Shown: positions 1 through 64,000 of the stretch, piece after piece
Layout: each line of letters opens with the position of its first letter
Position numbering within the stretch: the stretch's first letter is position 1
NCBI GenBank assembly: GCA_903828145.1
Contig: CAIKKY010000030.1
Location: forward strand, 49,658 to 113,657
Length of the DNA stretch: 64,000 nt
Source: an uncultured Hyphomicrobiales bacterium
GTDB lineage: Bacteria; Pseudomonadota; Alphaproteobacteria; Rhizobiales; Devosiaceae
Reading direction: 5' to 3'
The notes under the pieces: generated by a model
Database searches by the model: none
What the model saw: only the letters and a program-made list of their open reading frames with translations
What the model was told of the DNA's origin: nothing
Program-made: the position numbers and the translations under genes

Positions 1-838
1 CGCCCTCAAGCCCGATGACCAAAGCCGGCACGAGATAGCCATAAGCAATGACCTTGGCTGATGGCAGATGCAGCGCCGCAAATTGCACGAGGAAGAAGGC
101 AATCGCCGTAGGCCCGGCGGCGAGGTAGAGCACACACCACCACACCACCGGCGGCAGGTGCAGCCAATCAATGGTAAACAGCGCCGGCAGGCAGGACACG
201 CCAATCCAGAGCGCCGTAGCGAACAGCGACCAGAAGCTGAGAACCAGCGGATGCTCACCCCGGTTCAGCTTGCGCACGAAGGGCGTGTAGAACGCATAGG
301 CCACGCAGCCGATGAAATAGATCAGCTCGCCCTGGCCGATTTCAAAACGCAGCAGCGCGCCAAGGTCCGCCCGGAAAATCACCCAGATCGCCCCGAGTGC
401 CGCAACGACGAGGCTGACAATCACCGTCGGGCCCGAGCGCTGACGCAGGATGAAAAACGCCGTGACCGCTGTCATCAGCGGCACCAGCGTGAAAATGGCG
501 CTGGTGGCGACCGGCAGGGTGATTTCGAGCGCGATGAACATCGTGACGAAATACACGGCCATCAGAAACCCGATGATGCCGAAGCGCCAGGGCGCGCGCG
601 GCAGCACGAATTTCTGCCGCATCGGCCCAAAGGCAAACGCCCCCATCATGAGGGTGGCCATGACAAAGCGCAGTGTGTTGAGCGGCGCCGGGGCGAGGTA
701 AGGCACGGCCCAGGACCCGAAGGTGAATGATCCCGCGATCAGGGCCGCAAACAGCAGCATGGCAAGGTGCGCAAGAAGGCGCTCGCGCCGGGTGGAGCGC
801 GACCGGAGAGGGATGGCTGCTGAAGACAGCGTGCTCAC
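1..838 (-). CDS. DMT/EamA family transporter (3' end outside window)
   Basis: Reverse-strand reading from GTG at 838 gives MSTLSSAAIPLRSRSTRRERLLAHLAMLLFAALIAGSFTFG..., followed by continuous hydrophobic helices typical of EamA. It is absent from the ORF track because no stop falls inside the window. Confidence 0.8.
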   Translation of the reverse strand, partial: MSTLSSAAIPLRSRSTRRERLLAHLAMLLFAALIAGSFTFGSWAVPYLAPAPLNTLRFVMATLMMGAFAFGPMRQKFVLPRAPWRFGIIGFLMAVYFVTMFIALEITLPVATSAIFTLVPLMTAVTAFFILRQRSGPTVIVSLVVAALGAIWVIFRADLGALLRFEIGQGELIYFIGCVAYAFYTPFVRKLNRGEHPLVLSFWSLFATALWIGVSCLPALFTIDWLHLPPVVWWCVLYLAAGPTAIAFFLVQFAALHLPSAKVIAYGYLVPALVIGLEG

Positions 839-839
839 G

Positions 840-1214
840 CTAGAGCGACAGCGCAATGAGCAGCAGGAAACCACCGATCAGCGCCGAATTCAGCAGGGTT
901 GCGGTGGTGTGCGGATAGCGGTCGGCCCCGGAATATTTCCACATCGGGTGAAACAGCGTGGTCGCGAGCACGAGGAACACGATCATCAGCACACTGCCCA
1001 CAACTGCCCACGGGCCGATGGCGGACAACAGCCCGCCGGCCAGTTGCAGGCCCACGCCCACGATCACCACCGGCCGTGCCAGAGGGATGGACTGGTCCTT
1101 GAGAATGCCCGAGAGGCGCTCGACATTGCCGAAATTGCGGATCGCAAAAATCACGAACGTGCCGCCCAGCAGCAGCCGGGCAATAACAACGATATTGGCA
1201 GCCAGTTCGCTCAT
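840..1214 (-). CDS. DoxX family membrane protein
   Basis: 124 aa with four hydrophobic segments; ARLLLGGTF and TTLFHPMW motifs typical of DoxX. Confidence 0.8.
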   Translation of the reverse strand: MSELAANIVVIARLLLGGTFVIFAIRNFGNVERLSGILKDQSIPLARPVVIVGVGLQLAGGLLSAIGPWAVVGSVLMIVFLVLATTLFHPMWKYSGADRYPHTTATLLNSALIGGFLLLIALSL

Positions 1215-1342
1215 AACATTCCCCCCTGAAATCGGCCGGACCCTATCGCGCGGAACCGCGCGAGGGGAGTGCGCCTTTGGACTTATCCGACCATTTGCGG
1301 TGCCGACCGATTTTGGCAGACCATCAGCGCGGCCGTTAAAGC

Positions 1343-1370
1343 AAAAGGGCGGGCCCGAAGACCCGCCCCT
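1343..1370 (-). terminator. Probable intrinsic terminator after preA
   Basis: Minus strand reads AGGGGCGGG-TCTTCGGG-CCCGCCCTTTTGCTTT (GC stem plus U-run), about 20 nt after the preA stop. Confidence 0.65.
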
Positions 1371-1391
1371 GCTGTGGCGGAAGGAGACGGA

Positions 1392-2717
1392 TTATTCGGC
1401 CGGTTCCAGCTTTTTGTGGGTGGGCATCGGGTTGTTCGGATGCGACGTCCAGTTGGCGTACTCGGGCGCCACCACCTTCTTTGTGCGCTGGTCCAACATG
1501 CCGGGTTCCAGCGCCACCATGTCGATGCAATTATCGACCGGGCAGACGTTGACGCACAGGTTGCAGCCCACGCATTCGTCTTCCAGCACCTCGAAATGCC
1601 GCTTGCCGTTCAGCTCTTTGGTGATGGCCTGATGCGACGTGTCCTCGCACGCAATGTGGCAGCGGCCGCACTTGATGCAGAGCTCCTGATCGATGCGCGC
1701 CTTGGTGATGTAGTTGAGGTTGAGGTACTGCCAGTCGGTCACATTCGGGGTGGCGCGGCCGACGAAATCCTCAAGCGTGCGATGGCCCTTCTCGTCCATC
1801 CAGTTATTCAGCCCCGAGATCATCTCTTCGACGATCTTGAAGCCATAGGTCATGGCCGCCGTGCACACCTGCACATTGCCAGCGCCGAGCGCCATGAATT
1901 CGGCCGCATCGCGCCAGGTGGTGATGCCGCCAATGCCGGAAATCGGCAGGCCGCGCGTTTCCGCATCGCGGGCGATATCGGCCACCATATGCATCGCAAT
2001 CGGCTTCACCGCCGGGCCGCAATAGCCGCCATGCGTGCCCTTGCCGTCAATGGACGGCGTGGGCGAGAAGCTGTCGAGATCGACGCCGGTGATCGAATTG
2101 ATGGTGTTGATCAGCGACACCGCATCGGTGCCGCCGGCCTTGGCCGCGCGCGCCGGGCGGCGCACATCGGTCACGTTCGGGGTCAGCTTGGTGATGACCG
2201 GCATGCGTGAATACTGTTTGCACCAGCGCACGACCATTTCGACATATTCGGGCACCTGGCCAACGGCCGCACCCATGCCGCGCTCGCTCATGCCATGCGG
2301 GCAGCCGAAGTTGAGTTCGATGCCATCGGCCTCGGTTTCCTCGACCAGCGGCAGGATGGCTTTCCAGCTTTCCTCATCGCAGGGGACCATGATGGACACC
2401 ACGACCGCGCGGTCGGGCCAGTTCATCTTCACCTGCTTGATTTCGCGCAGGTTGGTCTGCAGGTCGCGGTCGGTGATCAGCTCGATATTGTTGAGCCCCA
2501 ACAGGCGACGGTCTGCGCCCCAGATCGCGCCATAGCGCGGCCCGTTGACGTTCACCACCGGCGGACCGGCTTCGCCGAGCGTCTTCCACACGACGCCGCC
2601 CCAGCCCGCCTTGAAGGCGCGCTCGACGTTATAGGCCTTGTCCGTCGGCGGGGCCGAGGCCAGCCAGAACGGATTGGGCGATTTGATGCCGACGAAATTA
2701 TTCCGAAGGTCAGCCAT
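1392..2717 (-). CDS. preA: NAD-dependent dihydropyrimidine dehydrogenase subunit PreA
   Basis: MADLRNNFVGIKSPNPFWLASAPPTD, ELNFGCPHG active-site loop, and C-terminal 2x[4Fe-4S] motifs (CIKCGRC, CVGCNLC). Start placed at MADL. Confidence 0.95.
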   Translation of the reverse strand: MADLRNNFVGIKSPNPFWLASAPPTDKAYNVERAFKAGWGGVVWKTLGEAGPPVVNVNGPRYGAIWGADRRLLGLNNIELITDRDLQTNLREIKQVKMNWPDRAVVVSIMVPCDEESWKAILPLVEETEADGIELNFGCPHGMSERGMGAAVGQVPEYVEMVVRWCKQYSRMPVITKLTPNVTDVRRPARAAKAGGTDAVSLINTINSITGVDLDSFSPTPSIDGKGTHGGYCGPAVKPIAMHMVADIARDAETRGLPISGIGGITTWRDAAEFMALGAGNVQVCTAAMTYGFKIVEEMISGLNNWMDEKGHRTLEDFVGRATPNVTDWQYLNLNYITKARIDQELCIKCGRCHIACEDTSHQAITKELNGKRHFEVLEDECVGCNLCVNVCPVDNCIDMVALEPGMLDQRTKKVVAPEYANWTSHPNNPMPTHKKLEPAE

Positions 2718-4098
2718 GGGTGCGTGCTCCCTCCACAAGGCGCGCTTGCGCGGTAATGCCGGAGCCGATCAGGGCCCGATGAATGCTTTCGGCCGCGTCG
2801 CGGCCCTCGGCAACGGCGGTCACGGTCAGGTCGTCGCCGCCCGTGGCGCAATCGCCCCCGGCCCAGACGCCCGAAACCGAGGTGCGGCCCTCGCCATCGA
2901 CGGCAATCTTGCCGCCCATCAGGTCCACGCCTTCGCCATCGCTGGCGAGGCTCTGGCCAATGGCCTTGAAAATCTGGTCGCAGGGAATGATCACGGTCTC
3001 GCCCGTCGGCACAAGCTTGCCGCCGTCCATCCGGGTGTAATCGAGTTCGAGACCCACAACCTTGCCGCCTTCGCTGAGCACCCGCTTGGGCGACAGCCAA
3101 TGCCGGATACTCACGCCTTTCGATGCCGCAAGATCCTGCTCGAAGCCGGAGGCGTTCATGTTCTCCTTGCCGCGACGGTAGCAGATGGTCACGGATTCAG
3201 CGCCGAGGAGCTTTGACTGGATGGCCGCATCAACAGCCGTCATGCCGCCGCCGATCACCACGACACGCCGACCGACGGGCACACTGGCCACGTCCTTGGC
3301 CTGCCGCAGGTCGGCAATGAAGTCCACCGCATTGGCGACACCGGCTGCGGTCTCGCCTTCGGCCCGCAGCGCATTGACGCCGCCAAGCCCGATGCCGAGG
3401 AACACCGCATCAAACTCAGCCGAAAGCTGCGCGAGGGTGAAATCATGGCCCAGCGCCTTGCCGTGGACCGTTGTGATACCGCCGATGGCGGTCACATAAT
3501 CCACTTCGCGCTGCGCGAAATTGCCGGTCGTCTTGTAGGTGGCGATGCCATATTCGTTGAGCCCGCCCGATTTGGCGTGCGCATCATACATCACGACATC
3601 ATGCCCGTAGCGCGCCAGCCGGTGCGCCGCCGACAGTCCCGCCGGACCTGCGCCCACCACGGCCACGCGTTTGCCGGTTTCCGGTGCGCGCTCGTAAAAC
3701 TGCCGGTCTTCGGCAATGGCGATGTCGGTCGCATAGCGCTGAAGCTGGCCGATCTGCACCGGCTTGCCTTCGGCCTCCATGCGCACGCAGGCCTCTTCAC
3801 ACAATTGCTCGGTGGGGCAGACGCGGGCACACATGCCCCCGAGGATATTCTGGTCGAAAATGGTTTCCGCCGCGCCGAGCGGATTGTCGGTCGCGATCTC
3901 GCGGATGAACAGCGGGATGTCGATCGAGGTCGGACAGGCCGTCATGCAGGGCGCATCGAAGCAGAAATAGCAGCGGTCTGCCTCAACCCGCGCCTCATGC
4001 GCGTCAAATGGCACATGCAGATCCGAAAAATTCTGCTGGTACTCGCCTGCGGCCAAGCGGCCCGCCGCGATCCCCTCTTTGAGCACTCCGTTCGCCAT
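2710..4098 (-). CDS. preT: Dihydropyrimidine dehydrogenase subunit PreT (GltD-like)
   Basis: RCYFCFDAPCMTACP Fe-S motif, GAGPAG FAD and GGGMTA NAD(P) motifs; overlaps the preA start. Confidence 0.92.
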   Translation of the reverse strand: MANGVLKEGIAAGRLAAGEYQQNFSDLHVPFDAHEARVEADRCYFCFDAPCMTACPTSIDIPLFIREIATDNPLGAAETIFDQNILGGMCARVCPTEQLCEEACVRMEAEGKPVQIGQLQRYATDIAIAEDRQFYERAPETGKRVAVVGAGPAGLSAAHRLARYGHDVVMYDAHAKSGGLNEYGIATYKTTGNFAQREVDYVTAIGGITTVHGKALGHDFTLAQLSAEFDAVFLGIGLGGVNALRAEGETAAGVANAVDFIADLRQAKDVASVPVGRRVVVIGGGMTAVDAAIQSKLLGAESVTICYRRGKENMNASGFEQDLAASKGVSIRHWLSPKRVLSEGGKVVGLELDYTRMDGGKLVPTGETVIIPCDQIFKAIGQSLASDGEGVDLMGGKIAVDGEGRTSVSGVWAGGDCATGGDDLTVTAVAEGRDAAESIHRALIGSGITAQARLVEGARTHG

Positions 4099-4152
4099 AG
4101 CCGCTCCCTCAGCATTGCAACCGTGTGAAGGACGCTAGCGCAGCCGGTAATT

Positions 4153-4168
4153 TTTATCAATTGGTCAA
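4153..4168. promoter_or_regulatory. RutR/PydR-like operator upstream of preT
   Basis: TTTATCAATTGGTCAA versus RutR consensus TTGACCAnnTGGTCAA (2 mismatches), 55 nt upstream of the preT start. Confidence 0.55.
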
Positions 4169-4476
4169 AATTGAACGAAAGGTCAGCGATAGTGCCACAT
4201 TTTTGCCCTAATCACGCCACGGACCTGTCCAGATTAACGGCTGTGCCGAACAGATTATCCACACAGTAATGTGACTGGTCTAATATTCATAAAAGGCCAA
4301 ATTTTGCGTTAAACTATTGATATTAATAAAAAAAATGGTTGTAAATCAAATTTTAACACTGAGGCAAATGGGCAACATTTAAACTGCCATCTATCGCTTT
4401 TACCCCTCACTCATATTCTCGCCACATGCGCAGGGATTGTTACGTCTCGTCGTAACGAACGCGAGTAGTTAGAAGG

Positions 4477-4836
4477 TTGCATAAAAACATCCTTATGGTC
4501 GCCGCTCTGCTGGCCGCCCTTTCGGGCATGTCGTCGTCGGCAATGGCATCTGACCAATGCGGTAAAGCCTCCTGGTATGGCCCGGGGTTTCACGGCAAAA
4601 AAACGGCCTCGGGCCAGCGGTTCAACCAGAATGCCATGACCGCTGCCCACAAGACTCTCCCCCTCGGTTCGGTTGTACGCGTCACCAACCGCGCCACGGG
4701 AAAGTCGATCAAGGTCACCATCAACGACCGCGGTCCTTTCGTTAAAGGACGCATTATCGACCTCTCAGCGGCCGCAGCGGCCGCCCTTGGCACCAAAGGG
4801 TCCGGCGTCGGATCCGTGTGCATCGTCCGCCTCTAG
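4477..4836 (+). CDS. rlpA: RlpA family lytic transglycosylase (DPBB domain only, signal peptide, no SPOR domain)
   Basis: [22 protein letters not shown] and RIIDLS motifs; TTG start. Confidence 0.9.
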
Positions 4837-4857
4837 ATCCGGGGCGCACCACAATCG

Positions 4858-4895
4858 ACACCGGCTCCATCCCACCCGATGGGGCCGGTGTTTCT
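4858..4895. terminator. Hairpin/terminator between convergent rlpA and the small ORF
   Basis: ACACCGGCTCCATC-ccacc-GATGGGGCCGGTGT followed by TTCT. Confidence 0.65.
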
Positions 4896-5108
4896 CTACC
4901 CATCATTTTCTGAATTCAGTTCCGGTGGGGTGAGGCCGGCGCCTTCGGGGTCGAGCGTGGTGTGGCCCGGTGCGCCACCGCCACCGGCGAGCGCCCGGTA
5001 GACATCGAGCGCCATCTGGTCGAGCGCGAGCTGGCCCCGCACCTCAGGACTATGGCGGATAAGACTTTCCTCCAGCGCCCTGCGGATGATGTCGAGCCGA
5101 TTTGCCAT
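4896..5108 (-). CDS. Small hypothetical protein (70 aa) ending LTPPELNSENDG
   Basis: GGAGG SD just upstream of ATG 5108; the PxELNxxND tail resembles small alphaproteobacterial proteins (recalled, not searched). Confidence 0.65.
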   Translation of the reverse strand: MANRLDIIRRALEESLIRHSPEVRGQLALDQMALDVYRALAGGGGAPGHTTLDPEGAGLTPPELNSENDG

Positions 5109-5127
5109 GAACGCCTCCATGGTTCTC

Positions 5128-5153
5128 AACGCTGGCGCTGGCCTTGCGGTTGC
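5128..5153 (-). promoter_or_regulatory. Candidate sigma-EcfG/sigma-T promoter
   Basis: Minus strand GCAAC-N17-CGTT (consensus GGAAC-N16/17-CGTT) directly upstream of the SD of the small ORF. Confidence 0.3.
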
Positions 5154-5249
5154 GCTTGTTCACCGCGTTCCGAAAATTAGCGGTGAACTGGCCTTTTCTT
5201 CCGCCGCCCCTTGGTCTTAAGTGCGCCTCGGTTTGAGGGAGACGGCATC

Positions 5250-6188
5250 ATGGCCAAACACAAGATCGCGGTAATCGGCATTGGCAAGATCGCGCAGGAT
5301 CAGCACCTGCCGGTGATCGATAAAAGCCCTGATTTCGAGCTGGCCGCCTGCGTGTCGACGCGCGGCCTGGGCCATGGCGGCGTGCCGGTGTTCAAGACCC
5401 CGGCTGAACTCTACAAGGCCATGCCCGATGTGCAGCTTGTGGCCATGTGCACGCCGCCCAATGTGCGCCATGCCATGGTGCGCGAGGCGATTGATGCGGG
5501 CAAGGATGTGCTGCTCGAAAAGCCGCCGACCACCACGATCACCGAATTCGAGGATCTGGTGAGCTATGGCGAGAAAAAGGGCGCGCTGCTGTTTCAGACC
5601 TGGCACTCGCGCTACAACGCCGCCGTCGAGGCCGCCCGCCTGATCCTTAAGGATGAAGGTGTGGCCGAGCTGCGTATCGATTGGCGCGAAAGCGTGCGCA
5701 AATGGCACCCCAATCAGGATTGGGTGTGGGAGCCGGGCGGCTATGGGGTGTGCGACCCCGGCATCAATGCCATGTCGATCTTCACCGAGATCATGCCCTA
5801 CCCGGTCTTTGTCGAAAAAGCCGTGCTGCGCGTGCCCGCCAACCGGCAGACGCCCGTCGATGTCGATATCGTGTTCAAGTCGACCGCCAAGCACAAGCCG
5901 CGGCTGACCGCCGGGTTCAACTGGCTGGAAGAGACCGGCGAAATCTGGACGATTGCCGTTGAAACCCGCAAAGGCACCAAGCTGAAGCTCGAAAAGGGCG
6001 GTACCGTGCTGAAGGTCGACGGCCAGACCACCGTCGCCAACCCCTCTGAGGAATATGAGGCGATCTATGAGCGCTTTGCCAAGCTGCTCAAAAAGCGCAA
6101 ATCCGAAATGGACGGCACACCGCTGAGGCTGATGGGCGATGTGTTCTTTCTAGGGGCCCGTGAAACGGTTGAGCCGTTCACCTGGTAA
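5250..6188 (+). CDS. Gfo/Idh/MocA oxidoreductase, L-arabinose/D-galactose 1-dehydrogenase-like
   Basis: IAVIGIGKIAQDQHLP, LLEKPP and WREDV-like WRESVRKWHP motifs; GAGGGAG SD before ATG 5250. Confidence 0.85.
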   Translation: MAKHKIAVIGIGKIAQDQHLPVIDKSPDFELAACVSTRGLGHGGVPVFKTPAELYKAMPDVQLVAMCTPPNVRHAMVREAIDAGKDVLLEKPPTTTITEFEDLVSYGEKKGALLFQTWHSRYNAAVEAARLILKDEGVAELRIDWRESVRKWHPNQDWVWEPGGYGVCDPGINAMSIFTEIMPYPVFVEKAVLRVPANRQTPVDVDIVFKSTAKHKPRLTAGFNWLEETGEIWTIAVETRKGTKLKLEKGGTVLKVDGQTTVANPSEEYEAIYERFAKLLKKRKSEMDGTPLRLMGDVFFLGARETVEPFTW

Positions 6189-6250
6189 GGCTTCGCGGTG
6201 CCCGGCGACCAGTCTGGACTGGTGTCTGAACCGAGCATGGAGGGTGCAGG

Positions 6251-6748
6251 ATGTATGACAACATGAAGGGCTCGACCCACCCGTTGTCGCCGAAGGAAAT
6301 CGCGATCACCGCGATGCCGGACGATGAGCGTATCTGGGTGCCGCAGGCCGAGAATGTGTGGTTCCGGCCGCTCATGCTCAACACGCTGCAGGGCCAGTGG
6401 TGCAACCTTCTGCGGGTGCGGAAGTCCGGCATTTTGAGCCGTCACCTCCACCCGCAGCCTGTTCATGGCTATGTCATCAAGGGCCGCTGGCACTATCTCG
6501 AACACAAGTGGTTTGCCGAAACCGGCTCCTATGTGTTCGAGCCGCCCGGGGAAATCCACACGCTGACCGTCCCCGAGGACTGCCCCGAGATGATTACCTT
6601 CTTCAACATCTCAGGCGCGATGATCTACCTCGATAAGGCCAACACGCAGATCGGCTACGAGGACGTGTTCACCAAAATCGACATGTGTCGCCGTCATTAT
6701 TCGGCGGTGGGTCTCGGCGCCGATTATGTCGATCAGTTCGTCCGGTAA
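6251..6748 (+). CDS. 2,4'-dihydroxyacetophenone dioxygenase (DAD)-family cupin
   Basis: Cupin His motifs RHLHPQPVHG and YVFEPPGEIHTL; GGAGG SD. Confidence 0.8.
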   Translation: MYDNMKGSTHPLSPKEIAITAMPDDERIWVPQAENVWFRPLMLNTLQGQWCNLLRVRKSGILSRHLHPQPVHGYVIKGRWHYLEHKWFAETGSYVFEPPGEIHTLTVPEDCPEMITFFNISGAMIYLDKANTQIGYEDVFTKIDMCRRHYSAVGLGADYVDQFVR

Positions 6749-6751
6749 GTC

Positions 6752-7477
6752 ATGAGCCCGTTCGCCAGCTTTTTCGCCGACCGTACCGTGGTGATCACCG
6801 GCGGATCGGGCGGAATCGGGCAGGGCATTGGTCGCGCTTTCGCCGAGGCGGGGGCGAAAGTTCATGCCACCGGCGCCTCAGAGGCTGAAATTGCCGCAGC
6901 CAAAGCTAATCAACCTGATTTCAGTTATTCAGTGCTAAATGTCCGCAGCGACAGCGAAATCAGGGCCCTTGCAGAGCGCTTTGACCGGGTGGATGTGCTT
7001 GTTAACTGCGCGGGGGTTAATCTCCGCGCCGCCGAGTTCACCATGGACGGATTTGAGGCTGTCCTCGACATCAACCTCACCGGCACCATGCGCTGTGCCA
7101 CCGCGTTCCGCGACAGGCTGAAGGGTGGCGCGATCCTCAATATCGGGTCGGTGTTTTCGTTTTTCGGTGCGCCGCATGCGCCGGCCTACGCGGCCAGCAA
7201 GGGCGCGGTCGTCAGCCTCACCAAATCGCTCGCCATCGCCTATGCAGCGGACCCGATCCGCGTGAACGCGCTGGCGCCCGGCTGGATCGAGACAGCGATG
7301 ACGGCGGTGCCGCGCGCCAACCCCGTGCGTAATGCTGAACTGATGGCACGCACCCCCTTGGGGCGCTGGGGCACCCCGGCGGACCTTGCGCCCGCCGCGC
7401 TGCTTCTCTGTTCCCCGCTCGCGGGCTTCATCACCGGGGCGACGCTCCCGGTCGATGGCGGCTACATGGCAGTCTGA
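6752..7477 (+). CDS. SDR family NAD(P)-dependent oxidoreductase
   Basis: TGGSGGIG, NCAG, YAASKG and VNALAPG motifs. Confidence 0.92.
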   Translation: MSPFASFFADRTVVITGGSGGIGQGIGRAFAEAGAKVHATGASEAEIAAAKANQPDFSYSVLNVRSDSEIRALAERFDRVDVLVNCAGVNLRAAEFTMDGFEAVLDINLTGTMRCATAFRDRLKGGAILNIGSVFSFFGAPHAPAYAASKGAVVSLTKSLAIAYAADPIRVNALAPGWIETAMTAVPRANPVRNAELMARTPLGRWGTPADLAPAALLLCSPLAGFITGATLPVDGGYMAV

Positions 7478-7481
7478 GGGG

Positions 7482-8429
7482 TTACCGACCCGCCGCGCTC
7501 AGCAGGGCAAGATCGTCGGCCTTAAGTGTGAGCCGGGCGCCGCGCGCCAGACTTTCAACCTGCGCCACCGACGTGGCCGACGCAATTGGTGCCGCCACGG
7601 CCGGCTGTGCCGCCAGCCAGGCGAGCGCGATTTCGCTCAGCGCGGCCCCGGTGCGCGCCGCCACCTCATCCATCGCCGCGAGAATTTTGAGCCCCCGCTC
7701 GTTCAGGTATTTCTGCACCACGCCGCGCCCGCGCGGGCTTTTCTCGGCATCGGCAGCGCTGCGGTACTTGCCGGTGAGGAATCCGGACGCCAGCCCGTAA
7801 TACGGGATCATCGCGATGTCTTCCTTGACACAGAGATCCTGCAGCGCGCCTTCGAACCCGCTGCGCGTAAAGAGATTGTATTCGTTCTGGAGTGTCTCGT
7901 AGCGCGCCAGTCCCCGCGCCTTCGAAACCGCGAGGGCCTCGCTCAGCAGCGCCACGTCATGGTTCGAGGTGCCGATAAACCGGACCTTGCCCGCCTTCAC
8001 CAGCCGGTCATGGGCCTCCAGCGTTTCGTCCTGCGGCGTCCTCGGGTCAGGCCAATGGCTCTGGTAGAGATCGATATAGTCGGTCTGAAGCCGCTTCAGC
8101 GACTGTTCGACCTCGGCGATGATCCATTGCGCCGAGAGATCATTATGGCCCTGGCCCATGTCGGTGCCGACCTTGGTGAACACCAGCACGCGAGCGCGGT
8201 TGCCGCGCGCCTTCATCCAGCGGCCAATGATCTTTTCGCTGTCGCTGTCATTGCCCGGCACCCAGCGCGAATAGCTGTCGGCCGTATCAATGGCGGTGAA
8301 GCCTTCGGCCACGAAGGCATCGAGCACGGCAAACGAGGTCGGCTCGTCGGCGGTCCAGCCCACCACATTGGTGCCGAGGATCAGCGGGGCAATCGACAGG
8401 TCGGTGCGGCCGAGGCGACGAAGGGACAT
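7482..8429 (-). CDS. Aldo/keto reductase
   Basis: RRLGRTDL, IDTADSY, SLKRLQTDYIDLYQSHWPD and GKVRFIGTSN motifs. Confidence 0.92.
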   Translation of the reverse strand: MSLRRLGRTDLSIAPLILGTNVVGWTADEPTSFAVLDAFVAEGFTAIDTADSYSRWVPGNDSDSEKIIGRWMKARGNRARVLVFTKVGTDMGQGHNDLSAQWIIAEVEQSLKRLQTDYIDLYQSHWPDPRTPQDETLEAHDRLVKAGKVRFIGTSNHDVALLSEALAVSKARGLARYETLQNEYNLFTRSGFEGALQDLCVKEDIAMIPYYGLASGFLTGKYRSAADAEKSPRGRGVVQKYLNERGLKILAAMDEVAARTGAALSEIALAWLAAQPAVAAPIASATSVAQVESLARGARLTLKADDLALLSAAGR

Positions 8430-8457
8430 GGCAGGCTCCATAAAAAGGGGGCGCAGC

Positions 8458-8847
8458 TCAGCGCCGCATCTGAATCAGGTCCCACAGATTACCACAGACA
8501 TCGCGGAACACGGCCACCGTGCCATAGGGCTCGTGCCGGGGCTCTTCGAGAAAGATTACCCCCGCCGCCAGCATGCGCGCATGATCGGCGGCGAAATCGG
8601 TGGATTCGAGAAAGAACCCCACCCGCCCGCCGGTCTGGTTGCCGATGGCGGCGACCTGTGCGGCCCCCGAGGCTTTGGCGAGCAGCAGCCGCGAGCCGCC
8701 GCCCGGCGCTTCCACCAGCACCCAGCGTTTGCCGTCATCGAGGAGCGTATCCTCCACAAGCCGGAACCCGAGTGCATTGGTGAAAAACCCAATCGCCGCA
8801 TCGAGATCGGCGACAACGAAACTGACGGTGGCGAGACGGATTGTCAT
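8458..8847 (-). CDS. VOC (glyoxalase-like) family protein
   Basis: DLDAAIGFFTNALGF, EEPRHEPYG and FRDVCGNLWDL motifs. Confidence 0.88.
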   Translation of the reverse strand: MTIRLATVSFVVADLDAAIGFFTNALGFRLVEDTLLDDGKRWVLVEAPGGGSRLLLAKASGAAQVAAIGNQTGGRVGFFLESTDFAADHARMLAAGVIFLEEPRHEPYGTVAVFRDVCGNLWDLIQMRR

Positions 8848-9107
8848 CACACCTCTCTGCCGCGAGAGGCGCCGGGGGTCAAGGCCCGCGGCTGGTGGAG
8901 GCCCGATGGTTCATTCCAAGAACCGGCGCGGGGACGCAAAGCAGTTCTCCGGCATACGCTGCGGTTAAAACGCCGTTCTGGATCAGGGATTTGACCGTGT
9001 GGTCAAACTCCATATTGCCACGGTCGGTAAAAACCGCTTTGGTGCGCGCAAGCTTCAGTCAACCATTACAGACACTGGAGCGCAAAAATCACATGGGAGT
9101 GTCCATC

Positions 9108-10700
9108 ATGAAGCTGACGTCCACCCTGCTCGCTGCCACCGCGCTTGTCGCGCTCATGGCTGGCGTGGCCGAGGCCAAGACGCTGATCTACTGTTCGGAA
9201 GCGTCGCCGGCCAATTTCGACCCCGGCACCACCACCGGCGGTAATGATTTCGATGCCTCGTCGCGCACGATCTATTCGCGCCTTGTCGAGTTCAAGCACG
9301 GCTCGACCGAAATCGAGCCCGGCCTCGCTGAAAGCTGGGAAATCTCGGCCGATGGCCTGACCTACACCTTCCACCTGCGTGCAGGTGTGAAGTTCCAGAC
9401 CACCGACTTCTTCAAGCCGACCCGCGATCTGAACGCCGACGACGTGATCTTCTCGTTCGATCGCCAGCAGAACCCGGAAAATCCGTGGAACAAGTATCTG
9501 CCGGATCTGGCGTGGGACTACTACACCGGCATGGACATGCCGAAGTACGTCAAGAGCTGGGAAAAGGTCGACGATCTGACCGTGAAGCTCAACCTCAACG
9601 AACCCAATGCACCGATGCTGGCCAACCTCGGCATGGACTTCGCGTCCATCGTGTCGAAGGAATATGCCGATCAGCTGCAGGCCTCGGGCGCTCTCGCCGA
9701 TTTCTCGACCAAGCCGGTCGGCACTGGCCCGTTCCAGTTCGTCGATTACCAGCTTGACGCCGTGATCCGCTATGCGGCCTTCCCGGACTACTACAAGGGC
9801 AAGGAAAAGATCGACGATCTGGTCTTCGCCATCACCCCCGATGCAACGGCCCGGACCCAGAAGGTGCTGGCCGGCGAATGCGATATCGCGCCCTATCCCA
9901 ATCCGGCCGACATTGCCTCGCTCAAGACCAACGACACCATCAATCTGATGGAACAGGCCGGTCTCAACATCGGCTACATGAGCTACAACACCACCATCGC
10001 GCCGCTGGACCGGGCTGACGTGCGTCACGCGCTGAGCCAGGCCATCGACCGCAATGCGCTCATTCAGGCGCTGTTCCAGGACGCGGGTGCAACCCCGGCC
10101 CAGAACCTGATCCCGCCCACCATGTGGAGCTGGAACAAGGACGTGGCCGCCGAAGCCTATGATCCGGAAGCCGCCAAGAAGGTGCTGGCCGACGCTGGCC
10201 TGACCACCATCGACCTGTGGGCATCGGACCGCGTGCGGCCCTATAACCCGAACTTCCAGCGCGCTGCCGAGCTGATCCAGGCCGATTGGGCCAAGGTCGG
10301 CGTGACGGCGAACATCGTCAACTACGAGTGGACCAAGTACCGCGAAGAGGGCAAGAAGCAGGACCGTCCTGGTGCCTTCCAGATCGGCTGGACCGGCGAC
10401 AATGGTGATCCGGACAACTTCTTTGCCACCCTGTTCTCCTGCGCCGCTATCGGCGTGTCGAACTACTCGAGCTGGTGCAATGACGAGTTCGAGGCTCTGA
10501 TCCAGAAGGCCAAGACCACTTCGGACATCGCCGAACGCACCAAGCTCTATGAAGAAGCCCAGGTGATCTTTGCCAAGGAAGCTCCGGCGTTCCTGCTGGC
10601 GCACTCGCAGGTCTACACGATCGTGGCGAAGAGCGTGACGGGCTACCAGATGGACCCGCTCGGCATTCACCGCTTCGACGGCACCGATAAGGCCGAGTAA
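9108..10700 (+). CDS. dppA: Dipeptide ABC transporter substrate-binding protein
   Basis: Signal peptide, LIYCSEASP, PGLAESWEIS, PVGTGPF and GWTGDNGDPDNF motifs; start at MKLTS after GGGAG SD. Confidence 0.93.
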   Translation: MKLTSTLLAATALVALMAGVAEAKTLIYCSEASPANFDPGTTTGGNDFDASSRTIYSRLVEFKHGSTEIEPGLAESWEISADGLTYTFHLRAGVKFQTTDFFKPTRDLNADDVIFSFDRQQNPENPWNKYLPDLAWDYYTGMDMPKYVKSWEKVDDLTVKLNLNEPNAPMLANLGMDFASIVSKEYADQLQASGALADFSTKPVGTGPFQFVDYQLDAVIRYAAFPDYYKGKEKIDDLVFAITPDATARTQKVLAGECDIAPYPNPADIASLKTNDTINLMEQAGLNIGYMSYNTTIAPLDRADVRHALSQAIDRNALIQALFQDAGATPAQNLIPPTMWSWNKDVAAEAYDPEAAKKVLADAGLTTIDLWASDRVRPYNPNFQRAAELIQADWAKVGVTANIVNYEWTKYREEGKKQDRPGAFQIGWTGDNGDPDNFFATLFSCAAIGVSNYSSWCNDEFEALIQKAKTTSDIAERTKLYEEAQVIFAKEAPAFLLAHSQVYTIVAKSVTGYQMDPLGIHRFDGTDKAE

Positions 10701-10716
10701 GCCGAACTTAACCCCC

Positions 10717-10740
10717 AGGCGGCGCCCCCGGGCGCCGCCT
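10717..10740 (+). other. Intercistronic GC hairpin after dppA (likely mRNA-stabilising)
   Basis: AGGCGGCGCCC-CC-GGGCGCCGCCT perfect stem, no U-tract. Confidence 0.55.
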
Positions 10741-10756
10741 CCAGATTGCGTCGGTC

Positions 10757-11767
10757 ATGCTCCGTTTCATTCTCAACAAACTCGCGCTGATCCTGCCGAC
10801 CGTGATCGGCATCACGATCTGCGCTTTCGTTTTTGTGCGCATCCTCCCCGGCGACCCGATCCTCGCCATGGCGGGCGAGCACGGCGTGACGCCCGAGCGC
10901 TATGCGCTGCTGCGCGAGCAGTTCGGCTACAATCTGCCGATCTGGGAACAATATTTCCGCTATGTCTGGGCCGCGCTGCAGGGCGATTTCGGCGTGTCGC
11001 TGTCCTCAAAGCGCCCCGTACTTGAGCAATTCCTCACCCTGTTTCCCGCCACGTTCGAGCTGACCCTGTTTGCCTCGATCTTTTCTGTCATCCTCGGCGT
11101 GCCTGCGGGCATGATCGCCGCCATCAGGCGCGGCTCCTGGGTGGATCAGACGCTCATGGGCACCGCGCTGGTCGGCTATTCCATGCCGATTTTCTGGTGG
11201 GGCCTGCTGCTCATCATTTTCTTTTCCGGCTATCTCGGCTGGACCCCGGTTTCGGGCCGCATTGCGTTGCAGTTCTTTCTGAAGCCGATCACCGGCTTCA
11301 TGACCATCGACAGCCTGCTCTATGGCAAGTTCGATGCGTTCGTGTCGGCGCTGCGCCATCTGGTCCTGCCCACCATTGTGCTCGGCACCATTCCGCTGGC
11401 GGTGATTGCGCGCCAGACGCGCTCAGCCATGCTCGAAGTGCTGGGGGAGGATTATGTCCGCACCGCCCGCGCCAAGGGTCTGTCCCCCAATCGCGTTGTG
11501 GGTCTGCATGCCCTGCGGAATGCGCTCATTCCGGTCGTTACCACCATCGGCCTGCAGGTGGGCACGCTGCTCGCGGGCGCCATCCTTACCGAAACCATCT
11601 TTTCCTGGCCGGGCATCGGCAAGTGGATGGTCGATTCCATCTTCAAGCGGGATTACGTCGTGGTGCAATCGGGCCTGCTCATCATCGCGCTGATCGTTAT
11701 GGCGGTGAACCTGCTCGTTGATGTGCTCTATGCCGTCATCAATCCGCGCATCCGGGTGGCCTCATGA
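10757..11767 (+). CDS. dppB: Dipeptide ABC transporter permease
   Basis: LPGDP, SMPIFW and EAA loop (EDYVRTARAKG). Confidence 0.92.
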   Translation: MLRFILNKLALILPTVIGITICAFVFVRILPGDPILAMAGEHGVTPERYALLREQFGYNLPIWEQYFRYVWAALQGDFGVSLSSKRPVLEQFLTLFPATFELTLFASIFSVILGVPAGMIAAIRRGSWVDQTLMGTALVGYSMPIFWWGLLLIIFFSGYLGWTPVSGRIALQFFLKPITGFMTIDSLLYGKFDAFVSALRHLVLPTIVLGTIPLAVIARQTRSAMLEVLGEDYVRTARAKGLSPNRVVGLHALRNALIPVVTTIGLQVGTLLAGAILTETIFSWPGIGKWMVDSIFKRDYVVVQSGLLIIALIVMAVNLLVDVLYAVINPRIRVAS

Positions 11768-12666
11768 CCACGACCGAAATCGTCCCCGAGATCGCCACCG
11801 CCCGCGGCGCGGCGCTCAGGGAATTCTGGTACGCCTTCTCGCGCAACAAGGGCGCCGTGATCGGGCTCGTGGTCTTCGTGCTGATGGTGCTCGTTGCGCT
11901 GTTCGCGCCGCTGCTTGCGCCCTTTGCCCCTGAAATTCAGGACAAGACCGCGTTCCTCAAGCCGCCGGCCTGGACGGCGGGCGGCGACCCCCGCTACCTC
12001 CTCGGCACCGATCCGGTGGGCCGCGACATGCTCTCGCGCCTGCTGCATGGCGCGCGGTTTTCGCTGCTAATCGGCTTTGTTGTGGTGGTGCTGTCGCTGG
12101 TGTTCGGCATTACGCTGGGGCTGCTGGCCGGCTATTTCCGGGGCTGGGTCGATACCGCCATCATGCGCGTGATGGACCTGATCCTGTCCTTCCCTTCGCT
12201 CTTGCTCGCGCTCGTGATGGTGACCATTCTCGGGCCCGGTCTGTTCAACGCCATGCTGGCGATTGCGCTTGTGCTGCAGCCGCATTTTGCGCGCCTCACC
12301 CGTGCCGCCGTCATGGCCGAAAAGAACCGCGAATATGTCACCGCCGCCCGTCTCGCCGGGGCGGGGCACATCCGGCTGATGCTGCGGACCATCCTGCCCA
12401 ATTGCCTCGGGCCGCTCATCGTACAGGCGACCCTCAGCTTTTCGGCCGCCATTCTCGAAGCCGCCGCGCTCGGCTTCCTCGGGCTTGGCGCCCAGCCGCC
12501 GACGCCCGAATGGGGCACCATGCTGGCGAATGCGCGCGAGTTCATCCAGCGCGCACCCTGGGTTGTCACCTTCCCGGGCCTCGCCATTCTTGTCACTGTG
12601 CTCGCCATCAACCTGATCGGCGATGGGCTGCGCGATGCGCTCGACCCCAAGCTGAAGCGGAGCTGA
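11764..12666 (+). CDS. dppC: Dipeptide ABC transporter permease
   Basis: LGTDPVGRD, EYVTAAR, PPTPEWG and GDGLRDALDP motifs. Confidence 0.92.
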   Translation: MTTTEIVPEIATARGAALREFWYAFSRNKGAVIGLVVFVLMVLVALFAPLLAPFAPEIQDKTAFLKPPAWTAGGDPRYLLGTDPVGRDMLSRLLHGARFSLLIGFVVVVLSLVFGITLGLLAGYFRGWVDTAIMRVMDLILSFPSLLLALVMVTILGPGLFNAMLAIALVLQPHFARLTRAAVMAEKNREYVTAARLAGAGHIRLMLRTILPNCLGPLIVQATLSFSAAILEAAALGFLGLGAQPPTPEWGTMLANAREFIQRAPWVVTFPGLAILVTVLAINLIGDGLRDALDPKLKRS

Positions 12667-12670
12667 CCCG

Positions 12671-13513
12671 ATGGCGCTCCTCGAAATCCGCAACCTCACG
12701 GTTTCTTTCGATACGGCCAATGGCCCCTTTGCGGCCGTGAAGGGCATCGATCTCGCGGTCGACCCGCGCGAAGTGCTGGCCATCGTAGGCGAGTCCGGCT
12801 CCGGCAAATCCGTCGCCATGCTGGCCGTCATGGGCCTGCTGCCGCCCAGTGCCACCGTGCGCGCCGACCGGATGACCTTCAAGGGCACCGACCTGTTGGG
12901 TCTCAGCCCCCGTGAGCGCCGCCGCCTCATTGGCAAAGACATTGCCATGATCTTTCAGGAGCCGATGACCAGCCTCAATCCCTGTTTCACCGTGGGATGG
13001 CAGGTCGATGAGGTGCTGCGCGTGCACATGGGGCTCGACCGCGCCCACCGCCGCGCTCGCGTGATTGAACTCTTCGAGCAGGTGGGTATTCCTGATCCCG
13101 CCCGGCGCGTTCACGCCTTTCCGCATCAGCTTTCGGGCGGACAGAACCAGCGCGTGATGATCGCCATGGCGATTGCCTGCAACCCACGCCTGCTGATTGC
13201 CGACGAGCCGACAACCGCGCTCGATGTCACCATCCAGAAGCAGATTCTCGATCTGCTGCTGCGCCTTCAGGCCGAGCATGGCATGGCGCTCATCATGATT
13301 ACCCACAACATCGGGGTCGTCGCTGAGACCGCCGACCGCGTGGTGGTGCAGTATCGCGGGCTGAAAATGGAGGAGGCCACCGTGCTCGACCTCTTTGAAA
13401 ACCCGCAAAGCCCCTATACCCGCGCGCTGCTCGCGGCCCTGCCTGAAAATGCGACCGGCGACCGGCTGCCCACAATTGAGGGCTTCAACCCCGAGGAGCT
13501 GGCCACCCGATGA
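12671..13513 (+). CDS. dppD: Dipeptide ABC transporter ATPase
   Basis: [16 protein letters not shown] and DEPTTALD motifs. Confidence 0.92.
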
Positions 13514-14343
13514 GCATCGTCCTCGAAGCGCGCAACCTGTTCCGCGACTACCATGTGCCTGCGAGCTTCAATTCGCCCGCCCGCACCGTGCAGGCGTTGA
13601 AAGACGCCAGCTTCAGCCTGAAGGCCGGCGAAACGCTGGCCGTGGTCGGGGAATCCGGCTCGGGCAAATCGACGCTCGCGCGTATCCTCACCCTCATTGA
13701 CCGGCAGACGTCGGGCTCGCTCCACATTGAGGGCCGCGAGATCGACATTGCGCGCCAGAAGGTGACGCCCGAACTCCGCCGCACCGTGCAGATGGTCTTT
13801 CAGAACCCTTATGGCTCGCTCAACCCGCGCCAGAAAATCGGCGATACGCTGATGGAGCCGCTTGAGCTGAACACCCGCCTGCCCAAGGCCGATCGCGAAG
13901 CCCAGGCGCGCGAAATGCTGCGGCGGGTCGGGCTCGATCCGGCGCATTTCAACCGCTATCCGCACATGTTTTCGGGCGGACAGCGCCAGCGCATCGCCAT
14001 TGCGCGCGCCATCATGTTGCGCCCGAAAATCCTCGTGCTCGATGAGCCGGTATCGGCGCTCGATCTTTCGGTCCAGGCTCAGATTCTCAACCTCCTGGCT
14101 GATCTGCAGGACGAATTCGGGTTGAGCTATGTCTTCATCAGTCACGATCTGTCGGTGGTCAAATATATCGCTGACGAAGTGATCGTGATGTACCTCGGCG
14201 AAGTGGTGGAAAAGGGCACGCGCGACCAGGTGTTTGCCGCACCGGCACACCCCTATACGCAGGCGCTGTTCGCTGCGACACCCAAGGCCGATGTCGCCCA
14301 TATCCGCGCCCGCATGGCCGCCAAGGCCGCTCCCACCGCCTGA
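13510..14343 (+). CDS. dppF: Dipeptide ABC transporter ATPase
   Basis: [24 protein letters not shown] and HPYT motifs. Confidence 0.92.
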   Translation: MSIVLEARNLFRDYHVPASFNSPARTVQALKDASFSLKAGETLAVVGESGSGKSTLARILTLIDRQTSGSLHIEGREIDIARQKVTPELRRTVQMVFQNPYGSLNPRQKIGDTLMEPLELNTRLPKADREAQAREMLRRVGLDPAHFNRYPHMFSGGQRQRIAIARAIMLRPKILVLDEPVSALDLSVQAQILNLLADLQDEFGLSYVFISHDLSVVKYIADEVIVMYLGEVVEKGTRDQVFAAPAHPYTQALFAATPKADVAHIRARMAAKAAPTA

Positions 14344-14351
14344 GGGGCCGC

Positions 14352-14399
14352 TTAAGCCTTCATTAAGCCGGGGTTGATACGTATTTAAACGTATTTTAC
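14352..14399. promoter_or_regulatory. Array of five CtrA-type half-sites in 11-bp phase
   Basis: TTAA(14352)-N7-TTAA(14363)-N7-TTGA(14374)-N7-TTAA(14385)-N7-TTAC(14396); the first pair is a perfect TTAA-N7-TTAA. Confidence 0.7.
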
Positions 14400-14410
14400 T
14401 CATTATTCCG

Positions 14411-16666
14411 GTGGCTGCTGTGCCTCCCTCAAAGATTTCCCCGCGCCCCACCAAGGGTGCTGCGCCCGCTGATGCGCCGCCCCCGGCGCGCATGCGCGTG
14501 CAGTTAACCTGGGTTGCCCACAAGCCGGTCGATGGCTATCTGGCGGCCGCGATCGGCAGCATGGTGCTTGTTGTTGCCGTCATGGTCACGCTCGCTGTCT
14601 CCATGGCCACCGGCTTTGGCAATACGCGCGACCGCGACCGCGACGCCCAGACCCTTGCAGGCGCGCTGCAGAGCCGCCTCGATGCGTTGATTGTGCAGGC
14701 CGCTGCGGAATCAGGCCGCCCGGAATCCTACCTCAATATCTACGGCCAGAATAACCCGGCGTGGTTCGATTCCGAATGGGGCAAGACCGCGCGGAAGGGC
14801 AAGGCGTTCGAGTTTGCCGCTGTCACCGATGACGAAGGCCGCATTCTGCTGGGCGAAAGCGTAACCGGGGCACTGGTTGGCGGGATGAGCACGATCATCA
14901 CCCATGCGTCCGAGCTGCTTGACCAGTTGCAGACCGCCACCGAGGGCGCCGATGACGACCTCGCGGTGGGCGGTTTCACGCGCTACGAAGGCTCGCTCGC
15001 GATTGTAGCGGGTACAGTCATTCACGGCACCGTCGATCAGGCCAGCATTGGTCCCAAGGAGCGCCGCCTGCTGTGGATCGGTAGACGCATAAAGAACGAA
15101 GATCTGGTGGCCATTTCCGACCATTACAGCCTGCCCCGGTTGCAGCTTGTCGAGGCCGACGATCCCGGGGCCGCCAGCCTTGAAATTCGCGATCTGGACA
15201 AGCATCGCCTGAGCTATGTCCGGTGGCAGGCGCAGAATCCGGCCGATGGGATCCTGACGCGCATTCTCTTTGTTTCGGCGCTGGCCATACTGCTTCTGGC
15301 GGGCCTCGTGATCTGGGGCGTGACCAAGCTGCGGGGCATGTTGCAGCGCCGCAACGTGCAGGAAGAGGTCAACTGGCGGTTGGCGCGGTTCGATCCGCTG
15401 ACCGGCCTGCCCAATGTGTTCGGGCTCGAAGAAACTTTCCGCCAGACGTTGGGGCCAAGGGGTTCTGACCGGCCGCTGGCCATTGCGCAGATCGGCGTTG
15501 ATGGCTTGGCCGAACTAGGGGCCGCCTATGGCCGCGAAGTGGCCGATCGGGCCTTCCGGCAGATGGCCGAGCGCATCGACAAGCTGGCGGGCACCAAGGC
15601 CATTCTCGCCCGGTCCGGCCCCGCCGAACTGACCCTTGCCGCTGCCGGGGCCGATTCCGACGATGTGACTGGGCGGCTCGCACGCGACATTCTCACCGCC
15701 GCCGCCAGCCCGCTGATTGTCGACAAGCATCAGTTGCGCCTCGGCGTCAGCGTGGGTACTGCCGACAGCGACCGCGTGAATGTGCTCGATACCTTAAAGC
15801 GCGGCGATATCGCCCTGTCCGCGGCCCGCTCGGCTGGTGGCGGTCGGGTGATCTATTTCGATCCGGCCGTGGAAGATGATCGCCGCCGCCAGATCGCGCT
15901 CGATGCCGATATGCGAACGGCGTTGAAGGCCAGTGCCTTCGATGTGGTCTATCAGCCAATCGTCGAATTCGAGACCGGTCGGGTGGTGGGGGCCGAGGCC
16001 ATGCTGCGCTGGCGGCGCGGCGAAACCGTGCTGAGCGCCAATGAATTCATGCCCGCCGCCGAGCGCTCGGGTCTGGTCGATGAACTCGGACTTTTCGCCC
16101 TGCAGCGGGCTATCGAGGACTTCTCGCCCATCCCCAAATTGACCCTGGGGCTTGATTTCTGGCCCTCGCAACTGTCGCGGCCGGAACTGCCCGAGCGGGT
16201 CGGGGCCCTGCTCAACGAATTTGGTTTCGCACCCGGACGCCTGCAGATCGAGATGACCGAGACCTTTCCCATCAAGGCCCCCGGACGCTCGCGCGATGTG
16301 ATGGGCGTGTTCCACGGGCTGGGGGTCAAGCTCGCGCTCGATGCCTTTGGCACGGGCCGCTCGTCGGTTGCCTTTCTCGGGCGGCTGCCGTTTGACCGGA
16401 TCAAGCTCGACCGCAACCTCTTGGGCGATCTCGACCGCGAGGACGACCGCGCCCAGACTGTCAAGGCTACCCTGGTGCAGGCCAAAAAGGCCAATCTCAC
16501 GCCCATCGCCACGGGCGTTGAGCGGGCCGAGGAAGCGGCGCTGCTTGCGCAATTGGGCTGCACCGATTTTCAGGGGCCGCTGTTTTCACGCCCCCTGTCG
16601 TTCGAGGCCTTCGTGCGCCTGTTGCAGCGGCGCGGCCAGCCGGGCGTCACCCGACGCGCAAGCTAG
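14411..16666 (+). CDS. Membrane protein with periplasmic (CHASE4-like) sensor and degenerate GGDEF and EAL domains
   Basis: Two TM segments, DPLTGLPN, SGPAE in place of GGDEF, YQPIV..EAM, DAFGTG and ATGVE. The true start may be ATG 14492. Confidence 0.85.
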   Translation: MAAVPPSKISPRPTKGAAPADAPPPARMRVQLTWVAHKPVDGYLAAAIGSMVLVVAVMVTLAVSMATGFGNTRDRDRDAQTLAGALQSRLDALIVQAAAESGRPESYLNIYGQNNPAWFDSEWGKTARKGKAFEFAAVTDDEGRILLGESVTGALVGGMSTIITHASELLDQLQTATEGADDDLAVGGFTRYEGSLAIVAGTVIHGTVDQASIGPKERRLLWIGRRIKNEDLVAISDHYSLPRLQLVEADDPGAASLEIRDLDKHRLSYVRWQAQNPADGILTRILFVSALAILLLAGLVIWGVTKLRGMLQRRNVQEEVNWRLARFDPLTGLPNVFGLEETFRQTLGPRGSDRPLAIAQIGVDGLAELGAAYGREVADRAFRQMAERIDKLAGTKAILARSGPAELTLAAAGADSDDVTGRLARDILTAAASPLIVDKHQLRLGVSVGTADSDRVNVLDTLKRGDIALSAARSAGGGRVIYFDPAVEDDRRRQIALDADMRTALKASAFDVVYQPIVEFETGRVVGAEAMLRWRRGETVLSANEFMPAAERSGLVDELGLFALQRAIEDFSPIPKLTLGLDFWPSQLSRPELPERVGALLNEFGFAPGRLQIEMTETFPIKAPGRSRDVMGVFHGLGVKLALDAFGTGRSSVAFLGRLPFDRIKLDRNLLGDLDREDDRAQTVKATLVQAKKANLTPIATGVERAEEAALLAQLGCTDFQGPLFSRPLSFEAFVRLLQRRGQPGVTRRAS

Positions 16667-17121
16667 GGCGCAGTCGGGGCGGCAGGCGGGGCCTTTGGCC
16701 CACGGCACCGCGCGCAGAGCCCGCGCAATTCAAGCGTTGCCTGCTTGAGCGCGAAATCATGGCTCTCAGCCCAGGCCTCAAGCCGACTCCTGATCTGTGG
16801 ATCGGCAAATTCATCGACCCGCCCGCAGTCTGTACAAATGGCAAAGGCGATGGTGCCCGAACTGTCTTCGTGGCCCTGCTTCGCACAGCACACAAAGGCG
16901 TTGAGGGATTCGAGCCGGTGCGCCAGCCCGTCGGCCATCAGCTTGTCGAGTGCGCGGTAAATCTGGAGCGGCGCCTTCAGTCCCTCGGCTTTCAGCCGGT
17001 TGAGAAGATCATAGGCCGAAAGCGGGCTGTCCGCCTCGTTGAGCGCCGCGAGCACCAGGGCCTGATTGCGGGTCAGTTCGGGCCGCAGGGCGTGGTGATG
17101 ATGTTCGTGCGAATGCGCCAT
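16663..17121 (-). CDS. zur: Zinc uptake regulator (Fur family)
   Basis: APLQIYRALDKL, HRLESLNAFVCC, CTDCG and C-terminal CARC motifs; coupled to znuB. Confidence 0.9.
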   Translation of the reverse strand: MAHSHEHHHHALRPELTRNQALVLAALNEADSPLSAYDLLNRLKAEGLKAPLQIYRALDKLMADGLAHRLESLNAFVCCAKQGHEDSSGTIAFAICTDCGRVDEFADPQIRSRLEAWAESHDFALKQATLELRGLCARCRGPKAPPAAPTAP

Positions 17122-17924
17122 CAGCCAAGCGCCCGGATCAGCCGCTGCGGCACCAGCAGCGAGAGCAGAAACAGAATAAGCGCCGCGACCACGATCGAGG
17201 GGCCGCTCGGGGTATCATAGCGCATTGAGCCCCAGAGTCCGCCGATGACCCCCAGAACCCCGAGAATCGAGGCCATGACGGCCATCTGTTCGGGGCTCCG
17301 CGACAGCCGCCGCGCCGTCGCTGCCGGAATAATGAGCAGCGAGGTAATGAGCAGCACGCCGACGATCTTCATGGCAATCGCAATCGCCACAGCAAGGAGC
17401 GCCATAAGAATGACCCGCGTCAGTTCGGGCCGCATGCCTTCGGCCTCCGCCAGTTCGGCATTGACCGTGGCCGCCACAAGCGGCCGCCAGAACACCGAGA
17501 CGACGCCAAGGATCACGGCCCCTACACCGGCAATCACCCCGAGGTCGATCATCGAGACGGCAAGGATGTCGCCGAACAGGAAGCCCATGAGATCGACCCT
17601 GATCCAGCTCATGAACGCAACCAGCACCAGACCCAGCGCCAATGCCGAATGGCTGAGAATGCCGAGCAGCGCATCCGACGATAGCGCCTGCCGCCGCTGC
17701 AACAGGATCAGCGCGCCAGCGACCACAGCCGCCACAAGGAACACGCTGAGCGTAAGGTTGATCTCCATAAGGAGACTGAGCGCAACACCGAGCAGCGCCG
17801 AATGCGCCATGGTGTCCCCAAAATAGGCCATGCGCCGCCAGACGACGAGGCAGCCGAGCGGCCCGGTCACGATGGCGAGGAGACTGCCCGCAATGAGCGC
17901 GCGGACGAAGAAATCCTCAAGCAT
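17121..17924 (-). CDS. znuB: Zinc ABC transporter permease
   Basis: WRRMAYFGDTMAHSALLG and LLIIPAATARR motifs; start MLEDFF at 17924. Confidence 0.92.
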   Translation of the reverse strand: MLEDFFVRALIAGSLLAIVTGPLGCLVVWRRMAYFGDTMAHSALLGVALSLLMEINLTLSVFLVAAVVAGALILLQRRQALSSDALLGILSHSALALGLVLVAFMSWIRVDLMGFLFGDILAVSMIDLGVIAGVGAVILGVVSVFWRPLVAATVNAELAEAEGMRPELTRVILMALLAVAIAIAMKIVGVLLITSLLIIPAATARRLSRSPEQMAVMASILGVLGVIGGLWGSMRYDTPSGPSIVVAALILFLLSLLVPQRLIRALG

Positions 17925-18747
17925 GGTCGTGACCCCTATGCGGATGATCGTGATCATGGTGCTCATGGGTGTGCTCATGCACGCTTTGCACATGGCCCGC
18001 CTGATCGAGCACCCGACCATCGGGCAGGTGGGTGTGATCGTGATGATGCTGGTATACGGCAAGGGCCGATCCGGCCCGCTCGCCAAAGAGCTTCAGATAT
18101 TCCGGGCTCCGCGCCACCGAGGCCGGTGTGCCGGTGCAGCACACATGGCCATTGAGGCAGATCACAATATCGGTTGCGGCCATCACCACATGCAGATCAT
18201 GGCTGATGAGCAAAATCCCGCAGCCCGTCTCGTCGCGCAGCGCGCGGATCAGGTCGTAAAGCGCCACCTCGCCGGAAAAATCGACGCCCTGCACCGGCTC
18301 ATCGAGCACCAGCAGATCAGGCTTCCTGAGCATGGCGCGGGCGAGCAGCGCGCGCTGGAATTCGCCGCCAGACAGGTGCTGCACGTCGTCCCGTTTAAGG
18401 TGCCTGATGCCCACCCGGTCGAGCGCCGCATCAATCTCGCTGTCGGTATGGGCGGCGGTGAGCCGCATCAGCCGGGTGACACTGAGGGGCAGGGTCCAGT
18501 CAATGGCCAGCTTTTGCGGCACATAGCCGATCCTCAGGCCCGGGCGGCGGACCACCCGGCCGAAATCGGGCCGGACCACGCCCGTCACCATGCGCGCCGT
18601 GGTCGATTTGCCCGAGCCATTGGGGCCGATCAGCGTTACGATCTCGCGCGGGCGCAGCGTCACATCAACGCCTTCGACCAGCCGGCGGCCGTCGCGCTTC
18701 ACCCCGGCGTCCTCGAGTTTGATCAGATAGTCATCCGGGTCTGCCAC
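17917..18747 (-). CDS. znuC: Zinc ABC transporter ATPase with His-rich tail
   Basis: GPNGSGKST, LSGGEFQR, LDEP and CLNGHVCCTG motifs. Confidence 0.92.
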   Translation of the reverse strand: MADPDDYLIKLEDAGVKRDGRRLVEGVDVTLRPREIVTLIGPNGSGKSTTARMVTGVVRPDFGRVVRRPGLRIGYVPQKLAIDWTLPLSVTRLMRLTAAHTDSEIDAALDRVGIRHLKRDDVQHLSGGEFQRALLARAMLRKPDLLVLDEPVQGVDFSGEVALYDLIRALRDETGCGILLISHDLHVVMAATDIVICLNGHVCCTGTPASVARSPEYLKLFGERAGSALAVYQHHHDHTHLPDGRVLDQAGHVQSVHEHTHEHHDHDHPHRGHDHA

Positions 18748-18767
18748 GCTCTATCGCCTCTTGCCGA

Positions 18768-18819
18768 TGTTATGTTATTACGATACACCCCCATCCCATG
18801 CAAACGTTATATAGTTACA
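18768..18819. promoter_or_regulatory. Two Zur-box-like elements between znuC and znuA
   Basis: TGTTATGTTATTACG (18768-18782) and CGTTATATAGTTACA (18805-18819) versus TGTTATAnTATAACA. Confidence 0.6.
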
Positions 18820-19733
18820 CGCTCATCCGCTGGTTCGCGCTGTGTCTTGTTGTAGCCGCTGGCCCCGCGCTCGGCGCGCCCAAGGTCGTCGCCAGCATCA
18901 AGCCGCTGCATTCGCTGGTGGCCATGGTGATGGCGGGCGTCGGCGAGCCGCGCCTGCTCGTGCGTGGGGCGGCGTCGCCCCATGCCTATGCGCTGCGGCC
19001 CTCCGATGCGGCGGCGCTGCAGGCGGCTGATATCGTGTTCTGGACTGGCCACGGCATGGAGGTCTTTCTCGAGGATAGTCTCGATACGCTCGCGCCCCGC
19101 GCGGCGCATATCGATATGAGCGCGACCCCGGGCCTGACCCTGCTGCCGCTGCGCGAGGGCGGCACCTTTGAGGCCCATGCCGATGAGGGCGCGGATGCGC
19201 ATCACGACGAACGCGACATGCATTTTTTCCTCGATCCCGAGAACGCCCGCGCTATGCTGACCGAAATCGCCAGCGCATTGAGCGCGGCCGATCCGGCCAA
19301 TGCCGCGACCTATCTCGGCAATGCGGCTGAGGCCGATAAAACGCTCGCCGCGCTTGAGTCCACGCTCGCCCAGCAGCTGCGTCCGCTCGCCGGTCGGCCC
19401 TTTGTGGTCTTTCACGATGCCTATCAGTATTTTGAGGCGCGTTTTGGCCTCAGCGCGGTCGGGTCGATCACCGTGTCGGCCGATCTCGCGCCGGGCGCCG
19501 AGCGGGTGAGCGATATCCGCACAGCGCTCAAAACCCTGAACGCCGCCTGCGTCTTTGCCGAGCCGCAGTTTGATGCCGCGCGCGTCGCCGTCTTTTTAGA
19601 GGGCACCAGCGCCCGCGCCGGAACGCTCGATCCCGAGGGGGCCGCGCTCAACGAGGGGCCGGGGCTCTATCCGGCGCTGGTGCAGGCGCTCGCCGATGGC
19701 CTCACCACCTGCCTTAGCGCAGCGGGCCCCTGA
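18798..19733 (+). CDS. znuA: Zinc ABC transporter substrate-binding protein
   Basis: ASIKPLHSL, SPHAYALRPSD, DMHFFLDP and FHDAYQYFE motifs; start uncertain. Confidence 0.9.
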   Translation: MQTLYSYTLIRWFALCLVVAAGPALGAPKVVASIKPLHSLVAMVMAGVGEPRLLVRGAASPHAYALRPSDAAALQAADIVFWTGHGMEVFLEDSLDTLAPRAAHIDMSATPGLTLLPLREGGTFEAHADEGADAHHDERDMHFFLDPENARAMLTEIASALSAADPANAATYLGNAAEADKTLAALESTLAQQLRPLAGRPFVVFHDAYQYFEARFGLSAVGSITVSADLAPGAERVSDIRTALKTLNAACVFAEPQFDAARVAVFLEGTSARAGTLDPEGAALNEGPGLYPALVQALADGLTTCLSAAGP

Positions 19734-20064
19734 ACACGAAAAACGCCCCCAGTGCGATGAGCCCGAACCCGACGCCATGGTTGAGGGTCAGCTTTTCATT
19801 GAGCACGAAAACCGAAAACGCCATGAACACGGTGAGGCTGATCACCTCCTGCATGGTCTTGAGTTCCGCCGCCGAATAGGTGCCGTAGCCAATCCGGTTT
19901 GCGGGCACTGCCAGCCAGTATTCGACGAGCGCAATGCCCCAGCTCACCATGACCGCGGCCCACATCGGCGCGCCGGGGAATTTGAGGTGCCCGTACCAGG
20001 CCGTGGTCATGAACAGATTGGAGGCGCACAGGAGCAGAATGGGCAGCACGGCCTGCATCGTCAT
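19714..20064 (-). CDS. DUF486-type DMT family small membrane protein
   Basis: SNLFMTTAWYGHLK, EYWLAVPANRIG and LKTMQEVISL motifs. Confidence 0.85.
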   Translation of the reverse strand: MTMQAVLPILLLCASNLFMTTAWYGHLKFPGAPMWAAVMVSWGIALVEYWLAVPANRIGYGTYSAAELKTMQEVISLTVFMAFSVFVLNEKLTLNHGVGFGLIALGAFFVFRGPLR

Positions 20065-20134
20065 CGTCGACTCACAAATGATCTTCGCCGCGACATTGAC
20101 CGGCAAGCCCCACTCGGTCTAGCGTCAGTTTCAC

Positions 20135-20315
20135 CATCGGTTCCCCGCGCCAACGGGCAAGGGGATCAAAAGGGAACACGGTAAGGCGTACCCAACAGGG
20201 ACCTATTCCGTGGCTGCCCCCGCAACTGTAAGCGGTGAGCGCCTCCTCTATGCCACTGGCGAAAGCCGGGAAGGCAGGACGGTGCGACGACCCGCAAGCC
20301 AGGAGACCTGCCGGT
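20135..20315 (+). ncRNA. Cobalamin riboswitch
   Basis: GGTTCC...AAAAGGGAA CACGG...TCCGTG GCTGCCCCCGCAACTGTAA...GCCACTG..GGGAAGG...AAGCCAGGAGACCTGCC: all consensus blocks present, upstream of cbtB. Confidence 0.95.
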
Positions 20316-20367
20316 GGAAACCGGGGCAATAGGGCCCCGATTCTGTGCACACGGAGGGTGTCCGCAC

Positions 20368-20550
20368 ATGCCAATGGTTTCTGCCCAGACCGGGCTTTCG
20401 CTTTCGCATATCCACACGCGCGTGCTCGCCGGGCTGTTCATGCTCGTGCTGGGCTTCACCCTGGTCGGCGGCATCGGCTTCGCCAATGATCTGGCGGTGC
20501 ATAACGGCGCCCACGACACCCGCCATGCGATGGGTTTCCCCTGCCACTGA
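20368..20550 (+). CDS. cbtB: Cobalt transporter subunit CbtB
   Basis: One TM helix followed by HNGAHDTRHAMGFPCH. Confidence 0.92.
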   Translation: MPMVSAQTGLSLSHIHTRVLAGLFMLVLGFTLVGGIGFANDLAVHNGAHDTRHAMGFPCH

Positions 20551-20566
20551 GGCGGGGCCAATCCTC

Positions 20567-21238
20567 ATGCACCATCTGAGACGAATGATCTGGGCCGCCG
20601 TGCTGGCGGGCCTTGTGGCTGGCCTTGTTTCGGCTGGACTGATCGAGTGGCGCATCGCGCCCTTGATCGCCAGTGCCGAAACCTACGAGGAAGCGGCCCC
20701 CCATACCCATGAGGCGGGTGCGCCCGCCCATGATCACGCGGCCATGCCCCAGGGGGCGGCGCGGATTGCGCTCACCGGCCTCTCCACGGTGCTCGCCACC
20801 ATCGGCTTTGCGCTCCTTTTAGGCGGCGCGGCGCTGGTGCTCGACCTGCCGCTCACCCTGCGTACGGGGCCGCTCTGGGGACTCGGTGCTTTTGTTGCCG
20901 TTCAAGTGATGCCGGCGCTGGTTTTGCCGCTGCAATTGCCGGGCATGGCGGCGCTCGATCTGGGCACGCGACAGACGCTCTGGCTTGGCATTGCCACGCT
21001 GGCCGGAGCCGGGCTGCTGCTCGTGGCGAGACTGCGCTCCACCCCCCTGCGGCTTGCTGGGCTGGCGCTGGCGCTCAGCCCGCTGCTCATTCCCGTGGCG
21101 CTGCCCGAGGGCGGGGGGGTTGTCCCCCCCGAACTCGCCAGTGCCTTTGCCGCCAACAGCCTTGCCCTTGGGGCGCTCAGCTTTGCGGTGCTGGGCACGG
21201 CACTTGGCTATTTCAGCACCTGGAGACGCGCGCCATGA
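20567..21238 (+). CDS. cbtA: Cobalt transporter subunit CbtA
   Basis: PLIASAETYE, His patch, P-LVLP--LPG motif and TM helices; follows cbtB. Confidence 0.88.
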   Translation: MHHLRRMIWAAVLAGLVAGLVSAGLIEWRIAPLIASAETYEEAAPHTHEAGAPAHDHAAMPQGAARIALTGLSTVLATIGFALLLGGAALVLDLPLTLRTGPLWGLGAFVAVQVMPALVLPLQLPGMAALDLGTRQTLWLGIATLAGAGLLLVARLRSTPLRLAGLALALSPLLIPVALPEGGGVVPPELASAFAANSLALGALSFAVLGTALGYFSTWRRAP

Positions 21239-22290
21239 CCACCCGGATTCCTGTCACCGTCATCACCGGCTTTCTGGGGGCGGGCAAGACTACGCTGGTC
21301 AGGCATCTGCTCGCCCACGCGGGGGGCAAGCGCATCGCGCTCATCATCAATGAATTTGGCGAAATGGGCGTTGACCGCGACATACTGGCCGGGTGCGGCG
21401 ATGCAACCTGCCGCGAGGAGGATATGATCGAACTGGCCAATGGCTGCATCTGCTGCACCGTGGCCGACGAATTCATCCCCACCATGGCGGCGCTGCTGGC
21501 CCGGCCGGATCGGCCCGACCATATCGTCATCGAAACCTCGGGCCTCGCCTTACCGCAGCCGCTGATCCGCGCGTTCAACTGGCCCGAGATCAAGGCCGAT
21601 GTCACCATCGACGGCGTGGTGACGGTAACCGATGCCGCTGCCCTCGCCGATGGCCGGTTTGCGGCCGATGAGGGGGCCGTTGATGCGGCGCGGCGCGCCG
21701 ACGCGCTGATCGACCACGAGACGCCGCTCGGCGAACTCTTTGCCGATCAGCTGGTCGCGGCCGATCTCGTCATCCTCAACAAGGCCGATCTGGTTGATCC
21801 GGCGGAACTCGATGCCATCGAGGCGGGGCTCCGCCTTTCGCTGCGGCCCGGCACCGGGCTCGTGCGGGCGCGCAATGGCCATGTCGACGCCGCCGCCCTC
21901 CTGGGTCTCGGGCTCGCGACCGAGGACAATCTCGAGGGCCGGGAAAGCCAGCACGAGCTGGAGCATGGCGGGGAAGGCCATGAGCACGATGATTTTGATT
22001 CCTTCACCGTGACGCTGGATGTGACCCCCAGCCGCGAGACGCTGCTGTCCGCCATCGAACAGGCGATCCGCGCCCATGATATCTTGCGGCTCAAAGGCTT
22101 TGCCGCGCTGCCCGGCGCATCGGCCCGGCTCGCGATTCAGGCTGTTGGCCCCCGCGTGAATGCCTATTTCGATCGGCCCTTTGCCGCTGGTGAAGCCCGA
22201 AAAACCGCCTTTGTGGTTATCGGTGAAAGCCCGCTGGACCGCGCGGCGATCACCGCCACCCTGATGGGCGCGCTGAGCGCTGCCGCCTGA
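21235..22290 (+). CDS. cobW: Cobalamin biosynthesis GTPase/metallochaperone CobW
   Basis: TGFLGAGKT, ELANGCICC, IETSGLALP and LRLKG motifs. Confidence 0.95.
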   Translation: MTTRIPVTVITGFLGAGKTTLVRHLLAHAGGKRIALIINEFGEMGVDRDILAGCGDATCREEDMIELANGCICCTVADEFIPTMAALLARPDRPDHIVIETSGLALPQPLIRAFNWPEIKADVTIDGVVTVTDAAALADGRFAADEGAVDAARRADALIDHETPLGELFADQLVAADLVILNKADLVDPAELDAIEAGLRLSLRPGTGLVRARNGHVDAAALLGLGLATEDNLEGRESQHELEHGGEGHEHDDFDSFTVTLDVTPSRETLLSAIEQAIRAHDILRLKGFAALPGASARLAIQAVGPRVNAYFDRPFAAGEARKTAFVVIGESPLDRAAITATLMGALSAAA

Positions 22291-25200
22291 TGCACCTGTT
22301 ACGGGCTGAGGCGGGGGCGCTGCAGAACGAGGGCGAGGCGATCGACCTCGGCCAATCGCCCGCGCCCCTCGTCTTCGCCTCATCCGCCGATAGCGAGCTG
22401 GTGCTGCTCGCGGGGGCAGCAGACCGGGCGGGAGCAGCGGACCTGCGGCTCGCGCACCTCTTGCGGCTGAGCCACAACATGTCGGTAGACCTCTGGCTCG
22501 ATCAGACCGTGCGGCACGCGAGGCTCGTGGTGCTGCGGCTCCTCGGCGGCGCGGCCTATTTCCCTTATGGGGTCGCCGAACTCGATGCACTCTGCCGCAC
22601 GACCGGGGCGCGGCTGGTCCTGCTCCCCGGCGACGCCAACCCGGATCCCATCCTCCGCGACCGCTCAACCATTCCGGGCGACGATTGGGACCGGCTGCTC
22701 GGACTGTTCACCGCCGGTGGACCCGAAAATGCCGATGCGCTGCTGATGGCGTTCAGGGCGCTGGCCGAGGGCAGGCCGGTTGCGGCGCGGCCGGAGGCTT
22801 TTCTGCGCTTTGGCTACTGGCTGCCGGAGACGGGCATCGTCGACACCATGCCCCAGGCTGCCGGACCAAATGTGCCGATCCTGTTTTATCGCGCCCTGAT
22901 CGAGGGGGCCGGCACCGCCACGCTGACAGCGTTGATTACCGATTTGCGGACCGCCGGGCTCAACCCCGTGCCGCTCGTCATTTCGACGCTGAAGGAAAGG
23001 GCCTGCATCCGCTTCGTCAAGGCGGCGTTCGCAGCGCATGCGCCTGCGGCGATCCTCAATCTCACCGGCTTTGCCCTGGGGCTCGACGGGCTCGATGCCG
23101 CGCAGAACCCCTTTGCCGAAACCGATGCGCCGGTGATCCAGCTCCTCCAATCCGGCCGCTCGCGCGCCCTCTGGCAGGTCGACACGCAGGGGCTATCCTC
23201 CAAAGACCTCGCCATGCAGGTCGTGTTGCCCGAACTTGACGGACGGCATGGTATGATCCTCGTGGGCCATAAAGAGGAAGCAAGCTGGCACGCCCGCACC
23301 GAAACCGCGCTCTCGGCCTATGTGCCTGACGCCGAGGGCATCAGCCGTGCGGTTACCTTGGCAGGTAACCTTGCGCGTCTGCGCCAAACGCCGCCCGAGG
23401 CCCGCCGCGTGGCGCTGCTGCTGGCCAATTACCCGGTGCGCGACGGACGGCTCGCCAATGGCGTCGGCTATGATGCGCCCCAATCGACCATCGAAATCAT
23501 CGGTCTGATGCAATCGGCCGGATACGATACGGCTGGTGCCCCGCAATCGGCCGAGGCGCTGATGGCGCGCCTGCTCGCGGGCCCGACCAATGCCAACCCC
23601 GCGCGCTCTGGGGGTATTCCCTTCGCCCTCGCGGACTATCAACGGGCGTTCCGGGGTTTGCCCGGCGCAGTGCAAGCGGCGGTCACAGAACGCTGGGGCC
23701 CCCCGGAAGCCGATCCGTTTGTGCGGGATGCGGCCTTCCACCTGCCGGGTTTTGTGGCGGGCAATCTGGCCATCCTGCTCCAGCCGGCGCGTGGCTACCA
23801 TCTCGATCCGGCAACGAGCTATCACGACCCCGATCTCGTGCCGCCGCACGGCTATCTCGCGGCCTATTTCTGGGTGCGCCATGGTTTTGACGCCATGGCC
23901 CTGATCCACAACGGCAAGCACGGCAATCTCGAATGGCTGCCCGGCAAAGCCGTGGCGCTCGACCGGACGAGCTACCCGGCGGCGCTCTGGGCCGAGCTGC
24001 CGCAGCTCTACCCCTTTATCGTCAATGATCCCGGCGAGGGCACGCAGGCGAAGCGCCGCACCGGAGCGGTGATCATCGACCATCTCGTGCCGCCGCTCAC
24101 CCGCGCTGAACTCTACGGTCCGCTCAAAGACCTTGAAGCCCTGCTCGATGAGTATTTCGCCGCCTCCGGCCTCGACCGCCGCAGGCTCAAAGACATTGAG
24201 CGCCGTATCCTCGATTTCGCCCGCGATGCGCGGCTGGATCGCGACGTGCCGCTCAGCAGCGAAGCGGGGGAGAGCCTCAGGCGTCTCGATACGTTCCTCT
24301 GTGACCTGAAAGAGGCGCAGATCCGCGACGGGCTGCATGTTTTCGGCCAATCGCCCACGGGTCGGCTCAACCGCGACACGCTGGTGGCTCTGGCGCGCGT
24401 GCCGCGCGGGGAAGCGCCGGGCGACGCCTCGCTGATCCGCGCCTTGGCCGATGATCTGAAATTCGCCTTTGATCCCCTCACGGCCGATCTCGGCGCGCGC
24501 TGGCGCGGCCCCGGTGGCTTCAGGCGGGTGGGCGATGTCGTCACCCATCTCGAGGCGATTGCGGCTGACTTGGTGGATGGACGGGCGCCAGAGCCCGACT
24601 GGACCGCTACGCGGGCGGTGCTCGCTACCCTCGAGAGCACCATGCGTCCGCGCCTTGCCGCCTGTGGGCCAAACGAACGGGCGGCGCTGCTGTCGGGGCT
24701 CGATGGTCGCTTCATTGCGCCTGGCCCCTCGGGCGCTCCCTCACGCGGGCGGCTCGATGTGCTGCCCACCGGGCGCAATTTCTATTCGGTCGATAACCGC
24801 GCCATCCCCACTCAGACTGCCTGGGAACTGGGCCGCAAATCGGCTGAAGCGCTGCTCACCCGGCATTTTCAGGATCAGGGCACGCCGCTTGCGGCGCTGG
24901 CGCTTTCGGTCTGGGGCACCTCCACCATGCGTACGGGCGGCGATGATATCGCGCAGGCCCTGGCGCTCATTGGCGCTCGGCCGGTGTGGGACCCGGGTTC
25001 GCTCCGGGTGTCAGGCTATGAAATCATCCCGCTCGCCAAGCTGGGACGCCCCCGCGTTGATGTTACGCTGCGCATTTCCGGCTTTTTCCGCGATGCGTTT
25101 CCGGCCCAGATCGCGCTGTTCGACAAGGCCGTTCGGGCCATTGGTGCGCTCGATGAACCCGAGGGCGACAACCCGATTGCCCACCGCATGCGCATTGAGG

Positions 25201-25958
25201 CGCTGGGTTTGATGGCCAGCGGCCAAACCGCAGCCGAAGCCGCCCTGACCGCGGGCCACCGGATATTCGGCTCGAAGCCCGGGGCCTATGGCGCGGGCCT
25301 CCAGGCCCTCATGGATTCCGGGCAATGGTCGACCAAGGCGGACCTCGGCAATGCGTTTCTCGACTGGGGCCAATATGCCTATGGCGCCCACAGCGCCGGT
25401 GAGCCCATGCGCGACCGCTTTGCCCTGCGGCTGAGCCAGATTGATGTGGTGTTACACAATCAGGACAATCGCGAGCACGATCTGCTTGATTCCGATGATT
25501 ACTACCAGTTCGAAGGCGGGCTGGCTGCCGCAGCAGAAGCCGTGTCGGGACGCGCGCCACTCGGCTTCCATATGGATCATTCGCGGCCCGAAAACCCGGT
25601 GGCCCGAACGCTGGAGGAAGAGATTTCGCGGGTCATGCGCGCGCGCGTCGTCAACCCCAAGTGGATCGCCGGTGTGATGCGCCACGGCTATAAGGGGGCC
25701 TTCGAGATCGTCGCGACCGTCGATTACATGCTGGCGTTCGCCGCCACGACGGGTGCGGTGAAGAGCCACCATTTCGACCTCGCCTTTGCCGCCTTCATCG
25801 AAGACGATACAACGCGCGGCTTTCTATTGAGCGCCAACCGGCACGGCCATGACGAACTGCTTGACCGGTTCCGCGAGGCCGAGCGGCGGGGCTTCTGGAC
25901 TCCGCGCACCAATTCCGCCACCACCTGGCTCCATCCGCAACCGGACGACACCCCATGA
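22290..25958 (+). CDS. cobN: Cobaltochelatase subunit CobN
   Basis: 1222 aa; HNGKHGNLEWLPGK, GPSGAPSRG, LPTGRNFY and NPKWIAGVMRHGYKG motifs. Confidence 0.96.
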   Translation: MHLLRAEAGALQNEGEAIDLGQSPAPLVFASSADSELVLLAGAADRAGAADLRLAHLLRLSHNMSVDLWLDQTVRHARLVVLRLLGGAAYFPYGVAELDALCRTTGARLVLLPGDANPDPILRDRSTIPGDDWDRLLGLFTAGGPENADALLMAFRALAEGRPVAARPEAFLRFGYWLPETGIVDTMPQAAGPNVPILFYRALIEGAGTATLTALITDLRTAGLNPVPLVISTLKERACIRFVKAAFAAHAPAAILNLTGFALGLDGLDAAQNPFAETDAPVIQLLQSGRSRALWQVDTQGLSSKDLAMQVVLPELDGRHGMILVGHKEEASWHARTETALSAYVPDAEGISRAVTLAGNLARLRQTPPEARRVALLLANYPVRDGRLANGVGYDAPQSTIEIIGLMQSAGYDTAGAPQSAEALMARLLAGPTNANPARSGGIPFALADYQRAFRGLPGAVQAAVTERWGPPEADPFVRDAAFHLPGFVAGNLAILLQPARGYHLDPATSYHDPDLVPPHGYLAAYFWVRHGFDAMALIHNGKHGNLEWLPGKAVALDRTSYPAALWAELPQLYPFIVNDPGEGTQAKRRTGAVIIDHLVPPLTRAELYGPLKDLEALLDEYFAASGLDRRRLKDIERRILDFARDARLDRDVPLSSEAGESLRRLDTFLCDLKEAQIRDGLHVFGQSPTGRLNRDTLVALARVPRGEAPGDASLIRALADDLKFAFDPLTADLGARWRGPGGFRRVGDVVTHLEAIAADLVDGRAPEPDWTATRAVLATLESTMRPRLAACGPNERAALLSGLDGRFIAPGPSGAPSRGRLDVLPTGRNFYSVDNRAIPTQTAWELGRKSAEALLTRHFQDQGTPLAALALSVWGTSTMRTGGDDIAQALALIGARPVWDPGSLRVSGYEIIPLAKLGRPRVDVTLRISGFFRDAFPAQIALFDKAVRAIGALDEPEGDNPIAHRMRIEALGLMASGQTAAEAALTAGHRIFGSKPGAYGAGLQALMDSGQWSTKADLGNAFLDWGQYAYGAHSAGEPMRDRFALRLSQIDVVLHNQDNREHDLLDSDDYYQFEGGLAAAAEAVSGRAPLGFHMDHSRPENPVARTLEEEISRVMRARVVNPKWIAGVMRHGYKGAFEIVATVDYMLAFAATTGAVKSHHFDLAFAAFIEDDTTRGFLLSANRHGHDELLDRFREAERRGFWTPRTNSATTWLHPQPDDTP

Positions 25959-26596
25959 CCGACCGCGCCCCCAAGAAGACTGACCTGATGACCGAGGCCG
26001 AGCGCGATGCCTATCACGCTGAAAAAATGAAGAAAAAAAAGGAAGCGCGTAACCGCATCCTCGCGACGAAAACCGAGGAAAAGGGCCTCGTGATCGTCCA
26101 TACCGGCAAGGGCAAGGGTAAATCCACGGCGGCCTTCGGCATGGTGTTCCGGGCGCTGGGGCACGGCTTCACCGTGGGCGTGGTGCAATTCGTCAAGGGC
26201 GCCTGGGGCACTGGCGAGCGCACGGTACTCGAGCGCTTCCCCGACCTCGTGACCATCAAAGCCATGGGCGAGGGCTTCACCTGGGACGTTGCCGATCGTC
26301 AGCGCGACATCGCGGCTGCCCGCGCTGCGTGGGACGCGGCCAAAGTCATGATCGCCGACGAACGCTATAAGCTGATCCTTCTCGACGAACTCAACATCGT
26401 GCTGCGCTATGATTATCTGCCGCTCGATGAAGTGCTCGCGGTGCTGCACACCAAGCCGCGCGACACCCACGTCATCATCACCGGCCGCAACGCCAAGGAT
26501 GAGCTGATCGAGCTTGCTGACCTCGTGACCGAAATGACCGAAATCAAACACCCCTTCCGCGCCGGCGTGAAAGCGCAGAAGGGTATTGAGTTTTAG
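25955..26596 (+). CDS. cobO: Cob(I)yrinic acid a,c-diamide adenosyltransferase
   Basis: HTGKGKGKSTAAFG, LDELN, ITGRNA and KHPF motifs. Confidence 0.96.
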   Translation: MTDRAPKKTDLMTEAERDAYHAEKMKKKKEARNRILATKTEEKGLVIVHTGKGKGKSTAAFGMVFRALGHGFTVGVVQFVKGAWGTGERTVLERFPDLVTIKAMGEGFTWDVADRQRDIAAARAAWDAAKVMIADERYKLILLDELNIVLRYDYLPLDEVLAVLHTKPRDTHVIITGRNAKDELIELADLVTEMTEIKHPFRAGVKAQKGIEF

Positions 26597-26658
26597 GTGA
26601 GCCTTGCCTGATTTGGTAAGGAAAAACCCGCATCATCCCTTGTCCGAGGAGGTGTGGC

Positions 26659-27123
26659 ATGCGATTTTGGATCGTGATCTTCGTCATTGTGCACGTTGCG
26701 GAATTGGCTGGGCTGGCCCTATGCCTTTCGCAGTATCGCTTTGTCGATGCAGGGCTGCTCGCGGACGTTGTCGCGTCGGGCGCGCATGATGCCATCAGCC
26801 TCGCCTCGCAACTTGGCAGGCTGGACCTGCTGACCATAGTGCTCGGCGTTCTTGCCTTGTTGTTGACTGTTGGGACAATTCTGGTGGGGTGGTCGTTTTC
26901 GGCGACGGTAGAGAACCGCGCCAAGAATGAGCTTCGGGAGCTCTTGCCCGGCCTCTTAGCAGAGCAGCTTTCAGCTTCACTTCCAAATGATCTGAGGCAG
27001 CTTTTTGCGAGAGATCCGGGTATCATTGTTGACGCAATGCAGGAAAACCGCGAGATCATCGAGGCGGTTCTGGACGGGAATTCGGACTTCACAACGGAAG
27101 TTAGAGAAAACATTGATCGGTAA
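26659..27123 (+). CDS. Hypothetical protein with two N-terminal TM helices (lower GC)
   Basis: GAGGAGG SD, hydrophobic stretches at aa ~3-25 and ~56-80, 3 bp from the IrrE-like gene. Confidence 0.65.
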   Translation: MRFWIVIFVIVHVAELAGLALCLSQYRFVDAGLLADVVASGAHDAISLASQLGRLDLLTIVLGVLALLLTVGTILVGWSFSATVENRAKNELRELLPGLLAEQLSASLPNDLRQLFARDPGIIVDAMQENREIIEAVLDGNSDFTTEVRENIDR

Positions 27124-27126
27124 GGC

Positions 27127-27630
27127 ATGACTGATTCAGCGCAAGATATCATCAACGCCAATAGTGCGTCTGCGCCCGTCAACGTGGAGCAGATCGCTCG
27201 CGATCTCGGACTTGAGCTCGTCGCTAAGGCGAACCTGCCCGAGCAAATTGCCGGTTTGATCGAAAAGACCAAAAACAGTTACCGGATCAAGGTCAATGCG
27301 GCGGACCACTACTATCGGCGTCGCTTCACGATCGCCCATGAAATCGCGCATTTTCTGTTGCACCGGCATCTTCTTGGGGATGGAGTGGACGACAACCGCG
27401 CTTACCGGGCGACCGATACCGGTCAATACAGGCACTCGGAAATCGCTGCTTCGCACGAAGCGGAAGCGAACAGGCTTGCCGCCCACATTCTGATGCCGCC
27501 AAATTTGGTGAAGCGCGAGTATTCTGAAGCGAATCGGGATGTCGATACGCTGGCGAAGCGCCTCCAGGTGTCGCCTGCGGCCATGAAATATCGGCTGAAA
27601 GCGCTTGGGTACGAGGTTGATCTGACCTAA
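27127..27630 (+). CDS. ImmA/IrrE family metallo-endopeptidase
   Basis: RRRFTIAHEIAHFLLH (HExxH) and EAEANRLAAHILMP motifs. Confidence 0.88.
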   Translation: MTDSAQDIINANSASAPVNVEQIARDLGLELVAKANLPEQIAGLIEKTKNSYRIKVNAADHYYRRRFTIAHEIAHFLLHRHLLGDGVDDNRAYRATDTGQYRHSEIAASHEAEANRLAAHILMPPNLVKREYSEANRDVDTLAKRLQVSPAAMKYRLKALGYEVDLT

Positions 27631-27676
27631 TTTTCTGGCATTATTTGCCCTGTCGCCGGTAGCCATTCCGGGTAGG

Positions 27677-27700
27677 GGCCCTGCAGCACGCTGCGGGGCC
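27677..27700. terminator. Hairpin between the IrrE-like gene and the convergent CDF gene
   Basis: GGCCCTGCAG-CACG-CTGCGGGGCC stem-loop. Confidence 0.45.
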
Positions 27701-27714
27701 TCATTGTTTTGCCC

Positions 27715-28617
27715 TCACACCACCACGATGCCTGAGTGCTTGGCTTTTTCCTCGGGCTCGACATGGATGGTGATCTGCGCGTGTTCCACCGCGTCTTTGA
27801 GCTTCAGCTCAATGCCGTCGCAGATCTGGTGGGCCTGTTCCACGCTCATCGCGCCCGGCACCACGAGGTGGAAATCGATGAACGTCATCTTGCCCGCCTG
27901 CCGCGTGCGGATGTCATGCGCTTCAATGGCGCCCTCGGCATTGGCCGATATGATGTCGCGGATGAGGTGCAGCGTCTTGGGTTCCACCGCCACATCCATC
28001 AGCCCGATCACGCTTTGCTTGATGAGTTCCCACCCCGACCAGAGGATGGTCAGGCCCACAAGCCCCGCGAGAATGGCATCGAGTTGCGGCCAGTTGAGAG
28101 CGGCGGCAAGCAGCACGCCAAGCAGCACGCCGAGCGTCGAGCCGACATCGGTGGCGAGATGTCTGCCATCGGCCTGCAGCGCGGGTGAGCCGGCCTTTTT
28201 GCCCTCCCGCAGCAGCCACCATGACCACCCGGCGTTGGCAATGGACGCGAGCACGCTCACACTGATGCCCCAGGGATCGAGCCGAAAGCCGCGCGGGCTA
28301 ATGAAGCCGTGCCAGGCCTCGTTGAAAATCAGGATCGCTGCGACCACGATGAACACGCCGATGACGACGGCCGAGAAATATTCGGCCTTGTGGTAGCCAT
28401 AGGGCAGGGCCTCGTCAGCCGGGCGGGCCGACAGGCGCACCGCGACCAGCGCGACAAGGGCGGTGACGACATTGACCACGCTTTCAAGCGCATCGGAATA
28501 GAGCGCGATGGAGCCGGTGCTCCAGGCGGCAAAGGCCTTGAGGGCCAGCACGACGACTCCGACGACAAGGCTGCCGTAGGCGACATGGATGGCAATGCGA
28601 CTGGTTTTAGCGCTCAT
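27715..28617 (-). CDS. Cation diffusion facilitator (CDF) transporter
   Basis: SDALESVVN, YGYHKAEY, ADGRHLATD and IDFHLVV..IHVEP motifs. Confidence 0.92.
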   Translation of the reverse strand: MSAKTSRIAIHVAYGSLVVGVVVLALKAFAAWSTGSIALYSDALESVVNVVTALVALVAVRLSARPADEALPYGYHKAEYFSAVVIGVFIVVAAILIFNEAWHGFISPRGFRLDPWGISVSVLASIANAGWSWWLLREGKKAGSPALQADGRHLATDVGSTLGVLLGVLLAAALNWPQLDAILAGLVGLTILWSGWELIKQSVIGLMDVAVEPKTLHLIRDIISANAEGAIEAHDIRTRQAGKMTFIDFHLVVPGAMSVEQAHQICDGIELKLKDAVEHAQITIHVEPEEKAKHSGIVVV

Positions 28618-28784
28618 TGCAGGCCAATAGACCGCGCGAGCGGGCAAGGCAAGCCCGGCGCGCCGCCGGAACCGGGGCTGGCAAGCGCCTCATTTTGCAA
28701 GTGATTTTCATCCGCAGCGGCCCATGGGGCCGGAATCGTTTGACCCCTCATCGGCTGGCCTCTACAACCCGTTGAAAGCGCAGC

Positions 28785-28910
28785 GTTCCTTGACGGACTG
28801 AAAGACATTCCGGTGCGGTTGACCCAAACAGGGGGCCAAGTCCGGAGCTGCCAAGCTGTCGATGAACGCTGCCTCCACTGCAATGGGGCTGGGGAAAACC
28901 CGCCTGCCTG
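28785..28910 (+). ncRNA. Degenerate cobalamin riboswitch-like leader
   Basis: Retains GTTCC..GGA, CCGGTG..TCCGG, GCTGCC, CTGT, CCACTG..GGGAA and CCTGCC in consensus order; lacks AGGGAA, CCCGCAA and AGCCAGGAGA. Confidence 0.55.
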
Positions 28911-28923
28911 CGAAGAGGCTGAA

Positions 28924-30168
28924 ATGGATAAGTCGCTCATCCTGCCCAAGGGCACAGGGGTCATGCTGTGCGGGCACGGCAGCCGCAACCGCCGCGCCGT
29001 TGATGAGTTTTCGGCGCTCGCCGATAAGCTGCGCCAGCGCCTGCCCGGTGTTCCGGTTGAGTATGGCTATCTCGAGTTCGCCAATCCCGTGATTCATGAA
29101 GGGCTGGAAAAGCTCCGCGCCGCCGGGGTCAACCGCATCCTCGCAGTGCCGGGCATGCTGTTTGCCGCCGGGCACGCCAAGAACGATATTCCCTCGGTGC
29201 TCAATACCTGGCAGGCGAGCCACCCCGGGGTTGAAGTCACCTATGGCCGCGAACTGGGCGTCGATCTCAAGATGCTGCGGGCGGCGGGCGACCGGATTGC
29301 CGCAGCAATAGACGGGGCGCAAACCAGCATTCCGCGCACCGAAACCCTGTTGCTCGTCGTCGGCCGGGGCGCATCTGATCCGGACGCGAATTCGAACGTC
29401 GCCAAGGTCATGCGCATGCTGTGGGAAGGCATGGGCTTCGGTTGGGCCGAGGTTGCGTATTCGGGGGTCACGTTCCCGCTCGTCGCCCCCGCGCTCGATC
29501 ATGTGGCGCGGCTGGGGTATGCCCGCGTCATCGTCTTCCCGTATTTCCTGTTTACCGGCGTGCTGGTGAACCGCATTTACGATGCCGTGGCCGAAGCGCG
29601 GGCGAAATACCCCCAGATCGACTTCCTCGATGCGCCCTATCTCAATGACCACCCGATGGTGGTTGAAACCTTTGTCGATCGCCTGCAGGAAATGCTGGTG
29701 GGGCAGAACCTCATGAACTGCGCGATGTGCAAGTATCGCGAGCAGGTTTTGGGCTTCGAGGCCGAAGTGGGCCTCAGGCAGGAAAGCCACCACCACCATG
29801 TCGAAGGCATCGGCGGCGGGCTGGAAAACTGCCCCTGCAAGGGGGATTGCGACGGGTCATGCCGCGACGAAGCCTTCTGCAAGCGCCATAACCTGCCCTG
29901 GACCCCGCTCGCAAGCCATGACCACGGCGCGCATGGTCATGCGCACGGCCACGACCATGGTCCGCACACCCATACTCATGCCCCGGCGCGCCACGCGCTC
30001 CTGAACCCGGCGGCGCCGCTCATCGCACTCGGCACCGGGCCCGATCAGAACAAGGCCGAGCCGCCCGAGCACACGCACCATCCCTACCCCCATGCCGATC
30101 ACCCGCTGGGGCCGAAAACCCTGCCCAAGGTGCCGGGCCGTCGGGCGCGTGAGGAGCGGCAGGGCTGA
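28924..30168 (+). CDS. cbiX: Sirohydrochlorin chelatase CbiX (long form, Fe-S motif, His-rich tail)
   Basis: LCGHGSR, YLEFANP, AAGHAKND, VGRGASDPDANS and MNCAMCKYR motifs. Confidence 0.9.
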   Translation: MDKSLILPKGTGVMLCGHGSRNRRAVDEFSALADKLRQRLPGVPVEYGYLEFANPVIHEGLEKLRAAGVNRILAVPGMLFAAGHAKNDIPSVLNTWQASHPGVEVTYGRELGVDLKMLRAAGDRIAAAIDGAQTSIPRTETLLLVVGRGASDPDANSNVAKVMRMLWEGMGFGWAEVAYSGVTFPLVAPALDHVARLGYARVIVFPYFLFTGVLVNRIYDAVAEARAKYPQIDFLDAPYLNDHPMVVETFVDRLQEMLVGQNLMNCAMCKYREQVLGFEAEVGLRQESHHHHVEGIGGGLENCPCKGDCDGSCRDEAFCKRHNLPWTPLASHDHGAHGHAHGHDHGPHTHTHAPARHALLNPAAPLIALGTGPDQNKAEPPEHTHHPYPHADHPLGPKTLPKVPGRRAREERQG

Positions 30169-31040
30169 TGCTGTTTGACCGCTTCATCGCGGTGGACTGG
30201 TCGGCGGCCAATGCGCCCCGGCTGGGTGCAAACGCCATCTGGATTGCTGAAACCGGCAGATCCAGCTGCAATCTCCCGACGCGTCACGCCGCCATGACCC
30301 ATCTCAGAACGCGACTGCGGGCAGCGCTGGCGGCAGGCGAGCGCCTGCTGGTGGGCTGCGATTTCAGCTTCGGCTTCCCGCTGGGCGCAGCCGAGCGCCT
30401 TGCGGGCTCGGCCGATTGGCGCGCGCTCTGGGCGCGCCTTGCGGCGGCAATCATTGATGGCCCCGATAACAGGTCCAACCGCTTCGATGTGGCCTCGGCG
30501 TTCAACGTCCGGTTGGGCCAGCCGCTGTTCTGGGGGCACCCGGTGGGACGGAGCTACCCGGCGCTCGCGCCACGACGCACGCCAGCCGCCTATGCCGAAA
30601 TAGCGGAAAAACGGTTGGCAGAGCGGCTCACCCGCGCGGCCCAGCCGGTGTGGAAACTCATGGGTGCGGGGTCGGTGGGGAGCCAGACCCTTTTGGGTAT
30701 CGCGCATCTCGAAGCCCTGCGGCAAGATGCCGAGCTGGGCCCGGCCATCGCCGTCTGGCCCTTTGAAACCGGCTTTACCGGCCCATTCGTCCGGCCCATT
30801 ACCCTGTGTGAAATCTACCCGTCGATGTTTCCCCTGGCCGCTGACACAGAGCCGCGCGACCGCGCGCAGGTCGAAGCCGTTGTGGCGGGCTTTGCGGCGC
30901 TCAACCGGGCCGATGCGCTCGGGGCGCTCCTCGCGCCGCCCCTGCTCGATAGCGCGACGACCAACGGCCTGCTCTCCGAAGAAGGCTGGATTGCTGGTGT
31001 CGGGCGTGAGGCCATGCTGGTGGGGAGACTGGCCGCATGA
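30168..31040 (+). CDS. Uncharacterised protein, DUF429/RNase H-like fold inferred
   Basis: FIAVDWS, LVGCDFSFGFP and CEIYP acidic motifs; translationally coupled to cbiX and cobH. Confidence 0.7.
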   Translation: MLFDRFIAVDWSAANAPRLGANAIWIAETGRSSCNLPTRHAAMTHLRTRLRAALAAGERLLVGCDFSFGFPLGAAERLAGSADWRALWARLAAAIIDGPDNRSNRFDVASAFNVRLGQPLFWGHPVGRSYPALAPRRTPAAYAEIAEKRLAERLTRAAQPVWKLMGAGSVGSQTLLGIAHLEALRQDAELGPAIAVWPFETGFTGPFVRPITLCEIYPSMFPLAADTEPRDRAQVEAVVAGFAALNRADALGALLAPPLLDSATTNGLLSEEGWIAGVGREAMLVGRLAA

Positions 31041-31660
31041 GCTATGTCCGCGACCCCGCAGCCATCTACGCCCAAAGCTTTACCACCATCCGGGCCGAAG
31101 CCGATCTCTCGGGTCTGCCTGAGGCGCTTCATCCGCTCGCCATCCGCATGATCCATGCTTCCGGCATGGTCGATCTCGCAGCGGATATCGTCGGCACGGC
31201 CGATCTGCCCCGCGCCGTGGCCGAGGCTGTGGCCGCTGGGGCGCCGGTGTTCTGCGATTGCGCAATGGTGCGGGCGGGGCTCATCACGCGCGATTTGTCC
31301 GCCCATGCCGATCTCCGCGTCACGCTCAATGCTGATGCGGTGCCAGCGCTGGCGGCCCGGCTTGGCACCACCCGCTCCGCTGCGGCTGTCGAGTTGTGGC
31401 GCAATGACCTGGCGGGGGCGGTCGTGGTGATCGGCAATGCCCCTACGGCGCTGTTTCATCTGCTCGAGATGATCGAACAGGGCGCGCCGCGTCCGGCGGC
31501 GATCATTGCCACACCGGTTGGATTTGTCGGTGCGGCGGAAAGCAAGGACTTGCTTGCCGCAGCGCGGCACGCCATTGCCTTCCTCACCGTGCGCGGGCGC
31601 CGGGGCGGCTCGGCCATCGCGGCAGCGGGATTTAACGCGGCCCTGAGAGGATTGTCATGA
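31037..31660 (+). CDS. cobH: Precorrin-8X methylmutase
   Basis: IYAQSF, RMIHASG, TRSAAAV, IGNAPTALF and GFVGAAESK motifs. Confidence 0.96.
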   Translation: MSYVRDPAAIYAQSFTTIRAEADLSGLPEALHPLAIRMIHASGMVDLAADIVGTADLPRAVAEAVAAGAPVFCDCAMVRAGLITRDLSAHADLRVTLNADAVPALAARLGTTRSAAAVELWRNDLAGAVVVIGNAPTALFHLLEMIEQGAPRPAAIIATPVGFVGAAESKDLLAAARHAIAFLTVRGRRGGSAIAAAGFNAALRGLS

Positions 31661-33015
31661 CGGCCTGGCTCACCCTGATCGGCATTGGCGAAGACGGGCT
31701 GGCGGGCCTGCCTGCTGCGCATCGCCGGCTGGTGGACGATGCCTCGGTCGTCATTGGCGCGGCGCGGGTTCTCGCGGCCCTGCCGCCGGCTGTGGCCCCG
31801 GCGCGGCCGCGCGCTGCCGATGTGCCGGGCGATTTCATTGCCCAGCAGAGTTTCGATGCCATTGCCCGGGCCCTGGCCGGGGAAACGGCCGTGGTGAGAG
31901 CTGAAGTGCCGCTGCCTGAACCGCAGCGCCGCATGGCATGGGAGCCCGGGCTCGAGCGCATGATCGCGCAGCTTATGGACCTGCGTGATACACCCACGGT
32001 GGTGCTCGCCTCGGGCGATCCGATGTGGTTCGGCATGGGCGCTACGCTCACCCGCACGCTGTTGCCGTCTGAATTTGCGGTCCTGCCGGCCCCCAGCGCC
32101 TTCCAGCATGCGGCGGCGCGACTTCATTGGCCCCTGCAATCGATCGATTGCCTGTCGCTGCATGGGCGGCCCGTGGAAATGCTGCATCCGGCGCTGCAGC
32201 CGAACAATCGGATTCTGGCGCTGACGTCGGACCGCACGACGATTGATCTCGTGCTCGAACTCCTGGTCGATCGCGGCTATGGGCAAAGCCAGGTCACCGT
32301 GCTCGAAAATCTGGGTGGATCGGACGAGCGGATCACCGAGGGGCTGGCCCTTGGCTTTGAGTCCGGCGCCGTTGGCGACCTTTATGTGCTGGCGATTGAT
32401 TGCGTGGCCGAATTTGGCGCGCGCCTCCGCCCCACCGTTCCGGGCCTGCCCGACGACGCCTTTGTGACCGATGGGCAGCTGACCAAGCGTGAAGTGCGCG
32501 CCATGACGCTCGCTCGGCTCGCACCGTTTCCTGGCGCTGTGCTGTGGGATGTTGGGGCCGGTTCGGGCTCCATTGGCATTGAGTGGATGCGGTCTGCCCG
32601 CGGTGCCCATGCCATTGCCTTTGAACGCGAGGGTGAGCGCTTGCAGAATATTGCCGTCAACGCCGCTGCGCTCGGTGTACCCCATCTTGAAATCGTGCCC
32701 GGATCGGCGCCCGAAAGCTTTGGCAAGCGGGCTCCGCCCGACGCGATTTTCATCGGCGGCGACGTGGCCAATGATCTGCTGTTTGATGCCTGCTGGACGG
32801 CGCTGAAGCCGGGCGGACAGCTGGTGGCCAATGCCGTCACCGTCGATGGCGAACGGGCGCTCTATGATTGGCAGGAGCAACTGGGCGGTGACATCACCCG
32901 CATTGAAACCTCGATGCTTGATCGGGTGGGCGGCCGCCGCGTGCTGCGCCCGCGCATGGCGGTCACCCAATGGTCTGTCGTCAAACTGCCCCATGGCGAG
33001 GCGGCGGAACAATGA
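31657..33015 (+). CDS. cobL: Precorrin-6Y C5,15-methyltransferase (CbiE/CbiT bifunctional)
   Basis: IGIGEDG, LASGDPMWFG, SLHGRP, GQLTKREVRA and WDVGAGSGS motifs. Confidence 0.93.
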   Translation: MTAWLTLIGIGEDGLAGLPAAHRRLVDDASVVIGAARVLAALPPAVAPARPRAADVPGDFIAQQSFDAIARALAGETAVVRAEVPLPEPQRRMAWEPGLERMIAQLMDLRDTPTVVLASGDPMWFGMGATLTRTLLPSEFAVLPAPSAFQHAAARLHWPLQSIDCLSLHGRPVEMLHPALQPNNRILALTSDRTTIDLVLELLVDRGYGQSQVTVLENLGGSDERITEGLALGFESGAVGDLYVLAIDCVAEFGARLRPTVPGLPDDAFVTDGQLTKREVRAMTLARLAPFPGAVLWDVGAGSGSIGIEWMRSARGAHAIAFEREGERLQNIAVNAAALGVPHLEIVPGSAPESFGKRAPPDAIFIGGDVANDLLFDACWTALKPGGQLVANAVTVDGERALYDWQEQLGGDITRIETSMLDRVGGRRVLRPRMAVTQWSVVKLPHGEAAEQ

Positions 33016-33722
33016 GCGGCACGCTGTTTCTTGTGGGTGTCGGCCCCGGTGATCCCGATCTCATCACGCTGAAGGCGGCGCGGCTCCTTGCCATGGTGCC
33101 GGTCATTGCCTACCCACAGACCGGCGAGGGTGCCGCGCTGGCGCGGGAGATTGCGGCACCGCACCTCAACCCCGCCGCGCTCCATATCCCCGTTGATCTG
33201 CCGATGAGCACGGACCGCGCACCGGCGCAGCAGGCCTATGATGGCGCCGCGATGCGCATCCTGGCCCAGCTTGCGGCGGGGCGTGATGTGGCCTGGCTCA
33301 CCGAAGGCGACCCGCTGTTTTACGGCTCGGCCATGTATCTGGTTGCCCGCATTGCGGCCTCGGCCCCGGTGCGGGTCATCCCCGGCATTACGGCGCTCAC
33401 GGCGGCGGCGGCGGCCATCAATCGGCCGCTGGCGGCCCGTAACGAAACGCTCAAAGTGCTGCCCGCCCCGCTCGATGACGAAACGCTGCGGCGCGAATTG
33501 GCCGATGCTCCGGCTGTCGCCATCATCAAGGTCGGTCGGCATTTCGACCGTATCAGGGCCCTCCTCGAAACAACCGGCCATGCCGCCTCAGCCATGGTGG
33601 TGGAACACGCCACGACCCCGCGCCAGCGCATCACGCCGTTGCGGGCCTTTGCGCATGACGAGCGGCCGTATTTTTCAACGATTCTCTGTTATCGGGGCGC
33701 GGAGGCCTGGGCCACGCCATGA
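33012..33722 (+). CDS. cobI: Precorrin-2 C20-methyltransferase
   Basis: GVGPGDPDLITLKA, EGDPLFYGS and PGIT motifs. Confidence 0.94.
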   Translation: MSGTLFLVGVGPGDPDLITLKAARLLAMVPVIAYPQTGEGAALAREIAAPHLNPAALHIPVDLPMSTDRAPAQQAYDGAAMRILAQLAAGRDVAWLTEGDPLFYGSAMYLVARIAASAPVRVIPGITALTAAAAAINRPLAARNETLKVLPAPLDDETLRRELADAPAVAIIKVGRHFDRIRALLETTGHAASAMVVEHATTPRQRITPLRAFAHDERPYFSTILCYRGAEAWATP

Positions 33723-35467
33723 TCGCCTTGATCGTCTTTTTTGCCGGCCAGGGCGAGACTGTGGCCGAGCGCATCGCCCTGAGCCTCAAGGGTGAACTGG
33801 TCCGTTGTGGCCCCGGCTTTGCCGACGCCGCCACCCTGCTGCCCGCAGCCTTCAGCGCGGGCCGAACCATTATCGGGGTTGCCGCCTCCGGCATTCTCAT
33901 CCGGCTGCTTGCGCCCGTGCTGTCGAACAAGGCCCTTGAGCCAGCCGTGCTCGCCGTGTCGATTGACGGGGCCTCAATTGTGCCGCTGTTGGGCGGTCAT
34001 CGCGGCGCGAACCATCTGGCGCGCACTATCGCGGCGCTGACGGGCGGACACGCCGCCATCACCACGGCCTCCGACATCCGCTTTGGCGGCGCGCTCGATG
34101 AACCGCCTGCGGGCTACGCCCTCTCCAATCGCGAGGCGGCGCGCGCGGCCATGGCAGCCGCGCTTCAGGGCGAAGCCCTAAAGCTGACAGGCGATGCACC
34201 GTTCCTTGCGGCCTGGGGCTATCCCATCGACCCCGAAGGCACAATTGCGGTGCGTGTCACCGATCAGGCGGTCGCGGGGCTCGCCTATCATGAAAAGCGG
34301 CTGGTCGCCGGGCTGGGTTGCGAACGCGGTGCCTCGGCCGACGAGGTGATCGGGCTGGTTACCGCGACGCTGGCCGGGGCCGGGCTCGCCCCCCAGGGCC
34401 TGGCCGCCCTCGCCTCCATCGATATCAAGGCCGATGAGCCGGCGCTCCTCGCCGCCGCGCGCCATTTCAAGGTGCCGCTGCGGCTGTTCTCCGCTGCCGA
34501 TCTGGCGGGCGAAACGGTTCCCACCCCATCACACTATGTGGCCGACACCGTGGGTACACCCTCGGTGGCCGAAGCGGCGGCGCTGAAGGCCGGGCCGCTC
34601 CTCGTCGAAAAGCGGAAATCGGCCCGTGCCACCTGCGCCATTTCGCGTGGGTCCTGGCCCTTCGACGCTGAAACCTTCGGGCATGCTCCCGGTCTCGTGC
34701 ATCTCGTCGGGCTCGGGCCCGGCGCTCCTGCCGAGCGGACCGGGTCGGCCATTGCCGCATTGCAGACAAGCAGCGATTGGGTCGGCTACGGCCTCTATCT
34801 CGATCTCGCAGCGGACCTGCAGCAGGGCCAGACCGAACACCGCTTTGCCCTGGGCGAAGAAGAAGTGCGGGTTCGCCATGCGCTCGAACTCGCCGCAACC
34901 GGCAAGACCGTTGCGCTCCTTTGTTCGGGCGATTCCCAGATCTATGCCATGGCGGCGCTGGCCTATGAACTGCTCTCGGCTGACGGCGCCCGGGCCCTGA
35001 GCCACCGCGCGCAGCGGGTGAGCATCGCCACGCATCCAGGCATTTCCGCCTTTCAGGCGGCGTCGGCGGCGGCCGGGGCGCTCATTGGCCATGATTTCTG
35101 CTGTATCTCGCTCTCTGACCTTCTGACCCCGCGCGAGGATATTGAACAGCGGCTCACCGCCGCCGCGACCGGCGATTTCGTCACCGCGTTCTACAACCCG
35201 CGTTCGGGGCGACGACTTGATCTGCTGGATCGCGCCACGGCGATTTTCCGCGCGCACCGGCCCGCCACCTGTCCGGTGATCGTGGCCAAAAGCCTCGGGC
35301 GCAAGGAGCAGCAGGTGCGCGTCCTGCCGCTTTCGGCGTTCGATCCCGCTGAAGTCGATATGCTCACCATTGTGCTCATCGGCTCATCCACCTCAAAGAG
35401 CTTCGACAAGGCCGGCCAGACCGTCGCCTTCACCCCCCGTGGCTATGCCAAAAAGGCCAGCTTATGA
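33719..35467 (+). CDS. cobJ: CbiG-CobJ fusion (cobalt-precorrin-5A hydrolase-like plus precorrin-3B C17-methyltransferase)
   Basis: N-terminal LLGGHRGAN, ITTASD, GLGCERG and SVAEAAAL; C-terminal VGLGPG, SGDSQIY, ISLSDLLTP and FYNPRS. Confidence 0.92.
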   Translation: MIALIVFFAGQGETVAERIALSLKGELVRCGPGFADAATLLPAAFSAGRTIIGVAASGILIRLLAPVLSNKALEPAVLAVSIDGASIVPLLGGHRGANHLARTIAALTGGHAAITTASDIRFGGALDEPPAGYALSNREAARAAMAAALQGEALKLTGDAPFLAAWGYPIDPEGTIAVRVTDQAVAGLAYHEKRLVAGLGCERGASADEVIGLVTATLAGAGLAPQGLAALASIDIKADEPALLAAARHFKVPLRLFSAADLAGETVPTPSHYVADTVGTPSVAEAAALKAGPLLVEKRKSARATCAISRGSWPFDAETFGHAPGLVHLVGLGPGAPAERTGSAIAALQTSSDWVGYGLYLDLAADLQQGQTEHRFALGEEEVRVRHALELAATGKTVALLCSGDSQIYAMAALAYELLSADGARALSHRAQRVSIATHPGISAFQAASAAAGALIGHDFCCISLSDLLTPREDIEQRLTAAATGDFVTAFYNPRSGRRLDLLDRATAIFRAHRPATCPVIVAKSLGRKEQQVRVLPLSAFDPAEVDMLTIVLIGSSTSKSFDKAGQTVAFTPRGYAKKASL

Positions 35468-36246
35468 CCGTCTATTTCATTGGTGCCGGTCCCGGCGCGC
35501 CGGACCTCATCACGCTGCGCGGCCACAGGCTGATCGAGCGCTGCCCGGTCTGCCTGTATGCCGGGTCGCTGGTGCCCGCTGAGATCGTTGCCGTTGCGCC
35601 CCAAGGGGCTCTGGTGCGCGACACCGCGCCCATGACCCTCGATGAGATCATCGCCGACATCACCGCCGCCCATCAGCGGGGGGAGGATGTCGCGCGGGTC
35701 CATTCGGGCGATCCCTCGATCTATGGGGCGGTGGCCGAGCAGATGCGGCGGCTCGATGCGCTCGACATTCCTTACGAGGTGGTGCCCGGCGTGCCCGCCT
35801 TCGCGGCGGCAGCGGCGGTGCTCAATGCCGAACTGACCCTGCCCGATGTGGCCCAGACCATCATCCTCACCCGCACGAGCGGCAAAGCGACGCCCATGCC
35901 GCCGGGCGAAAGCCTTGAAGAGCTGGGGGCGAGCAAAGCGACGCTCTGCATTCACCTCTCCATCCGCAACCTGGCCTATGTCGAGGAGGCGCTGACCCCG
36001 CATTATGGCGCCGATTGCCCGGTGGCGATTGTCTATCGGGCGAGCTGGCCCGATCAAACGGTGCTGCACACCACGCTCGGCGACATGCGGGTGAAGGTGC
36101 GCGAGGAAAAGATCACGCGCACGGCGCTGGTCATGGTGGGGCGGGTTTTTGGCGAAACCGCCTTCCGCGAGTCGCGTCTTTACGATGCTGATTTTGCCCA
36201 TGTGCTGCGCAACAAGGGCAAGAAAAAGAGCCGCGCCGAGGGCTAG
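35464..36246 (+). CDS. cobM: Precorrin-4 C11-methyltransferase
   Basis: GAGPGAPDLIT, YAGSLV, RVHSGDPSIYG and RASWPDQ motifs. Confidence 0.96.
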   Translation: MTVYFIGAGPGAPDLITLRGHRLIERCPVCLYAGSLVPAEIVAVAPQGALVRDTAPMTLDEIIADITAAHQRGEDVARVHSGDPSIYGAVAEQMRRLDALDIPYEVVPGVPAFAAAAAVLNAELTLPDVAQTIILTRTSGKATPMPPGESLEELGASKATLCIHLSIRNLAYVEEALTPHYGADCPVAIVYRASWPDQTVLHTTLGDMRVKVREEKITRTALVMVGRVFGETAFRESRLYDADFAHVLRNKGKKKSRAEG

Positions 36247-36247
36247 G

Positions 36248-36979
36248 TCACGGCCGGTCAAGCCGCAGCGCGGCAATCACCTGGCCGAGGGTCGGGGCCT
36301 CGGGTGCCGGCAGGAGCCTTGGCCGGTCGATCATCACCACGGCGATGCCGAGTTCCGCCGCCGCGTCCAGCTTGGCAGCCGTCTGCACACCGCCCGAATT
36401 CTTTGAGACGAGATGGCTGATGCCCTGATGCGTCATCAGGTCGAGTTCAGCGCTGAGGAAATAGGGCGGCCGCGACAGGATTGAAATCGCATTGATCGGC
36501 AGACGGTGCGTTAACGGCTCGATGGTGCGCACCACGAACGAGCAATCGGTGCGGGCAAAGAAGCTTTCAATCTCGGTGTGCCCGGTGGTCAGCAGCGCCC
36601 GTGCCCCGGCAGGCAGAAGCGAGGCGGCTTCGGCCCCGTCGGTGGCGCGAATCCAGTCGATCCCCGGCGGCTCCTGCCATTCCGGGCGGCTGTAGCGCAC
36701 CAGCCGGATTCCCGTGGCCTCTGAGGCCAAAACGGCATTGGTCTTGATCCGCGCCGCATAAGGATGCGTGGCATCGACGATGCGTTCAATGCGCGTGCGG
36801 ATGAGATAGGTCGTGAGCCCCTCGATGCCGCCAAAGCCGCCGACGCGGGTTTCCACCACGGGCATGAGCGGCGTTGAGGTGACGCCTGCCAGTGAGCTGA
36901 TGACTGCGTGGCCCATGGCGTCGAGCCGCTCCGCGAGGAGCCGCGCTTCTTCGGTGCCGCCGAGGATCAGGATCCGCAT
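36248..36979 (-). CDS. cobK: Precorrin-6A reductase
   Basis: ILGGTEEA, GGFGG, VDATHPYA and VSKNSGG motifs. Confidence 0.94.
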   Translation of the reverse strand: MRILILGGTEEARLLAERLDAMGHAVISSLAGVTSTPLMPVVETRVGGFGGIEGLTTYLIRTRIERIVDATHPYAARIKTNAVLASEATGIRLVRYSRPEWQEPPGIDWIRATDGAEAASLLPAGARALLTTGHTEIESFFARTDCSFVVRTIEPLTHRLPINAISILSRPPYFLSAELDLMTHQGISHLVSKNSGGVQTAAKLDAAAELGIAVVMIDRPRLLPAPEAPTLGQVIAALRLDRP

Positions 36980-36982
36980 GGC

Positions 36983-38074
36983 CTAGCTGCTTTCCCCGAT
37001 AACGACGCCCGCCCGGTCGACCACCAGAATATCGACCTGCACCTTATCGCCGACCATGGCCGCAGCGCGGGTCCGCGCCAGCGCGGCAATGGGGGGCGCC
37101 ATCGCGATTCCCGCCGCTGAGGCGAGCGCGAGGGCCGCATTGGCCGACAGCGCACCGCGCACCCCATCGGCAAGCCGCGTATCACCGCCGAGGCGCTCGA
37201 CCAGTTGCCCCAGCGCATCGAGATCAACCTGTGAGCGGCCTGAATGGAGATCCATGGCCCCCTGCGCCAGCTTGCTGAGCTTGCCGAACCCCCCGGCAAT
37301 GGTCACGCGCGGCACCGGGTGCGCCTTGAGATATTTGAGCAGTCCGCCCACGAAATCGCCCATATCGATATAGGATTCCATCGGCAGCCCGAGCCGCCGC
37401 ATCGCCGCCTGTTCAGAGAGGTCGCCGGTGGAGCCCACGACATGATCGAGCCCCATGGCGCGGGCTACATCGACGCCGCGATGGATCGAGTGAATCCAGG
37501 CCGAGCAGGAATACGGCACCACAATGCCGGTCGTGCCGAGGATCGACAGGCCACCGACAATGCCAAGGCGCGGGTTCCAGGTTTTTTCCGCAAGCCGCGC
37601 GCCGTCCCGCACGGCCAGGGTCAGCGCGAAATCGGGCGGTACGCCATGGGCTGCCGCGAGCTGGTCCACCACCTGCCGCATCATCTGGCGCGGCACCGGG
37701 TTGATGGCCGGTTCGCCCACCGCGATGGGCAGGCCGGGCCGTGTCACCATGCCCACGCCTTCGCCGGCCTGGAAGGTGAGGCCCGACCCGGGCGGGGCGG
37801 GAGCGATTCGCGCAAGAACCAGCGCCCCGTGCGTCACATCGGGGTCGTCACCAGCATCCTTGATAATTCCCGCTTCGGCCCAGCCCGACCCCTGCCGTTC
37901 CTCGGCCAAGGCAAAGTCCACGGCCTGTCCGCCGGGCAGGGTGATGGTCACCGGATCGGGAAAGCCGTCACCCAAAAGGGCCGAGAGCGCGGCGCGCGTG
38001 GCGGCAGTGGCGCAGGCGCCCGTGGTCCAGCCCCGCCTTAGCACCTTGCTCTCAGCCGAAAAATCATCGCTCAT
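36983..38074 (-). CDS. cbiD: Cobalt-precorrin-5B C1-methyltransferase
   Basis: LRRGWTTGACA, KDAGDDPDVTHG, AINPVPR and GGLSILGTTG motifs. Confidence 0.96.
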   Translation of the reverse strand: MSDDFSAESKVLRRGWTTGACATAATRAALSALLGDGFPDPVTITLPGGQAVDFALAEERQGSGWAEAGIIKDAGDDPDVTHGALVLARIAPAPPGSGLTFQAGEGVGMVTRPGLPIAVGEPAINPVPRQMMRQVVDQLAAAHGVPPDFALTLAVRDGARLAEKTWNPRLGIVGGLSILGTTGIVVPYSCSAWIHSIHRGVDVARAMGLDHVVGSTGDLSEQAAMRRLGLPMESYIDMGDFVGGLLKYLKAHPVPRVTIAGGFGKLSKLAQGAMDLHSGRSQVDLDALGQLVERLGGDTRLADGVRGALSANAALALASAAGIAMAPPIAALARTRAAAMVGDKVQVDILVVDRAGVVIGESS

Positions 38075-38104
38075 GCACCCTCTATACGCGCTTGGAGCCT
38101 TTCG

Positions 38105-39385
38105 ATGAACGGTCTCGTCATCGCTGCCCCCATGACAGGTTCAGGCAAGACCCTCGTCACGCTGGGTCTGGCCCGAGCGCTGACGCGCCAGGGGCTTCGG
38201 GTGCAGCCGGCGAAAGCCGGTCCCGATTACATCGATTCGCGCTTCCTCACCCGCGCCGCAGGGCGCGATGCGCTGACGCTCGATGCCTGGGCGATGGCGC
38301 CCGACCGCCTGCGCATGCTGGCCCAAGGCGATGATCTGTTGCTTGTGGAAGGGGTGATGGGTCTGTTCGATGGCGCGCGCGATGGCACCGGCTCCGCCGC
38401 CGATCTCGCTGAGGCGCTTGGTCTGCCGGTGGTGCTGGTGGTCAATGCCGAAAGTCAGGGCGCCTCGCTTGCCCCGCTGGTCCATGGCTTTCTGCGCTGG
38501 CGGCCGGGGCTCCAGTTTGGCGGGGTGATTCTCAACCGCGTTTCGACCACCCGGCAGGAAGCCCTGCTGCGCCAGGCGCTGAGCGCCACCGGCGTGCCGG
38601 TGCTGGGCGCTCTGCCCAAGCGCGATGCGCTGAAGGTGCCGAGCCGCCACCTCGGGCTCGTGTTGCCCGATGAACTGGACCACGAGACCCTGATTGATGC
38701 CGCCGCCGATCAGGTGGCGGCCTATATCGATCTTGCTGCGGTCCTGAGCCTCGTAAAGCCCGCCCAAGCCGCCCAGTCCGCCGCGCTCAGACTGCCGCCG
38801 CTCGGCCAGCGGATCGCCATTGCGCGTGATGACGCCTTTGCCTTTCTGTATGCCCACTGGCTGAGCGATTGGCGCGCAGCCGGTGCGGAGATCCACTTCT
38901 TTTCGCCCCTGGCCGACGAGCCCCCGCGAGACGCCGACGCGATTTTTCTGCCCGGCGGCTACCCCGAACTGCATGCAGGACGCCTCGCTCTGGCGATGCA
39001 GTTCAAACTGGGGCTCATTGCGGCGGCGGCCAGAGGCGCGCTGATCTATGGCGAATGCGGGGGCTTCATGGTTTTGGGCGAAACCCTGACCGATGCGTCG
39101 GGCACGCCGCATGCCATGGTGGGGCTCCTGCCGCATTCGACCAGCATCGCGCGCCCGCGCCGCACGCTGGGCTATCGGCGCCTTCGGCACGCCAGCCCGC
39201 TGCCGTTTCCGGCGCAGCTGAGCGGCCACGAATTCCATTATTCGAGTTCGGGCCCGGCCGGGGGTACACCGCTGTTTGCCGCAACCGATGCCTTGGGCGA
39301 GCCCATGGCGCCCATGGGGCTGGTTGAGGGCCGCATCATGGGGTCTTACGCCCATGTCATTGATCGGGCTACAACACCGCCATGA
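38105..39385 (+). CDS. cobB: Cobyrinate/hydrogenobyrinate a,c-diamide synthase
   Basis: [28 protein letters not shown] and GECGG motifs. Confidence 0.94.
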
Positions 39386-40830
39386 CAGCGCGTTCACTCA
39401 TGGTCATGGGCACCGGCTCCGATGTCGGCAAATCGGTGCTGGTGGCGGGGCTCTGCCGCGCCTTCGCCAACCGCGGCTTGCGTGTTGCGCCGATGAAACC
39501 GCAAAACATGTCGAACAACGCCGCCGTCACGGTCGATGGCGGCGAAATCGGTCGTGCTCAGGCCCTGCAGGCCCGCGCGGCGCGGCGCGATCCGATCACC
39601 GCCATGAACCCGGTGCTGCTGAAACCCGAACAGGAAACCGGGGCGCAGGTGGTCGTGCGCGGCCAGCGCGTCGCCTCTATGCCGGCCCGCGAATATTGGG
39701 CCCGGCGCGGCGAGTACCTGCCCGAAGTCATGGCCGCCTATCACGAACTGGCGGAGACTGCGGACCTGATTCTCGTGGAAGGGGCGGGTAGCGCCTCGGA
39801 GGTCAATCTGCGCGCCAATGATATTGCCAATTTTGGTTTTGCCCGCGCCGCCAACCTGCCGGTTCTGCTTGTGGGCGATATTGAGCGGGGCGGGGTGATT
39901 GCCGCGCTGGTGGGCACATTCAGCGTCATCGACCCCGAGGATGCCGCGCTGATCGCCGCGACCCTCGTCAACAAATTTCGCGGCGACCCGGCGCTGTTTG
40001 TCGAAGGCCGCGCGTTCATTGCGCACCGCACCGGCGTGCCGTGCCTCGGTCCCGTGCCCTATTTTGCCGAAGCGCGCGATCTCCCGGCTGAAGATGTGCT
40101 GGCGTTGTCGGCCCTCAGCACACGGCCTGAGCCAGGGCAGGTCCGCATTGTGGTGCCGCGCCTGCCGCGCATCGCCAATTTCGATGATCTCGATCCGCTG
40201 CGGCTTGAACCCGGCGTTTCGGTTGAAATCGTGAATCACGGCCAGGCCTTGCCCGAGGCCGATCTCATCGTGCTGCCGGGGTCGAAAGCGACGCGCGCCG
40301 ATCTCGCCGCGCTGCGCGAGGCGGGGTGGGACATTGATATTCTCGCCCACCACCGGCGCGGCGGGCGGGTTCTGGGCATTTGCGGCGGCTATCAGATGCT
40401 GGGCCGCTCGGTGGCTGACCCTGAGGGACTTGAAGGTGCTCCCGGCACATCGGCTGGGCTCGGGCTGCTTGATGTGACAACAACGCTGGGCCCGACCAAG
40501 CAATTGCGGCTTGAAGCGGCACGATCGAGCCTCACCGGCGATCCGCTCACCGGTTATCACATGCATATGGGCGAGACTGACGGTGCAGACCGTGCGCGCC
40601 CCTTTGCCCGGGTTGCCGGCGAGCCCGAAGGGGCTCTGTCGCCCGATGGGCGAGTGATGGGCACCTATCTGCACGGCCTCTTCGCCGCTGACGCGTTCCG
40701 CCGCCGGTTCATCGGGCTGCCGCCGGGCGATCTCAATTATGACGCGCATATCGATGCGATCCTTGATCGATTGGCCGACCATCTCGAGGCCCATCTCGAT
40801 CTCGATCACCTGCTGGGCATGGCCCGATAA
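39382..40830 (+). CDS. cobQ: Cobyric acid synthase
   Basis: [32 protein letters not shown] and GTYLHG motifs. Confidence 0.96.
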
Positions 40831-41792
40831 TGGGGGTTGTAATGCACCTTGTGCTGGCGCCGCTGGCGCTGCTTTTCGACCGGCTGCTCGGGTATCCCGA
40901 TGCGCTGGTGCAGCGCCTGTCGCACCCGGTCATCCTGATGGGAAAGCTGCTGTCGGCGCTCGAAACCCGGCTCAATCGCGGTGAAAATCGCCGGATGAAG
41001 GGAGTGGTGACGCTTGTTGTGCTCGCTCTTGCCAGCATGCTGGTCGCGGGGCTCATCACGCTTGTGTGCCGCCTGCTGCCCTTCGGCCTGCTGCTCGAAG
41101 CGCTCGTGGCCTCATCGCTTCTGGCGCAGAAGGCCCTGGGCGATGCCGTGCGCCGCGTAGCCGGGGCGCTGCGCACCTCGCTCCCTGCCGGTCGCGAAGC
41201 GGTGAGCCATATTGTCGGCCGCGACCCCGACACTCTGGATGCGCCGGGTGTCGCCCGCGCGGCGATCGAGAGCCTTGCCGAATCCACTTCCGATGGCGTC
41301 ATCGCGCCGCTCTTCTGGCTCCTCATCGGCGGCCTGCCGGGGCTGGCGCTCTACAAGGCGGTGAACACCGCCGATTCCATGATCGGGCACAAGACCGAGC
41401 GCTATCTGGCTTTTGGCTGGGCCGCCGCGCGCTTCGATGACCTGCTGAACATCATTCCGGCGCGCCTCACCGCGCTGTTGACCGCGGCTGCGGCGCTCCT
41501 CACCCGGGGCGCCGATGCGGAACAGGCCTGGTCGTGCGCGCTCCGCGACGCCAGAAAACACGACTCGCCCAATGCCGGGTGGCCCGAAGCCGCCTTCGCC
41601 GGAGCGCTCGGGTTCAGGCTGGGCGGTCCGCGCCACTATGGCAGTGAAACCATTGATCTTCCGACCTTTGGTACGGGCCGCGCCGAGCTGGGGCCCGACG
41701 ATATCGATCGCGCTCTGCGGCTCTATACACAGGTGCTCAATGTCACCTTCGCGCTGGTGCTCGTGGGCGTCCTGATCGCCACGCGGTGGTGA
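40830..41792 (+). CDS. cobD: Adenosylcobinamide-phosphate synthase (CbiB)
   Basis: HPV, IVGRDP, AIESLAESTSDG, YKAVNTADSMIG and SPNAGWPEAA motifs. Confidence 0.94.
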   Translation: MGVVMHLVLAPLALLFDRLLGYPDALVQRLSHPVILMGKLLSALETRLNRGENRRMKGVVTLVVLALASMLVAGLITLVCRLLPFGLLLEALVASSLLAQKALGDAVRRVAGALRTSLPAGREAVSHIVGRDPDTLDAPGVARAAIESLAESTSDGVIAPLFWLLIGGLPGLALYKAVNTADSMIGHKTERYLAFGWAAARFDDLLNIIPARLTALLTAAAALLTRGADAEQAWSCALRDARKHDSPNAGWPEAAFAGALGFRLGGPRHYGSETIDLPTFGTGRAELGPDDIDRALRLYTQVLNVTFALVLVGVLIATRW

Positions 41793-41795
41793 ACT

Positions 41796-42323
41796 TTAAA
41801 GCGCCGGCGGGGTGCCTTTGAGCACCAGCGGCAACCCGGCGACGATGAAATAGACATCCGGGCAGATGTCCGCGAGCCGCTGATGCGCCGCCCCGGCCAG
41901 ATCGCGGAACAGCCGGGCCATGGCGTTGTCGGGCACAATCCCAAGCCCCACCTCGTTCGAGACCAGAATCACCCGGGCCGTCTCGATATCGGCCAGCACG
42001 GCAATCAGATCATCAACCGCCCCTGCCACATTTTCATTGGCGATGATGAGGTTGGTGATCCACAGCGTGAGGCAATCCACCAGAATCGCATCATGCGTCC
42101 GCGCCGCCTCGCGCAGCCGTTCGGGCACCCTGAGGGGTTCCTCGAGTGTCACAAAGCGGGCCGGACGATTTTGCTGATGCGTGCGCACACGCTCCCGCAT
42201 GTCGTCATCCAGTGTTTCCGCCGTGGCAAGATAGGCCGGGTTTTGCCCCAGCCGGATCGTCAGACGCTCGGCAAAGCCGGTCTTGCCTGAGCGGGCACCG
42301 CCGAGAACCAGCACATGCGCCAT
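41796..42323 (-). CDS. cobU: Adenosylcobinamide kinase/phosphate guanylyltransferase (CobU/CobP)
   Basis: LGGARSGKT, HQQNR, VDCLTLW and VSNEVGLG motifs. Confidence 0.95.
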   Translation of the reverse strand: MAHVLVLGGARSGKTGFAERLTIRLGQNPAYLATAETLDDDMRERVRTHQQNRPARFVTLEEPLRVPERLREAARTHDAILVDCLTLWITNLIIANENVAGAVDDLIAVLADIETARVILVSNEVGLGIVPDNAMARLFRDLAGAAHQRLADICPDVYFIVAGLPLVLKGTPPAL

Positions 42324-42509
42324 TTCAATCTCCGGGCTGAATGGGGTCTACGTGCCCACCATCTGGCACATAGGAGACATGTCGGGATCATGCTTTCCTT
42401 TGCCATCCCGGCGCTTATTCTACTTTCGTATAGATGTCATTGGCATTATTGTCCGCGCGCCCTCGGAACTCTATTCGCGTCCGGTGGCCTGATTTCGGAG
42501 TGCTGAGGC

Positions 42510-43442
42510 GTGGCGAAATATTTCCTGGGCGTCGATGGCGGAGGCACCAATTGCCGTATCCGCCTTGCTGACGAAAACCTGACGACCCTGGCCGATGCGG
42601 CCGGTGGCCGCTCGAACCTGCAGATCGAACGGGGCGAACCCGCCTATCGCTCGATCATGGATGGCACGCGCGAGGTCTTTCAAAAGGCCGGGCTCGATTT
42701 TGCCGAGACGCGCAACACCTTCGCCTGCTTCGGCATGGCGGGTGGTCGGCTCCCGTCGGCGCGCGATGAATTCGCAGCGCGGGCCTGGCCCTTTGCCGGG
42801 GTGCAGGTCTTTGATGATATCGATATCGCCCGCGCTGGTGCCCATGGCGGCGACGATGGCGCGGTGATCATTGTCGGCACCGGCTCCGCTGCCATGGCCA
42901 TGCAGAATGGCGTGCGCCACCAGTGCGGCGGCTGGGGTTTCCATATCGGCGACCAGATGTCCGGTGCGATTCTGGGGCGCGAGCTGGTTCGCCGCTCGGT
43001 TGACGCCGCCGATGGACTGCAATCGGCCTCGCCCCTAACCGAAGCCGTGATCGAACGCCTTGGTGGTTCGGTGGATGCGGTGATGAACTGGTCGTTCCCC
43101 AAAGACCCAAGGCCGCCCCTTGAGGCCGGAAACGCCACAGCGACCAGCACGCTGCTCGGTCGGGCCCCTGCCGAATTCGGCGCGCTGATCCCGCTGTTTT
43201 TCGATTTTTATGAACAGGGCGATCCGGTGGCCGTTGAGCTTATGGCCATCGAACTTGGCTATATCGATACCTATGTGCGCTGGTTCAAAGCCCGGGGGGT
43301 GGGCCGCATGGCCGCCGTCGGCGGTTTTGGTACCCGCCTCTATCCCCTGATGATGCAGCGCTACGGCGATTTCATTGTCCGGCCCGTGCACGAACCGCTG
43401 CATGGCGCTGTCATTCTTGCAAAGCAGATATTTTCCCCATGA
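42510..43442 (+). CDS. BadF/BadG/BcrA/BcrD-type sugar kinase (N-acetylglucosamine kinase-like)
   Basis: GVDGGGT, AHGG-DGAVIIVGTGS and GGWGFHIGDQMSG motifs. Confidence 0.85.
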   Translation: MAKYFLGVDGGGTNCRIRLADENLTTLADAAGGRSNLQIERGEPAYRSIMDGTREVFQKAGLDFAETRNTFACFGMAGGRLPSARDEFAARAWPFAGVQVFDDIDIARAGAHGGDDGAVIIVGTGSAAMAMQNGVRHQCGGWGFHIGDQMSGAILGRELVRRSVDAADGLQSASPLTEAVIERLGGSVDAVMNWSFPKDPRPPLEAGNATATSTLLGRAPAEFGALIPLFFDFYEQGDPVAVELMAIELGYIDTYVRWFKARGVGRMAAVGGFGTRLYPLMMQRYGDFIVRPVHEPLHGAVILAKQIFSP

Positions 43443-44950
43443 CGTATCACGACCGGAGCCTGAAGAGCGTGTCCAGCCGTATCATCCCTGTCCAGCCGTT
43501 TGACTACGTGGTGTTTGGTGCGACCGGCGACCTGACCAAGCGTAAGCTGATCCCGGCGCTGTACCATCGGTTCAAAGATGGCCAGTTCGATGACCAGAGC
43601 CGTATCATCGGCGTGTCGCGCACGCGGCTCGATGACGCTGCGTTCCAGAAGCTGGTGCATGACTCGATCCACCAGTTCGTGGAGGCCGAGTATCGCGACG
43701 ACGCGACCATCGCGACCTTTGTGTCCTGCTGTTCCTATGTGACCAATGACGTGGCCGACGAGAGCCGATGGGGCGATCTCGGCGCCAAGCTGCGCGACGA
43801 CCCCAATGTGGTGCGCGCCTTTTACATGGCCATTGCGCCCGACCTGTTCGGGCCGACCTGCGACTACATCAAGGCGCGCGGCTACTACCGCCGCGACGCG
43901 CGTGTCGTCATTGAAAAGCCGCTGGGGCACGATCTCGCGTCGTCGATCATGATCAATGATTCCGTCAGCCGGATTTTCGAGGAAGATCAGGTCTACCGGA
44001 TCGACCACTACCTCGGCAAAGAGACGGTGCAGAACCTGTTGGCGCTGCGCTTTGCCAATGTGCTGTTCGAACCGATCTGGAATTCAGCCCACATCGACCA
44101 TGTGCAGATCACCGTGGCCGAATCCGTGGGCGCAGGTACGCGCGGCTATTACGATGAATCCGGCGCGCTGCGCGATATGGTGCAGAACCACATCCTGCAG
44201 CTCCTCTGCCTCGTGGCGATGGAACCCCCGGCCTCCGATGCCGCCAATGCGCTGCGCGATGAAAAGCTGAAGGTGTTGCGCTCCCTGAAGCCGATTGTCG
44301 GCCCAGATGTGCAAAAGCTCACCGTGCGCGGCCAGTACCGCAATGGCAGCGCCGAGGGCGCGACCGTTTCGGCCTATCAGGAAGAATTGCCCGAGGACAA
44401 GAAGGGCAGCCGCACCGAGACCTTCGTCGCCATCAAGGCCGAAATCGCCAACTGGCGCTGGGCCAATGTGCCGTTCTACATCCGCACCGGCAAGCGGCTC
44501 GCCACCCGCGCGTCCGAGATCGTCATCCAGTTCCGGCCCATCCCGCATTCGATCTTCAACCATGCCGAAGGCGCGCCGCGCCCCAACCGGCTGGTGATCC
44601 GCATTCAGCCCGACGAGGGCGTGAAGCTGTTCCTGATGATCAAGGACCCGGGGCCGGGCGGCATGCGGCTGCGCGAAGTGCCGCTCAACCTCAGCTTTGC
44701 CGAGACCTTCACCGAGCGCACGCCCGAAGCCTATGAGCGGCTCTTGCTCGATGTGGTGCGGGGCCAGCAGACGCTGTTCATGCGCCGCGACGAGCTTGAG
44801 GCCGCCTGGGAATGGATCGACCCCATCCGTATGGGGTGGGATGGTGCACCCGATCTGCCGCAGCCCTATACTGCCGGGACCTGGGGCCCAACCGGCGCCA
44901 TTGCGCTCATTGAGCGTGATGGCCGCACCTGGCATGAGGATGGCCATTGA
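43439..44950 (+). CDS. zwf: Glucose-6-phosphate 1-dehydrogenase
   Basis: GATGDLTKRK, EKPLG, RIDHYLGKE and YIRTGKR motifs; alternative GTG start at 43469. Confidence 0.97.
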   Translation: MTYHDRSLKSVSSRIIPVQPFDYVVFGATGDLTKRKLIPALYHRFKDGQFDDQSRIIGVSRTRLDDAAFQKLVHDSIHQFVEAEYRDDATIATFVSCCSYVTNDVADESRWGDLGAKLRDDPNVVRAFYMAIAPDLFGPTCDYIKARGYYRRDARVVIEKPLGHDLASSIMINDSVSRIFEEDQVYRIDHYLGKETVQNLLALRFANVLFEPIWNSAHIDHVQITVAESVGAGTRGYYDESGALRDMVQNHILQLLCLVAMEPPASDAANALRDEKLKVLRSLKPIVGPDVQKLTVRGQYRNGSAEGATVSAYQEELPEDKKGSRTETFVAIKAEIANWRWANVPFYIRTGKRLATRASEIVIQFRPIPHSIFNHAEGAPRPNRLVIRIQPDEGVKLFLMIKDPGPGGMRLREVPLNLSFAETFTERTPEAYERLLLDVVRGQQTLFMRRDELEAAWEWIDPIRMGWDGAPDLPQPYTAGTWGPTGAIALIERDGRTWHEDGH

Positions 44951-45642
44951 CCAGTCGCCGTAGCTTCGAAACCCGCGAAGATCTCGCACTCGCCCTTGCC
45001 GGCGCAGTGGCGGAAAACCTGGCCGATGGCATTGCCGAGCGCGGGCTCGCGGTGCTGGCCGTCTCTGGCGGTTCCACCCCGGCCCGGTTCTTTTCGGTGC
45101 TGGGGCGCCGTAAGGATATTGATTGGACCAAGGTCGCCGTGACCCTGGTCGATGAACGTTGGGTGCCCGAAACCTCGCAGCGCTCCAATGCGGCGCTCGT
45201 CAACGAGCGTCTGCTGCAGGGCCCGGCCGCGTCAGCCCGGTTCATCCCGCTTTATGCCGGGGGCGAAGCGCCCGATGCGGCCGCGCTGGCCCGAGCGGCG
45301 ATCCAGATCAATGCGCTGCCGCGTCCCTTTGATGCGGTGATCCTGGGCATGGGCACCGATGGCCATACGGCCAGCTTTTTCCCCGGCGGCGATACGCTCG
45401 CTGCGGCGCTGAGCGAGGACGGCCCCCTGATCGGGATCACCGCGCCCGGCGCCGGGGAACCGCGCGTGACCTTTGTGCTCAAGCGCCTGCTCGAGACCCG
45501 TGGGCTCTATCTGCATATCGAAGGGGCGGACAAAGCCACGGTGCTCGAACAGGCCACAGCCGAGGGGCCGGTGGCCGATATGCCGATCCGCGCCGTCCTC
45601 AAGCAGACTGCGACCCCGCTGACTATTTTCTGGAGCCCCTGA
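44947..45642 (+). CDS. pgl: 6-phosphogluconolactonase
   Basis: SGGSTP, VDERWV and GMGTDGHTASFFP motifs. Confidence 0.95.
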   Translation: MTSRRSFETREDLALALAGAVAENLADGIAERGLAVLAVSGGSTPARFFSVLGRRKDIDWTKVAVTLVDERWVPETSQRSNAALVNERLLQGPAASARFIPLYAGGEAPDAAALARAAIQINALPRPFDAVILGMGTDGHTASFFPGGDTLAAALSEDGPLIGITAPGAGEPRVTFVLKRLLETRGLYLHIEGADKATVLEQATAEGPVADMPIRAVLKQTATPLTIFWSP

Positions 45643-45693
45643 GCCCTCCGGGCGCTCATGACGTTAAGCGGCTGCCAGCCGAGGAGTGAAACC

Positions 45694-47508
45694 ATGTCCG
45701 TCACCAGGATCGTGAAGGCCGTTACCGACCGGATCGCCGAGCGCAGCGCGAACACGCGCGGCGTCTATCTCGACCGCCTCGATGCGGCGCGCGAGAAGGG
45801 CGTCTACCGCTCCACGCTCTCCTGCGGCAACATTGCGCATGGTTTTGCGGCCTGTGCCCCCCTCGACAAGGCGCGGCTGGCGGGCGACGTGACCCCGAAC
45901 CTCGGGATCGTCACCTCCTACAATGATATGCTGAGCGCGCATCAGCCTTATTGGTCCTACCCCGATCTCATCAAGGACGCAGCGCGGGAACTCGGCGGCA
46001 CGGCGCAGGTCGCGGGCGGCGTTCCGGCCATGTGCGATGGCGTGACCCAGGGCCAGCCCGGCATGGACCTGTCGCTGTTCTCGCGCGATGTCATTGCCAT
46101 GGCGACGGCTGTTGCCTTGAGCCACAACATGTTTGATTCCGCGCTCTACCTCGGCATCTGCGACAAGATCGTGCCCGGCCTGATGATCGGTGCGCTCACT
46201 TTCGGGCATCTGCCCGCGATTTTCGTCCCGGCCGGGCCGATGACCTCGGGCATTCCCAATGATGAGAAATCGCGCATCCGCCAGCTCTATGCCGAGGGCA
46301 AGGTGGGCCGCGCCGAACTGCTCGATGCGGAGTCGCGCTCCTACCATTCGCCGGGCACCTGCACCTTCTATGGCACGGCTAACTCCAACCAGATGCTCAT
46401 GGAAATCATGGGCCTGCACCTGCCGGGTGCCAGCTTCGTGAACCCGGGCACGCCGCTGCGCGACGCCTTGACGCGAGCAGCGACGCGCCGGGCGCTCGAG
46501 ATTACCGCGCTCGGCAATGAATACACGCCCATCGGCCACATCGTGAACGAGAAGGTCGTGGTGAACGGGCTTGTCGGGTTGCTGGCAACGGGCGGCTCGA
46601 CCAACCACACCATGCACCTCGTGGCCATTGCCCGCGCGGCAGGGATCAATGTGACCTGGCAGGATATGTCGGACCTCTCCGATGTCGTGCCGCTGCTCTC
46701 GCGCGTCTATCCCAATGGGGTGGCCGACGTGAACCATTTCCACGCCGCAGGCGGCATGGGCTTTCTCATCCGCGAACTGCTCGAGGCGGGTTACCTGCAT
46801 GAAGACGTTCGCACCGTCTGGGGCGACGGGCTGTCGCGCTACACGGTTGAAGCGAGGCTGCAGGACGGCGGTCTCGCCTTCGAGCCCGCACCGGCCCAAT
46901 CGGGCAATCCCAAGGTGCTGGCGCCGGTGAAAGACGCTTTCTCGCAAAATGGCGGGCTCAAGCTGCTGAAGGGCAATCTCGGCCAATCGGTGATCAAGGT
47001 CTCCGCGGTCAAAGCCGAGAACCGGGTGATCGAGGCCAAGGCGCGCGTCTTCCATACACAGGATGCGCTACAGGCCGCATTCAAGGCCGGCACGCTGAAT
47101 TCAGACGTGATTGCGGTTGTCCGCTTCCAGGGGCCCAGGTCCGTGGGCATGCCCGAGCTGCATAAGCTCACCCCGCAACTGAGCATTCTTCTCGATCGCG
47201 GCTTCAAGGTGGCGCTCATCACCGATGGCCGCATGTCGGGCGCCTCGGGCAAGGTGCCCGCCGCGATCCATATGACGCCGGAAGCCAAGGACGGCGGCCC
47301 GATTGCCAAAATCCGCGACGGCGACCTGATCCGGCTCGATGCCGATAAGGGCACGCTCGACTATCTGGGTGATTTGGCCGAGTTCATGGCCCGTCCTGCC
47401 GCCACCGAGGACCTTACGTCCTCGCATTTCGGCATGGGCCGCGAACTGTTCGAAGGCTTCCGCGCGCTGGTGGGCACCGCCGATACCGGCGCCAGCGTCT
47501 TTGGCTGA
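45694..47508 (+). CDS. edd: Phosphogluconate dehydratase
   Basis: [30 protein letters not shown] and GMPELHKL motifs. Confidence 0.97.
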
Positions 47509-47526
47509 GGGGGGCGACCGGGGGCG

Positions 47527-49017
47527 CTAAAACCCGCCGCCGGTCTTGAACCCACCGCCCGTGCGCGTGCCCGAGCTGCCGCTGCGCGGGCGCGAAAACC
47601 CGCCGGAATTGCCGCCGCCCCCAAACGGACCACCGCCCCAGGGAAACGGCGGACGAAGGCCCGGGACGCCGCTGCGACGCGGCGCTCCGCCACCGGCAAA
47701 GCTCTGGTCGGGCCACGCGCTGCGGTCGCCCCGGGGCGCGCCGCCGTCGCCGGCCCAATCCTGGCTGCCCTTCCACTGCCCCCAGTAATCAGCGGCCGTG
47801 ATTTCGCCGCGCAGAAATCCGTTCAGCGCGTCGCCAACCAGCCGATCTTCGCGGAAGCTCGACTGCGGCCGGTCAAAGCGCTGCTTTTTGAATTCGAACT
47901 GGATGTCTTCAAGTTCGCGCCGCCGCGCCGCCAGCGTGCGTAACCGGCTCTTCTGCTCGCGCACATCAAGGTCTTCATCCGAAATCCGCTGGCGCAGCTC
48001 GTCGATTTTCTTGACGATCACGTCATCGGCGCCGGTGCTGGTTTCCCGGGCCAGGGCAAGCAGCGCCTTGGTGTCCTCGCGGCTCAACGCATCAGCAAGC
48101 CCATTGACCGCCGCGCTGAACGCCGGATCGCTACCCTCGGCCAATTGCCGCAGGGCTTTGGCCCGCTCATCGCGCCTATCCTCGGTCGCCACCATCTCAT
48201 CATCGATTTTTGTGAGGCGCGCCTGCGCCTTTTCCAGCGCCTCGCGGTGGGGCTTGCCCCCGGCTTTATCGAGCGCTTCGCGCTCTGCAGCCTCGATATC
48301 AGCGAGCGCTGCCTCGGCGGCCCGCTTCTGGGCTTCGGCATGCTCCTTGAGCCGCATCGGCAACTGGTTGAGGAGGGCAAAATTCGCCCGAGCCTCGGCA
48401 TAGCCCACGAGCCGCGCCACCCACGCGTCGCCAATCGCGGCAAAACGCGACGGCCGATAGGCCTTCGTGCCATAGCCCCGATCCCACAGATACATGAACA
48501 GCCGGTCACCCCGATACGGCTTGCCCTTGACCTCGCGGTCGGCCTCGGCCAGCTCGGCCTTTCTGAAGCTCGCTTCCGCCGTCTGGATCAGCTCGGCTGC
48601 CGCCTGCCGCGTCTTGTCGGCCCCCGCAATAGTGAGGGTTTTCGCCAGCGCATTGAGCCGTTTTTCGGCCTCACTCGCCCCTATGGTTTCGGTCTGGCGT
48701 TCGGCCGCCAGCGCGGCAAGCCGCGCGTCGAGATCGCCGAGTTCGGCTTCGGCCTGGGCAATGCTCGCGCCATGGTCGCGCAGCATGGCGCGCGCGGCCT
48801 GTTCGGCGGTGCGCAGCTTGCCGCTCAAGACGCTGCCGGGCTCGGGCTCGAGCCTGAGCTTGGCCAATTGCCGACAGAGTTCGCTTTCGGCCTCGCGGAA
48901 GCGCGCGATGAATTCAGCGCTGCGCGACAGCCGACGCGTGATGTCGTCTTCCTCGCGGCGGATGTCTTTCAGCGCGTCTTCCAGCGCCTTCAGTGCGTCA
49001 GGGCCCTGTACCGTCAC
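47527..49017 (-). CDS. Hypothetical coiled-coil protein with Gly-rich tail (GGGFKTGGGF)
   Basis: 496 aa, heptad-like Ala/Glu/Leu/Arg helices, central DRLFMYLWDRGYGT motif; 4 bp from the upstream gene. Confidence 0.8.
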   Translation of the reverse strand: MTVQGPDALKALEDALKDIRREEDDITRRLSRSAEFIARFREAESELCRQLAKLRLEPEPGSVLSGKLRTAEQAARAMLRDHGASIAQAEAELGDLDARLAALAAERQTETIGASEAEKRLNALAKTLTIAGADKTRQAAAELIQTAEASFRKAELAEADREVKGKPYRGDRLFMYLWDRGYGTKAYRPSRFAAIGDAWVARLVGYAEARANFALLNQLPMRLKEHAEAQKRAAEAALADIEAAEREALDKAGGKPHREALEKAQARLTKIDDEMVATEDRRDERAKALRQLAEGSDPAFSAAVNGLADALSREDTKALLALARETSTGADDVIVKKIDELRQRISDEDLDVREQKSRLRTLAARRRELEDIQFEFKKQRFDRPQSSFREDRLVGDALNGFLRGEITAADYWGQWKGSQDWAGDGGAPRGDRSAWPDQSFAGGGAPRRSGVPGLRPPFPWGGGPFGGGGNSGGFSRPRSGSSGTRTGGGFKTGGGF

Positions 49018-49021
49018 CGGA

Positions 49022-49969
49022 TCACCATCGTGTCACCGCCCCGCCCAGCACCGGCATGGCGTAATCCACATCGAGAAAGCCATATTGCTTCAGTCCGACG
49101 ATATTGTTTTCAATAATGCCATTGTCGCGTTTATCGGCCTCGATCTGCCGATAGGTCGCCTCGGGGACGCGCAGCCCCCAGCGGGATACGGTTTCCACGG
49201 TGCCCGTTTCCTCATTGGCAATCGGCAGGCTCAGGGTCCTGCCATCGCTGCCCACAGCCTCGACGACGATATAGTAATTGGTCGCCTCGGTGTTGATCTC
49301 GGGGAAGGTCCAGAACCCGCTCTTGACCCCCTGCTGGTTGACGATGCGCAGGGTAAAGTCCCGCCGCAGCCGGTCGCTGAGGGCCCGCAAATCGGCCAGA
49401 GCGCCCTCGGCAGCGGCCCGGTCACCTTCGGCGGCGGCGGCCTTGCCACGGGTGCGCAGGTCTTCGGCCTCGCCCACGGCCTGCTGCACCTTGGTTTCCT
49501 CGAAAATCGACGCGTAAACCGCGTCCATGGCCTCGGGCAGGGTGGTGGTGAGTTCGGTTTTCGCCGCCACGACCTGTGCATCGCGGAATGCCACCCAGCC
49601 GAAATAATACCCGCCGAGCCCGATGGTGAGCGCAAGACCCGTGGCAAACAGCACCGGTAGCCAGATGCTGCGCCGCACATAGAACAGCGCCAGCGCCCGC
49701 ATCAGGCCGGGCGGCACCGGGCTGTAGGAAAACCGCTTTTCCCCGAGCGCCTTGACCCCGGCCTTCAGTACATCATCGCTGACCGTGATCCCCTGCTCGC
49801 GGTAGAGCGTGCGCAGCCGCTCGATCAGCGCCTGCGCACGCGCCTCGCCATTCAGTTCGCGGTCAACAAGATCCTGCTGGTGGCGGAGCGTATCCACCAC
49901 ATCCATAGCCAGCATCACCTCATCGAGAGGAGCCGGTTCGGCAGCAGGAGTCTCGGTGTGCGGGGTCAC
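49022..49969 (-). CDS. Hypothetical single-TM protein (DUF6384-like)
   Basis: LDEVMLAMDVVDTLRH N-terminus, TM near aa 95-120, helical linker and beta-rich C-terminus (YYIVVEA, RWGLRVP); family name recalled, not searched. Confidence 0.75.
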   Translation of the reverse strand: MTPHTETPAAEPAPLDEVMLAMDVVDTLRHQQDLVDRELNGEARAQALIERLRTLYREQGITVSDDVLKAGVKALGEKRFSYSPVPPGLMRALALFYVRRSIWLPVLFATGLALTIGLGGYYFGWVAFRDAQVVAAKTELTTTLPEAMDAVYASIFEETKVQQAVGEAEDLRTRGKAAAAEGDRAAAEGALADLRALSDRLRRDFTLRIVNQQGVKSGFWTFPEINTEATNYYIVVEAVGSDGRTLSLPIANEETGTVETVSRWGLRVPEATYRQIEADKRDNGIIENNIVGLKQYGFLDVDYAMPVLGGAVTRW

Positions 49970-49981
49970 TTGGGTTTAGCC

Positions 49982-51169
49982 TCAGGCCCCCTTTTGCGGA
50001 ATGAGGAGTGCATTGCCCTCGGCCGCGAGAGCAGCGAGCCGCGTCTTGCCAGCCTCCACCGCGTCGCGGATTTCCGCCGCGTTGCGGGTCGCCTCGGCGC
50101 GCATTTCGTCAATCAGCACGCGGCTCCGCTCCTGATAGGCAATGACCGAATCTACCAGCGCCTTTACCGCATCGGCGCGGATCGTGGGGCCATAGCCCGC
50201 CTTGATGGCGGCTTCTCCCACTTTGCCCCCGATGTCGGCCAGCGTTTCAAGGCTCTTCGACACGCCTTCCTTCATGGCGTTCAGGGTTTCGGTCGATTCA
50301 TGCAGGCCGAACGTGCCGGTGAACGAGGCCGATAGCGCGGTAAACACCGTTTCATTGGTCGAAAAGAAGCTGATCGCCTGCTGGTACACCCGCTCCTTGG
50401 CGCTGGTGGTCTGCATCAGCCGCGCCATTACCACTTCAGAGGTGGAATAGCTGACCGTCAGGTTGTCGCTCAGGTCCTTGGCAATCTGGTAGCGGCGGTC
50501 TTCGTTCTGGAGGGCGCGCAGCTTTTCGTCGCGCGTGAGTTCGAGCTTCGCCCGCGCCGCCGGGGTGCCATCGGTGAAGGCCGCGAGCGTGGCGCTCGCC
50601 TTCTGCAATTCGGCCTTCTTGGCATCAATCGCCGCTTCGGCCTTGTGCAGCACTTCAAGGCCCATCACTTCGGCCTGCTTCAGCGCGCCGCGGAAATCGC
50701 GATAGGCTTCGAGGATCGTGTGTTCGCGTTCGATCTGGTTGCGGGTCTCGCGCGCCACATCGAGATAGACCGTGCGGATACGGTCAAAGCGCTGGGCGAT
50801 ATCGCCGCGCGTCAGCTTCATCCAGACATTGGCCACGCGCTCACCGAAATCGACCTTGCCGTCATCGATCTGGTCAACCAGCGCCTTGGCGTCGTCGCGG
50901 ATGGAATTGAAGCTTTCGGTGATGGTGGCGTATCGCTCGCCAATCGTCATGCCCGCCACCTGGGTGCGCACCACGTCGTTGAACGCGCTGGCCTGGGTAA
51001 GGGTGCGCCCGATGAGAACCACACGGGTGTCATCAAGGCCGGTCAACTGGCTCAATAGCCCGGTAATGGGCTGCTCGCCGGGAGTCTCCGGCCAAACACC
51101 CAGTCCCTTGATCGCGCTCATGGCGCGGTCGAGATATTGAAGCGGCGTCTCCACAATGTCCTTTGCCAT
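49982..51169 (-). CDS. Hypothetical all-helical protein, TelA/KlaA-like (inferred)
   Basis: 395 aa, no signal peptide or TM segment, long amphipathic/coiled-coil helices; first gene of a tight three-gene operon. Confidence 0.75.
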   Translation of the reverse strand: MAKDIVETPLQYLDRAMSAIKGLGVWPETPGEQPITGLLSQLTGLDDTRVVLIGRTLTQASAFNDVVRTQVAGMTIGERYATITESFNSIRDDAKALVDQIDDGKVDFGERVANVWMKLTRGDIAQRFDRIRTVYLDVARETRNQIEREHTILEAYRDFRGALKQAEVMGLEVLHKAEAAIDAKKAELQKASATLAAFTDGTPAARAKLELTRDEKLRALQNEDRRYQIAKDLSDNLTVSYSTSEVVMARLMQTTSAKERVYQQAISFFSTNETVFTALSASFTGTFGLHESTETLNAMKEGVSKSLETLADIGGKVGEAAIKAGYGPTIRADAVKALVDSVIAYQERSRVLIDEMRAEATRNAAEIRDAVEAGKTRLAALAAEGNALLIPQKGA

Positions 51170-51201
51170 AGGGCCCCCGGAACTCGTGATGAATGGGCGG
51201 C

Positions 51202-51216
51202 GCAGGCTATGCGCCA
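51202..51216 (-). promoter_or_regulatory. Candidate sigma-54 (-24/-12) promoter
   Basis: Minus strand TGGCGC-ATAGC-CTGC (GG-N10-GC) 32 nt upstream of ATG 51169. Confidence 0.25.
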
Positions 51217-51392
51217 GTTTTCGCTGATGGCAGCCCGCCCCACAATCACGTGGGACATTTGGACTGCTATATTTTTCGGCATATGGTGCGAAAAAGTCTC
51301 ATAAAAAGGGGGCTTTGGCCGGTTGGCGCGGTTATGTGACCAATTCGCATCAACCCGAACGGCCCTCCAGCCCGGAATCAAGGATTGAAACC

Positions 51393-51857
51393 ATGCAGTT
51401 TGGCGGCACCTACCGGTTCAACGCCCCCCGCGAGGCGGTTTGGGCCGCGCTCAATTCAACCGCGATTCTGGAGGCGGCCATACCCGGGTGCCGCCGCATT
51501 GAATGGACGTCGCCCACCACGCTTGAGTGCGAAATCCAGGTCAATTTCGGCGTGATTTCGCCGGTCTTCATGGGCGATCTGACGCTCTCCGATGTGACCC
51601 CGGCCGTGGTCTACACCCTCAGCGGCCGGGGGCGGGGCGGCATGCTGGGCAAGGCCGAAGCCAAGGCCGATATTGCGCTGGCCGATGCGGGGGCGGATAC
51701 CATCCTCACGTTCACCGCCCATGGCGGGGCCGATGGCGGCATCATGAAGCTCGGCAGGGCGCTCCTCGGCTCATCGGCGCAAAAAGTGATCGACGGCTTT
51801 TTCCTGCGCATCGGGCGGGCCATGGCCATTGAGGTAACGCCCCTTACGCCCGTGTAA
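51393..51857 (+). CDS. CoxG/SRPBCC family protein
   Basis: MQFGGTYRFNAPREAVWAALN..LEAAIPGC motif. Confidence 0.85.
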   Translation: MQFGGTYRFNAPREAVWAALNSTAILEAAIPGCRRIEWTSPTTLECEIQVNFGVISPVFMGDLTLSDVTPAVVYTLSGRGRGGMLGKAEAKADIALADAGADTILTFTAHGGADGGIMKLGRALLGSSAQKVIDGFFLRIGRAMAIEVTPLTPV

Positions 51858-51921
51858 ACCGCTTTAGCCTTGCCGCCGCCCGCAAAGGGCGGTTGAATGG
51901 GCAGATCACCTGGAACCCGCC

Positions 51922-52323
51922 ATGCCCACCGATGCCGATCTCTTTCTAGCTGCCGAAACCGTTCGGCAAAAGGCCCATGCGCCCTATTCGGGCTTTGCCG
52001 TCGGCGCAGCGATTCTGGCCGACGACGGGAAGGTCTATGCGGGCTGCAATGTAGAAAATGCGGCCTATCCGATTGGCAATTGTGCCGAGGCGTCGGCCAT
52101 TGCCGCCATGATCGCGGGCGGCGGCAGGCGCATTGCCCGCATCTATGTCACCGGCCCTGGCGTGGCGCCGGTCACCCCCTGCGGCGGGTGCCGCCAGCGG
52201 CTCCGCGAATTTGCCGATAATGACGTGATGGTCATCAGCCATGGGGTTGCGGGGCAGCCGCTCTATCAAACGCTTGGCCAGCTTTTGCCCTATTCCTTTG
52301 GCCCGGATTATCTCGGTCGCTGA
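51922..52323 (+). CDS. cdd: Cytidine deaminase (tetrameric type)
   Basis: APYSGFAVGAA, GCNVENAAY, CAE and PCGGCRQ motifs. Confidence 0.96.
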   Translation: MPTDADLFLAAETVRQKAHAPYSGFAVGAAILADDGKVYAGCNVENAAYPIGNCAEASAIAAMIAGGGRRIARIYVTGPGVAPVTPCGGCRQRLREFADNDVMVISHGVAGQPLYQTLGQLLPYSFGPDYLGR

Positions 52324-52350
52324 ACCTGCCCCCTGGGGCAAGGAGGTTTC

Positions 52351-53352
52351 ATGTCTTTGCGTGTTGTTGATCCTCACTCCGCTCCGGCCCACACGGGCCC
52401 GGCGCATCAGCGCAACCCCGGATTCCCGCTCGATCTTGATTGGGTGGAACGCGTCCGCATGAACCGCTCGGCGCTCGAACGGCGCGCGGCCACCCTGCCA
52501 GGCCGCCGCACGGTGAAGAAGGATTGGCAGACCGCGTGGCTTTTGAAGGCCATCACGCTCATCGATCTCACGACCCTCAATTCCGATGATACGCCGGGCC
52601 GCGTCGAGCGGCTCTGCGCCAAGGCGCGCCATCCGGTGCGGCAGGATATTCTCGAGGGGCTGGGCGTTGCCAATCTCCCGATTCATCCCGGCGCGGTCTG
52701 CGTCTACCACGCCTTTGTGAAAACGGCGGTGGCGGCGCTTGAGGGCACCGGCATTCCGGTGGCGGCCGTTTCCACCGCCTTTCCGCACGGCCTCGCGCCG
52801 CTCAACACCCGCCTGATGGAAATCGAAGCCTCGGTGCGCGACGGGGCGCAGGAGATCGACATCGTGATCGAGCGCCAGCAGGTGCTGAACGGCGACTGGC
52901 AGGGGCTCTACGACCAGATCAGGGCCATGCGCGCGGCCTGCGGCGATGCGCATATCAAGACCATCCTCGGCACGGGCGAACTCGCGACCCTGACCAATGT
53001 GGCCAAGGCCTCGCTCGTCTGCATGCTGGCGGGGGCTGATTTCATCAAGACCTCGACCGGCAAGGAAAAGGTCAATGCCAACCTGCCGACCTCGCTCGCC
53101 ATGATCCGCATGATCCGCTGGTTCCATGAGGAAACTGGCATCGAAATCGGCTACAAGCCGGCGGGCGGCATTGCCTCGGCCAAGCTCGCGCTCGACTATA
53201 TGGCGCTGATGAAGGAAGAACTCGGCACCGGCTGGCTCGAGCCGCACCTGTTCCGTTTCGGGGCCAGCTCGCTCCTCACCGATATCGAGCGCCAGCTCGA
53301 ACATAATCTCACCGGCCATTACGCGGCCGACTATCGCATGCCGATGGTGTGA
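52351..53352 (+). CDS. deoC: Deoxyribose-phosphate aldolase (long, DERA-like form)
   Basis: IDLTTL, AVSTAFPHG, EIDIVI, FIKTSTGK, KPAGGI and FRFGASSLL motifs. Confidence 0.95.
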   Translation: MSLRVVDPHSAPAHTGPAHQRNPGFPLDLDWVERVRMNRSALERRAATLPGRRTVKKDWQTAWLLKAITLIDLTTLNSDDTPGRVERLCAKARHPVRQDILEGLGVANLPIHPGAVCVYHAFVKTAVAALEGTGIPVAAVSTAFPHGLAPLNTRLMEIEASVRDGAQEIDIVIERQQVLNGDWQGLYDQIRAMRAACGDAHIKTILGTGELATLTNVAKASLVCMLAGADFIKTSTGKEKVNANLPTSLAMIRMIRWFHEETGIEIGYKPAGGIASAKLALDYMALMKEELGTGWLEPHLFRFGASSLLTDIERQLEHNLTGHYAADYRMPMV

Positions 53353-53370
53353 TCCGAAAAGGGTAATGAT

Positions 53371-55737
53371 ATGAACAGGATCGCTGAGATTTTCACCACG
53401 CTCGACTACGGCCCGGCCCCCGAGGCCGCCGACCCCGCTTTGGCCTGGCTCGATAGCCACGGTCGCGCCTTCGGCCATTTCATCAACGGCAAATGGACGG
53501 CGCCGGCCAGCACCTTCGCCACTACGAATCCGGCAACCGGGGCTGAGCTGGCTCAGATTTCCAACGGCACTGCGGATGACGTGGATCGGGCGGTCAAGGC
53601 CGCGCGGGCCGCGTTCAAGTCCTGGTCGGCGCTCCCCGGCTATCAGCGCGCGCGGCACCTCTACGCGCTGGCGCGGCTGATCCAGAAGCACGCGCGGCTG
53701 TTTGCCGTGCTCGAAACCCTCGATAATGGCAAGCCGATCCGCGAAAGCCGCGATGTCGATATTCCGCTCGTGGCGCGGCACTTTTATCACCATGCCGGCT
53801 GGGCCCAGCATATCGAGCGCAGCTTTCCCGGCCATGTGCCCTATGGCGTGTGCGGGCAGATCATCCCGTGGAATTTCCCGCTGTTGATGCTGGCCTGGAA
53901 GATCGCCCCGGCGCTCGCTGCGGGCAACACCGTGGTGCTGAAACCGGCGGAATTCACCTCGCTCACCGCGCTGCTGTTCGCTGAAATCTGCGAGAAGGCC
54001 GGGCTACCCAAGGGTGTGGTCAATATCGTGACTGGCGAGGGCGAGACCGGGGCGGCCATCGTCAACCATCCCGATGTCGATAAAATCGCCTTCACCGGCT
54101 CGACTGATGTCGGCAAGATCATCCGCGCCGCCACGGCGGGGTCGGGCAAGGGCCTGTCGCTCGAACTGGGCGGCAAGAGCCCCTACATCGTGTTCGACGA
54201 TGCCGATCTCGACAGCGCCATTGAAGGGCTGGTCGATGCCATCTGGTTCAACCAGGGTCAGGTCTGCTGCGCCGGGTCGCGCCTGCTCGTGCAGGAATCA
54301 ATCGAAGAGCGCTTCATCACCAAGCTCAAGGCGCGCATGGCAACCCTGCGGGTGGGCGATCCGCTCGACAAGGCCATTGATATCGGCGCGCTGGTCGCGC
54401 CGGTGCAGGTAGAGCGCGTGCGCGACCTCGTGAAAAAGGGTGTGGCCGAAGGTGGTCAGCTCTATGAGCCCGACATGGTGCTGCCCGCTCAGGGCTGCTT
54501 CCTCAGGCCCGCGCTCATCACCAATGTGTCCCCGGCCAATTCGGTGGTGGCCGAAGAGATTTTCGGGCCGGTGCTGGTGGCAATGAGCTTCCGCACGCCC
54601 GAGGAAGCTGTCGCGCTCGCCAACAACACCCGCTACGGGCTGGCCGCCACGCTCTGGACCGAGAACGTCAACCTGGCGCTCGATATTGCACCCAAGCTCA
54701 AAGCGGGTGTGGTCTGGATCAATGGTACGAACCAGTTCGATGCCGCCGTTGGCTTCGGCGGCTACCGCGAATCCGGTTTTGGCCGTGAGGGCGGCCGCGA
54801 AGGCATGGCGAGCTATCTGAAGCCGCTTTGGGAAAAGGCGCTGAAGCTCGACAAGCCGCTGCCGGCCCGCGCTGCTGATAGCCTTGCCCCCTTGGGCGAG
54901 GGTCTCGATCGCACGGCGAAAATGTATATCGGCGGCAAGCAGGCCCGGCCCGATTCCGGCTATTCTCGGGCTGTGATCGCGCCCGATGGGTCGGTGGTGG
55001 GCGAAGTCGGCGACGGCAACCGCAAGGATATCCGCAACGCCGTGGAAGCCGCCCGCGCCGCGCTCGGCTGGGGCACAACCACGGCGCATAACCGCGCGCA
55101 GATCCTCTATTTCCTTGCGGAAAATCTCGAGTACCGCGCGAAGGAATTTGCCGCCCGCATCCATGCCGAAACCGGGGCCGATGGCACCGGCGAAGTGGCG
55201 GCGGCGGTCGAGCGTCTCTTTGCCTTCGCCGGCTGGGCCGATAAATATGATGGCGCGGTGCACAATCCCCCGAGCCGTGCCGTGGCCGTGGCCATGGTTG
55301 AGCCGCTTGGTGTGCTCGGCATTCTCGCGCCGCAGCGACTGCCGCTTCTGGGGTCTGTGGCGCTTGTCGCCCCGGCCCTCGCCATGGGCAATACCGTGGT
55401 TCTGGTGCCCTCGGAACGCGCGCCGCTCTCCATGACCGACTTCTATCAGGTGCTCGAAACCTCGGATGTGCCCTCGGGCGTGGTCAATATCGTCACGGGG
55501 TCGACGGCGACGCTCGCCAGGACCCTGGCCGAGCATGATGGTGTCGATGGCCTGTGGTGCGCCGCCGATGCGGCGACCTCGGCGCTGGTCGAAAAAGCCT
55601 CCATTGGCAATCTCAAGCAGACCTGGACGACGCGCGGCCTCGCCGTTGATCTCGCCGACAAGGCGAAATTCGAGGGCGACTATTTCCTCGCCCGGGCCAC
55701 GCAGGTGAAAAACGTCTGGGTGCCGTACGGCGCATGA
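53371..55737 (+). CDS. Aldehyde dehydrogenase with extra C-terminal Rossmann module (ALDH16-like)
   Basis: 788 aa; [13 protein letters not shown] and QGQVCCAG in the first domain; a second NAD-binding-like repeat without catalytic Cys from ~54900. Confidence 0.9.
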
Positions 55738-55759
55738 CCCGCAACCGCAGGAGACGGCC

Positions 55760-57076
55760 ATGACCTTCCTCCCGCAGGAAATCATCGCAAAAAAACGCGA
55801 CGGCGGCACGCTGACCCCCGATGAGATCGGCGCGTTCATCGCCGGACTGACCTCAGGGGCGGTGTCGCCCGCCCAGACGGCGGCCTTTGCCATGGCGGTC
55901 TATTTCCGCGATATGGCCGTCGCCGAGCGCGTCGGCCTCACCCTCGCCATGCGCGATTCCGGCACGGTGCTGGATTGGTCGGATCTGCCGGGCCCGGTGC
56001 TCGACAAGCATTCGACCGGTGGGGTGGGCGATAATGTATCGCTGATGCTCGCCCCCATGCTCGCCGCCTGCGGGGCCTATGTGCCGATGATTTCCGGCCG
56101 GGGCCTCGGCCATACCGGCGGCACGCTCGATAAGTTCGATTCGATCCCCGGCTATACGACCGCGCCGGACAATGCGCTGTTTCGCACCGTGGTGCGCGAT
56201 GTGGGCTGCGCCATCATCGGGCAGACCGCCGATCTCGCCCCGGCGGACAAGGTGCTCTACGCCATCCGCGACGTGACCGCGACGGTGGAATCGATCCCGC
56301 TGATTACCGCGTCGATCCTCTCGAAAAAGCTGGCAGCGGGCCTTCAGGGGCTGATCCTTGACGTGAAAACCGGGTCGGGTGCCTTCATGCCCACGCTCGA
56401 AAAATCCCGCGCGCTCGCCGAAAGCCTTGTCTCGGTGGCGAATGGCGCCGGGCTGAGGACAGCGGCGCTCATTACCGACATGAACGAGCCGCTGGCCACG
56501 GCGGCGGGCAATGCGCTGGAAGTGCGGAACGCCGTCGATTTTCTCACCGGCAGCCACCGCGACCTGCGGCTTTACGAGGTGACTCTCGCGCTGGCTGCGG
56601 CTGTGCTCGATCTCTCCGGCTTTCGGGGCGATGCGCGCGCGGCGCTCATCCGTGGCCTCGAATCGGGGGCGGCGCTTGAGCGCTTTTCGCGCATGGTCGG
56701 AGCCCTCGGCGGCCCCCGGGATTTTGTTGAGGGCATGGACCGCTATCTCGCGGCAGCCCCGGTGATCCGCGATGTTGTGGCCGAGACATCCGGTACCATC
56801 GCCGACATCGATACCAGAACCATCGGCATGGGCGTGGTGGCGCTTGGCGGCGGGCGAACCCGCCCTACGGACAGCATCGACCACCGGGTCGGTTATGACC
56901 GCCTGCTCGGGCTGGGCGCAAAAGTCGGGCCCGGCACGCCGCTCGCCCGGGTTCATGCCCGCACGGCCGATGAGGCCGAAGCCGGGGCCGCCGCTATCCG
57001 CGCAGCCTACAGGCTTGGCGATGCGGCGCCGCATCATCCGCTGCTTGCGGCCACCGTGCCGCCCCCGAAAGGCTGA
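55760..57076 (+). CDS. deoA: Thymidine phosphorylase
   Basis: [23 protein letters not shown] and ASILSKK motifs. Confidence 0.95.
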
Positions 57077-57078
57077 TC

Positions 57079-58257
57079 ATGCCCCGCGTTATCCTCGCCA
57101 TTCTTGATAGTTTCGGCATAGGCGGTGCGCCCGATGCCGCAGACTATGGCAATGCGGGGGCCGATACGCTCGGCCATATCGCGGCCGGTTATGACCTGCA
57201 CCTGCCCCATATGGAGGCGCTCGGGCTTGGCGCAGCCGCCACGCTCTCGACCGGCCAGACCCCGCGCGGCTTGAGCGCCAGTGCCAAAGGCGGACGCTGG
57301 GGCGTGGGCCGCGAAATCTCGAAGGGCAAGGATACGCCCTCGGGCCATTGGGAAATCGCCGGGGTGCCCGTGCCCTTTGAGTGGGGCTATTTCCCGCTGA
57401 CCGAACCCTGTTTTCCGCCCGATCTGATCACGCGTCTGGTGCAAGAGGCCGGGCTGCCTGGCATTTTGGGCAACAAGCACGCTTCGGGCACCACCATCAT
57501 TGCCGAACTGGGTGAGGAGTCGATCCGCACCGGCAAGCCGATCTGCTACACATCGGCCGATTCAGTATTCCAGATCGCCGCGCATGAAACCCATTTCGGG
57601 CTCGAAAAGCTCTATCGGCTCTGCGAAACCGCCTTTGCGCTGACCGCGCCGATGAACATCGGCCGCGTCATTGCCCGGCCCTTTGTGGGCGAGACGGGTG
57701 CCAGTTTCAAACGCACCGGCAACAGGCGCGATTTCGCCATCGCCCCGCCCGAGCCGACCCTGCTCGACCGGGCCAAGGCGGCAGGACGGCAGGTCTACGC
57801 CATTGGCAAGATTTCCGACATTTACGCCGGCCATGGCGTGACCCACAAAATCAAGGCCACGGGCAATATGGTGCTGTTCGACCGCACCCTTGAAGCCATG
57901 GAGATGGCCGAAGATGGCGCGCTGATCTTCACCAATTTTGTCGATTTCGATCAGGATTATGGGCACCGGCGCGATGTGGCAGGCTATGCCCGGGCGCTCG
58001 AAGCCTTCGACCAGCGCCTGCCCGAGCTGATTGCGGCGCTGAGGCCCGGGGATCTGGTGGTGCTCACTGCCGACCATGGCAATGATCCCACCTGGACGGG
58101 CACCGACCATACGCGCGAGCAGGTGCCAATCATGATCTTTTCCCCAAGCCTGACGCCCGGAAACCTTGGCATCCGGCCCACCTTCGCAGATATAGGGGAA
58201 AGCATTGCCCATTGGCTTGGCCTTGAGCCCGGCCGCCACGGCAAATCGTTTCTGTAA
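57079..58257 (+). CDS. deoB: Phosphopentomutase
   Basis: [26 protein letters not shown] and TADHGNDPT motifs. Confidence 0.96.
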
Positions 58258-58273
58258 TTTCGAGGAGTACCCC

Positions 58274-58903
58274 ATGCGCGGCGTGACGGTTGTCGATCAT
58301 CCCCTGATCCAGCACAAGCTGACCATCATGCGCGACAAGGACACCTCGATTGCGAGTTTCCGGCGCCTCTTGCGCGAGATTGCGCACCTCATGTGCTACG
58401 AAGTGACCCGCGATCTCGAACTCGAACTGATCCCCATCGATACCCCGATGGCCCATATCGAGGCGCCGGCGATCAAGGGCAAGAAGCTGGTCTTCGCCTC
58501 CATCCTGCGGGCCGGTAATGGCCTGCTCGATGGCATGCTCGATCTCGTCCCCGCCGCGCGCGTTGCCCATATCGGCATTTACCGCGACCACGAGACGCTG
58601 GAGCCGGTGGAATATTACTTCAAGGCCCCGTCGGAACTCGAGAACCGCCTCATCATCGTGGTGGACCCGATGCTGGCGACCGCCAACTCGTCCATTGCGG
58701 CGGTCGATCAGCTGAAAAAGCGCGGCGCGAACAACCTGCGTTTCCTGTGCCTGCTCGCGGCGCCCGAAGGCATTGAAAAATTCACCAAGGCGCACCCCGA
58801 TGTGCCGGTGTTCACCGCCGCCATCGATAGCCACCTCAATGAAAAGGGCTATATCATTCCCGGTCTCGGCGATGCCGGCGACCGCATGTATGGCACCAAA
58901 TAG
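58274..58903 (+). CDS. upp: Uracil phosphoribosyltransferase
   Basis: [20 protein letters not shown] and PGLGDAGDR motifs. Confidence 0.97.
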
Positions 58904-58905
58904 CC

Positions 58906-59526
58906 CTACAGGGGCTTGATCGGCAGGCCGAGCGCATGAAGCTCGCCGCGTAGTTTTGCGGCCGAGGTGAAATGCAGGGCGGTCATCCCCACGGCGCGGG
59001 CCGAAACGCAATTGGCCTCGTTATCGTCGATGAAGACGCAGCGCTCGGGCGCGTGCCCGAACCGCTCGCAGAACAGCCGGAAAATGCGCGGATCGGGCTT
59101 CACCAGCCCCTCGAGCCCCGACACCACCGCGCCATCGAATTTTTCGAGGAAGGGCCAGACGCCCAGGCAGCTCACCCACTTCTCCCAGGAGAAATTGGTA
59201 ATGGCAAAGGTGGGGACCTTGGCTGCAATCAGCTCGTCGTGGATCGCCATGGTGCCGGAATTCAGGGCGCCAAGCGTCTCGGTCCAGCGGGTGTCAAAGG
59301 CCTGAATCTCCCGCCAGTAGCGCGGATAGCGCGTGATGAGCCGCGCCACGCCTTCGGCGAAAATATCGCCCGCATCGAACTCGAGGTTCCAGGCCAGTGT
59401 ACAGATCGTGTCCTTGAACCATTGCGCCTCTGCCTCGGTGGCAAAGAGCTTGCGGAACAGAAACATCGGATCCCAGTCAACGAACACGCCGCCGAGGTCG
59501 AAAACGGGAATCAGGGTTTCGCGCAT
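58906..59526 (-). CDS. HAD family hydrolase/phosphatase
   Basis: FDLGGV, ITNFS, KPDPRIF and FIDD motifs. Confidence 0.88.
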   Translation of the reverse strand: MRETLIPVFDLGGVFVDWDPMFLFRKLFATEAEAQWFKDTICTLAWNLEFDAGDIFAEGVARLITRYPRYWREIQAFDTRWTETLGALNSGTMAIHDELIAAKVPTFAITNFSWEKWVSCLGVWPFLEKFDGAVVSGLEGLVKPDPRIFRLFCERFGHAPERCVFIDDNEANCVSARAVGMTALHFTSAAKLRGELHALGLPIKPL

Positions 59527-59541
59527 GTTGGGCTCCGATTT

Positions 59542-60072
59542 TCAAAATATAAGTCGAAGATAGCCGACCCGGGCGAAGAACGTCACAGTGTTGTCAATGG
59601 CAAGCCGGCTGAACATCGGCATAAGCGTATTTTCAGCCGTTCTATACCGGGCCTCGACGACAATGAGGTAGGTCGTCACCGTCGGGCGCTGGAAAGCCTC
59701 GTTCGGTGGTGCGAAGACGCTTTGAACATCGGTGTCGCCGATGTACCATTCCTTCATGAGGGTCCCTTCTGGACTGAGACTGAACTGGGTGACGCGGAAG
59801 GATACGGTTTCTGTGGCATCGATCCGCGCGACCTCGCGCGCCATCGCCCGGTACAGGCTAAAGGTATAGCGGGATATCTGGCCGCCGCCGACGCCGCTGA
59901 CCAGCGCGCCGAGGGTCATGGCGGCCTTTTCTACCCGCGCCGCCGTCGAATAGACCTGCCCGCCAAATGCGCCGCCGAGGAGCAGGAGGACCATCAGCGG
60001 CGCGATGAGGGCAAATTCCACCGCCGCAGCACCCGAAACGTCGCGAAACAGCCCAGCGCGCCTTGACCTCAT
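59542..60072 (-). CDS. tadE: TadE/TadG-like pseudopilin
   Basis: Prepilin cleavage motif SG|AAAVEFALIAP plus a hydrophobic helix. Confidence 0.75.
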   Translation of the reverse strand: MRSRRAGLFRDVSGAAAVEFALIAPLMVLLLLGGAFGGQVYSTAARVEKAAMTLGALVSGVGGGQISRYTFSLYRAMAREVARIDATETVSFRVTQFSLSPEGTLMKEWYIGDTDVQSVFAPPNEAFQRPTVTTYLIVVEARYRTAENTLMPMFSRLAIDNTVTFFARVGYLRLIF

Positions 60073-60566
60073 GACGGTAGCTTTTCCTTGCGGACATACC
60101 GGACCACATGAAAAAACTGCGTGCGCCGAACGGAAAACAGCGCGCTGAGATCGCCGAGGGTGAAGAGGTCTGGCCGGAGATAGTTCATCTCGACCCGGAT
60201 AATGTCGCCAATGCTGCCACGGCCATAGGGGTCAATCACACGCGGGCAGCTCGGTAAGCGACAGGAGCGCGCCGGGTCGATCTGCGGCAGTATGGTGATC
60301 TGGAGCCTGTTGCAGTCCACGAGTCCCAGAAGGTCTGAGCACGCCTGTTCTCGGATGAAATCATCCGAGTAGAGCGCCTGCGCAGCAGGTGCGGTCTGAA
60401 GCAGGCGTTCTGCTTTGTCGGCGGCCCCTTCCAGCAATTGCTGGGTCAAGAGGCCTGTGGCCGTCTGGATGAGCATCAGCACCAGCCCGAAAAACAGCGG
60501 CGACAGCAGGGCGAATTCAACCGCCGTCGCCCCCCGGGTATCGCCAATCAGGCTGCGAAGGCGCAT
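60069..60566 (-). CDS. tadE: TadE-like pseudopilin
   Basis: RG|ATAVEFALLSP plus a hydrophobic helix; ATGA overlap with the downstream pseudopilin. Confidence 0.78.
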   Translation of the reverse strand: MRLRSLIGDTRGATAVEFALLSPLFFGLVLMLIQTATGLLTQQLLEGAADKAERLLQTAPAAQALYSDDFIREQACSDLLGLVDCNRLQITILPQIDPARSCRLPSCPRVIDPYGRGSIGDIIRVEMNYLRPDLFTLGDLSALFSVRRTQFFHVVRYVRKEKLPS

Positions 60567-60572
60567 CTCGCT

Positions 60573-61025
60573 TTACTGCCCGTGGGCCAGAGCCGAGAGC
60601 AGATCGGCAGAGCCCTTGATGCTTGCGCTGTAATCATAATCATCGCCAACCATAACCACGGGTTGGCAGGCCGGCGCGCAGTGCAGCGTGCCGCGCTTCA
60701 ACCCGCTGTAGATGGTGACGAGTCCCTCGTCAGCGGCCACGACCTCCACCACGGCATCGGCGAGGGCATTGCCCGACGCATCAAGGGCAATCAGATTGGT
60801 GAGGCCATAGCTCTTGCCGGTCAGCACCAGTGTGGTCGCATCCTCGATGGTGACATCGGCAATGCCCGGGTTGCCGATAATGACGGTCACCACGGGGCCG
60901 CTCACCCGCAGCACGCGCGCCATGTTGAGGGTCACGCTGAGCGGTGCCGCGTCGCTGGCCCATGCCGGGCCCATAGAGCAGAGCGCGCTTCCCAGCGCGA
61001 GGACGAGGGCGATAATCCGGGCCAT
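60573..61025 (-). CDS. Pilus assembly protein with secretin N-terminal-like domain only
   Basis: Signal peptide, VIIGNPGIADV, LTGKSYGLTNLIALD and C-terminal CAPAC; start could be 61049. Confidence 0.8.
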   Translation of the reverse strand: MARIIALVLALGSALCSMGPAWASDAAPLSVTLNMARVLRVSGPVVTVIIGNPGIADVTIEDATTLVLTGKSYGLTNLIALDASGNALADAVVEVVAADEGLVTIYSGLKRGTLHCAPACQPVVMVGDDYDYSASIKGSADLLSALAHGQ

Positions 61026-61288
61026 CACAACCTGCCTTGGTTTCCGCATTCGGTCAGTTATGACTGAAAATGGTGAATAAGATGCAAATTCGGGACCATT
61101 CCTTATGAATAGTATGAGCTTTTTCGCGCCGTTGGGATTGAGGTAAAAAGAGATGGTATTCAAGATATCTCAAATTTTATCGAAATGTAACTTGGGTTTA
61201 CGTATTAACACTGCGTCAATTATCCTCTCGTATAGTTCTCCATGCTGAGGTGCGTCACAGAGGCGCATCAGGGGGCAGGGAGCGTCGA

Positions 61289-61450
61289 TTGAAACATCTT
61301 GCGCGTCTATTGAATGATGAGTCCGGGGCGACTGCCATTGAATATGGCCTGATCGCAGCGCTGATCGCGGTGGGAATCATCGCAGCAGCAACCACGCTGG
61401 GCACCAATCTCAATGGCGTCTTCCAGCGCGTTGCCGATTCTCTTCATTGA
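61289..61450 (+). CDS. flp: Flp family type IVb pilin
   Basis: DESG|ATAIEYGLIAALI motif; TTG start after GGGAG SD. Confidence 0.95.
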   Translation: MKHLARLLNDESGATAIEYGLIAALIAVGIIAAATTLGTNLNGVFQRVADSLH

Positions 61451-61475
61451 TCTGGCACATCACGTCATCCCCGGC

Positions 61476-61979
61476 GTGTCGGCAGCGCTATGGCTGCTTT
61501 ATCCGATTGGTCTTAGCGCAGCGGCAGGCTGGGATCTGGCGACCTATCGCATTCCCAACCGCCTGACCCTCGGGCTTCTCGGGGTTACGCTTGCGGCGCT
61601 CAGCGTCACGGCCTGGCCAGAGCCCCGCTTGGTCATGCCGCATCTGGTTTCGGGCGCCCTGGTGTTTGCGCTCGGCTTCATCCTCCACACCCTGCGGGTG
61701 ATGGGCGGTGGCGACGTAAAGCTCGCCAGCGTTATGGCGCTGTGGTGCGGCCCTGCGGGTCTTGCCCCCCTCTTCATCCTTACGGCGGTCCTCGGCGGAG
61801 TTTTGACGCTGGCCCTGCTGTCGCTCCGGCGCTGGCCCCTGCCGCCGCGACTCGCCGCCATTCCGGCCATCGCACGGCTTCATGCGCCCCAATCGGGCGT
61901 GCCCTATGGCGTGCCGCTGGCTCTCGCCGGGCTGCTGGTCTTCTCTGAAACCGATCTCACCCAGATGCTGTTGGGCTAA
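61476..61979 (+). CDS. cpaA: Prepilin peptidase (A24)
   Basis: WDLATYRIPN, MGGGDVKL and VPYGVPL motifs; start uncertain. Confidence 0.88.
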   Translation: MSAALWLLYPIGLSAAAGWDLATYRIPNRLTLGLLGVTLAALSVTAWPEPRLVMPHLVSGALVFALGFILHTLRVMGGGDVKLASVMALWCGPAGLAPLFILTAVLGGVLTLALLSLRRWPLPPRLAAIPAIARLHAPQSGVPYGVPLALAGLLVFSETDLTQMLLG

Positions 61980-62011
61980 GTGCCAAGCCGTAGGGCAATG
62001 ACAACGGTCTA

Positions 62012-62038
62012 TTAACCTAAACTTGAGGGTTTTTAACC
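62012..62038. promoter_or_regulatory. CtrA-like site upstream of cpaB
   Basis: TTAA-CCTAAAC-TTGA (62012-62026) plus TTAACC (62033-62038). Confidence 0.5.
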
Positions 62039-62085
62039 ACACTGGCGCCTGGCTGACCGGAAGCTCCGGCGGCGGGAGGCTCGTT

Positions 62086-62925
62086 ATGCGCGTGCGTCGC
62101 ATTGCACTGTTGGTCCTGGCGCTCGCCTGCGGCGGTGGCGCAACTGTGCTTGCCGGGCTGTCGGGGCGGAGCGAGGCCCCGAGCGTTGGCCCGACGCCAG
62201 TCTCCCCTGCCGATCAGGTGCTGGTAGCGAGCCAACCCATCGGCGTAGGCGAGCGGCTCGATGCGACGAAACTGAGCTGGCAGGATTGGCCGCACGATGC
62301 CCTCCGCGCCGATTACGTGTCGCGCGCCCATGATCCTGAAGCCCTCGACACGCTGAGCGGCACCATGGTGCGGTTCGAGATTTTCCCGGGCGAACCCATA
62401 CTCACCTCCAAGCTGGTCCGCTCCGATCAGGGCTATCTGTCGGCGGTTCTCGAGAAGGGCATGCGCGCCGTCTCGGTTGAAGTGAGCGCTGCCGCCGCCT
62501 CGGGGGGCTACATCATGCCCAATGATCGGGTCGATGTGGTGCTGACCACCACAGAAGGGGCGGCCGCCCAATCGGAAACCCTGCTCACCAATATCAAGGT
62601 GCTGGCAATCGGCCTGCGGCTCGGGGAAGCCGGGCAATCGGGCGCGGCCGCCACATCGAATCCGCAAGCCAACGTGTTTCAGGATGCCGCCATTGCCATT
62701 CTCGAGCTGGCGCCCGGCGAAACCGAAGCCGTCATCAACGGTGGCCGCCAGGGGGCGCTGTCGCTGGTGCTGCGGGCGCTTGCCGATACGCCCACTGGTT
62801 CCGAACCGCTGCTGCGCGCCGGAACCCCGGGCAATGTCAACGTCATCCGCTTCGGCAATGCCACGGCGGTCGAAGCGCATGCGCTGACCCCCACGCCGAC
62901 CCAATCCGAGGTATCGTCCCGATGA
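62086..62925 (+). CDS. cpaB: Flp pilus assembly protein CpaB
   Basis: SAF-like VLVASQPIG, GMRAVSV, GGYIMPNDRVDV and NIKVLAI motifs. Confidence 0.93.
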   Translation: MRVRRIALLVLALACGGGATVLAGLSGRSEAPSVGPTPVSPADQVLVASQPIGVGERLDATKLSWQDWPHDALRADYVSRAHDPEALDTLSGTMVRFEIFPGEPILTSKLVRSDQGYLSAVLEKGMRAVSVEVSAAAASGGYIMPNDRVDVVLTTTEGAAAQSETLLTNIKVLAIGLRLGEAGQSGAAATSNPQANVFQDAAIAILELAPGETEAVINGGRQGALSLVLRALADTPTGSEPLLRAGTPGNVNVIRFGNATAVEAHALTPTPTQSEVSSR

Positions 62926-64000
62926 GCATCCGGTTGCGCTTTCCCTTTATCATCGGGCTCGTTCTTGCCGCCGGACTGGCTTTTGGCCCGGCCCTCGCCG
63001 AGGAAACCGGCCATATTGCCGTCGCGCCCGAAAATGTCGGGCTCACGCGGCCCGTGTCGCTGGCGATCAATACGTCGGTGATTCTCGATTTGCCCGAGGA
63101 TGTGTCCGAGGTCATCGTTTCGCAGCCGGAGGTGGCCAATGCCGTGCTCCGCACCAAGCGCCGCGCCATTGTGCAGGCCGCTGGACCGGGGGCGACCAAT
63201 ATCTTCTTCATGGCCGCCGATGGGCGCACCCTGGCGCTTCTCGATGTCAGCGTGCTGAATTCGGTGCCCGATGTCGCGGCGGCGCTGCGCGCGGCCTATG
63301 CCGAGGTGATCCCTGAGGCCAACATCGATGTCACCGCCATTGCCACGCCGGGGCCCGATGGCAACGCCATCACACATGTCATCCTCTCGGGCACTGCCCC
63401 CACCCCCGATGATGTGCAAAAGGCCACGACCATCGCCGCCCAGTTCACCGGCGCGCCTGAAAACGTAGCCACCCTGATCACGCCGTTGGGCTCGCAGCAG
63501 GTGACGCTGAAGGTGACGGTGGCCGAGGTCAACCGGCAGGTGGCGCGCATGCTGGGCATTGATCTCACCGCCTCGCTCTCGGGCGGCCTCGTGGCGAAAC
63601 TGGTGTCCGAGCTGCCCAAGGGCGGCGTCGCCAACCTTGCAAACGGCTCGTCGCTGACCCTGTCGGGTGCAGGGAATTCGGTGACCGCCGCCCTCAAGGC
63701 GCTCGAACAGCAGCGGGCGGTGCGCACGCTCGCCGAGCCAACCCTCACCGCGCTTTCGGGCCAGCCGGCGGATTTCCTCGCGGGTGGGCAGTTTGCAGTG
63801 CCAACCAATATCGATGGCGGGCAGGTGAGCTATTCCTACAAGGACTTCGGCCTCAAGCTCAGCTTCACACCCACGATCAAGTCCGGCGGGGTCATTCAGC
63901 TTCTGGTTGATACCTCGATGTCCGAATTGAGCGCCGAAGGCAGTGTAAGCGTTGGTTCCGCCAGCCTGCCGGGCATCAAGAACCGCCAGGCGAAGACGGC
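62922..64000 (+). CDS. cpaC: Pilus secretin CpaC/RcpA (runs off the window)
   Basis: ATG 62922 MSIRLRFPFIIGL..., then QQVTLKVTVAEV, RTLAEPTLTALSG, FLAGGQF and YKDFG secretin motifs. Confidence 0.9.
   Translation, partial: MSIRLRFPFIIGLVLAAGLAFGPALAEETGHIAVAPENVGLTRPVSLAINTSVILDLPEDVSEVIVSQPEVANAVLRTKRRAIVQAAGPGATNIFFMAADGRTLALLDVSVLNSVPDVAAALRAAYAEVIPEANIDVTAIATPGPDGNAITHVILSGTAPTPDDVQKATTIAAQFTGAPENVATLITPLGSQQVTLKVTVAEVNRQVARMLGIDLTASLSGGLVAKLVSELPKGGVANLANGSSLTLSGAGNSVTAALKALEQQRAVRTLAEPTLTALSGQPADFLAGGQFAVPTNIDGGQVSYSYKDFGLKLSFTPTIKSGGVIQLLVDTSMSELSAEGSVSVGSASLPGIKNRQAKT

Follow-up and report, generated by a model that had tools for sequence, protein, structure and literature searches.

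A cbiX leader RNA related to the 5' domain of the cobalamin riboswitch is conserved in Devosia and other Rhizobiales

Results

The cbiX locus and its gene cluster

The window (the whole stretch of 64,000 nt that was analysed, from an uncultured member of the Devosiaceae) carries a cob cluster in which cbiX and a gene for a cation-efflux protein diverge from a common intergenic gap. The features that frame this gap are the following.

20121-20329, + strand: intact canonical cobalamin riboswitch (RF00174, 129 bits), before cbtA-cobW-cobN-cobO
20345-25958 and 28924-38074: cob cluster with mixed pathway markers
27715-28617, - strand: CDF-family cation-efflux gene (Cation_efflux and ZT_dimer), divergent from cbiX across the same gap
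28618-28923: gap of 306 nt between the divergent genes, holding the cbiX leader
28924-30168, + strand: cbiX, long form, 414 aa (Pfam PF01903, 3.1e-54; translation)

Translation and Pfam matches revealed two CbiX domains, a cysteine cluster and a histidine-rich tail in the long-form CbiX. Its gene is the first of a ring-synthesis operon that continues with a gene for a 290-aa protein, cobH, a gene for a cobL-like methylase and cobI, and in its distal part with a cbiG-cobJ fusion and cobM. Next in the cluster, on the opposite strand, come cbiD and a precorrin-6A reductase gene, followed by cobB, cobQ and cbiB. CbiX, CbiG and CbiD are markers of the cobalt-early type of pathway. Markers of this kind (long CbiX, the CbiG-CobJ fusion, CbiD) were found in one cluster with markers of late cobalt insertion (cobW and a 1222-aa cobN), and cobG was not seen among the scanned genes.

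The gene for the 290-aa protein (30168-31040, + strand) is translationally coupled, lies between cbiX and cobH, and is without a Pfam domain. Its only match, at 147.8 bits and thus below the cut-off, is to the "unknown domain" part of NCBIfam NF011066, a MobB/unknown fusion; the product may be an accessory of ring synthesis that has so far escaped recognition. An insertion in the cob cluster between cobO and the CDF gene carries a stand-alone gene for an ImmA/IrrE-type peptidase (Peptidase_M78, 26659-27630, + strand), with a small ORF upstream of it. The CDF-cbiX neighbourhood was found again in at least some Devosia relatives, and co-regulation of the CDF gene with cobalt chelation is possible.

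The intact canonical riboswitch lies 8.5 kb upstream of the cbiX leader. The second canonical cobalamin riboswitch of the genome (112.6 bits) is located on another contig (C7:185216-185403) next to rplS, where it precedes a HupE/UreJ-family gene, a predicted cobalt transporter. In this genome, the two canonical switches govern cobalt uptake and cobW-cobN-cobO, and the motif described below precedes the genes for chelation and ring synthesis. A preliminary description of the window had read the cbiX leader either as an eroded second cobalamin riboswitch, which would leave the operon free from B12 feedback, or as a variant with another ligand or role.

A three-way junction is conserved in cbiX leaders

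Leaders of cbiX orthologs were collected within the genus and in further families of the order. Aligning the leaders of relatives, as the preliminary description had proposed, revealed a common core just upstream of the ribosome-binding site, and a covariance model derived from such leaders (R1) was used in the searches reported here. RNAalifold, run on 26 genus-level leaders, folded this core into a three-way junction with compensatory changes in 13 of its 21 pairs. The motif, of about 80 nt, is formed by a closing stem (P1), a hairpin (P2), a UGARA-rich joining strand and a long arm (P3), whose consensus runs from a YCCGG/CCGGR stem through a UGC/AAnn internal loop, a stem of four pairs and a GA bulge to a CCC-AAnnn-GGG tip. 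In the window, its parts are placed as follows.

28777-28858, + strand: cbiX-leader RNA, match to covariance model R1 (85.4 bits, E 2.7e-22)
28780-28784, + strand: 5' strand of P1, GCAGC, paired in the consensus structure with GCUGC at 28847-28851
28785-28798, + strand: P2 hairpin, GUUC...G-GAC, with covariation in 4 of 4 pairs
28799-28808, + strand: joining strand J2/3, UGAAAGACAU, with UG-R-R-A conserved according to column frequencies
28809-28846, + strand: P3 arm, with UCCGG/CCGGA stem, UGC and AAnn internal loop, GGUU/GGCC stem, GA bulge and CCC-AAACA-GGG tip
28847-28851, + strand: 3' strand of P1, GCUGC, closing the junction

The score of this match is among the best of the family. Compensatory changes were detected in all five pairs of P1; in J2/3, the conservation of the UGRRA columns is partly imposed by the search pattern. 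Leader DNA and R1 match each occur once in the genome, with no second locus found for either, and a repeat or mobile element was ruled out on this ground.

The fold was also supported by sequences that had not been used for training. Among 36 such sequences, identified by model search alone, 97.3% of the cells were standard pairs and double-sided changes were present in 19 of 21 pairs, compared to 37-49% paired cells and 4-10 double-changed pairs in slid-partner controls on the same set. For a set of 80 sequences from named genomes the corresponding figures were 98.2% and 15 of 21 compensatory pairs, all of these pairing counts resting on alignments fitted to the covariance model. The GGUGCG, GACCCAA and CUGRRA columns are invariant by construction in the named set, where they belonged to the search pattern, and nearly, though not fully, invariant in the order-level set. 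As G-U pairs, which make up about 8% of the cells, would become A-C mismatches on the minus strand, the RNA is encoded on the + strand, in the direction of cbiX.

The motif is tied to B12 ring-synthesis genes across many families

Of 151 genomes sampled from the order, 54 had an R1 match, part of these matches being 5' halves of canonical switches, compared to only 3 of 150 other families of the class. When named genomes were scanned with a sequence pattern, the motif was detected in many Devosia and in Rhizobium, Ciceribacter, Peteryoungia, Aurantimonas, Aureimonas, Jiella, Hoeflea, Nitratireductor and Aestuariivirga, as well as in members of Rhodobiaceae, Parvibaculaceae and Tepidamorphaceae. 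More than 100 genomes, from many genera and families, keep the truncated architecture. The top motif scores and the highest cbiX identities to the window (82-84%) belong to Devosia, and a Devosia (order Hyphomicrobiales) is therefore the probable source of the window.

Among 116 copies of the motif, 112 had enough flanking sequence for the gene context to be classified, and B12 ring-synthesis genes lie downstream of every one of these. The motif is followed directly by cbiX in 58 copies, by a small ORF for a histidine-rich protein with signal peptide and transmembrane segment (DUF6732) and then cbiX in 23, and by a spacer of about 170-750 nt and then cbiX in 18, so that cbiX comes first, or behind a short spacer or small ORF, in 99 of 112. 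A cobE/CbiG_C-like gene (then cobA in Devosia) follows in 9 further copies and cobH comes first in 4, two of them behind the small histidine-rich ORF. Seen from the gene, 46 of 48 close cbiX orthologs (at least 60% identity) in the order sample have a model match just upstream, including 4 weak ones of 20-25 bits obtained with filters off; of the other two leaders, one is cut at a contig end and one, from an AT-rich genome, is motif-like by eye only. No canonical switch precedes a close cbiX ortholog among the leaders examined, and the idea that the window leader decayed recently from an intact switch at this position finds no counterpart in these relatives.

The motif corresponds to the 5' half of the cobalamin riboswitch

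R1 matches the 5' halves of 17 genuine RF00174 switches with 25-50 bits and block-for-block alignment, and the full-length RF00174 switches of the order sample that coincide with lower-scoring R1 matches themselves score 97-139 bits. On the window's own switch, R1 gave 15.7 bits over 20134-20224, the second-best match in 9.3 kb. Since a model built from cbiX leaders also finds the 5' halves of genuine switches, homology of the motif to the 5' domain of the cobalamin riboswitch is established. The correspondence between the two RNAs is given below.

First hairpin: present in genuine switches; present in the cbiX motif
Joining strand: UGAAA-AGGGAA in genuine switches; UGAAA-nnnAn in the cbiX motif
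P4-type arm: present in genuine switches; present in the cbiX motif, with identical consensus
After the arm: GCUGC-CCCCGCA in genuine switches; GCUGC in the cbiX motif

Like the alphaproteobacterial form of RF00174, with its extended P4 arm, the motif has a first hairpin, a UGAAA strand and a 5'-UTR site before B12 genes. In the alignment to genuine switches, P2 is the counterpart of their first hairpin, and P3 is homologous to P4 together with its alphaproteobacterial extension, the same inserted hairpin being present at about 20185-20203 in the window's intact switch. Both RNAs share, position for position, a GGUGCGG...GACCCAA...GGGG...CCAAnnCC arm followed by GCUGC. Compared with the 17 genuine switches and with the window's own, the motif thus retains the first hairpin and the P4/L4 module (GGUGC ... 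AAnnCC).

The two differ beyond this point, and the motif is about 80 nt long whereas RF00174 spans about 200 nt. J2/3 stands in place of the UGAAAAGGGAA of genuine switches; the GGGAA is replaced by a variable nnnAn, and the GGG partner of the B12 box is thereby lost. In genuine switches GCUGC runs on into the C-rich L5 loop GCUGCCCCCGCA, whereas in the motif it closes the junction, and everything 3' of it (L5, P6 with GCCACUG, and the B12 box) is missing in every lineage. A fuzzy search of 220 nt downstream for the B12 box, a AGCCAGGAGACCUGCC-like 3' strand pairing with the GGG of GGGAA, was negative in 80 of 80 copies of the motif and positive in both genuine switches present in those loci. 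In solved cobalamin switches J6/3 and J3/4 take part in building the ligand pocket, regulatory switching falls to the L5-L13 kissing loop, and L4 forms a T-loop that steers global folding (PMC6158498). Judged by these assignments, the motif thus retains the folding module without the known ligand-reading parts.

In agreement with these losses, no match to the cobalamin clan (RF00174, CL00101) was detected by Rfam cmscan at E ≤ 10 with permissive filters on 28600-28960, where a weak or truncated one had been expected, and the best-scoring relative likewise had no Rfam match at E ≤ 10. None of the Rfam 15 families matches the motif at E ≤ 10 in these two representatives, or at gathering score in the loci of 37 (20 + 17) motif-bearing relatives. 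At gathering scores (31.5 bits for RF00174), cmscan of the whole window and of 57 related loci yielded only genuine switches and tRNAs.

The preliminary description had based its reading on a series of short blocks, all of which are present where it placed them: GTTCC at 28785, CCGGTG at 28810, TCCGG at 28841 and GCTGCC at 28847, followed by CTGT at 28856, CCACTG at 28875, GGGAA at 28892 and CCTGCC at 28903. The near match of an internal loop (ACCCAAACAGGG at 28822, ACCCAACAGGG at 20190 in the intact switch) and the losses that it listed (AGACAT for AGGGAA, no C-rich CCCCGCAA loop after GCUGCC, no AGCCAGGAGA box) were likewise recovered. As remnants of a B12 element, the 5' blocks withstood comparison with shuffled sequence and the 3' blocks did not: the 5' half of the leader aligned locally to the 5' half of the intact switch with a score of 23 (shuffles 13.4 ± 2.2; reached by 2 of 1000), and the 3' halves with a score of 15 (shuffles 14.4 ± 2.2; reached by 385 of 1000). 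The 3' blocks CTGT, CCACTG..GGGAA and CCTGCC, at chance level, do not occur in the cbiX leaders of the nearest relatives, and CCACTG, GGGAA and CCTGCC fall in a lineage-specific insert, the loop of the hairpin that pairs with the ribosome-binding site.

Promoter, ribosome-binding site and a competing helix

The motif is flanked by elements that could govern its transcription and the access of ribosomes to cbiX.

28740-28768, + strand: putative promoter, TTGACC (28740-28745), 17-nt spacer, TACAAC (28763-28768)
28856-28872, + strand: strand of an alternative long-range helix, 28856-28862 with 28790-28796 and 28864-28872 with 28780-28788
28873-28917, + strand: hairpin at the ribosome-binding site, CUC (28873-28875) pairing with GAG of the Shine-Dalgarno (SD) sequence GAGG (28915-28918)

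Relatives within the genus share the TTGACC-N17-(C)TACAA arrangement, and other families have CTAnnn boxes at the same distance. This conservation suggests a transcript start about 5-10 nt upstream of P1, predicted for the window at about 28771-28776. A strict sigma-70 scan called no promoter at the cbiX leader, and no intrinsic terminator was called downstream of the motif.

The alternative helix (28780-28796 with 28856-28872) comprises 16 bp and excludes P1 and P2. The minimum-free-energy fold was calculated at -65.7 kcal/mol versus -50.0 kcal/mol with the motif enforced, so that the motif fold of the window copy, weaker by 15.7 kcal/mol, would form only kinetically or with help. In long-form Devosia relatives a weaker GAACUCUGC version pairs with the 5' strand of P1/P2. 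Pairing of this 5' strand with the downstream leader had a mean z of -0.5, only Devosia nearing -2 and other families not being significant. In the computed folds the competing helix of the window looks like an aptamer/anti-aptamer pair, of the kind that riboswitch leaders have; it is significant within Devosia only, and no general coupling between sensor and ribosome-binding site emerged from the calculations.

The ribosome-binding site lies directly 3' of P1 in short Devosia forms and elsewhere in a downstream hairpin, which in relatives is a plain GCCUCUU...AAGAGGC hairpin or carries other inserts. Its predicted unpaired probability was 0.24 versus 0.37 with a shuffled linker and was lower in 47 of 58 leaders, a trend rather than a test given that the sequences are related. 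When 69 leaders were folded by partition function, the SD sequence was unpaired with a probability of 0.27 under an enforced motif versus 0.25 under a penalised P1, in no consistent direction; classical switching between a P1 strand and an anti-SD strand was rejected on this basis. Complementarity of the anti-SD strand to the motif was not significant either (mean z +0.27). The loop inserts of this hairpin vary in length and sequence among Devosia lineages, and several end in CGCCUGCC-like strings.

Discussion

A description of the motif was found neither in Rfam 15 nor in the searchable open literature, and apparently it has gone undescribed until now. Two general features of riboswitches, a conserved and covarying fold in the 5' UTR on the strand of the gene and a link to genes of a single pathway, were found here. 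From its conservation, fold, homology, strand and gene association, the motif is a regulatory RNA under selection and probably a new riboswitch-like variant class, not a pseudo-riboswitch. With moderate confidence, we take the window leader to be an intact member of a conserved RNA class absent from Rfam, which would act in cis as a ligand-sensing leader of the cbiX operon. The second reading of the preliminary description, a variant with another ligand or role, is a candidate that fits all of this evidence.

The ancestor of this leader was the 5' domain of the alphaproteobacterial cobalamin riboswitch, with its first hairpin, UGAAA strand and P4 plus extension, and a new stem, GCAGC/GCUGC, closes the RNA exactly where the canonical one continues to L5, P6 and the B12 box. 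Located at the predicted extreme 5' end of the cbiX-operon mRNA, the riboswitch-like leader would set translation initiation of the cobalt-chelation and corrin-ring operon, and the ribosome-binding site, directly after P1 or within the downstream hairpin, would be the point of control. The ligand pocket would differ from the canonical one, since the canonical ligand-contacting parts are absent. The ligand would most likely be a corrinoid or tetrapyrrole of the B12 pathway and its effect repression, as we infer from the ancestry, the end-product type of gene context and a ribosome-binding site closed by default; with J6/3 and L5-L13 missing (PMC6158498), the choice of a corrinoid is a guess based on descent and on the genes downstream. 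More tentatively, the motif may represent a new riboswitch class in which a halved and re-closed cobalamin aptamer senses either Co2+ or an intermediate of the B12 pathway at the cobalt-insertion branch, such as sirohydrochlorin, cobalt-sirohydrochlorin or a later corrinoid precursor. If this were the case, B12 synthesis in Hyphomicrobiales would be under two-input RNA control, with canonical switches on cobalt uptake and the motif on chelation and ring synthesis.

Some of the same evidence could be accommodated by a structured leader that binds no small molecule, that is, a protein site or a 5' stabiliser or folding module recruited from a former B12 switch, which would determine how long the cbiX-operon mRNA lasts or how strongly it is translated at the basal level. 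The placement of the motif at the far 5' end of the predicted mRNA agrees with such a role, as do a computed coupling of sensor to ribosome-binding site that is not consistent, a ribosome-binding site sequestered in whichever state of the motif, and the nature of the retained P4-type module, whose L4 T-loop is a folding element and not a ligand contact (PMC6158498). Nevertheless, the unpaired nucleotides of the joining strand, internal loop and bulge are near-invariant across many families, as is typical of ligand pockets or tertiary contacts, no candidate gene for a partner protein accompanies the motif consistently, and the strict tie to one pathway resembles riboswitch regulons, so we consider a ligand-free leader rather unlikely. 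Less likely still is a metal sensor in which Co2+ (or Ni2+) binding would switch cbiX and the histidine-rich DUF6732 gene on or off in response to the cobalt available, and would so gate the branch point of cobalt insertion into sirohydrochlorin. Its appeal lies in the first products of these operons, which handle metal (long CbiX with its histidine-rich tail, small histidine-rich DUF6732 membrane proteins), in the CDF cation-efflux pump gene that diverges from cbiX in the window, and in the fact that B12 feedback on cobalt uptake is already provided by canonical switches, so that a second, different input would be sensible. However, the motif is unlike the NiCo (czcD) riboswitch or any metal sensor in Rfam, its ancestor was a corrinoid aptamer, and some copies precede cobE/cobA or cobH with no metal-handling gene first.

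The decay of a second cobalamin riboswitch into a non-functional relic, the first reading of the preliminary description, would account for the lack of an Rfam cobalamin match, for the missing ligand-contacting half and for a competing helix that in the window beats the motif fold. It is nonetheless very improbable: an architecture kept order-wide, in more than 100 genomes, with compensatory substitutions in 19 of 21 pairs contradicts an eroded element that would release the operon from control, the window copy scores near the top of the family, and the supposed 3' remnants are at chance level. The spread over many families also speaks against an artefact of recent common descent in the alignments. 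We give even less credit to the idea that the conserved element is no cbiX RNA at all, being instead a DNA operator, an N-terminal coding extension or a minus-strand leader of the divergent CDF gene. It is true that a frame is open from GTG at 28813 into cbiX and that the intergenic region is common to both genes. Against this stand the compensatory pair changes, length changes that are not multiples of three, short-form relatives with a strong GGAGG and an ATG only about 10 nt past P1, G-U pairs that suit the + strand only, and an orientation and distance to cbiX that are fixed in unrelated contexts.

Among known systems, natural loss of peripheral domains with retention of the L4-type T-loop module has been described for the class II (env8-type) and the AdoCbl-variant RF01689 switches (PMC6158498). 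These keep the core of the four-way junction, J6/3 and the L5-L13 kissing loop, by which the pocket is formed and read (PMC6158498), whereas the cbiX motif is without all of them, and their models gave no score at E ≤ 10 on the window leader or the best relative. A working analogy for a second, different input to the B12 pathway would be the HMP-PP riboswitch (thiS motif), a compact sensor of a coenzyme intermediate that acts on biosynthesis genes beside the end-product (TPP) riboswitch (PMC6478431). It is unrelated in sequence and fold, its aptamer is embedded in a terminator and its ligand was shown by experiment, whereas the cbiX motif is known from sequence. The NiCo (czcD) riboswitch is an RNA sensor tied to cobalt homeostasis, and a CDF gene adjoins the motif of the window; yet the NiCo model had no match at E ≤ 10 on either strand of 28600-28960, and it is cbiX, not the CDF gene, that the motif faces and with which it is conserved.

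When riboswitch variants acquire a new ligand, usually a few nucleotides of the pocket are altered and the parent architecture persists. In the present case one of the largest aptamers has lost an entire domain, and the remaining half is under strong structural selection in many families. If the motif binds a ligand, it would be an example of a new sensor arising by domain truncation, would reveal the signal that gates cobalt insertion at the sirohaem/B12 branch, and would enlarge the set of compact regulatory parts for Rhizobiales that produce B12. Annotation based on Rfam misses the motif entirely, so that the corrin-ring operons of these bacteria appear unregulated, which they probably are not.

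Two gene associations of the motif outside the window deserve description. The DUF6732 proteins found between motif and cbiX in many families are 55-80 aa long and combine a signal peptide, an AHPGH...GHxHSHW histidine motif and a single transmembrane helix with a basic tail; they resemble a metal-handling partner that is co-regulated with CbiX. Several Devosia genomes have a copy of the motif upstream of a cobE/CbiG_C-like gene, near which lies a gene for a cobA-type SUMT; the genome of the window has the cbiX copy only and none before a cobE/CbiG_C-like gene. The cobE-type Devosia leader reads GCGAACCUGCCUCUU, reminiscent of the 3' end of the B12 box.

Follow-up and report, generated by a model that had tools for sequence, protein, structure and literature searches.

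A stand-alone member of an unnamed protein family with a predicted RNase H-fold is encoded within a cobalamin operon of an uncultured Hyphomicrobiales bacterium

The gene located between cbiX and cobH in a cobalamin (B12) operon of an uncultured Hyphomicrobiales bacterium codes for a free-standing protein from a large unnamed family, whose predicted fold is RNase H-like and of the RuvC/DUF429-like type. The family recurs within, or fused to, genes of B12 and molybdenum cofactor (Moco) synthesis, but it is optional in these contexts and is present also in bacteria that make neither cofactor; the protein is thus not a missing enzyme of B12 ring synthesis. The gene is very likely an operon passenger, neither catalyzing a step of corrin-ring synthesis nor standing in for CobG. 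The predicted fold, conserved residues, gene contexts, fusions, dispensability and spread of the family are shown by the analyses described below. Beyond these, the protein probably hydrolyses phosphodiester bonds with the help of metal ions in a general role, for which we infer metal binding, hydrolysis and the substrate, either nucleic acid or a nucleotide-linked cofactor.

Gene and operon

The window analyzed, i.e. the whole stretch of 64,000 nucleotides to which all positions refer, includes a cobalamin gene cluster in which the order downstream of the gene is cobH/cbiC, then cobL, cobI, cbiG-cobJ and cobM (Table 1). The TGATG and ATGA couplings and the VDWS, CDFSFGFP and EIYP motifs described in the initial annotation are all present in the sequence or its translation. 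The A of the cbiX stop codon (TGA, 30166-30168) is the A of the ATG at 30168, the cobH ATG (31037-31039) overlaps the TGA stop (31038-31040), and the motifs AVDWSA, CDFSFGFP and EIYP occupy residues 8-13, 64-71 and 215-218, respectively. The same cbiX|cobH slot holds the gene in 51 of the 80 nearest loci, in agreement with the description of a gene locked inside the corrin-ring operon. The reading frame is not a chance one, because one search recovered 1,089 homologues and a second one 1,787 representative clusters, so that the family comprises no fewer than 1,787 clusters when grouped at 50% identity; its start codon is supported, since homologues start with M(P)LFDRY.

Table 1. Positions in the window of the gene, its overlaps and neighbors, and the codons of conserved residues
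Feature	Position	Strand	Evidence
ORF of 290 aa, single-domain RNase H-fold protein (RuvC/DUF429-like), unnamed family	30168..31040	+	ORF and translation, NF011066, AF2 model, fold matches
TGATG stop/start overlap of cbiX and the gene (translational coupling)	30166..30170	+	Read in the sequence
ATGA start/stop overlap of the gene and cobH (translational coupling)	31037..31040	+	Read in the sequence
Upstream partner, 451-aa CbiX-type chelatase with two CbiX stretches	28813..30168	+	Pfam PF01903, E 4.2e-54; kept upstream in cob-type loci
Downstream partner cobH/cbiC, precorrin-8X methylmutase; fused to the domain in many other genomes	31037..31660	+	PF02570, E 2.6e-61
Helical insertion of ~145 residues (66-210) between β4 and β5	30363..30797	+	Secondary structure of the model, conservation
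Codon of invariant Asp10, VDWS motif, end of strand β1; putative metal ligand	30195..30197	+	98 sequences; strand 5-10 in the model
Codon of invariant Asp65, DFxFGxP motif, just past β4; putative metal ligand	30360..30362	+	98 sequences; strand 60-64; hhalign to the invariant Asp of DUF429
Codon of invariant Glu215, EIYP motif, end of β5	30810..30812	+	Strand 211-215; aligns to DUF429 E..HPE via a paralogue profile
Codon of invariant Asp231 (with Gln234), start of the helix after β5	30858..30860	+	98 sequences; helix 230-247 in the model

Family assignment and predicted structure

No Pfam family matches the protein, even at E values up to 10, and a sequence-profile search of the PDB likewise gave no match. 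The sole NCBIfam match (E 4.6e-43) is NF011066 (PRK14495), an equivalog model with a cut-off of 596 bits that is named 'putative MobB / unknown domain fusion protein'. The protein spans the 'unknown domain' of this model end to end (positions 167-446) and belongs to the same family; it lacks the MobB half and, scoring 147.8 bits against the cut-off of 596, is not that equivalog. No canonical Cob/Cbi family matches it, which upholds the earlier observation that its pattern is not that of a canonical Cob/Cbi enzyme, and it lacks PF02570, the CobH/CbiC domain being located in the next gene. In the literature searched, no paper was found that combines 'RNase H-like' with 'cobalamin biosynthesis' or that names PRK14495, the pCMU01 paper contains nothing relevant to the family, and the family is without a name, a Pfam family or a paper.

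The AF2 model, of very high confidence (pLDDT 96.8, pTM 0.93), has a single RNase H-like core with the order β-β-β-α-β ... β-α, into which a large helical insertion carrying the family-specific motifs DNxSNRF, FWGHP, ERRxAE and QPVWKLxGxGSVGSQ is placed. Foldseek searches of the PDB gave weak matches only (E values of at least 0.2), all of them RNase H-like (UvrC endonuclease, RNase H, YqgF and ASKHA N-domains). A structure search independent of Foldseek placed RuvC domains at the top (Cas12/Cas9, phage and Thermus RuvC, terminase nuclease, Ydc2, Tex/Spt6), with Z scores of 6.5-5, too low for a fold match to be relied on by itself. Every top match, within these limits (Z at most 6.5, Foldseek E at least 0.2), is of the kind found in RNase H-like clade D (RuvC/YqgF/DUF429; Majorek 2014), and D10 and D65 supply the acidic residues that end the first and fourth core strands in that clade. 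The RNase H-like label given in the initial annotation is supported by the model and by both types of structure search.

D10, D65, E215 and D231 are invariant in an alignment of 98 diverse sequences and also in 35 CobH fusions. The invariant or near-invariant columns of this alignment include D10, W11 and S12, then D65, F66, G69 and P71, then E215 and P218, and all three of the motifs named above fall on such columns. Q173, Q234 and E272 are likewise invariant across ~100 diverse sequences, and about twenty polar residues are conserved in the family, along with eight near-invariant tryptophans and a Gly-rich GxGSVGSQ loop. Its members are not basic, having a median pI of 7.1 and a net charge of 0.

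Relationship to DUF429

The more specific label DUF429 was not supported. The Pfam model PF04250 (gathering score 23 bits) fails to match the protein even at E = 10, and a genome-wide search of the source genome with it gave 0 matches. Profile-profile alignment by hhalign returned a probability of just 21% (E 1e-3) against six true DUF429 sequences and 13% (E 2e-3) against 21; both alignments place the D10 and D65 motifs on the invariant β1 and β4 Asp residues of DUF429, and a third, made via a paralogue profile, pairs EIYP with E.HPE of DUF429. Of the 30 named clusters lying closest to it in a protein atlas, 22 carry DUF429. A paralogous 'DWSGAK' subfamily is a clear relative (99.9%); as a transitive bridge to DUF429 it was rejected, none of the seven members tried matching PF04250. 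The kinship appears at the level of motifs only and is not statistically established.

Fusions and gene contexts

The domain is fused to CobH (often), CobL, CobE/CbiG, CobU, MobA, MobB and MoeA. CobH fusions, for which the initial annotation had proposed a search, are abundant, making up 37 of 59 long homologues, with CobE/CbiG (3), CobL (2), MoeA (2) and MobA (1) as other partners; the CobH fusions include 17 of the best 150 representative clusters. Fusion to CobU was found in one genome (G042), cobU and cobD occur as neighbors, and fusion to MobB is what defines NF011066. RNA-related neighbors seen in other genomes are an RluB-like pseudouridine synthase, RsmD, RlmH and the CCA-adding enzyme, and they speak for the explanation favored below.

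For a 497-aa fusion with CobH, AF2 gave a model (pTM 0.62, pLDDT 92) with a soft linker and no sign of a fixed interface between the two domains. In one lineage just a decayed remnant of the domain persists, fused to CobH. On the tree, gene contexts interleave and follow taxonomy, being stable within lineages. No B12 riboswitch was found beside copies outside cob clusters in 11 loci.

Distribution and dispensability

Among 201 evenly sampled Alphaproteobacteria, 21 genomes carry the gene and 180 do not. CobH is present in 14 of the 21 carriers compared with 56 of the 180 non-carriers, so that only 14 of 70 CobH-positive genomes have the gene. The initial annotation had taken homologues lying mostly outside cob clusters as evidence that would count against a B12 role, and the sample goes some way in that direction: the gene adjoins cobH in 6 of the 21 carriers, and 7 of the 21 have no CobH. 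Of ten carriers in which it lies outside cob clusters, nine lack CobH and seven lack CobU, two of those also lacking MoeA; two carrier genomes thus lack CobH, CobU and MoeA together. Close homologues (40-50% identity) in genomes without these three enzymes are not set apart on the tree. A link with the B12-dependent ribonucleotide reductase NrdJ was uninformative, NrdJ being too common (18-19 of 21 carriers, ~65% of the others, in a tally that takes in one unpublished genome, G072, on which nothing claimed here depends).

Nor is the gene obligatory in the cbiX-type cob operon. Among 20 cobH regions sampled from other Alphaproteobacteria, 13 have the cbiX-cobH-cobL-cobI-cbiGcobJ cluster without it, and the genomes concerned contain no strong homologue elsewhere. 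The source cluster carries a cobalt-early set, comprising CbiX, CbiG-CobJ(CbiH) and CbiD, which together make CobG and CobF unnecessary. A TIGR02435 (CobG) search of the source genome retrieved only a sulfite-reductase-type protein, on another contig and below the cut-off. The suggested tie to a missing cobG therefore fails, because the cobalt-early set needs no CobG, and 13 of 20 like clusters manage without the gene. Overall the initial annotation is supported in part: the RNase H-like fold, the lack of a canonical Cob/Cbi match, the cob slot and the CobH fusions agree with it, whereas the DUF429 label and the tie to cobG do not.

Discussion

Taken as a whole, the explanation that we favor, tentatively and at somewhat less than even chances, is that the family is a sister family of DUF429, comprising RNase H-fold hydrolases with a general role and with nucleic acid as the first-choice substrate. 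The four carboxylates (D10, D65, E215, D231) would lie where such enzymes hold two divalent metals, and would constitute a putative two-metal site. The protein is co-translated with CbiX and CobH, and may catalyze metal-dependent phosphodiester hydrolysis in a role independent of B12 or Moco synthesis, potentially acting on an RNA:DNA hybrid or structured RNA, as has been reported for the DUF429 domain of Mycobacterium smegmatis RelZ/RnhD. DUF429 has been placed in the RuvC/YqgF clade (PMC3985635), and its only studied member is an enzyme that cuts RNA:DNA hybrids and R-loops (PMC7591505, PMC5224475); RelZ, however, showed RNase H activity only as the full-length fusion, with specificity unreported (PMC5224475). 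The low structural Z scores and the statistically unsupported kinship with DUF429 weigh against this explanation. Several features count against a nucleic-acid substrate. The pI is neutral with no net charge, the partners are nearly all cofactor or nucleotide enzymes rather than repair or replication proteins, and RNase HI and RNase HII are already present in carrier genomes. Five carriers possess both, and replacement of these enzymes was rejected. The conserved polar residues and Gly-rich loop are more suggestive of a pocket that takes one particular small ligand than of a surface that binds nucleic acid.

In a different reading, which we consider rather less likely, the two-metal site would hydrolyse or bind an intermediate that bears a phosphate or nucleotide (GDP-cobinamide, molybdopterin guanine dinucleotide and adenylylated molybdopterin are examples), in optional proofreading, recycling or hand-over at late steps of B12 and Moco synthesis. 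The neutral pI, the polar residues and the loop would suit such a role, as would the range of fusions, with CobH, CobL, CobE/CbiG, MoeA and MobA among the long homologues and with CobU and MobB elsewhere, the cobU and cobD neighbors, and the enrichment of CobH among carriers; relatives in DUF429 likewise occur with pyridoxal kinase and, as fusions, with NUDIX and RelA/SpoT domains (PMC3985635). Against it, close homologues occur in genomes without CobH, CobU and MoeA, most otherwise identical cob clusters lack the gene, the substrates of CobH and CobL carry no nucleotide or phosphate, copies outside cob clusters have no neighboring riboswitch, and four-base overlaps with a fixed gene order may suffice to yield fusions. 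The model of the CobH fusion, having no fixed or confident domain interface, speaks both against this reading and against the improbable one of a non-catalytic carrier or scaffold that binds a labile tetrapyrrole, a pterin or a partner enzyme and protects it or passes it on, as proposed for CobE. Fusions to CobE/CbiG_C, CobH and CobL, the tryptophans, which could stack on a planar ligand, and the catalytically decayed remnant kept on CobH are consistent with a carrier, but the invariance of the four carboxylates and of Q173, Q234 and E272 argues for chemistry rather than mere binding, and the gene occurs in genomes without either pathway.

The proposal that the protein is an unrecognized corrin-ring enzyme, replacing CobG in ring contraction or replacing CobF, is close to refuted. 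The tight coupling to cbiX and cobH, and the lack of a true CobG from every genome that has the gene next to cobH, would fit it, but the cobalt-early set and the gene-free clusters of the same type oppose it, carriers include both a genome with a true CobG (G122) and genomes without any ring synthesis, and the fold has no redox cofactor site as expected of an oxygenase. It is equally improbable, to a very high degree, that the gene is a selfish or defence nuclease inserted into operons, as might be imagined from the RuvC domains of Cas12, Cas9 and IscB among the top structural matches and from its location at junctions in several unrelated operons. PADLOC and PHROGs gave no matches at E values up to 0.01, there is a single copy per genome, the tree follows taxonomy with contexts stable within lineages, and neither flanking repeats, a transposase or a guide-RNA-like partner, nor recent near-identical copies at different sites, on plasmids or in phages, were seen.

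The B12 and Moco pathways are generally taken to have been listed in full. Yet a conserved protein whose catalytic site appears intact is translationally coupled, or fused, to seven of their enzymes in several phyla. Knowledge of its ligand or substrate would mend a widespread mis-annotation (unfused copies are named 'precorrin-8X methylmutase' or 'CbiG family'), account for the 'long CobH' enzymes, and test whether DUF429-type RNase H-fold proteins act on nucleic acids at all. It may even be, and we regard this as unlikely, that the whole DUF429-like superfamily consists not of nucleases but of a so far unrecognized class of RNase H-fold hydrolases of phosphate- or nucleotide-linked cofactors, forming an optional layer of quality control or recycling common to the B12, Moco and B6 pathways. 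For engineering of B12 strains the message is negative, in that the gene very probably does not supply a missing biosynthetic step.

Comparison with known systems

DUF429 (PF04250; COG2410/COG4328/COG4923), which includes the N-terminal 'RNase HII' domain of M. smegmatis RelZ (RnhD, MS_RHII-RSD), is the nearest named family by language-model features. An RNase H-like core of the RuvC/YqgF clade, as in DUF429, is predicted for the present family as well, and both have the same order of motifs, i.e. D on β1, D..P after β4, E..P after β5 and D on the next helix. Members of both are ~240-300 aa long, usually have one domain and recur as fusions with metabolic enzymes. By contrast, the large helical insert (DNxSNRF, FWGHP, GSVGSQ) is absent from canonical DUF429, and the partners differ, being B12 and Moco enzymes in the present family and, in DUF429, pyridoxal kinase, fused or adjoining, together with NUDIX and RelA/SpoT domains (PMC3985635). 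The two families, with 21 carriers each, co-occur in none of the 201 sampled genomes.

The RuvC and YqgF (RuvX) nucleases and the RuvC domains of Cas9/Cas12 are the best structural matches and similarly have carboxylates at the ends of β1 and β4 and on a C-terminal helix. The likeness is limited to Z scores of 5-6.5 at <10% identity, and the protein differs in its 145-residue insert, its neutral pI and the lack of a recombination or CRISPR context. Mycobacterial RnhC (Rv2228c), in which RNase HI is joined to a CobC-like acid phosphatase, is also an RNase H-fold linked to a homologue of a B12 enzyme (PMC4429107, PMC5224475), but belongs to the genuine type-1 RNases H (PF00075) and has another partner; the likeness is one of theme only.

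The X-CbiC fusions are named precorrin-8X methylmutase by JGI. On unfused homologues that name is a carry-over, because the protein lacks PF02570. In these 'long' two-domain CobH proteins (~495-550 aa; Alphaproteobacteria and others), X is the protein described here (53-58% identity), followed by the same CobH; in the present locus each half has a gene of its own, the two genes overlapping by ATGA.

Genomic setting

The target gene, which encodes protein P0001, is coupled to both of its neighbours: as read from the sequence, its ATG has one base in common with the TGA of the upstream gene (TGATG), and the cobH ATG overlaps its own TGA (ATGA). Beyond cobH the order is cobL (CbiE+CbiT), cobI, a cbiG-cobJ fusion and cobM, with cobK and cbiD on the opposite strand and cobB, cobQ, cobD and cobU farther along; cbtA, cobW, cobN and cobO are on the upstream side. 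Late-cobalt genes (cbtA, cobW, cobN) are mixed with cobalt-early genes, i.e. those for the double-CbiX protein, the cbiG-cobJ fusion (582 aa) and cbiD, a hybrid layout seen again in many Alphaproteobacteria. The second conserved unknown of the cluster gave no match in Pfam and NCBIfam searches, and tblastn locates it in the corresponding place in 14 or more Devosiaceae-type loci (e.g. L001, L005, L006, L008-L010, L014, L017, L036, L059).

Coordinates of the features discussed
Feature	Sequence	Position	Strand	Description
Target gene	window	30168-31040	+	open for 290 codons
Upstream neighbour	window			CbiX protein, 451 aa, two CbiX stretches
Downstream neighbour	window			CobH/CbiC
Second conserved unknown	window	27704-28396	+	230-aa ORF between cobO and cbiX
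Hybrid cob region	window	20345-38074		late-cobalt and cobalt-early genes
DUF429-pyridoxal kinase (PdxY/PdxK) fusion	L137 (G097)	583-2214		543-aa open frame
CobH with decayed target domain	L114 (G226)	859-2148	-	429 aa
6S RNA gene	L035	9900-10057		before the 5-formyltetrahydrofolate cyclo-ligase gene

Family, fold and conserved residues

The target family is large, with 1,089 homologues in one search and 1,787 clusters at 50% identity in an exhaustive HMMER scan, 502 of them below 1e-30. The target has no Pfam match even at E=10; its sole curated match is the 'unknown domain' half of NCBIfam NF011066, a model defined by a MobB fusion (E 4.6e-43, a score far under that model's cut-off).

The very confident AlphaFold model (pLDDT 96.8, pTM 0.93; input alignment of 98 sequences) places three strands, a helix and then strand four in residues 5-64; a mostly helical insert runs to about residue 210, strand five spans 211-215, and C-terminal helices complete the chain. 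Foldseek against the PDB gave no significant match, all of the weak ones being RNase H-like; when 48,161 chains were aligned independently of Foldseek, RuvC-type nuclease domains ranked first (Z 6.5-5), including Cas12, Cas9, phage and Thermus RuvC, terminase, Ydc2, poxvirus resolvase and the YqgF domains of Tex/Spt6. The RuvC-type match is suggestive rather than safe; the RNase H-like fold proposed in the initial annotation appears right in spirit. The motifs that it had listed (VDWS, CDFSFGFP, EIYP) are all present and sit on invariant columns of the 98-sequence alignment. Twelve positions are invariant (D10, W11, R39, D65, G171, Q173, W197, P198, E215, D231, Q234, E272), of which D10, D65 and E215 terminate strands 1, 4 and 5, respectively, and D231 is on the following helix.

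In several Devosia homologues (P0040, P0063, P0071; loci L044, L046, L057, L068), low-complexity stretches of 50-80 residues, with runs such as PSP..GER..RGG, are inserted in frame in either of two loops (after about residue 30 or 80); they resemble a translated GC-rich repeat element tolerated by the protein.

Relation to DUF429

Profile-profile comparison of the target family with true DUF429 proteins gathered from related genomes gave probabilities of only 21% and 13%, yet both alignments pair VDWS with GvDG and GFDFxFGYP with AvDMPIGLP, which brings the invariant aspartates of both families into register. A paralogous subfamily, 'DWSGAK', found in other Alphaproteobacteria (L108-L113, L115, L116; alignment A5) and likewise without a Pfam family, is clearly related to the target (hhalign 99.9%, E 1e-12 to 1e-25 to the target profile), and its profile pairs EIYP with E.HPE of DUF429. 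When clusters are ranked by language-model features, most of the closest named ones contain DUF429. In view of the low profile probability on the one hand, and the aligned motifs, paralogue pairing and language-model neighbours on the other, the label 'DUF429-like' is preferred to the DUF429 membership initially assigned.

Across 201 evenly sampled alphaproteobacterial genomes, the target family and true DUF429 each occur in 21 and together in none (about 2 expected by chance), a difference that is not significant but hints at interchangeable roles.

Genomic contexts and fusions

The arrangement cbiX-target-cobH-cobL-cobI-cbiGcobJ-cobM is present in 51 of the 80 closest loci (Devosiaceae, Rhizobiaceae, Aurantimonadaceae, Ahrensiaceae, Rhodospirillaceae). 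Elsewhere the target lies between an rluB-like pseudouridine synthase gene and rsmD (Parvularculaceae and related MAGs), after mobA, often fused to MoeA (Paracoccaceae), after cobU, or beside divergent cobD, eipA/lysR, DUF1552, a convergent CCA-adding enzyme gene or an HD-ACT protein gene. The 6S RNA gene 3 kb downstream of one non-cob copy (L035) belongs to the common ssrS-ygfA synteny and has no bearing on the target.

The search for CobH fusions that the initial annotation proposed was productive: among 59 long homologues, the partner is CobH in 37 (17 within the 150 top representative clusters), CobE/CbiG in three, CobL and MoeA in two each, and MobA, class II aldolase and DinB_2 in one each. 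A target-CobU fusion (542-aa open frame; L094, G042) occurs in a genome lacking CobH, and in G041 (L091) the target is directly downstream of cobU, linking the family also to the nucleotide-loop and salvage branch of B12 metabolism. In a maximum-likelihood tree of 97 copies, which follows taxonomy, contexts are interleaved; for instance, one copy fused to CobH has as its sister a CobU-fused copy whose genome has no CobH. There is thus no separate 'B12 subfamily'.

The model of a 497-aa CobH fusion has two well-folded domains (pTM 0.62) with no confident interface between them, and the fusions may have arisen simply because the genes keep a fixed order and overlap by ATGA. In G226 the only copy kept in that lineage is a shortened, CobH-fused remnant, in which strands 2-3 and the insert motifs are gone and D10 and D231 are replaced.

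Dispensability and CobG

In the 201-genome sample, CobH is enriched in genomes with a strong target homologue (14 of 21 carriers versus 56 of 180 non-carriers; 70 in all), seven carriers lacking it. Only six of the 21 have the target beside cobH, four as fusions; true CobG was found in none of these six, and in one carrier whose copy sits elsewhere (G122). Among ten carriers with the target outside cob clusters, nine lack CobH and seven CobU; Aquisalinus luteolus and Parvularcula lutaonensis lack CobH, CobU and MoeA.

In the cobalt-early route, CbiX, CbiG-CbiH and CbiD render the oxygenase unnecessary, and their presence accounts for the missing CobG. Moreover, of 20 cobH regions compared (19 from genomes without a strong homologue, one from G129, a carrier with its copy elsewhere), in 13 the cbiX-cobH-cobL-cobI-cbiGcobJ(-cobM) cluster is the same, but cobH directly follows cbiX. 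The suggested tie between the target and the lack of cobG is therefore not sustained.

Discussion

The target gene is genuine and conserved, and its product is an uncharacterised, unnamed variant among the RNase H-like/DUF429 proteins that has a habit of sitting in cofactor operons. Its putative activity is that of a two-metal phosphodiester hydrolase, the reading favoured by its fold, its set of carboxylates and the precedent of DUF429. Its substrate may be a nucleic acid, as suggested by the RuvC-like fold, the RelZ precedent, the RNA-modification genes among its neighbours and the independence of the family from cofactor pathways. Alternatively, it may be a nucleotide-linked small molecule, to which the fusion and operon partners, the neutral pI (family median 7.1), the many conserved polar residues and the GxGSVGSQ loop point, as do the pairing of canonical DUF429 with pyridoxal kinase and the joining of DUF429 to NUDIX and RelA/SpoT domains (PMC3985635). 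Five target-carrying genomes have both RNase HI and HII; no riboswitch flanks the non-cob copies (11 loci), and the target matches no defence or phage family (PADLOC, PHROGs).

Majorek et al. (PMC3985635) assigned DUF429 to the RuvC/YqgF clade, and the placement of D10, D65, E215 and D231 in the target is the RuvC pattern. The sole DUF429 representative studied forms the N-terminus of RelZ/RnhD from M. smegmatis, a protein that acts on RNA:DNA hybrids and R-loops by cleavage, but only in full length, fused to a (p)ppGpp synthetase (PMC7591505, PMC5224475). Canonical DUF429 meets pyridoxal kinase at five loci: one genome (G097) has the fusion, and in L082, L083, L084 and L139 the DUF429 gene overlaps or immediately follows a pdxY-like gene. 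This is another cofactor-enzyme partnership of the DUF429-like superfamily.
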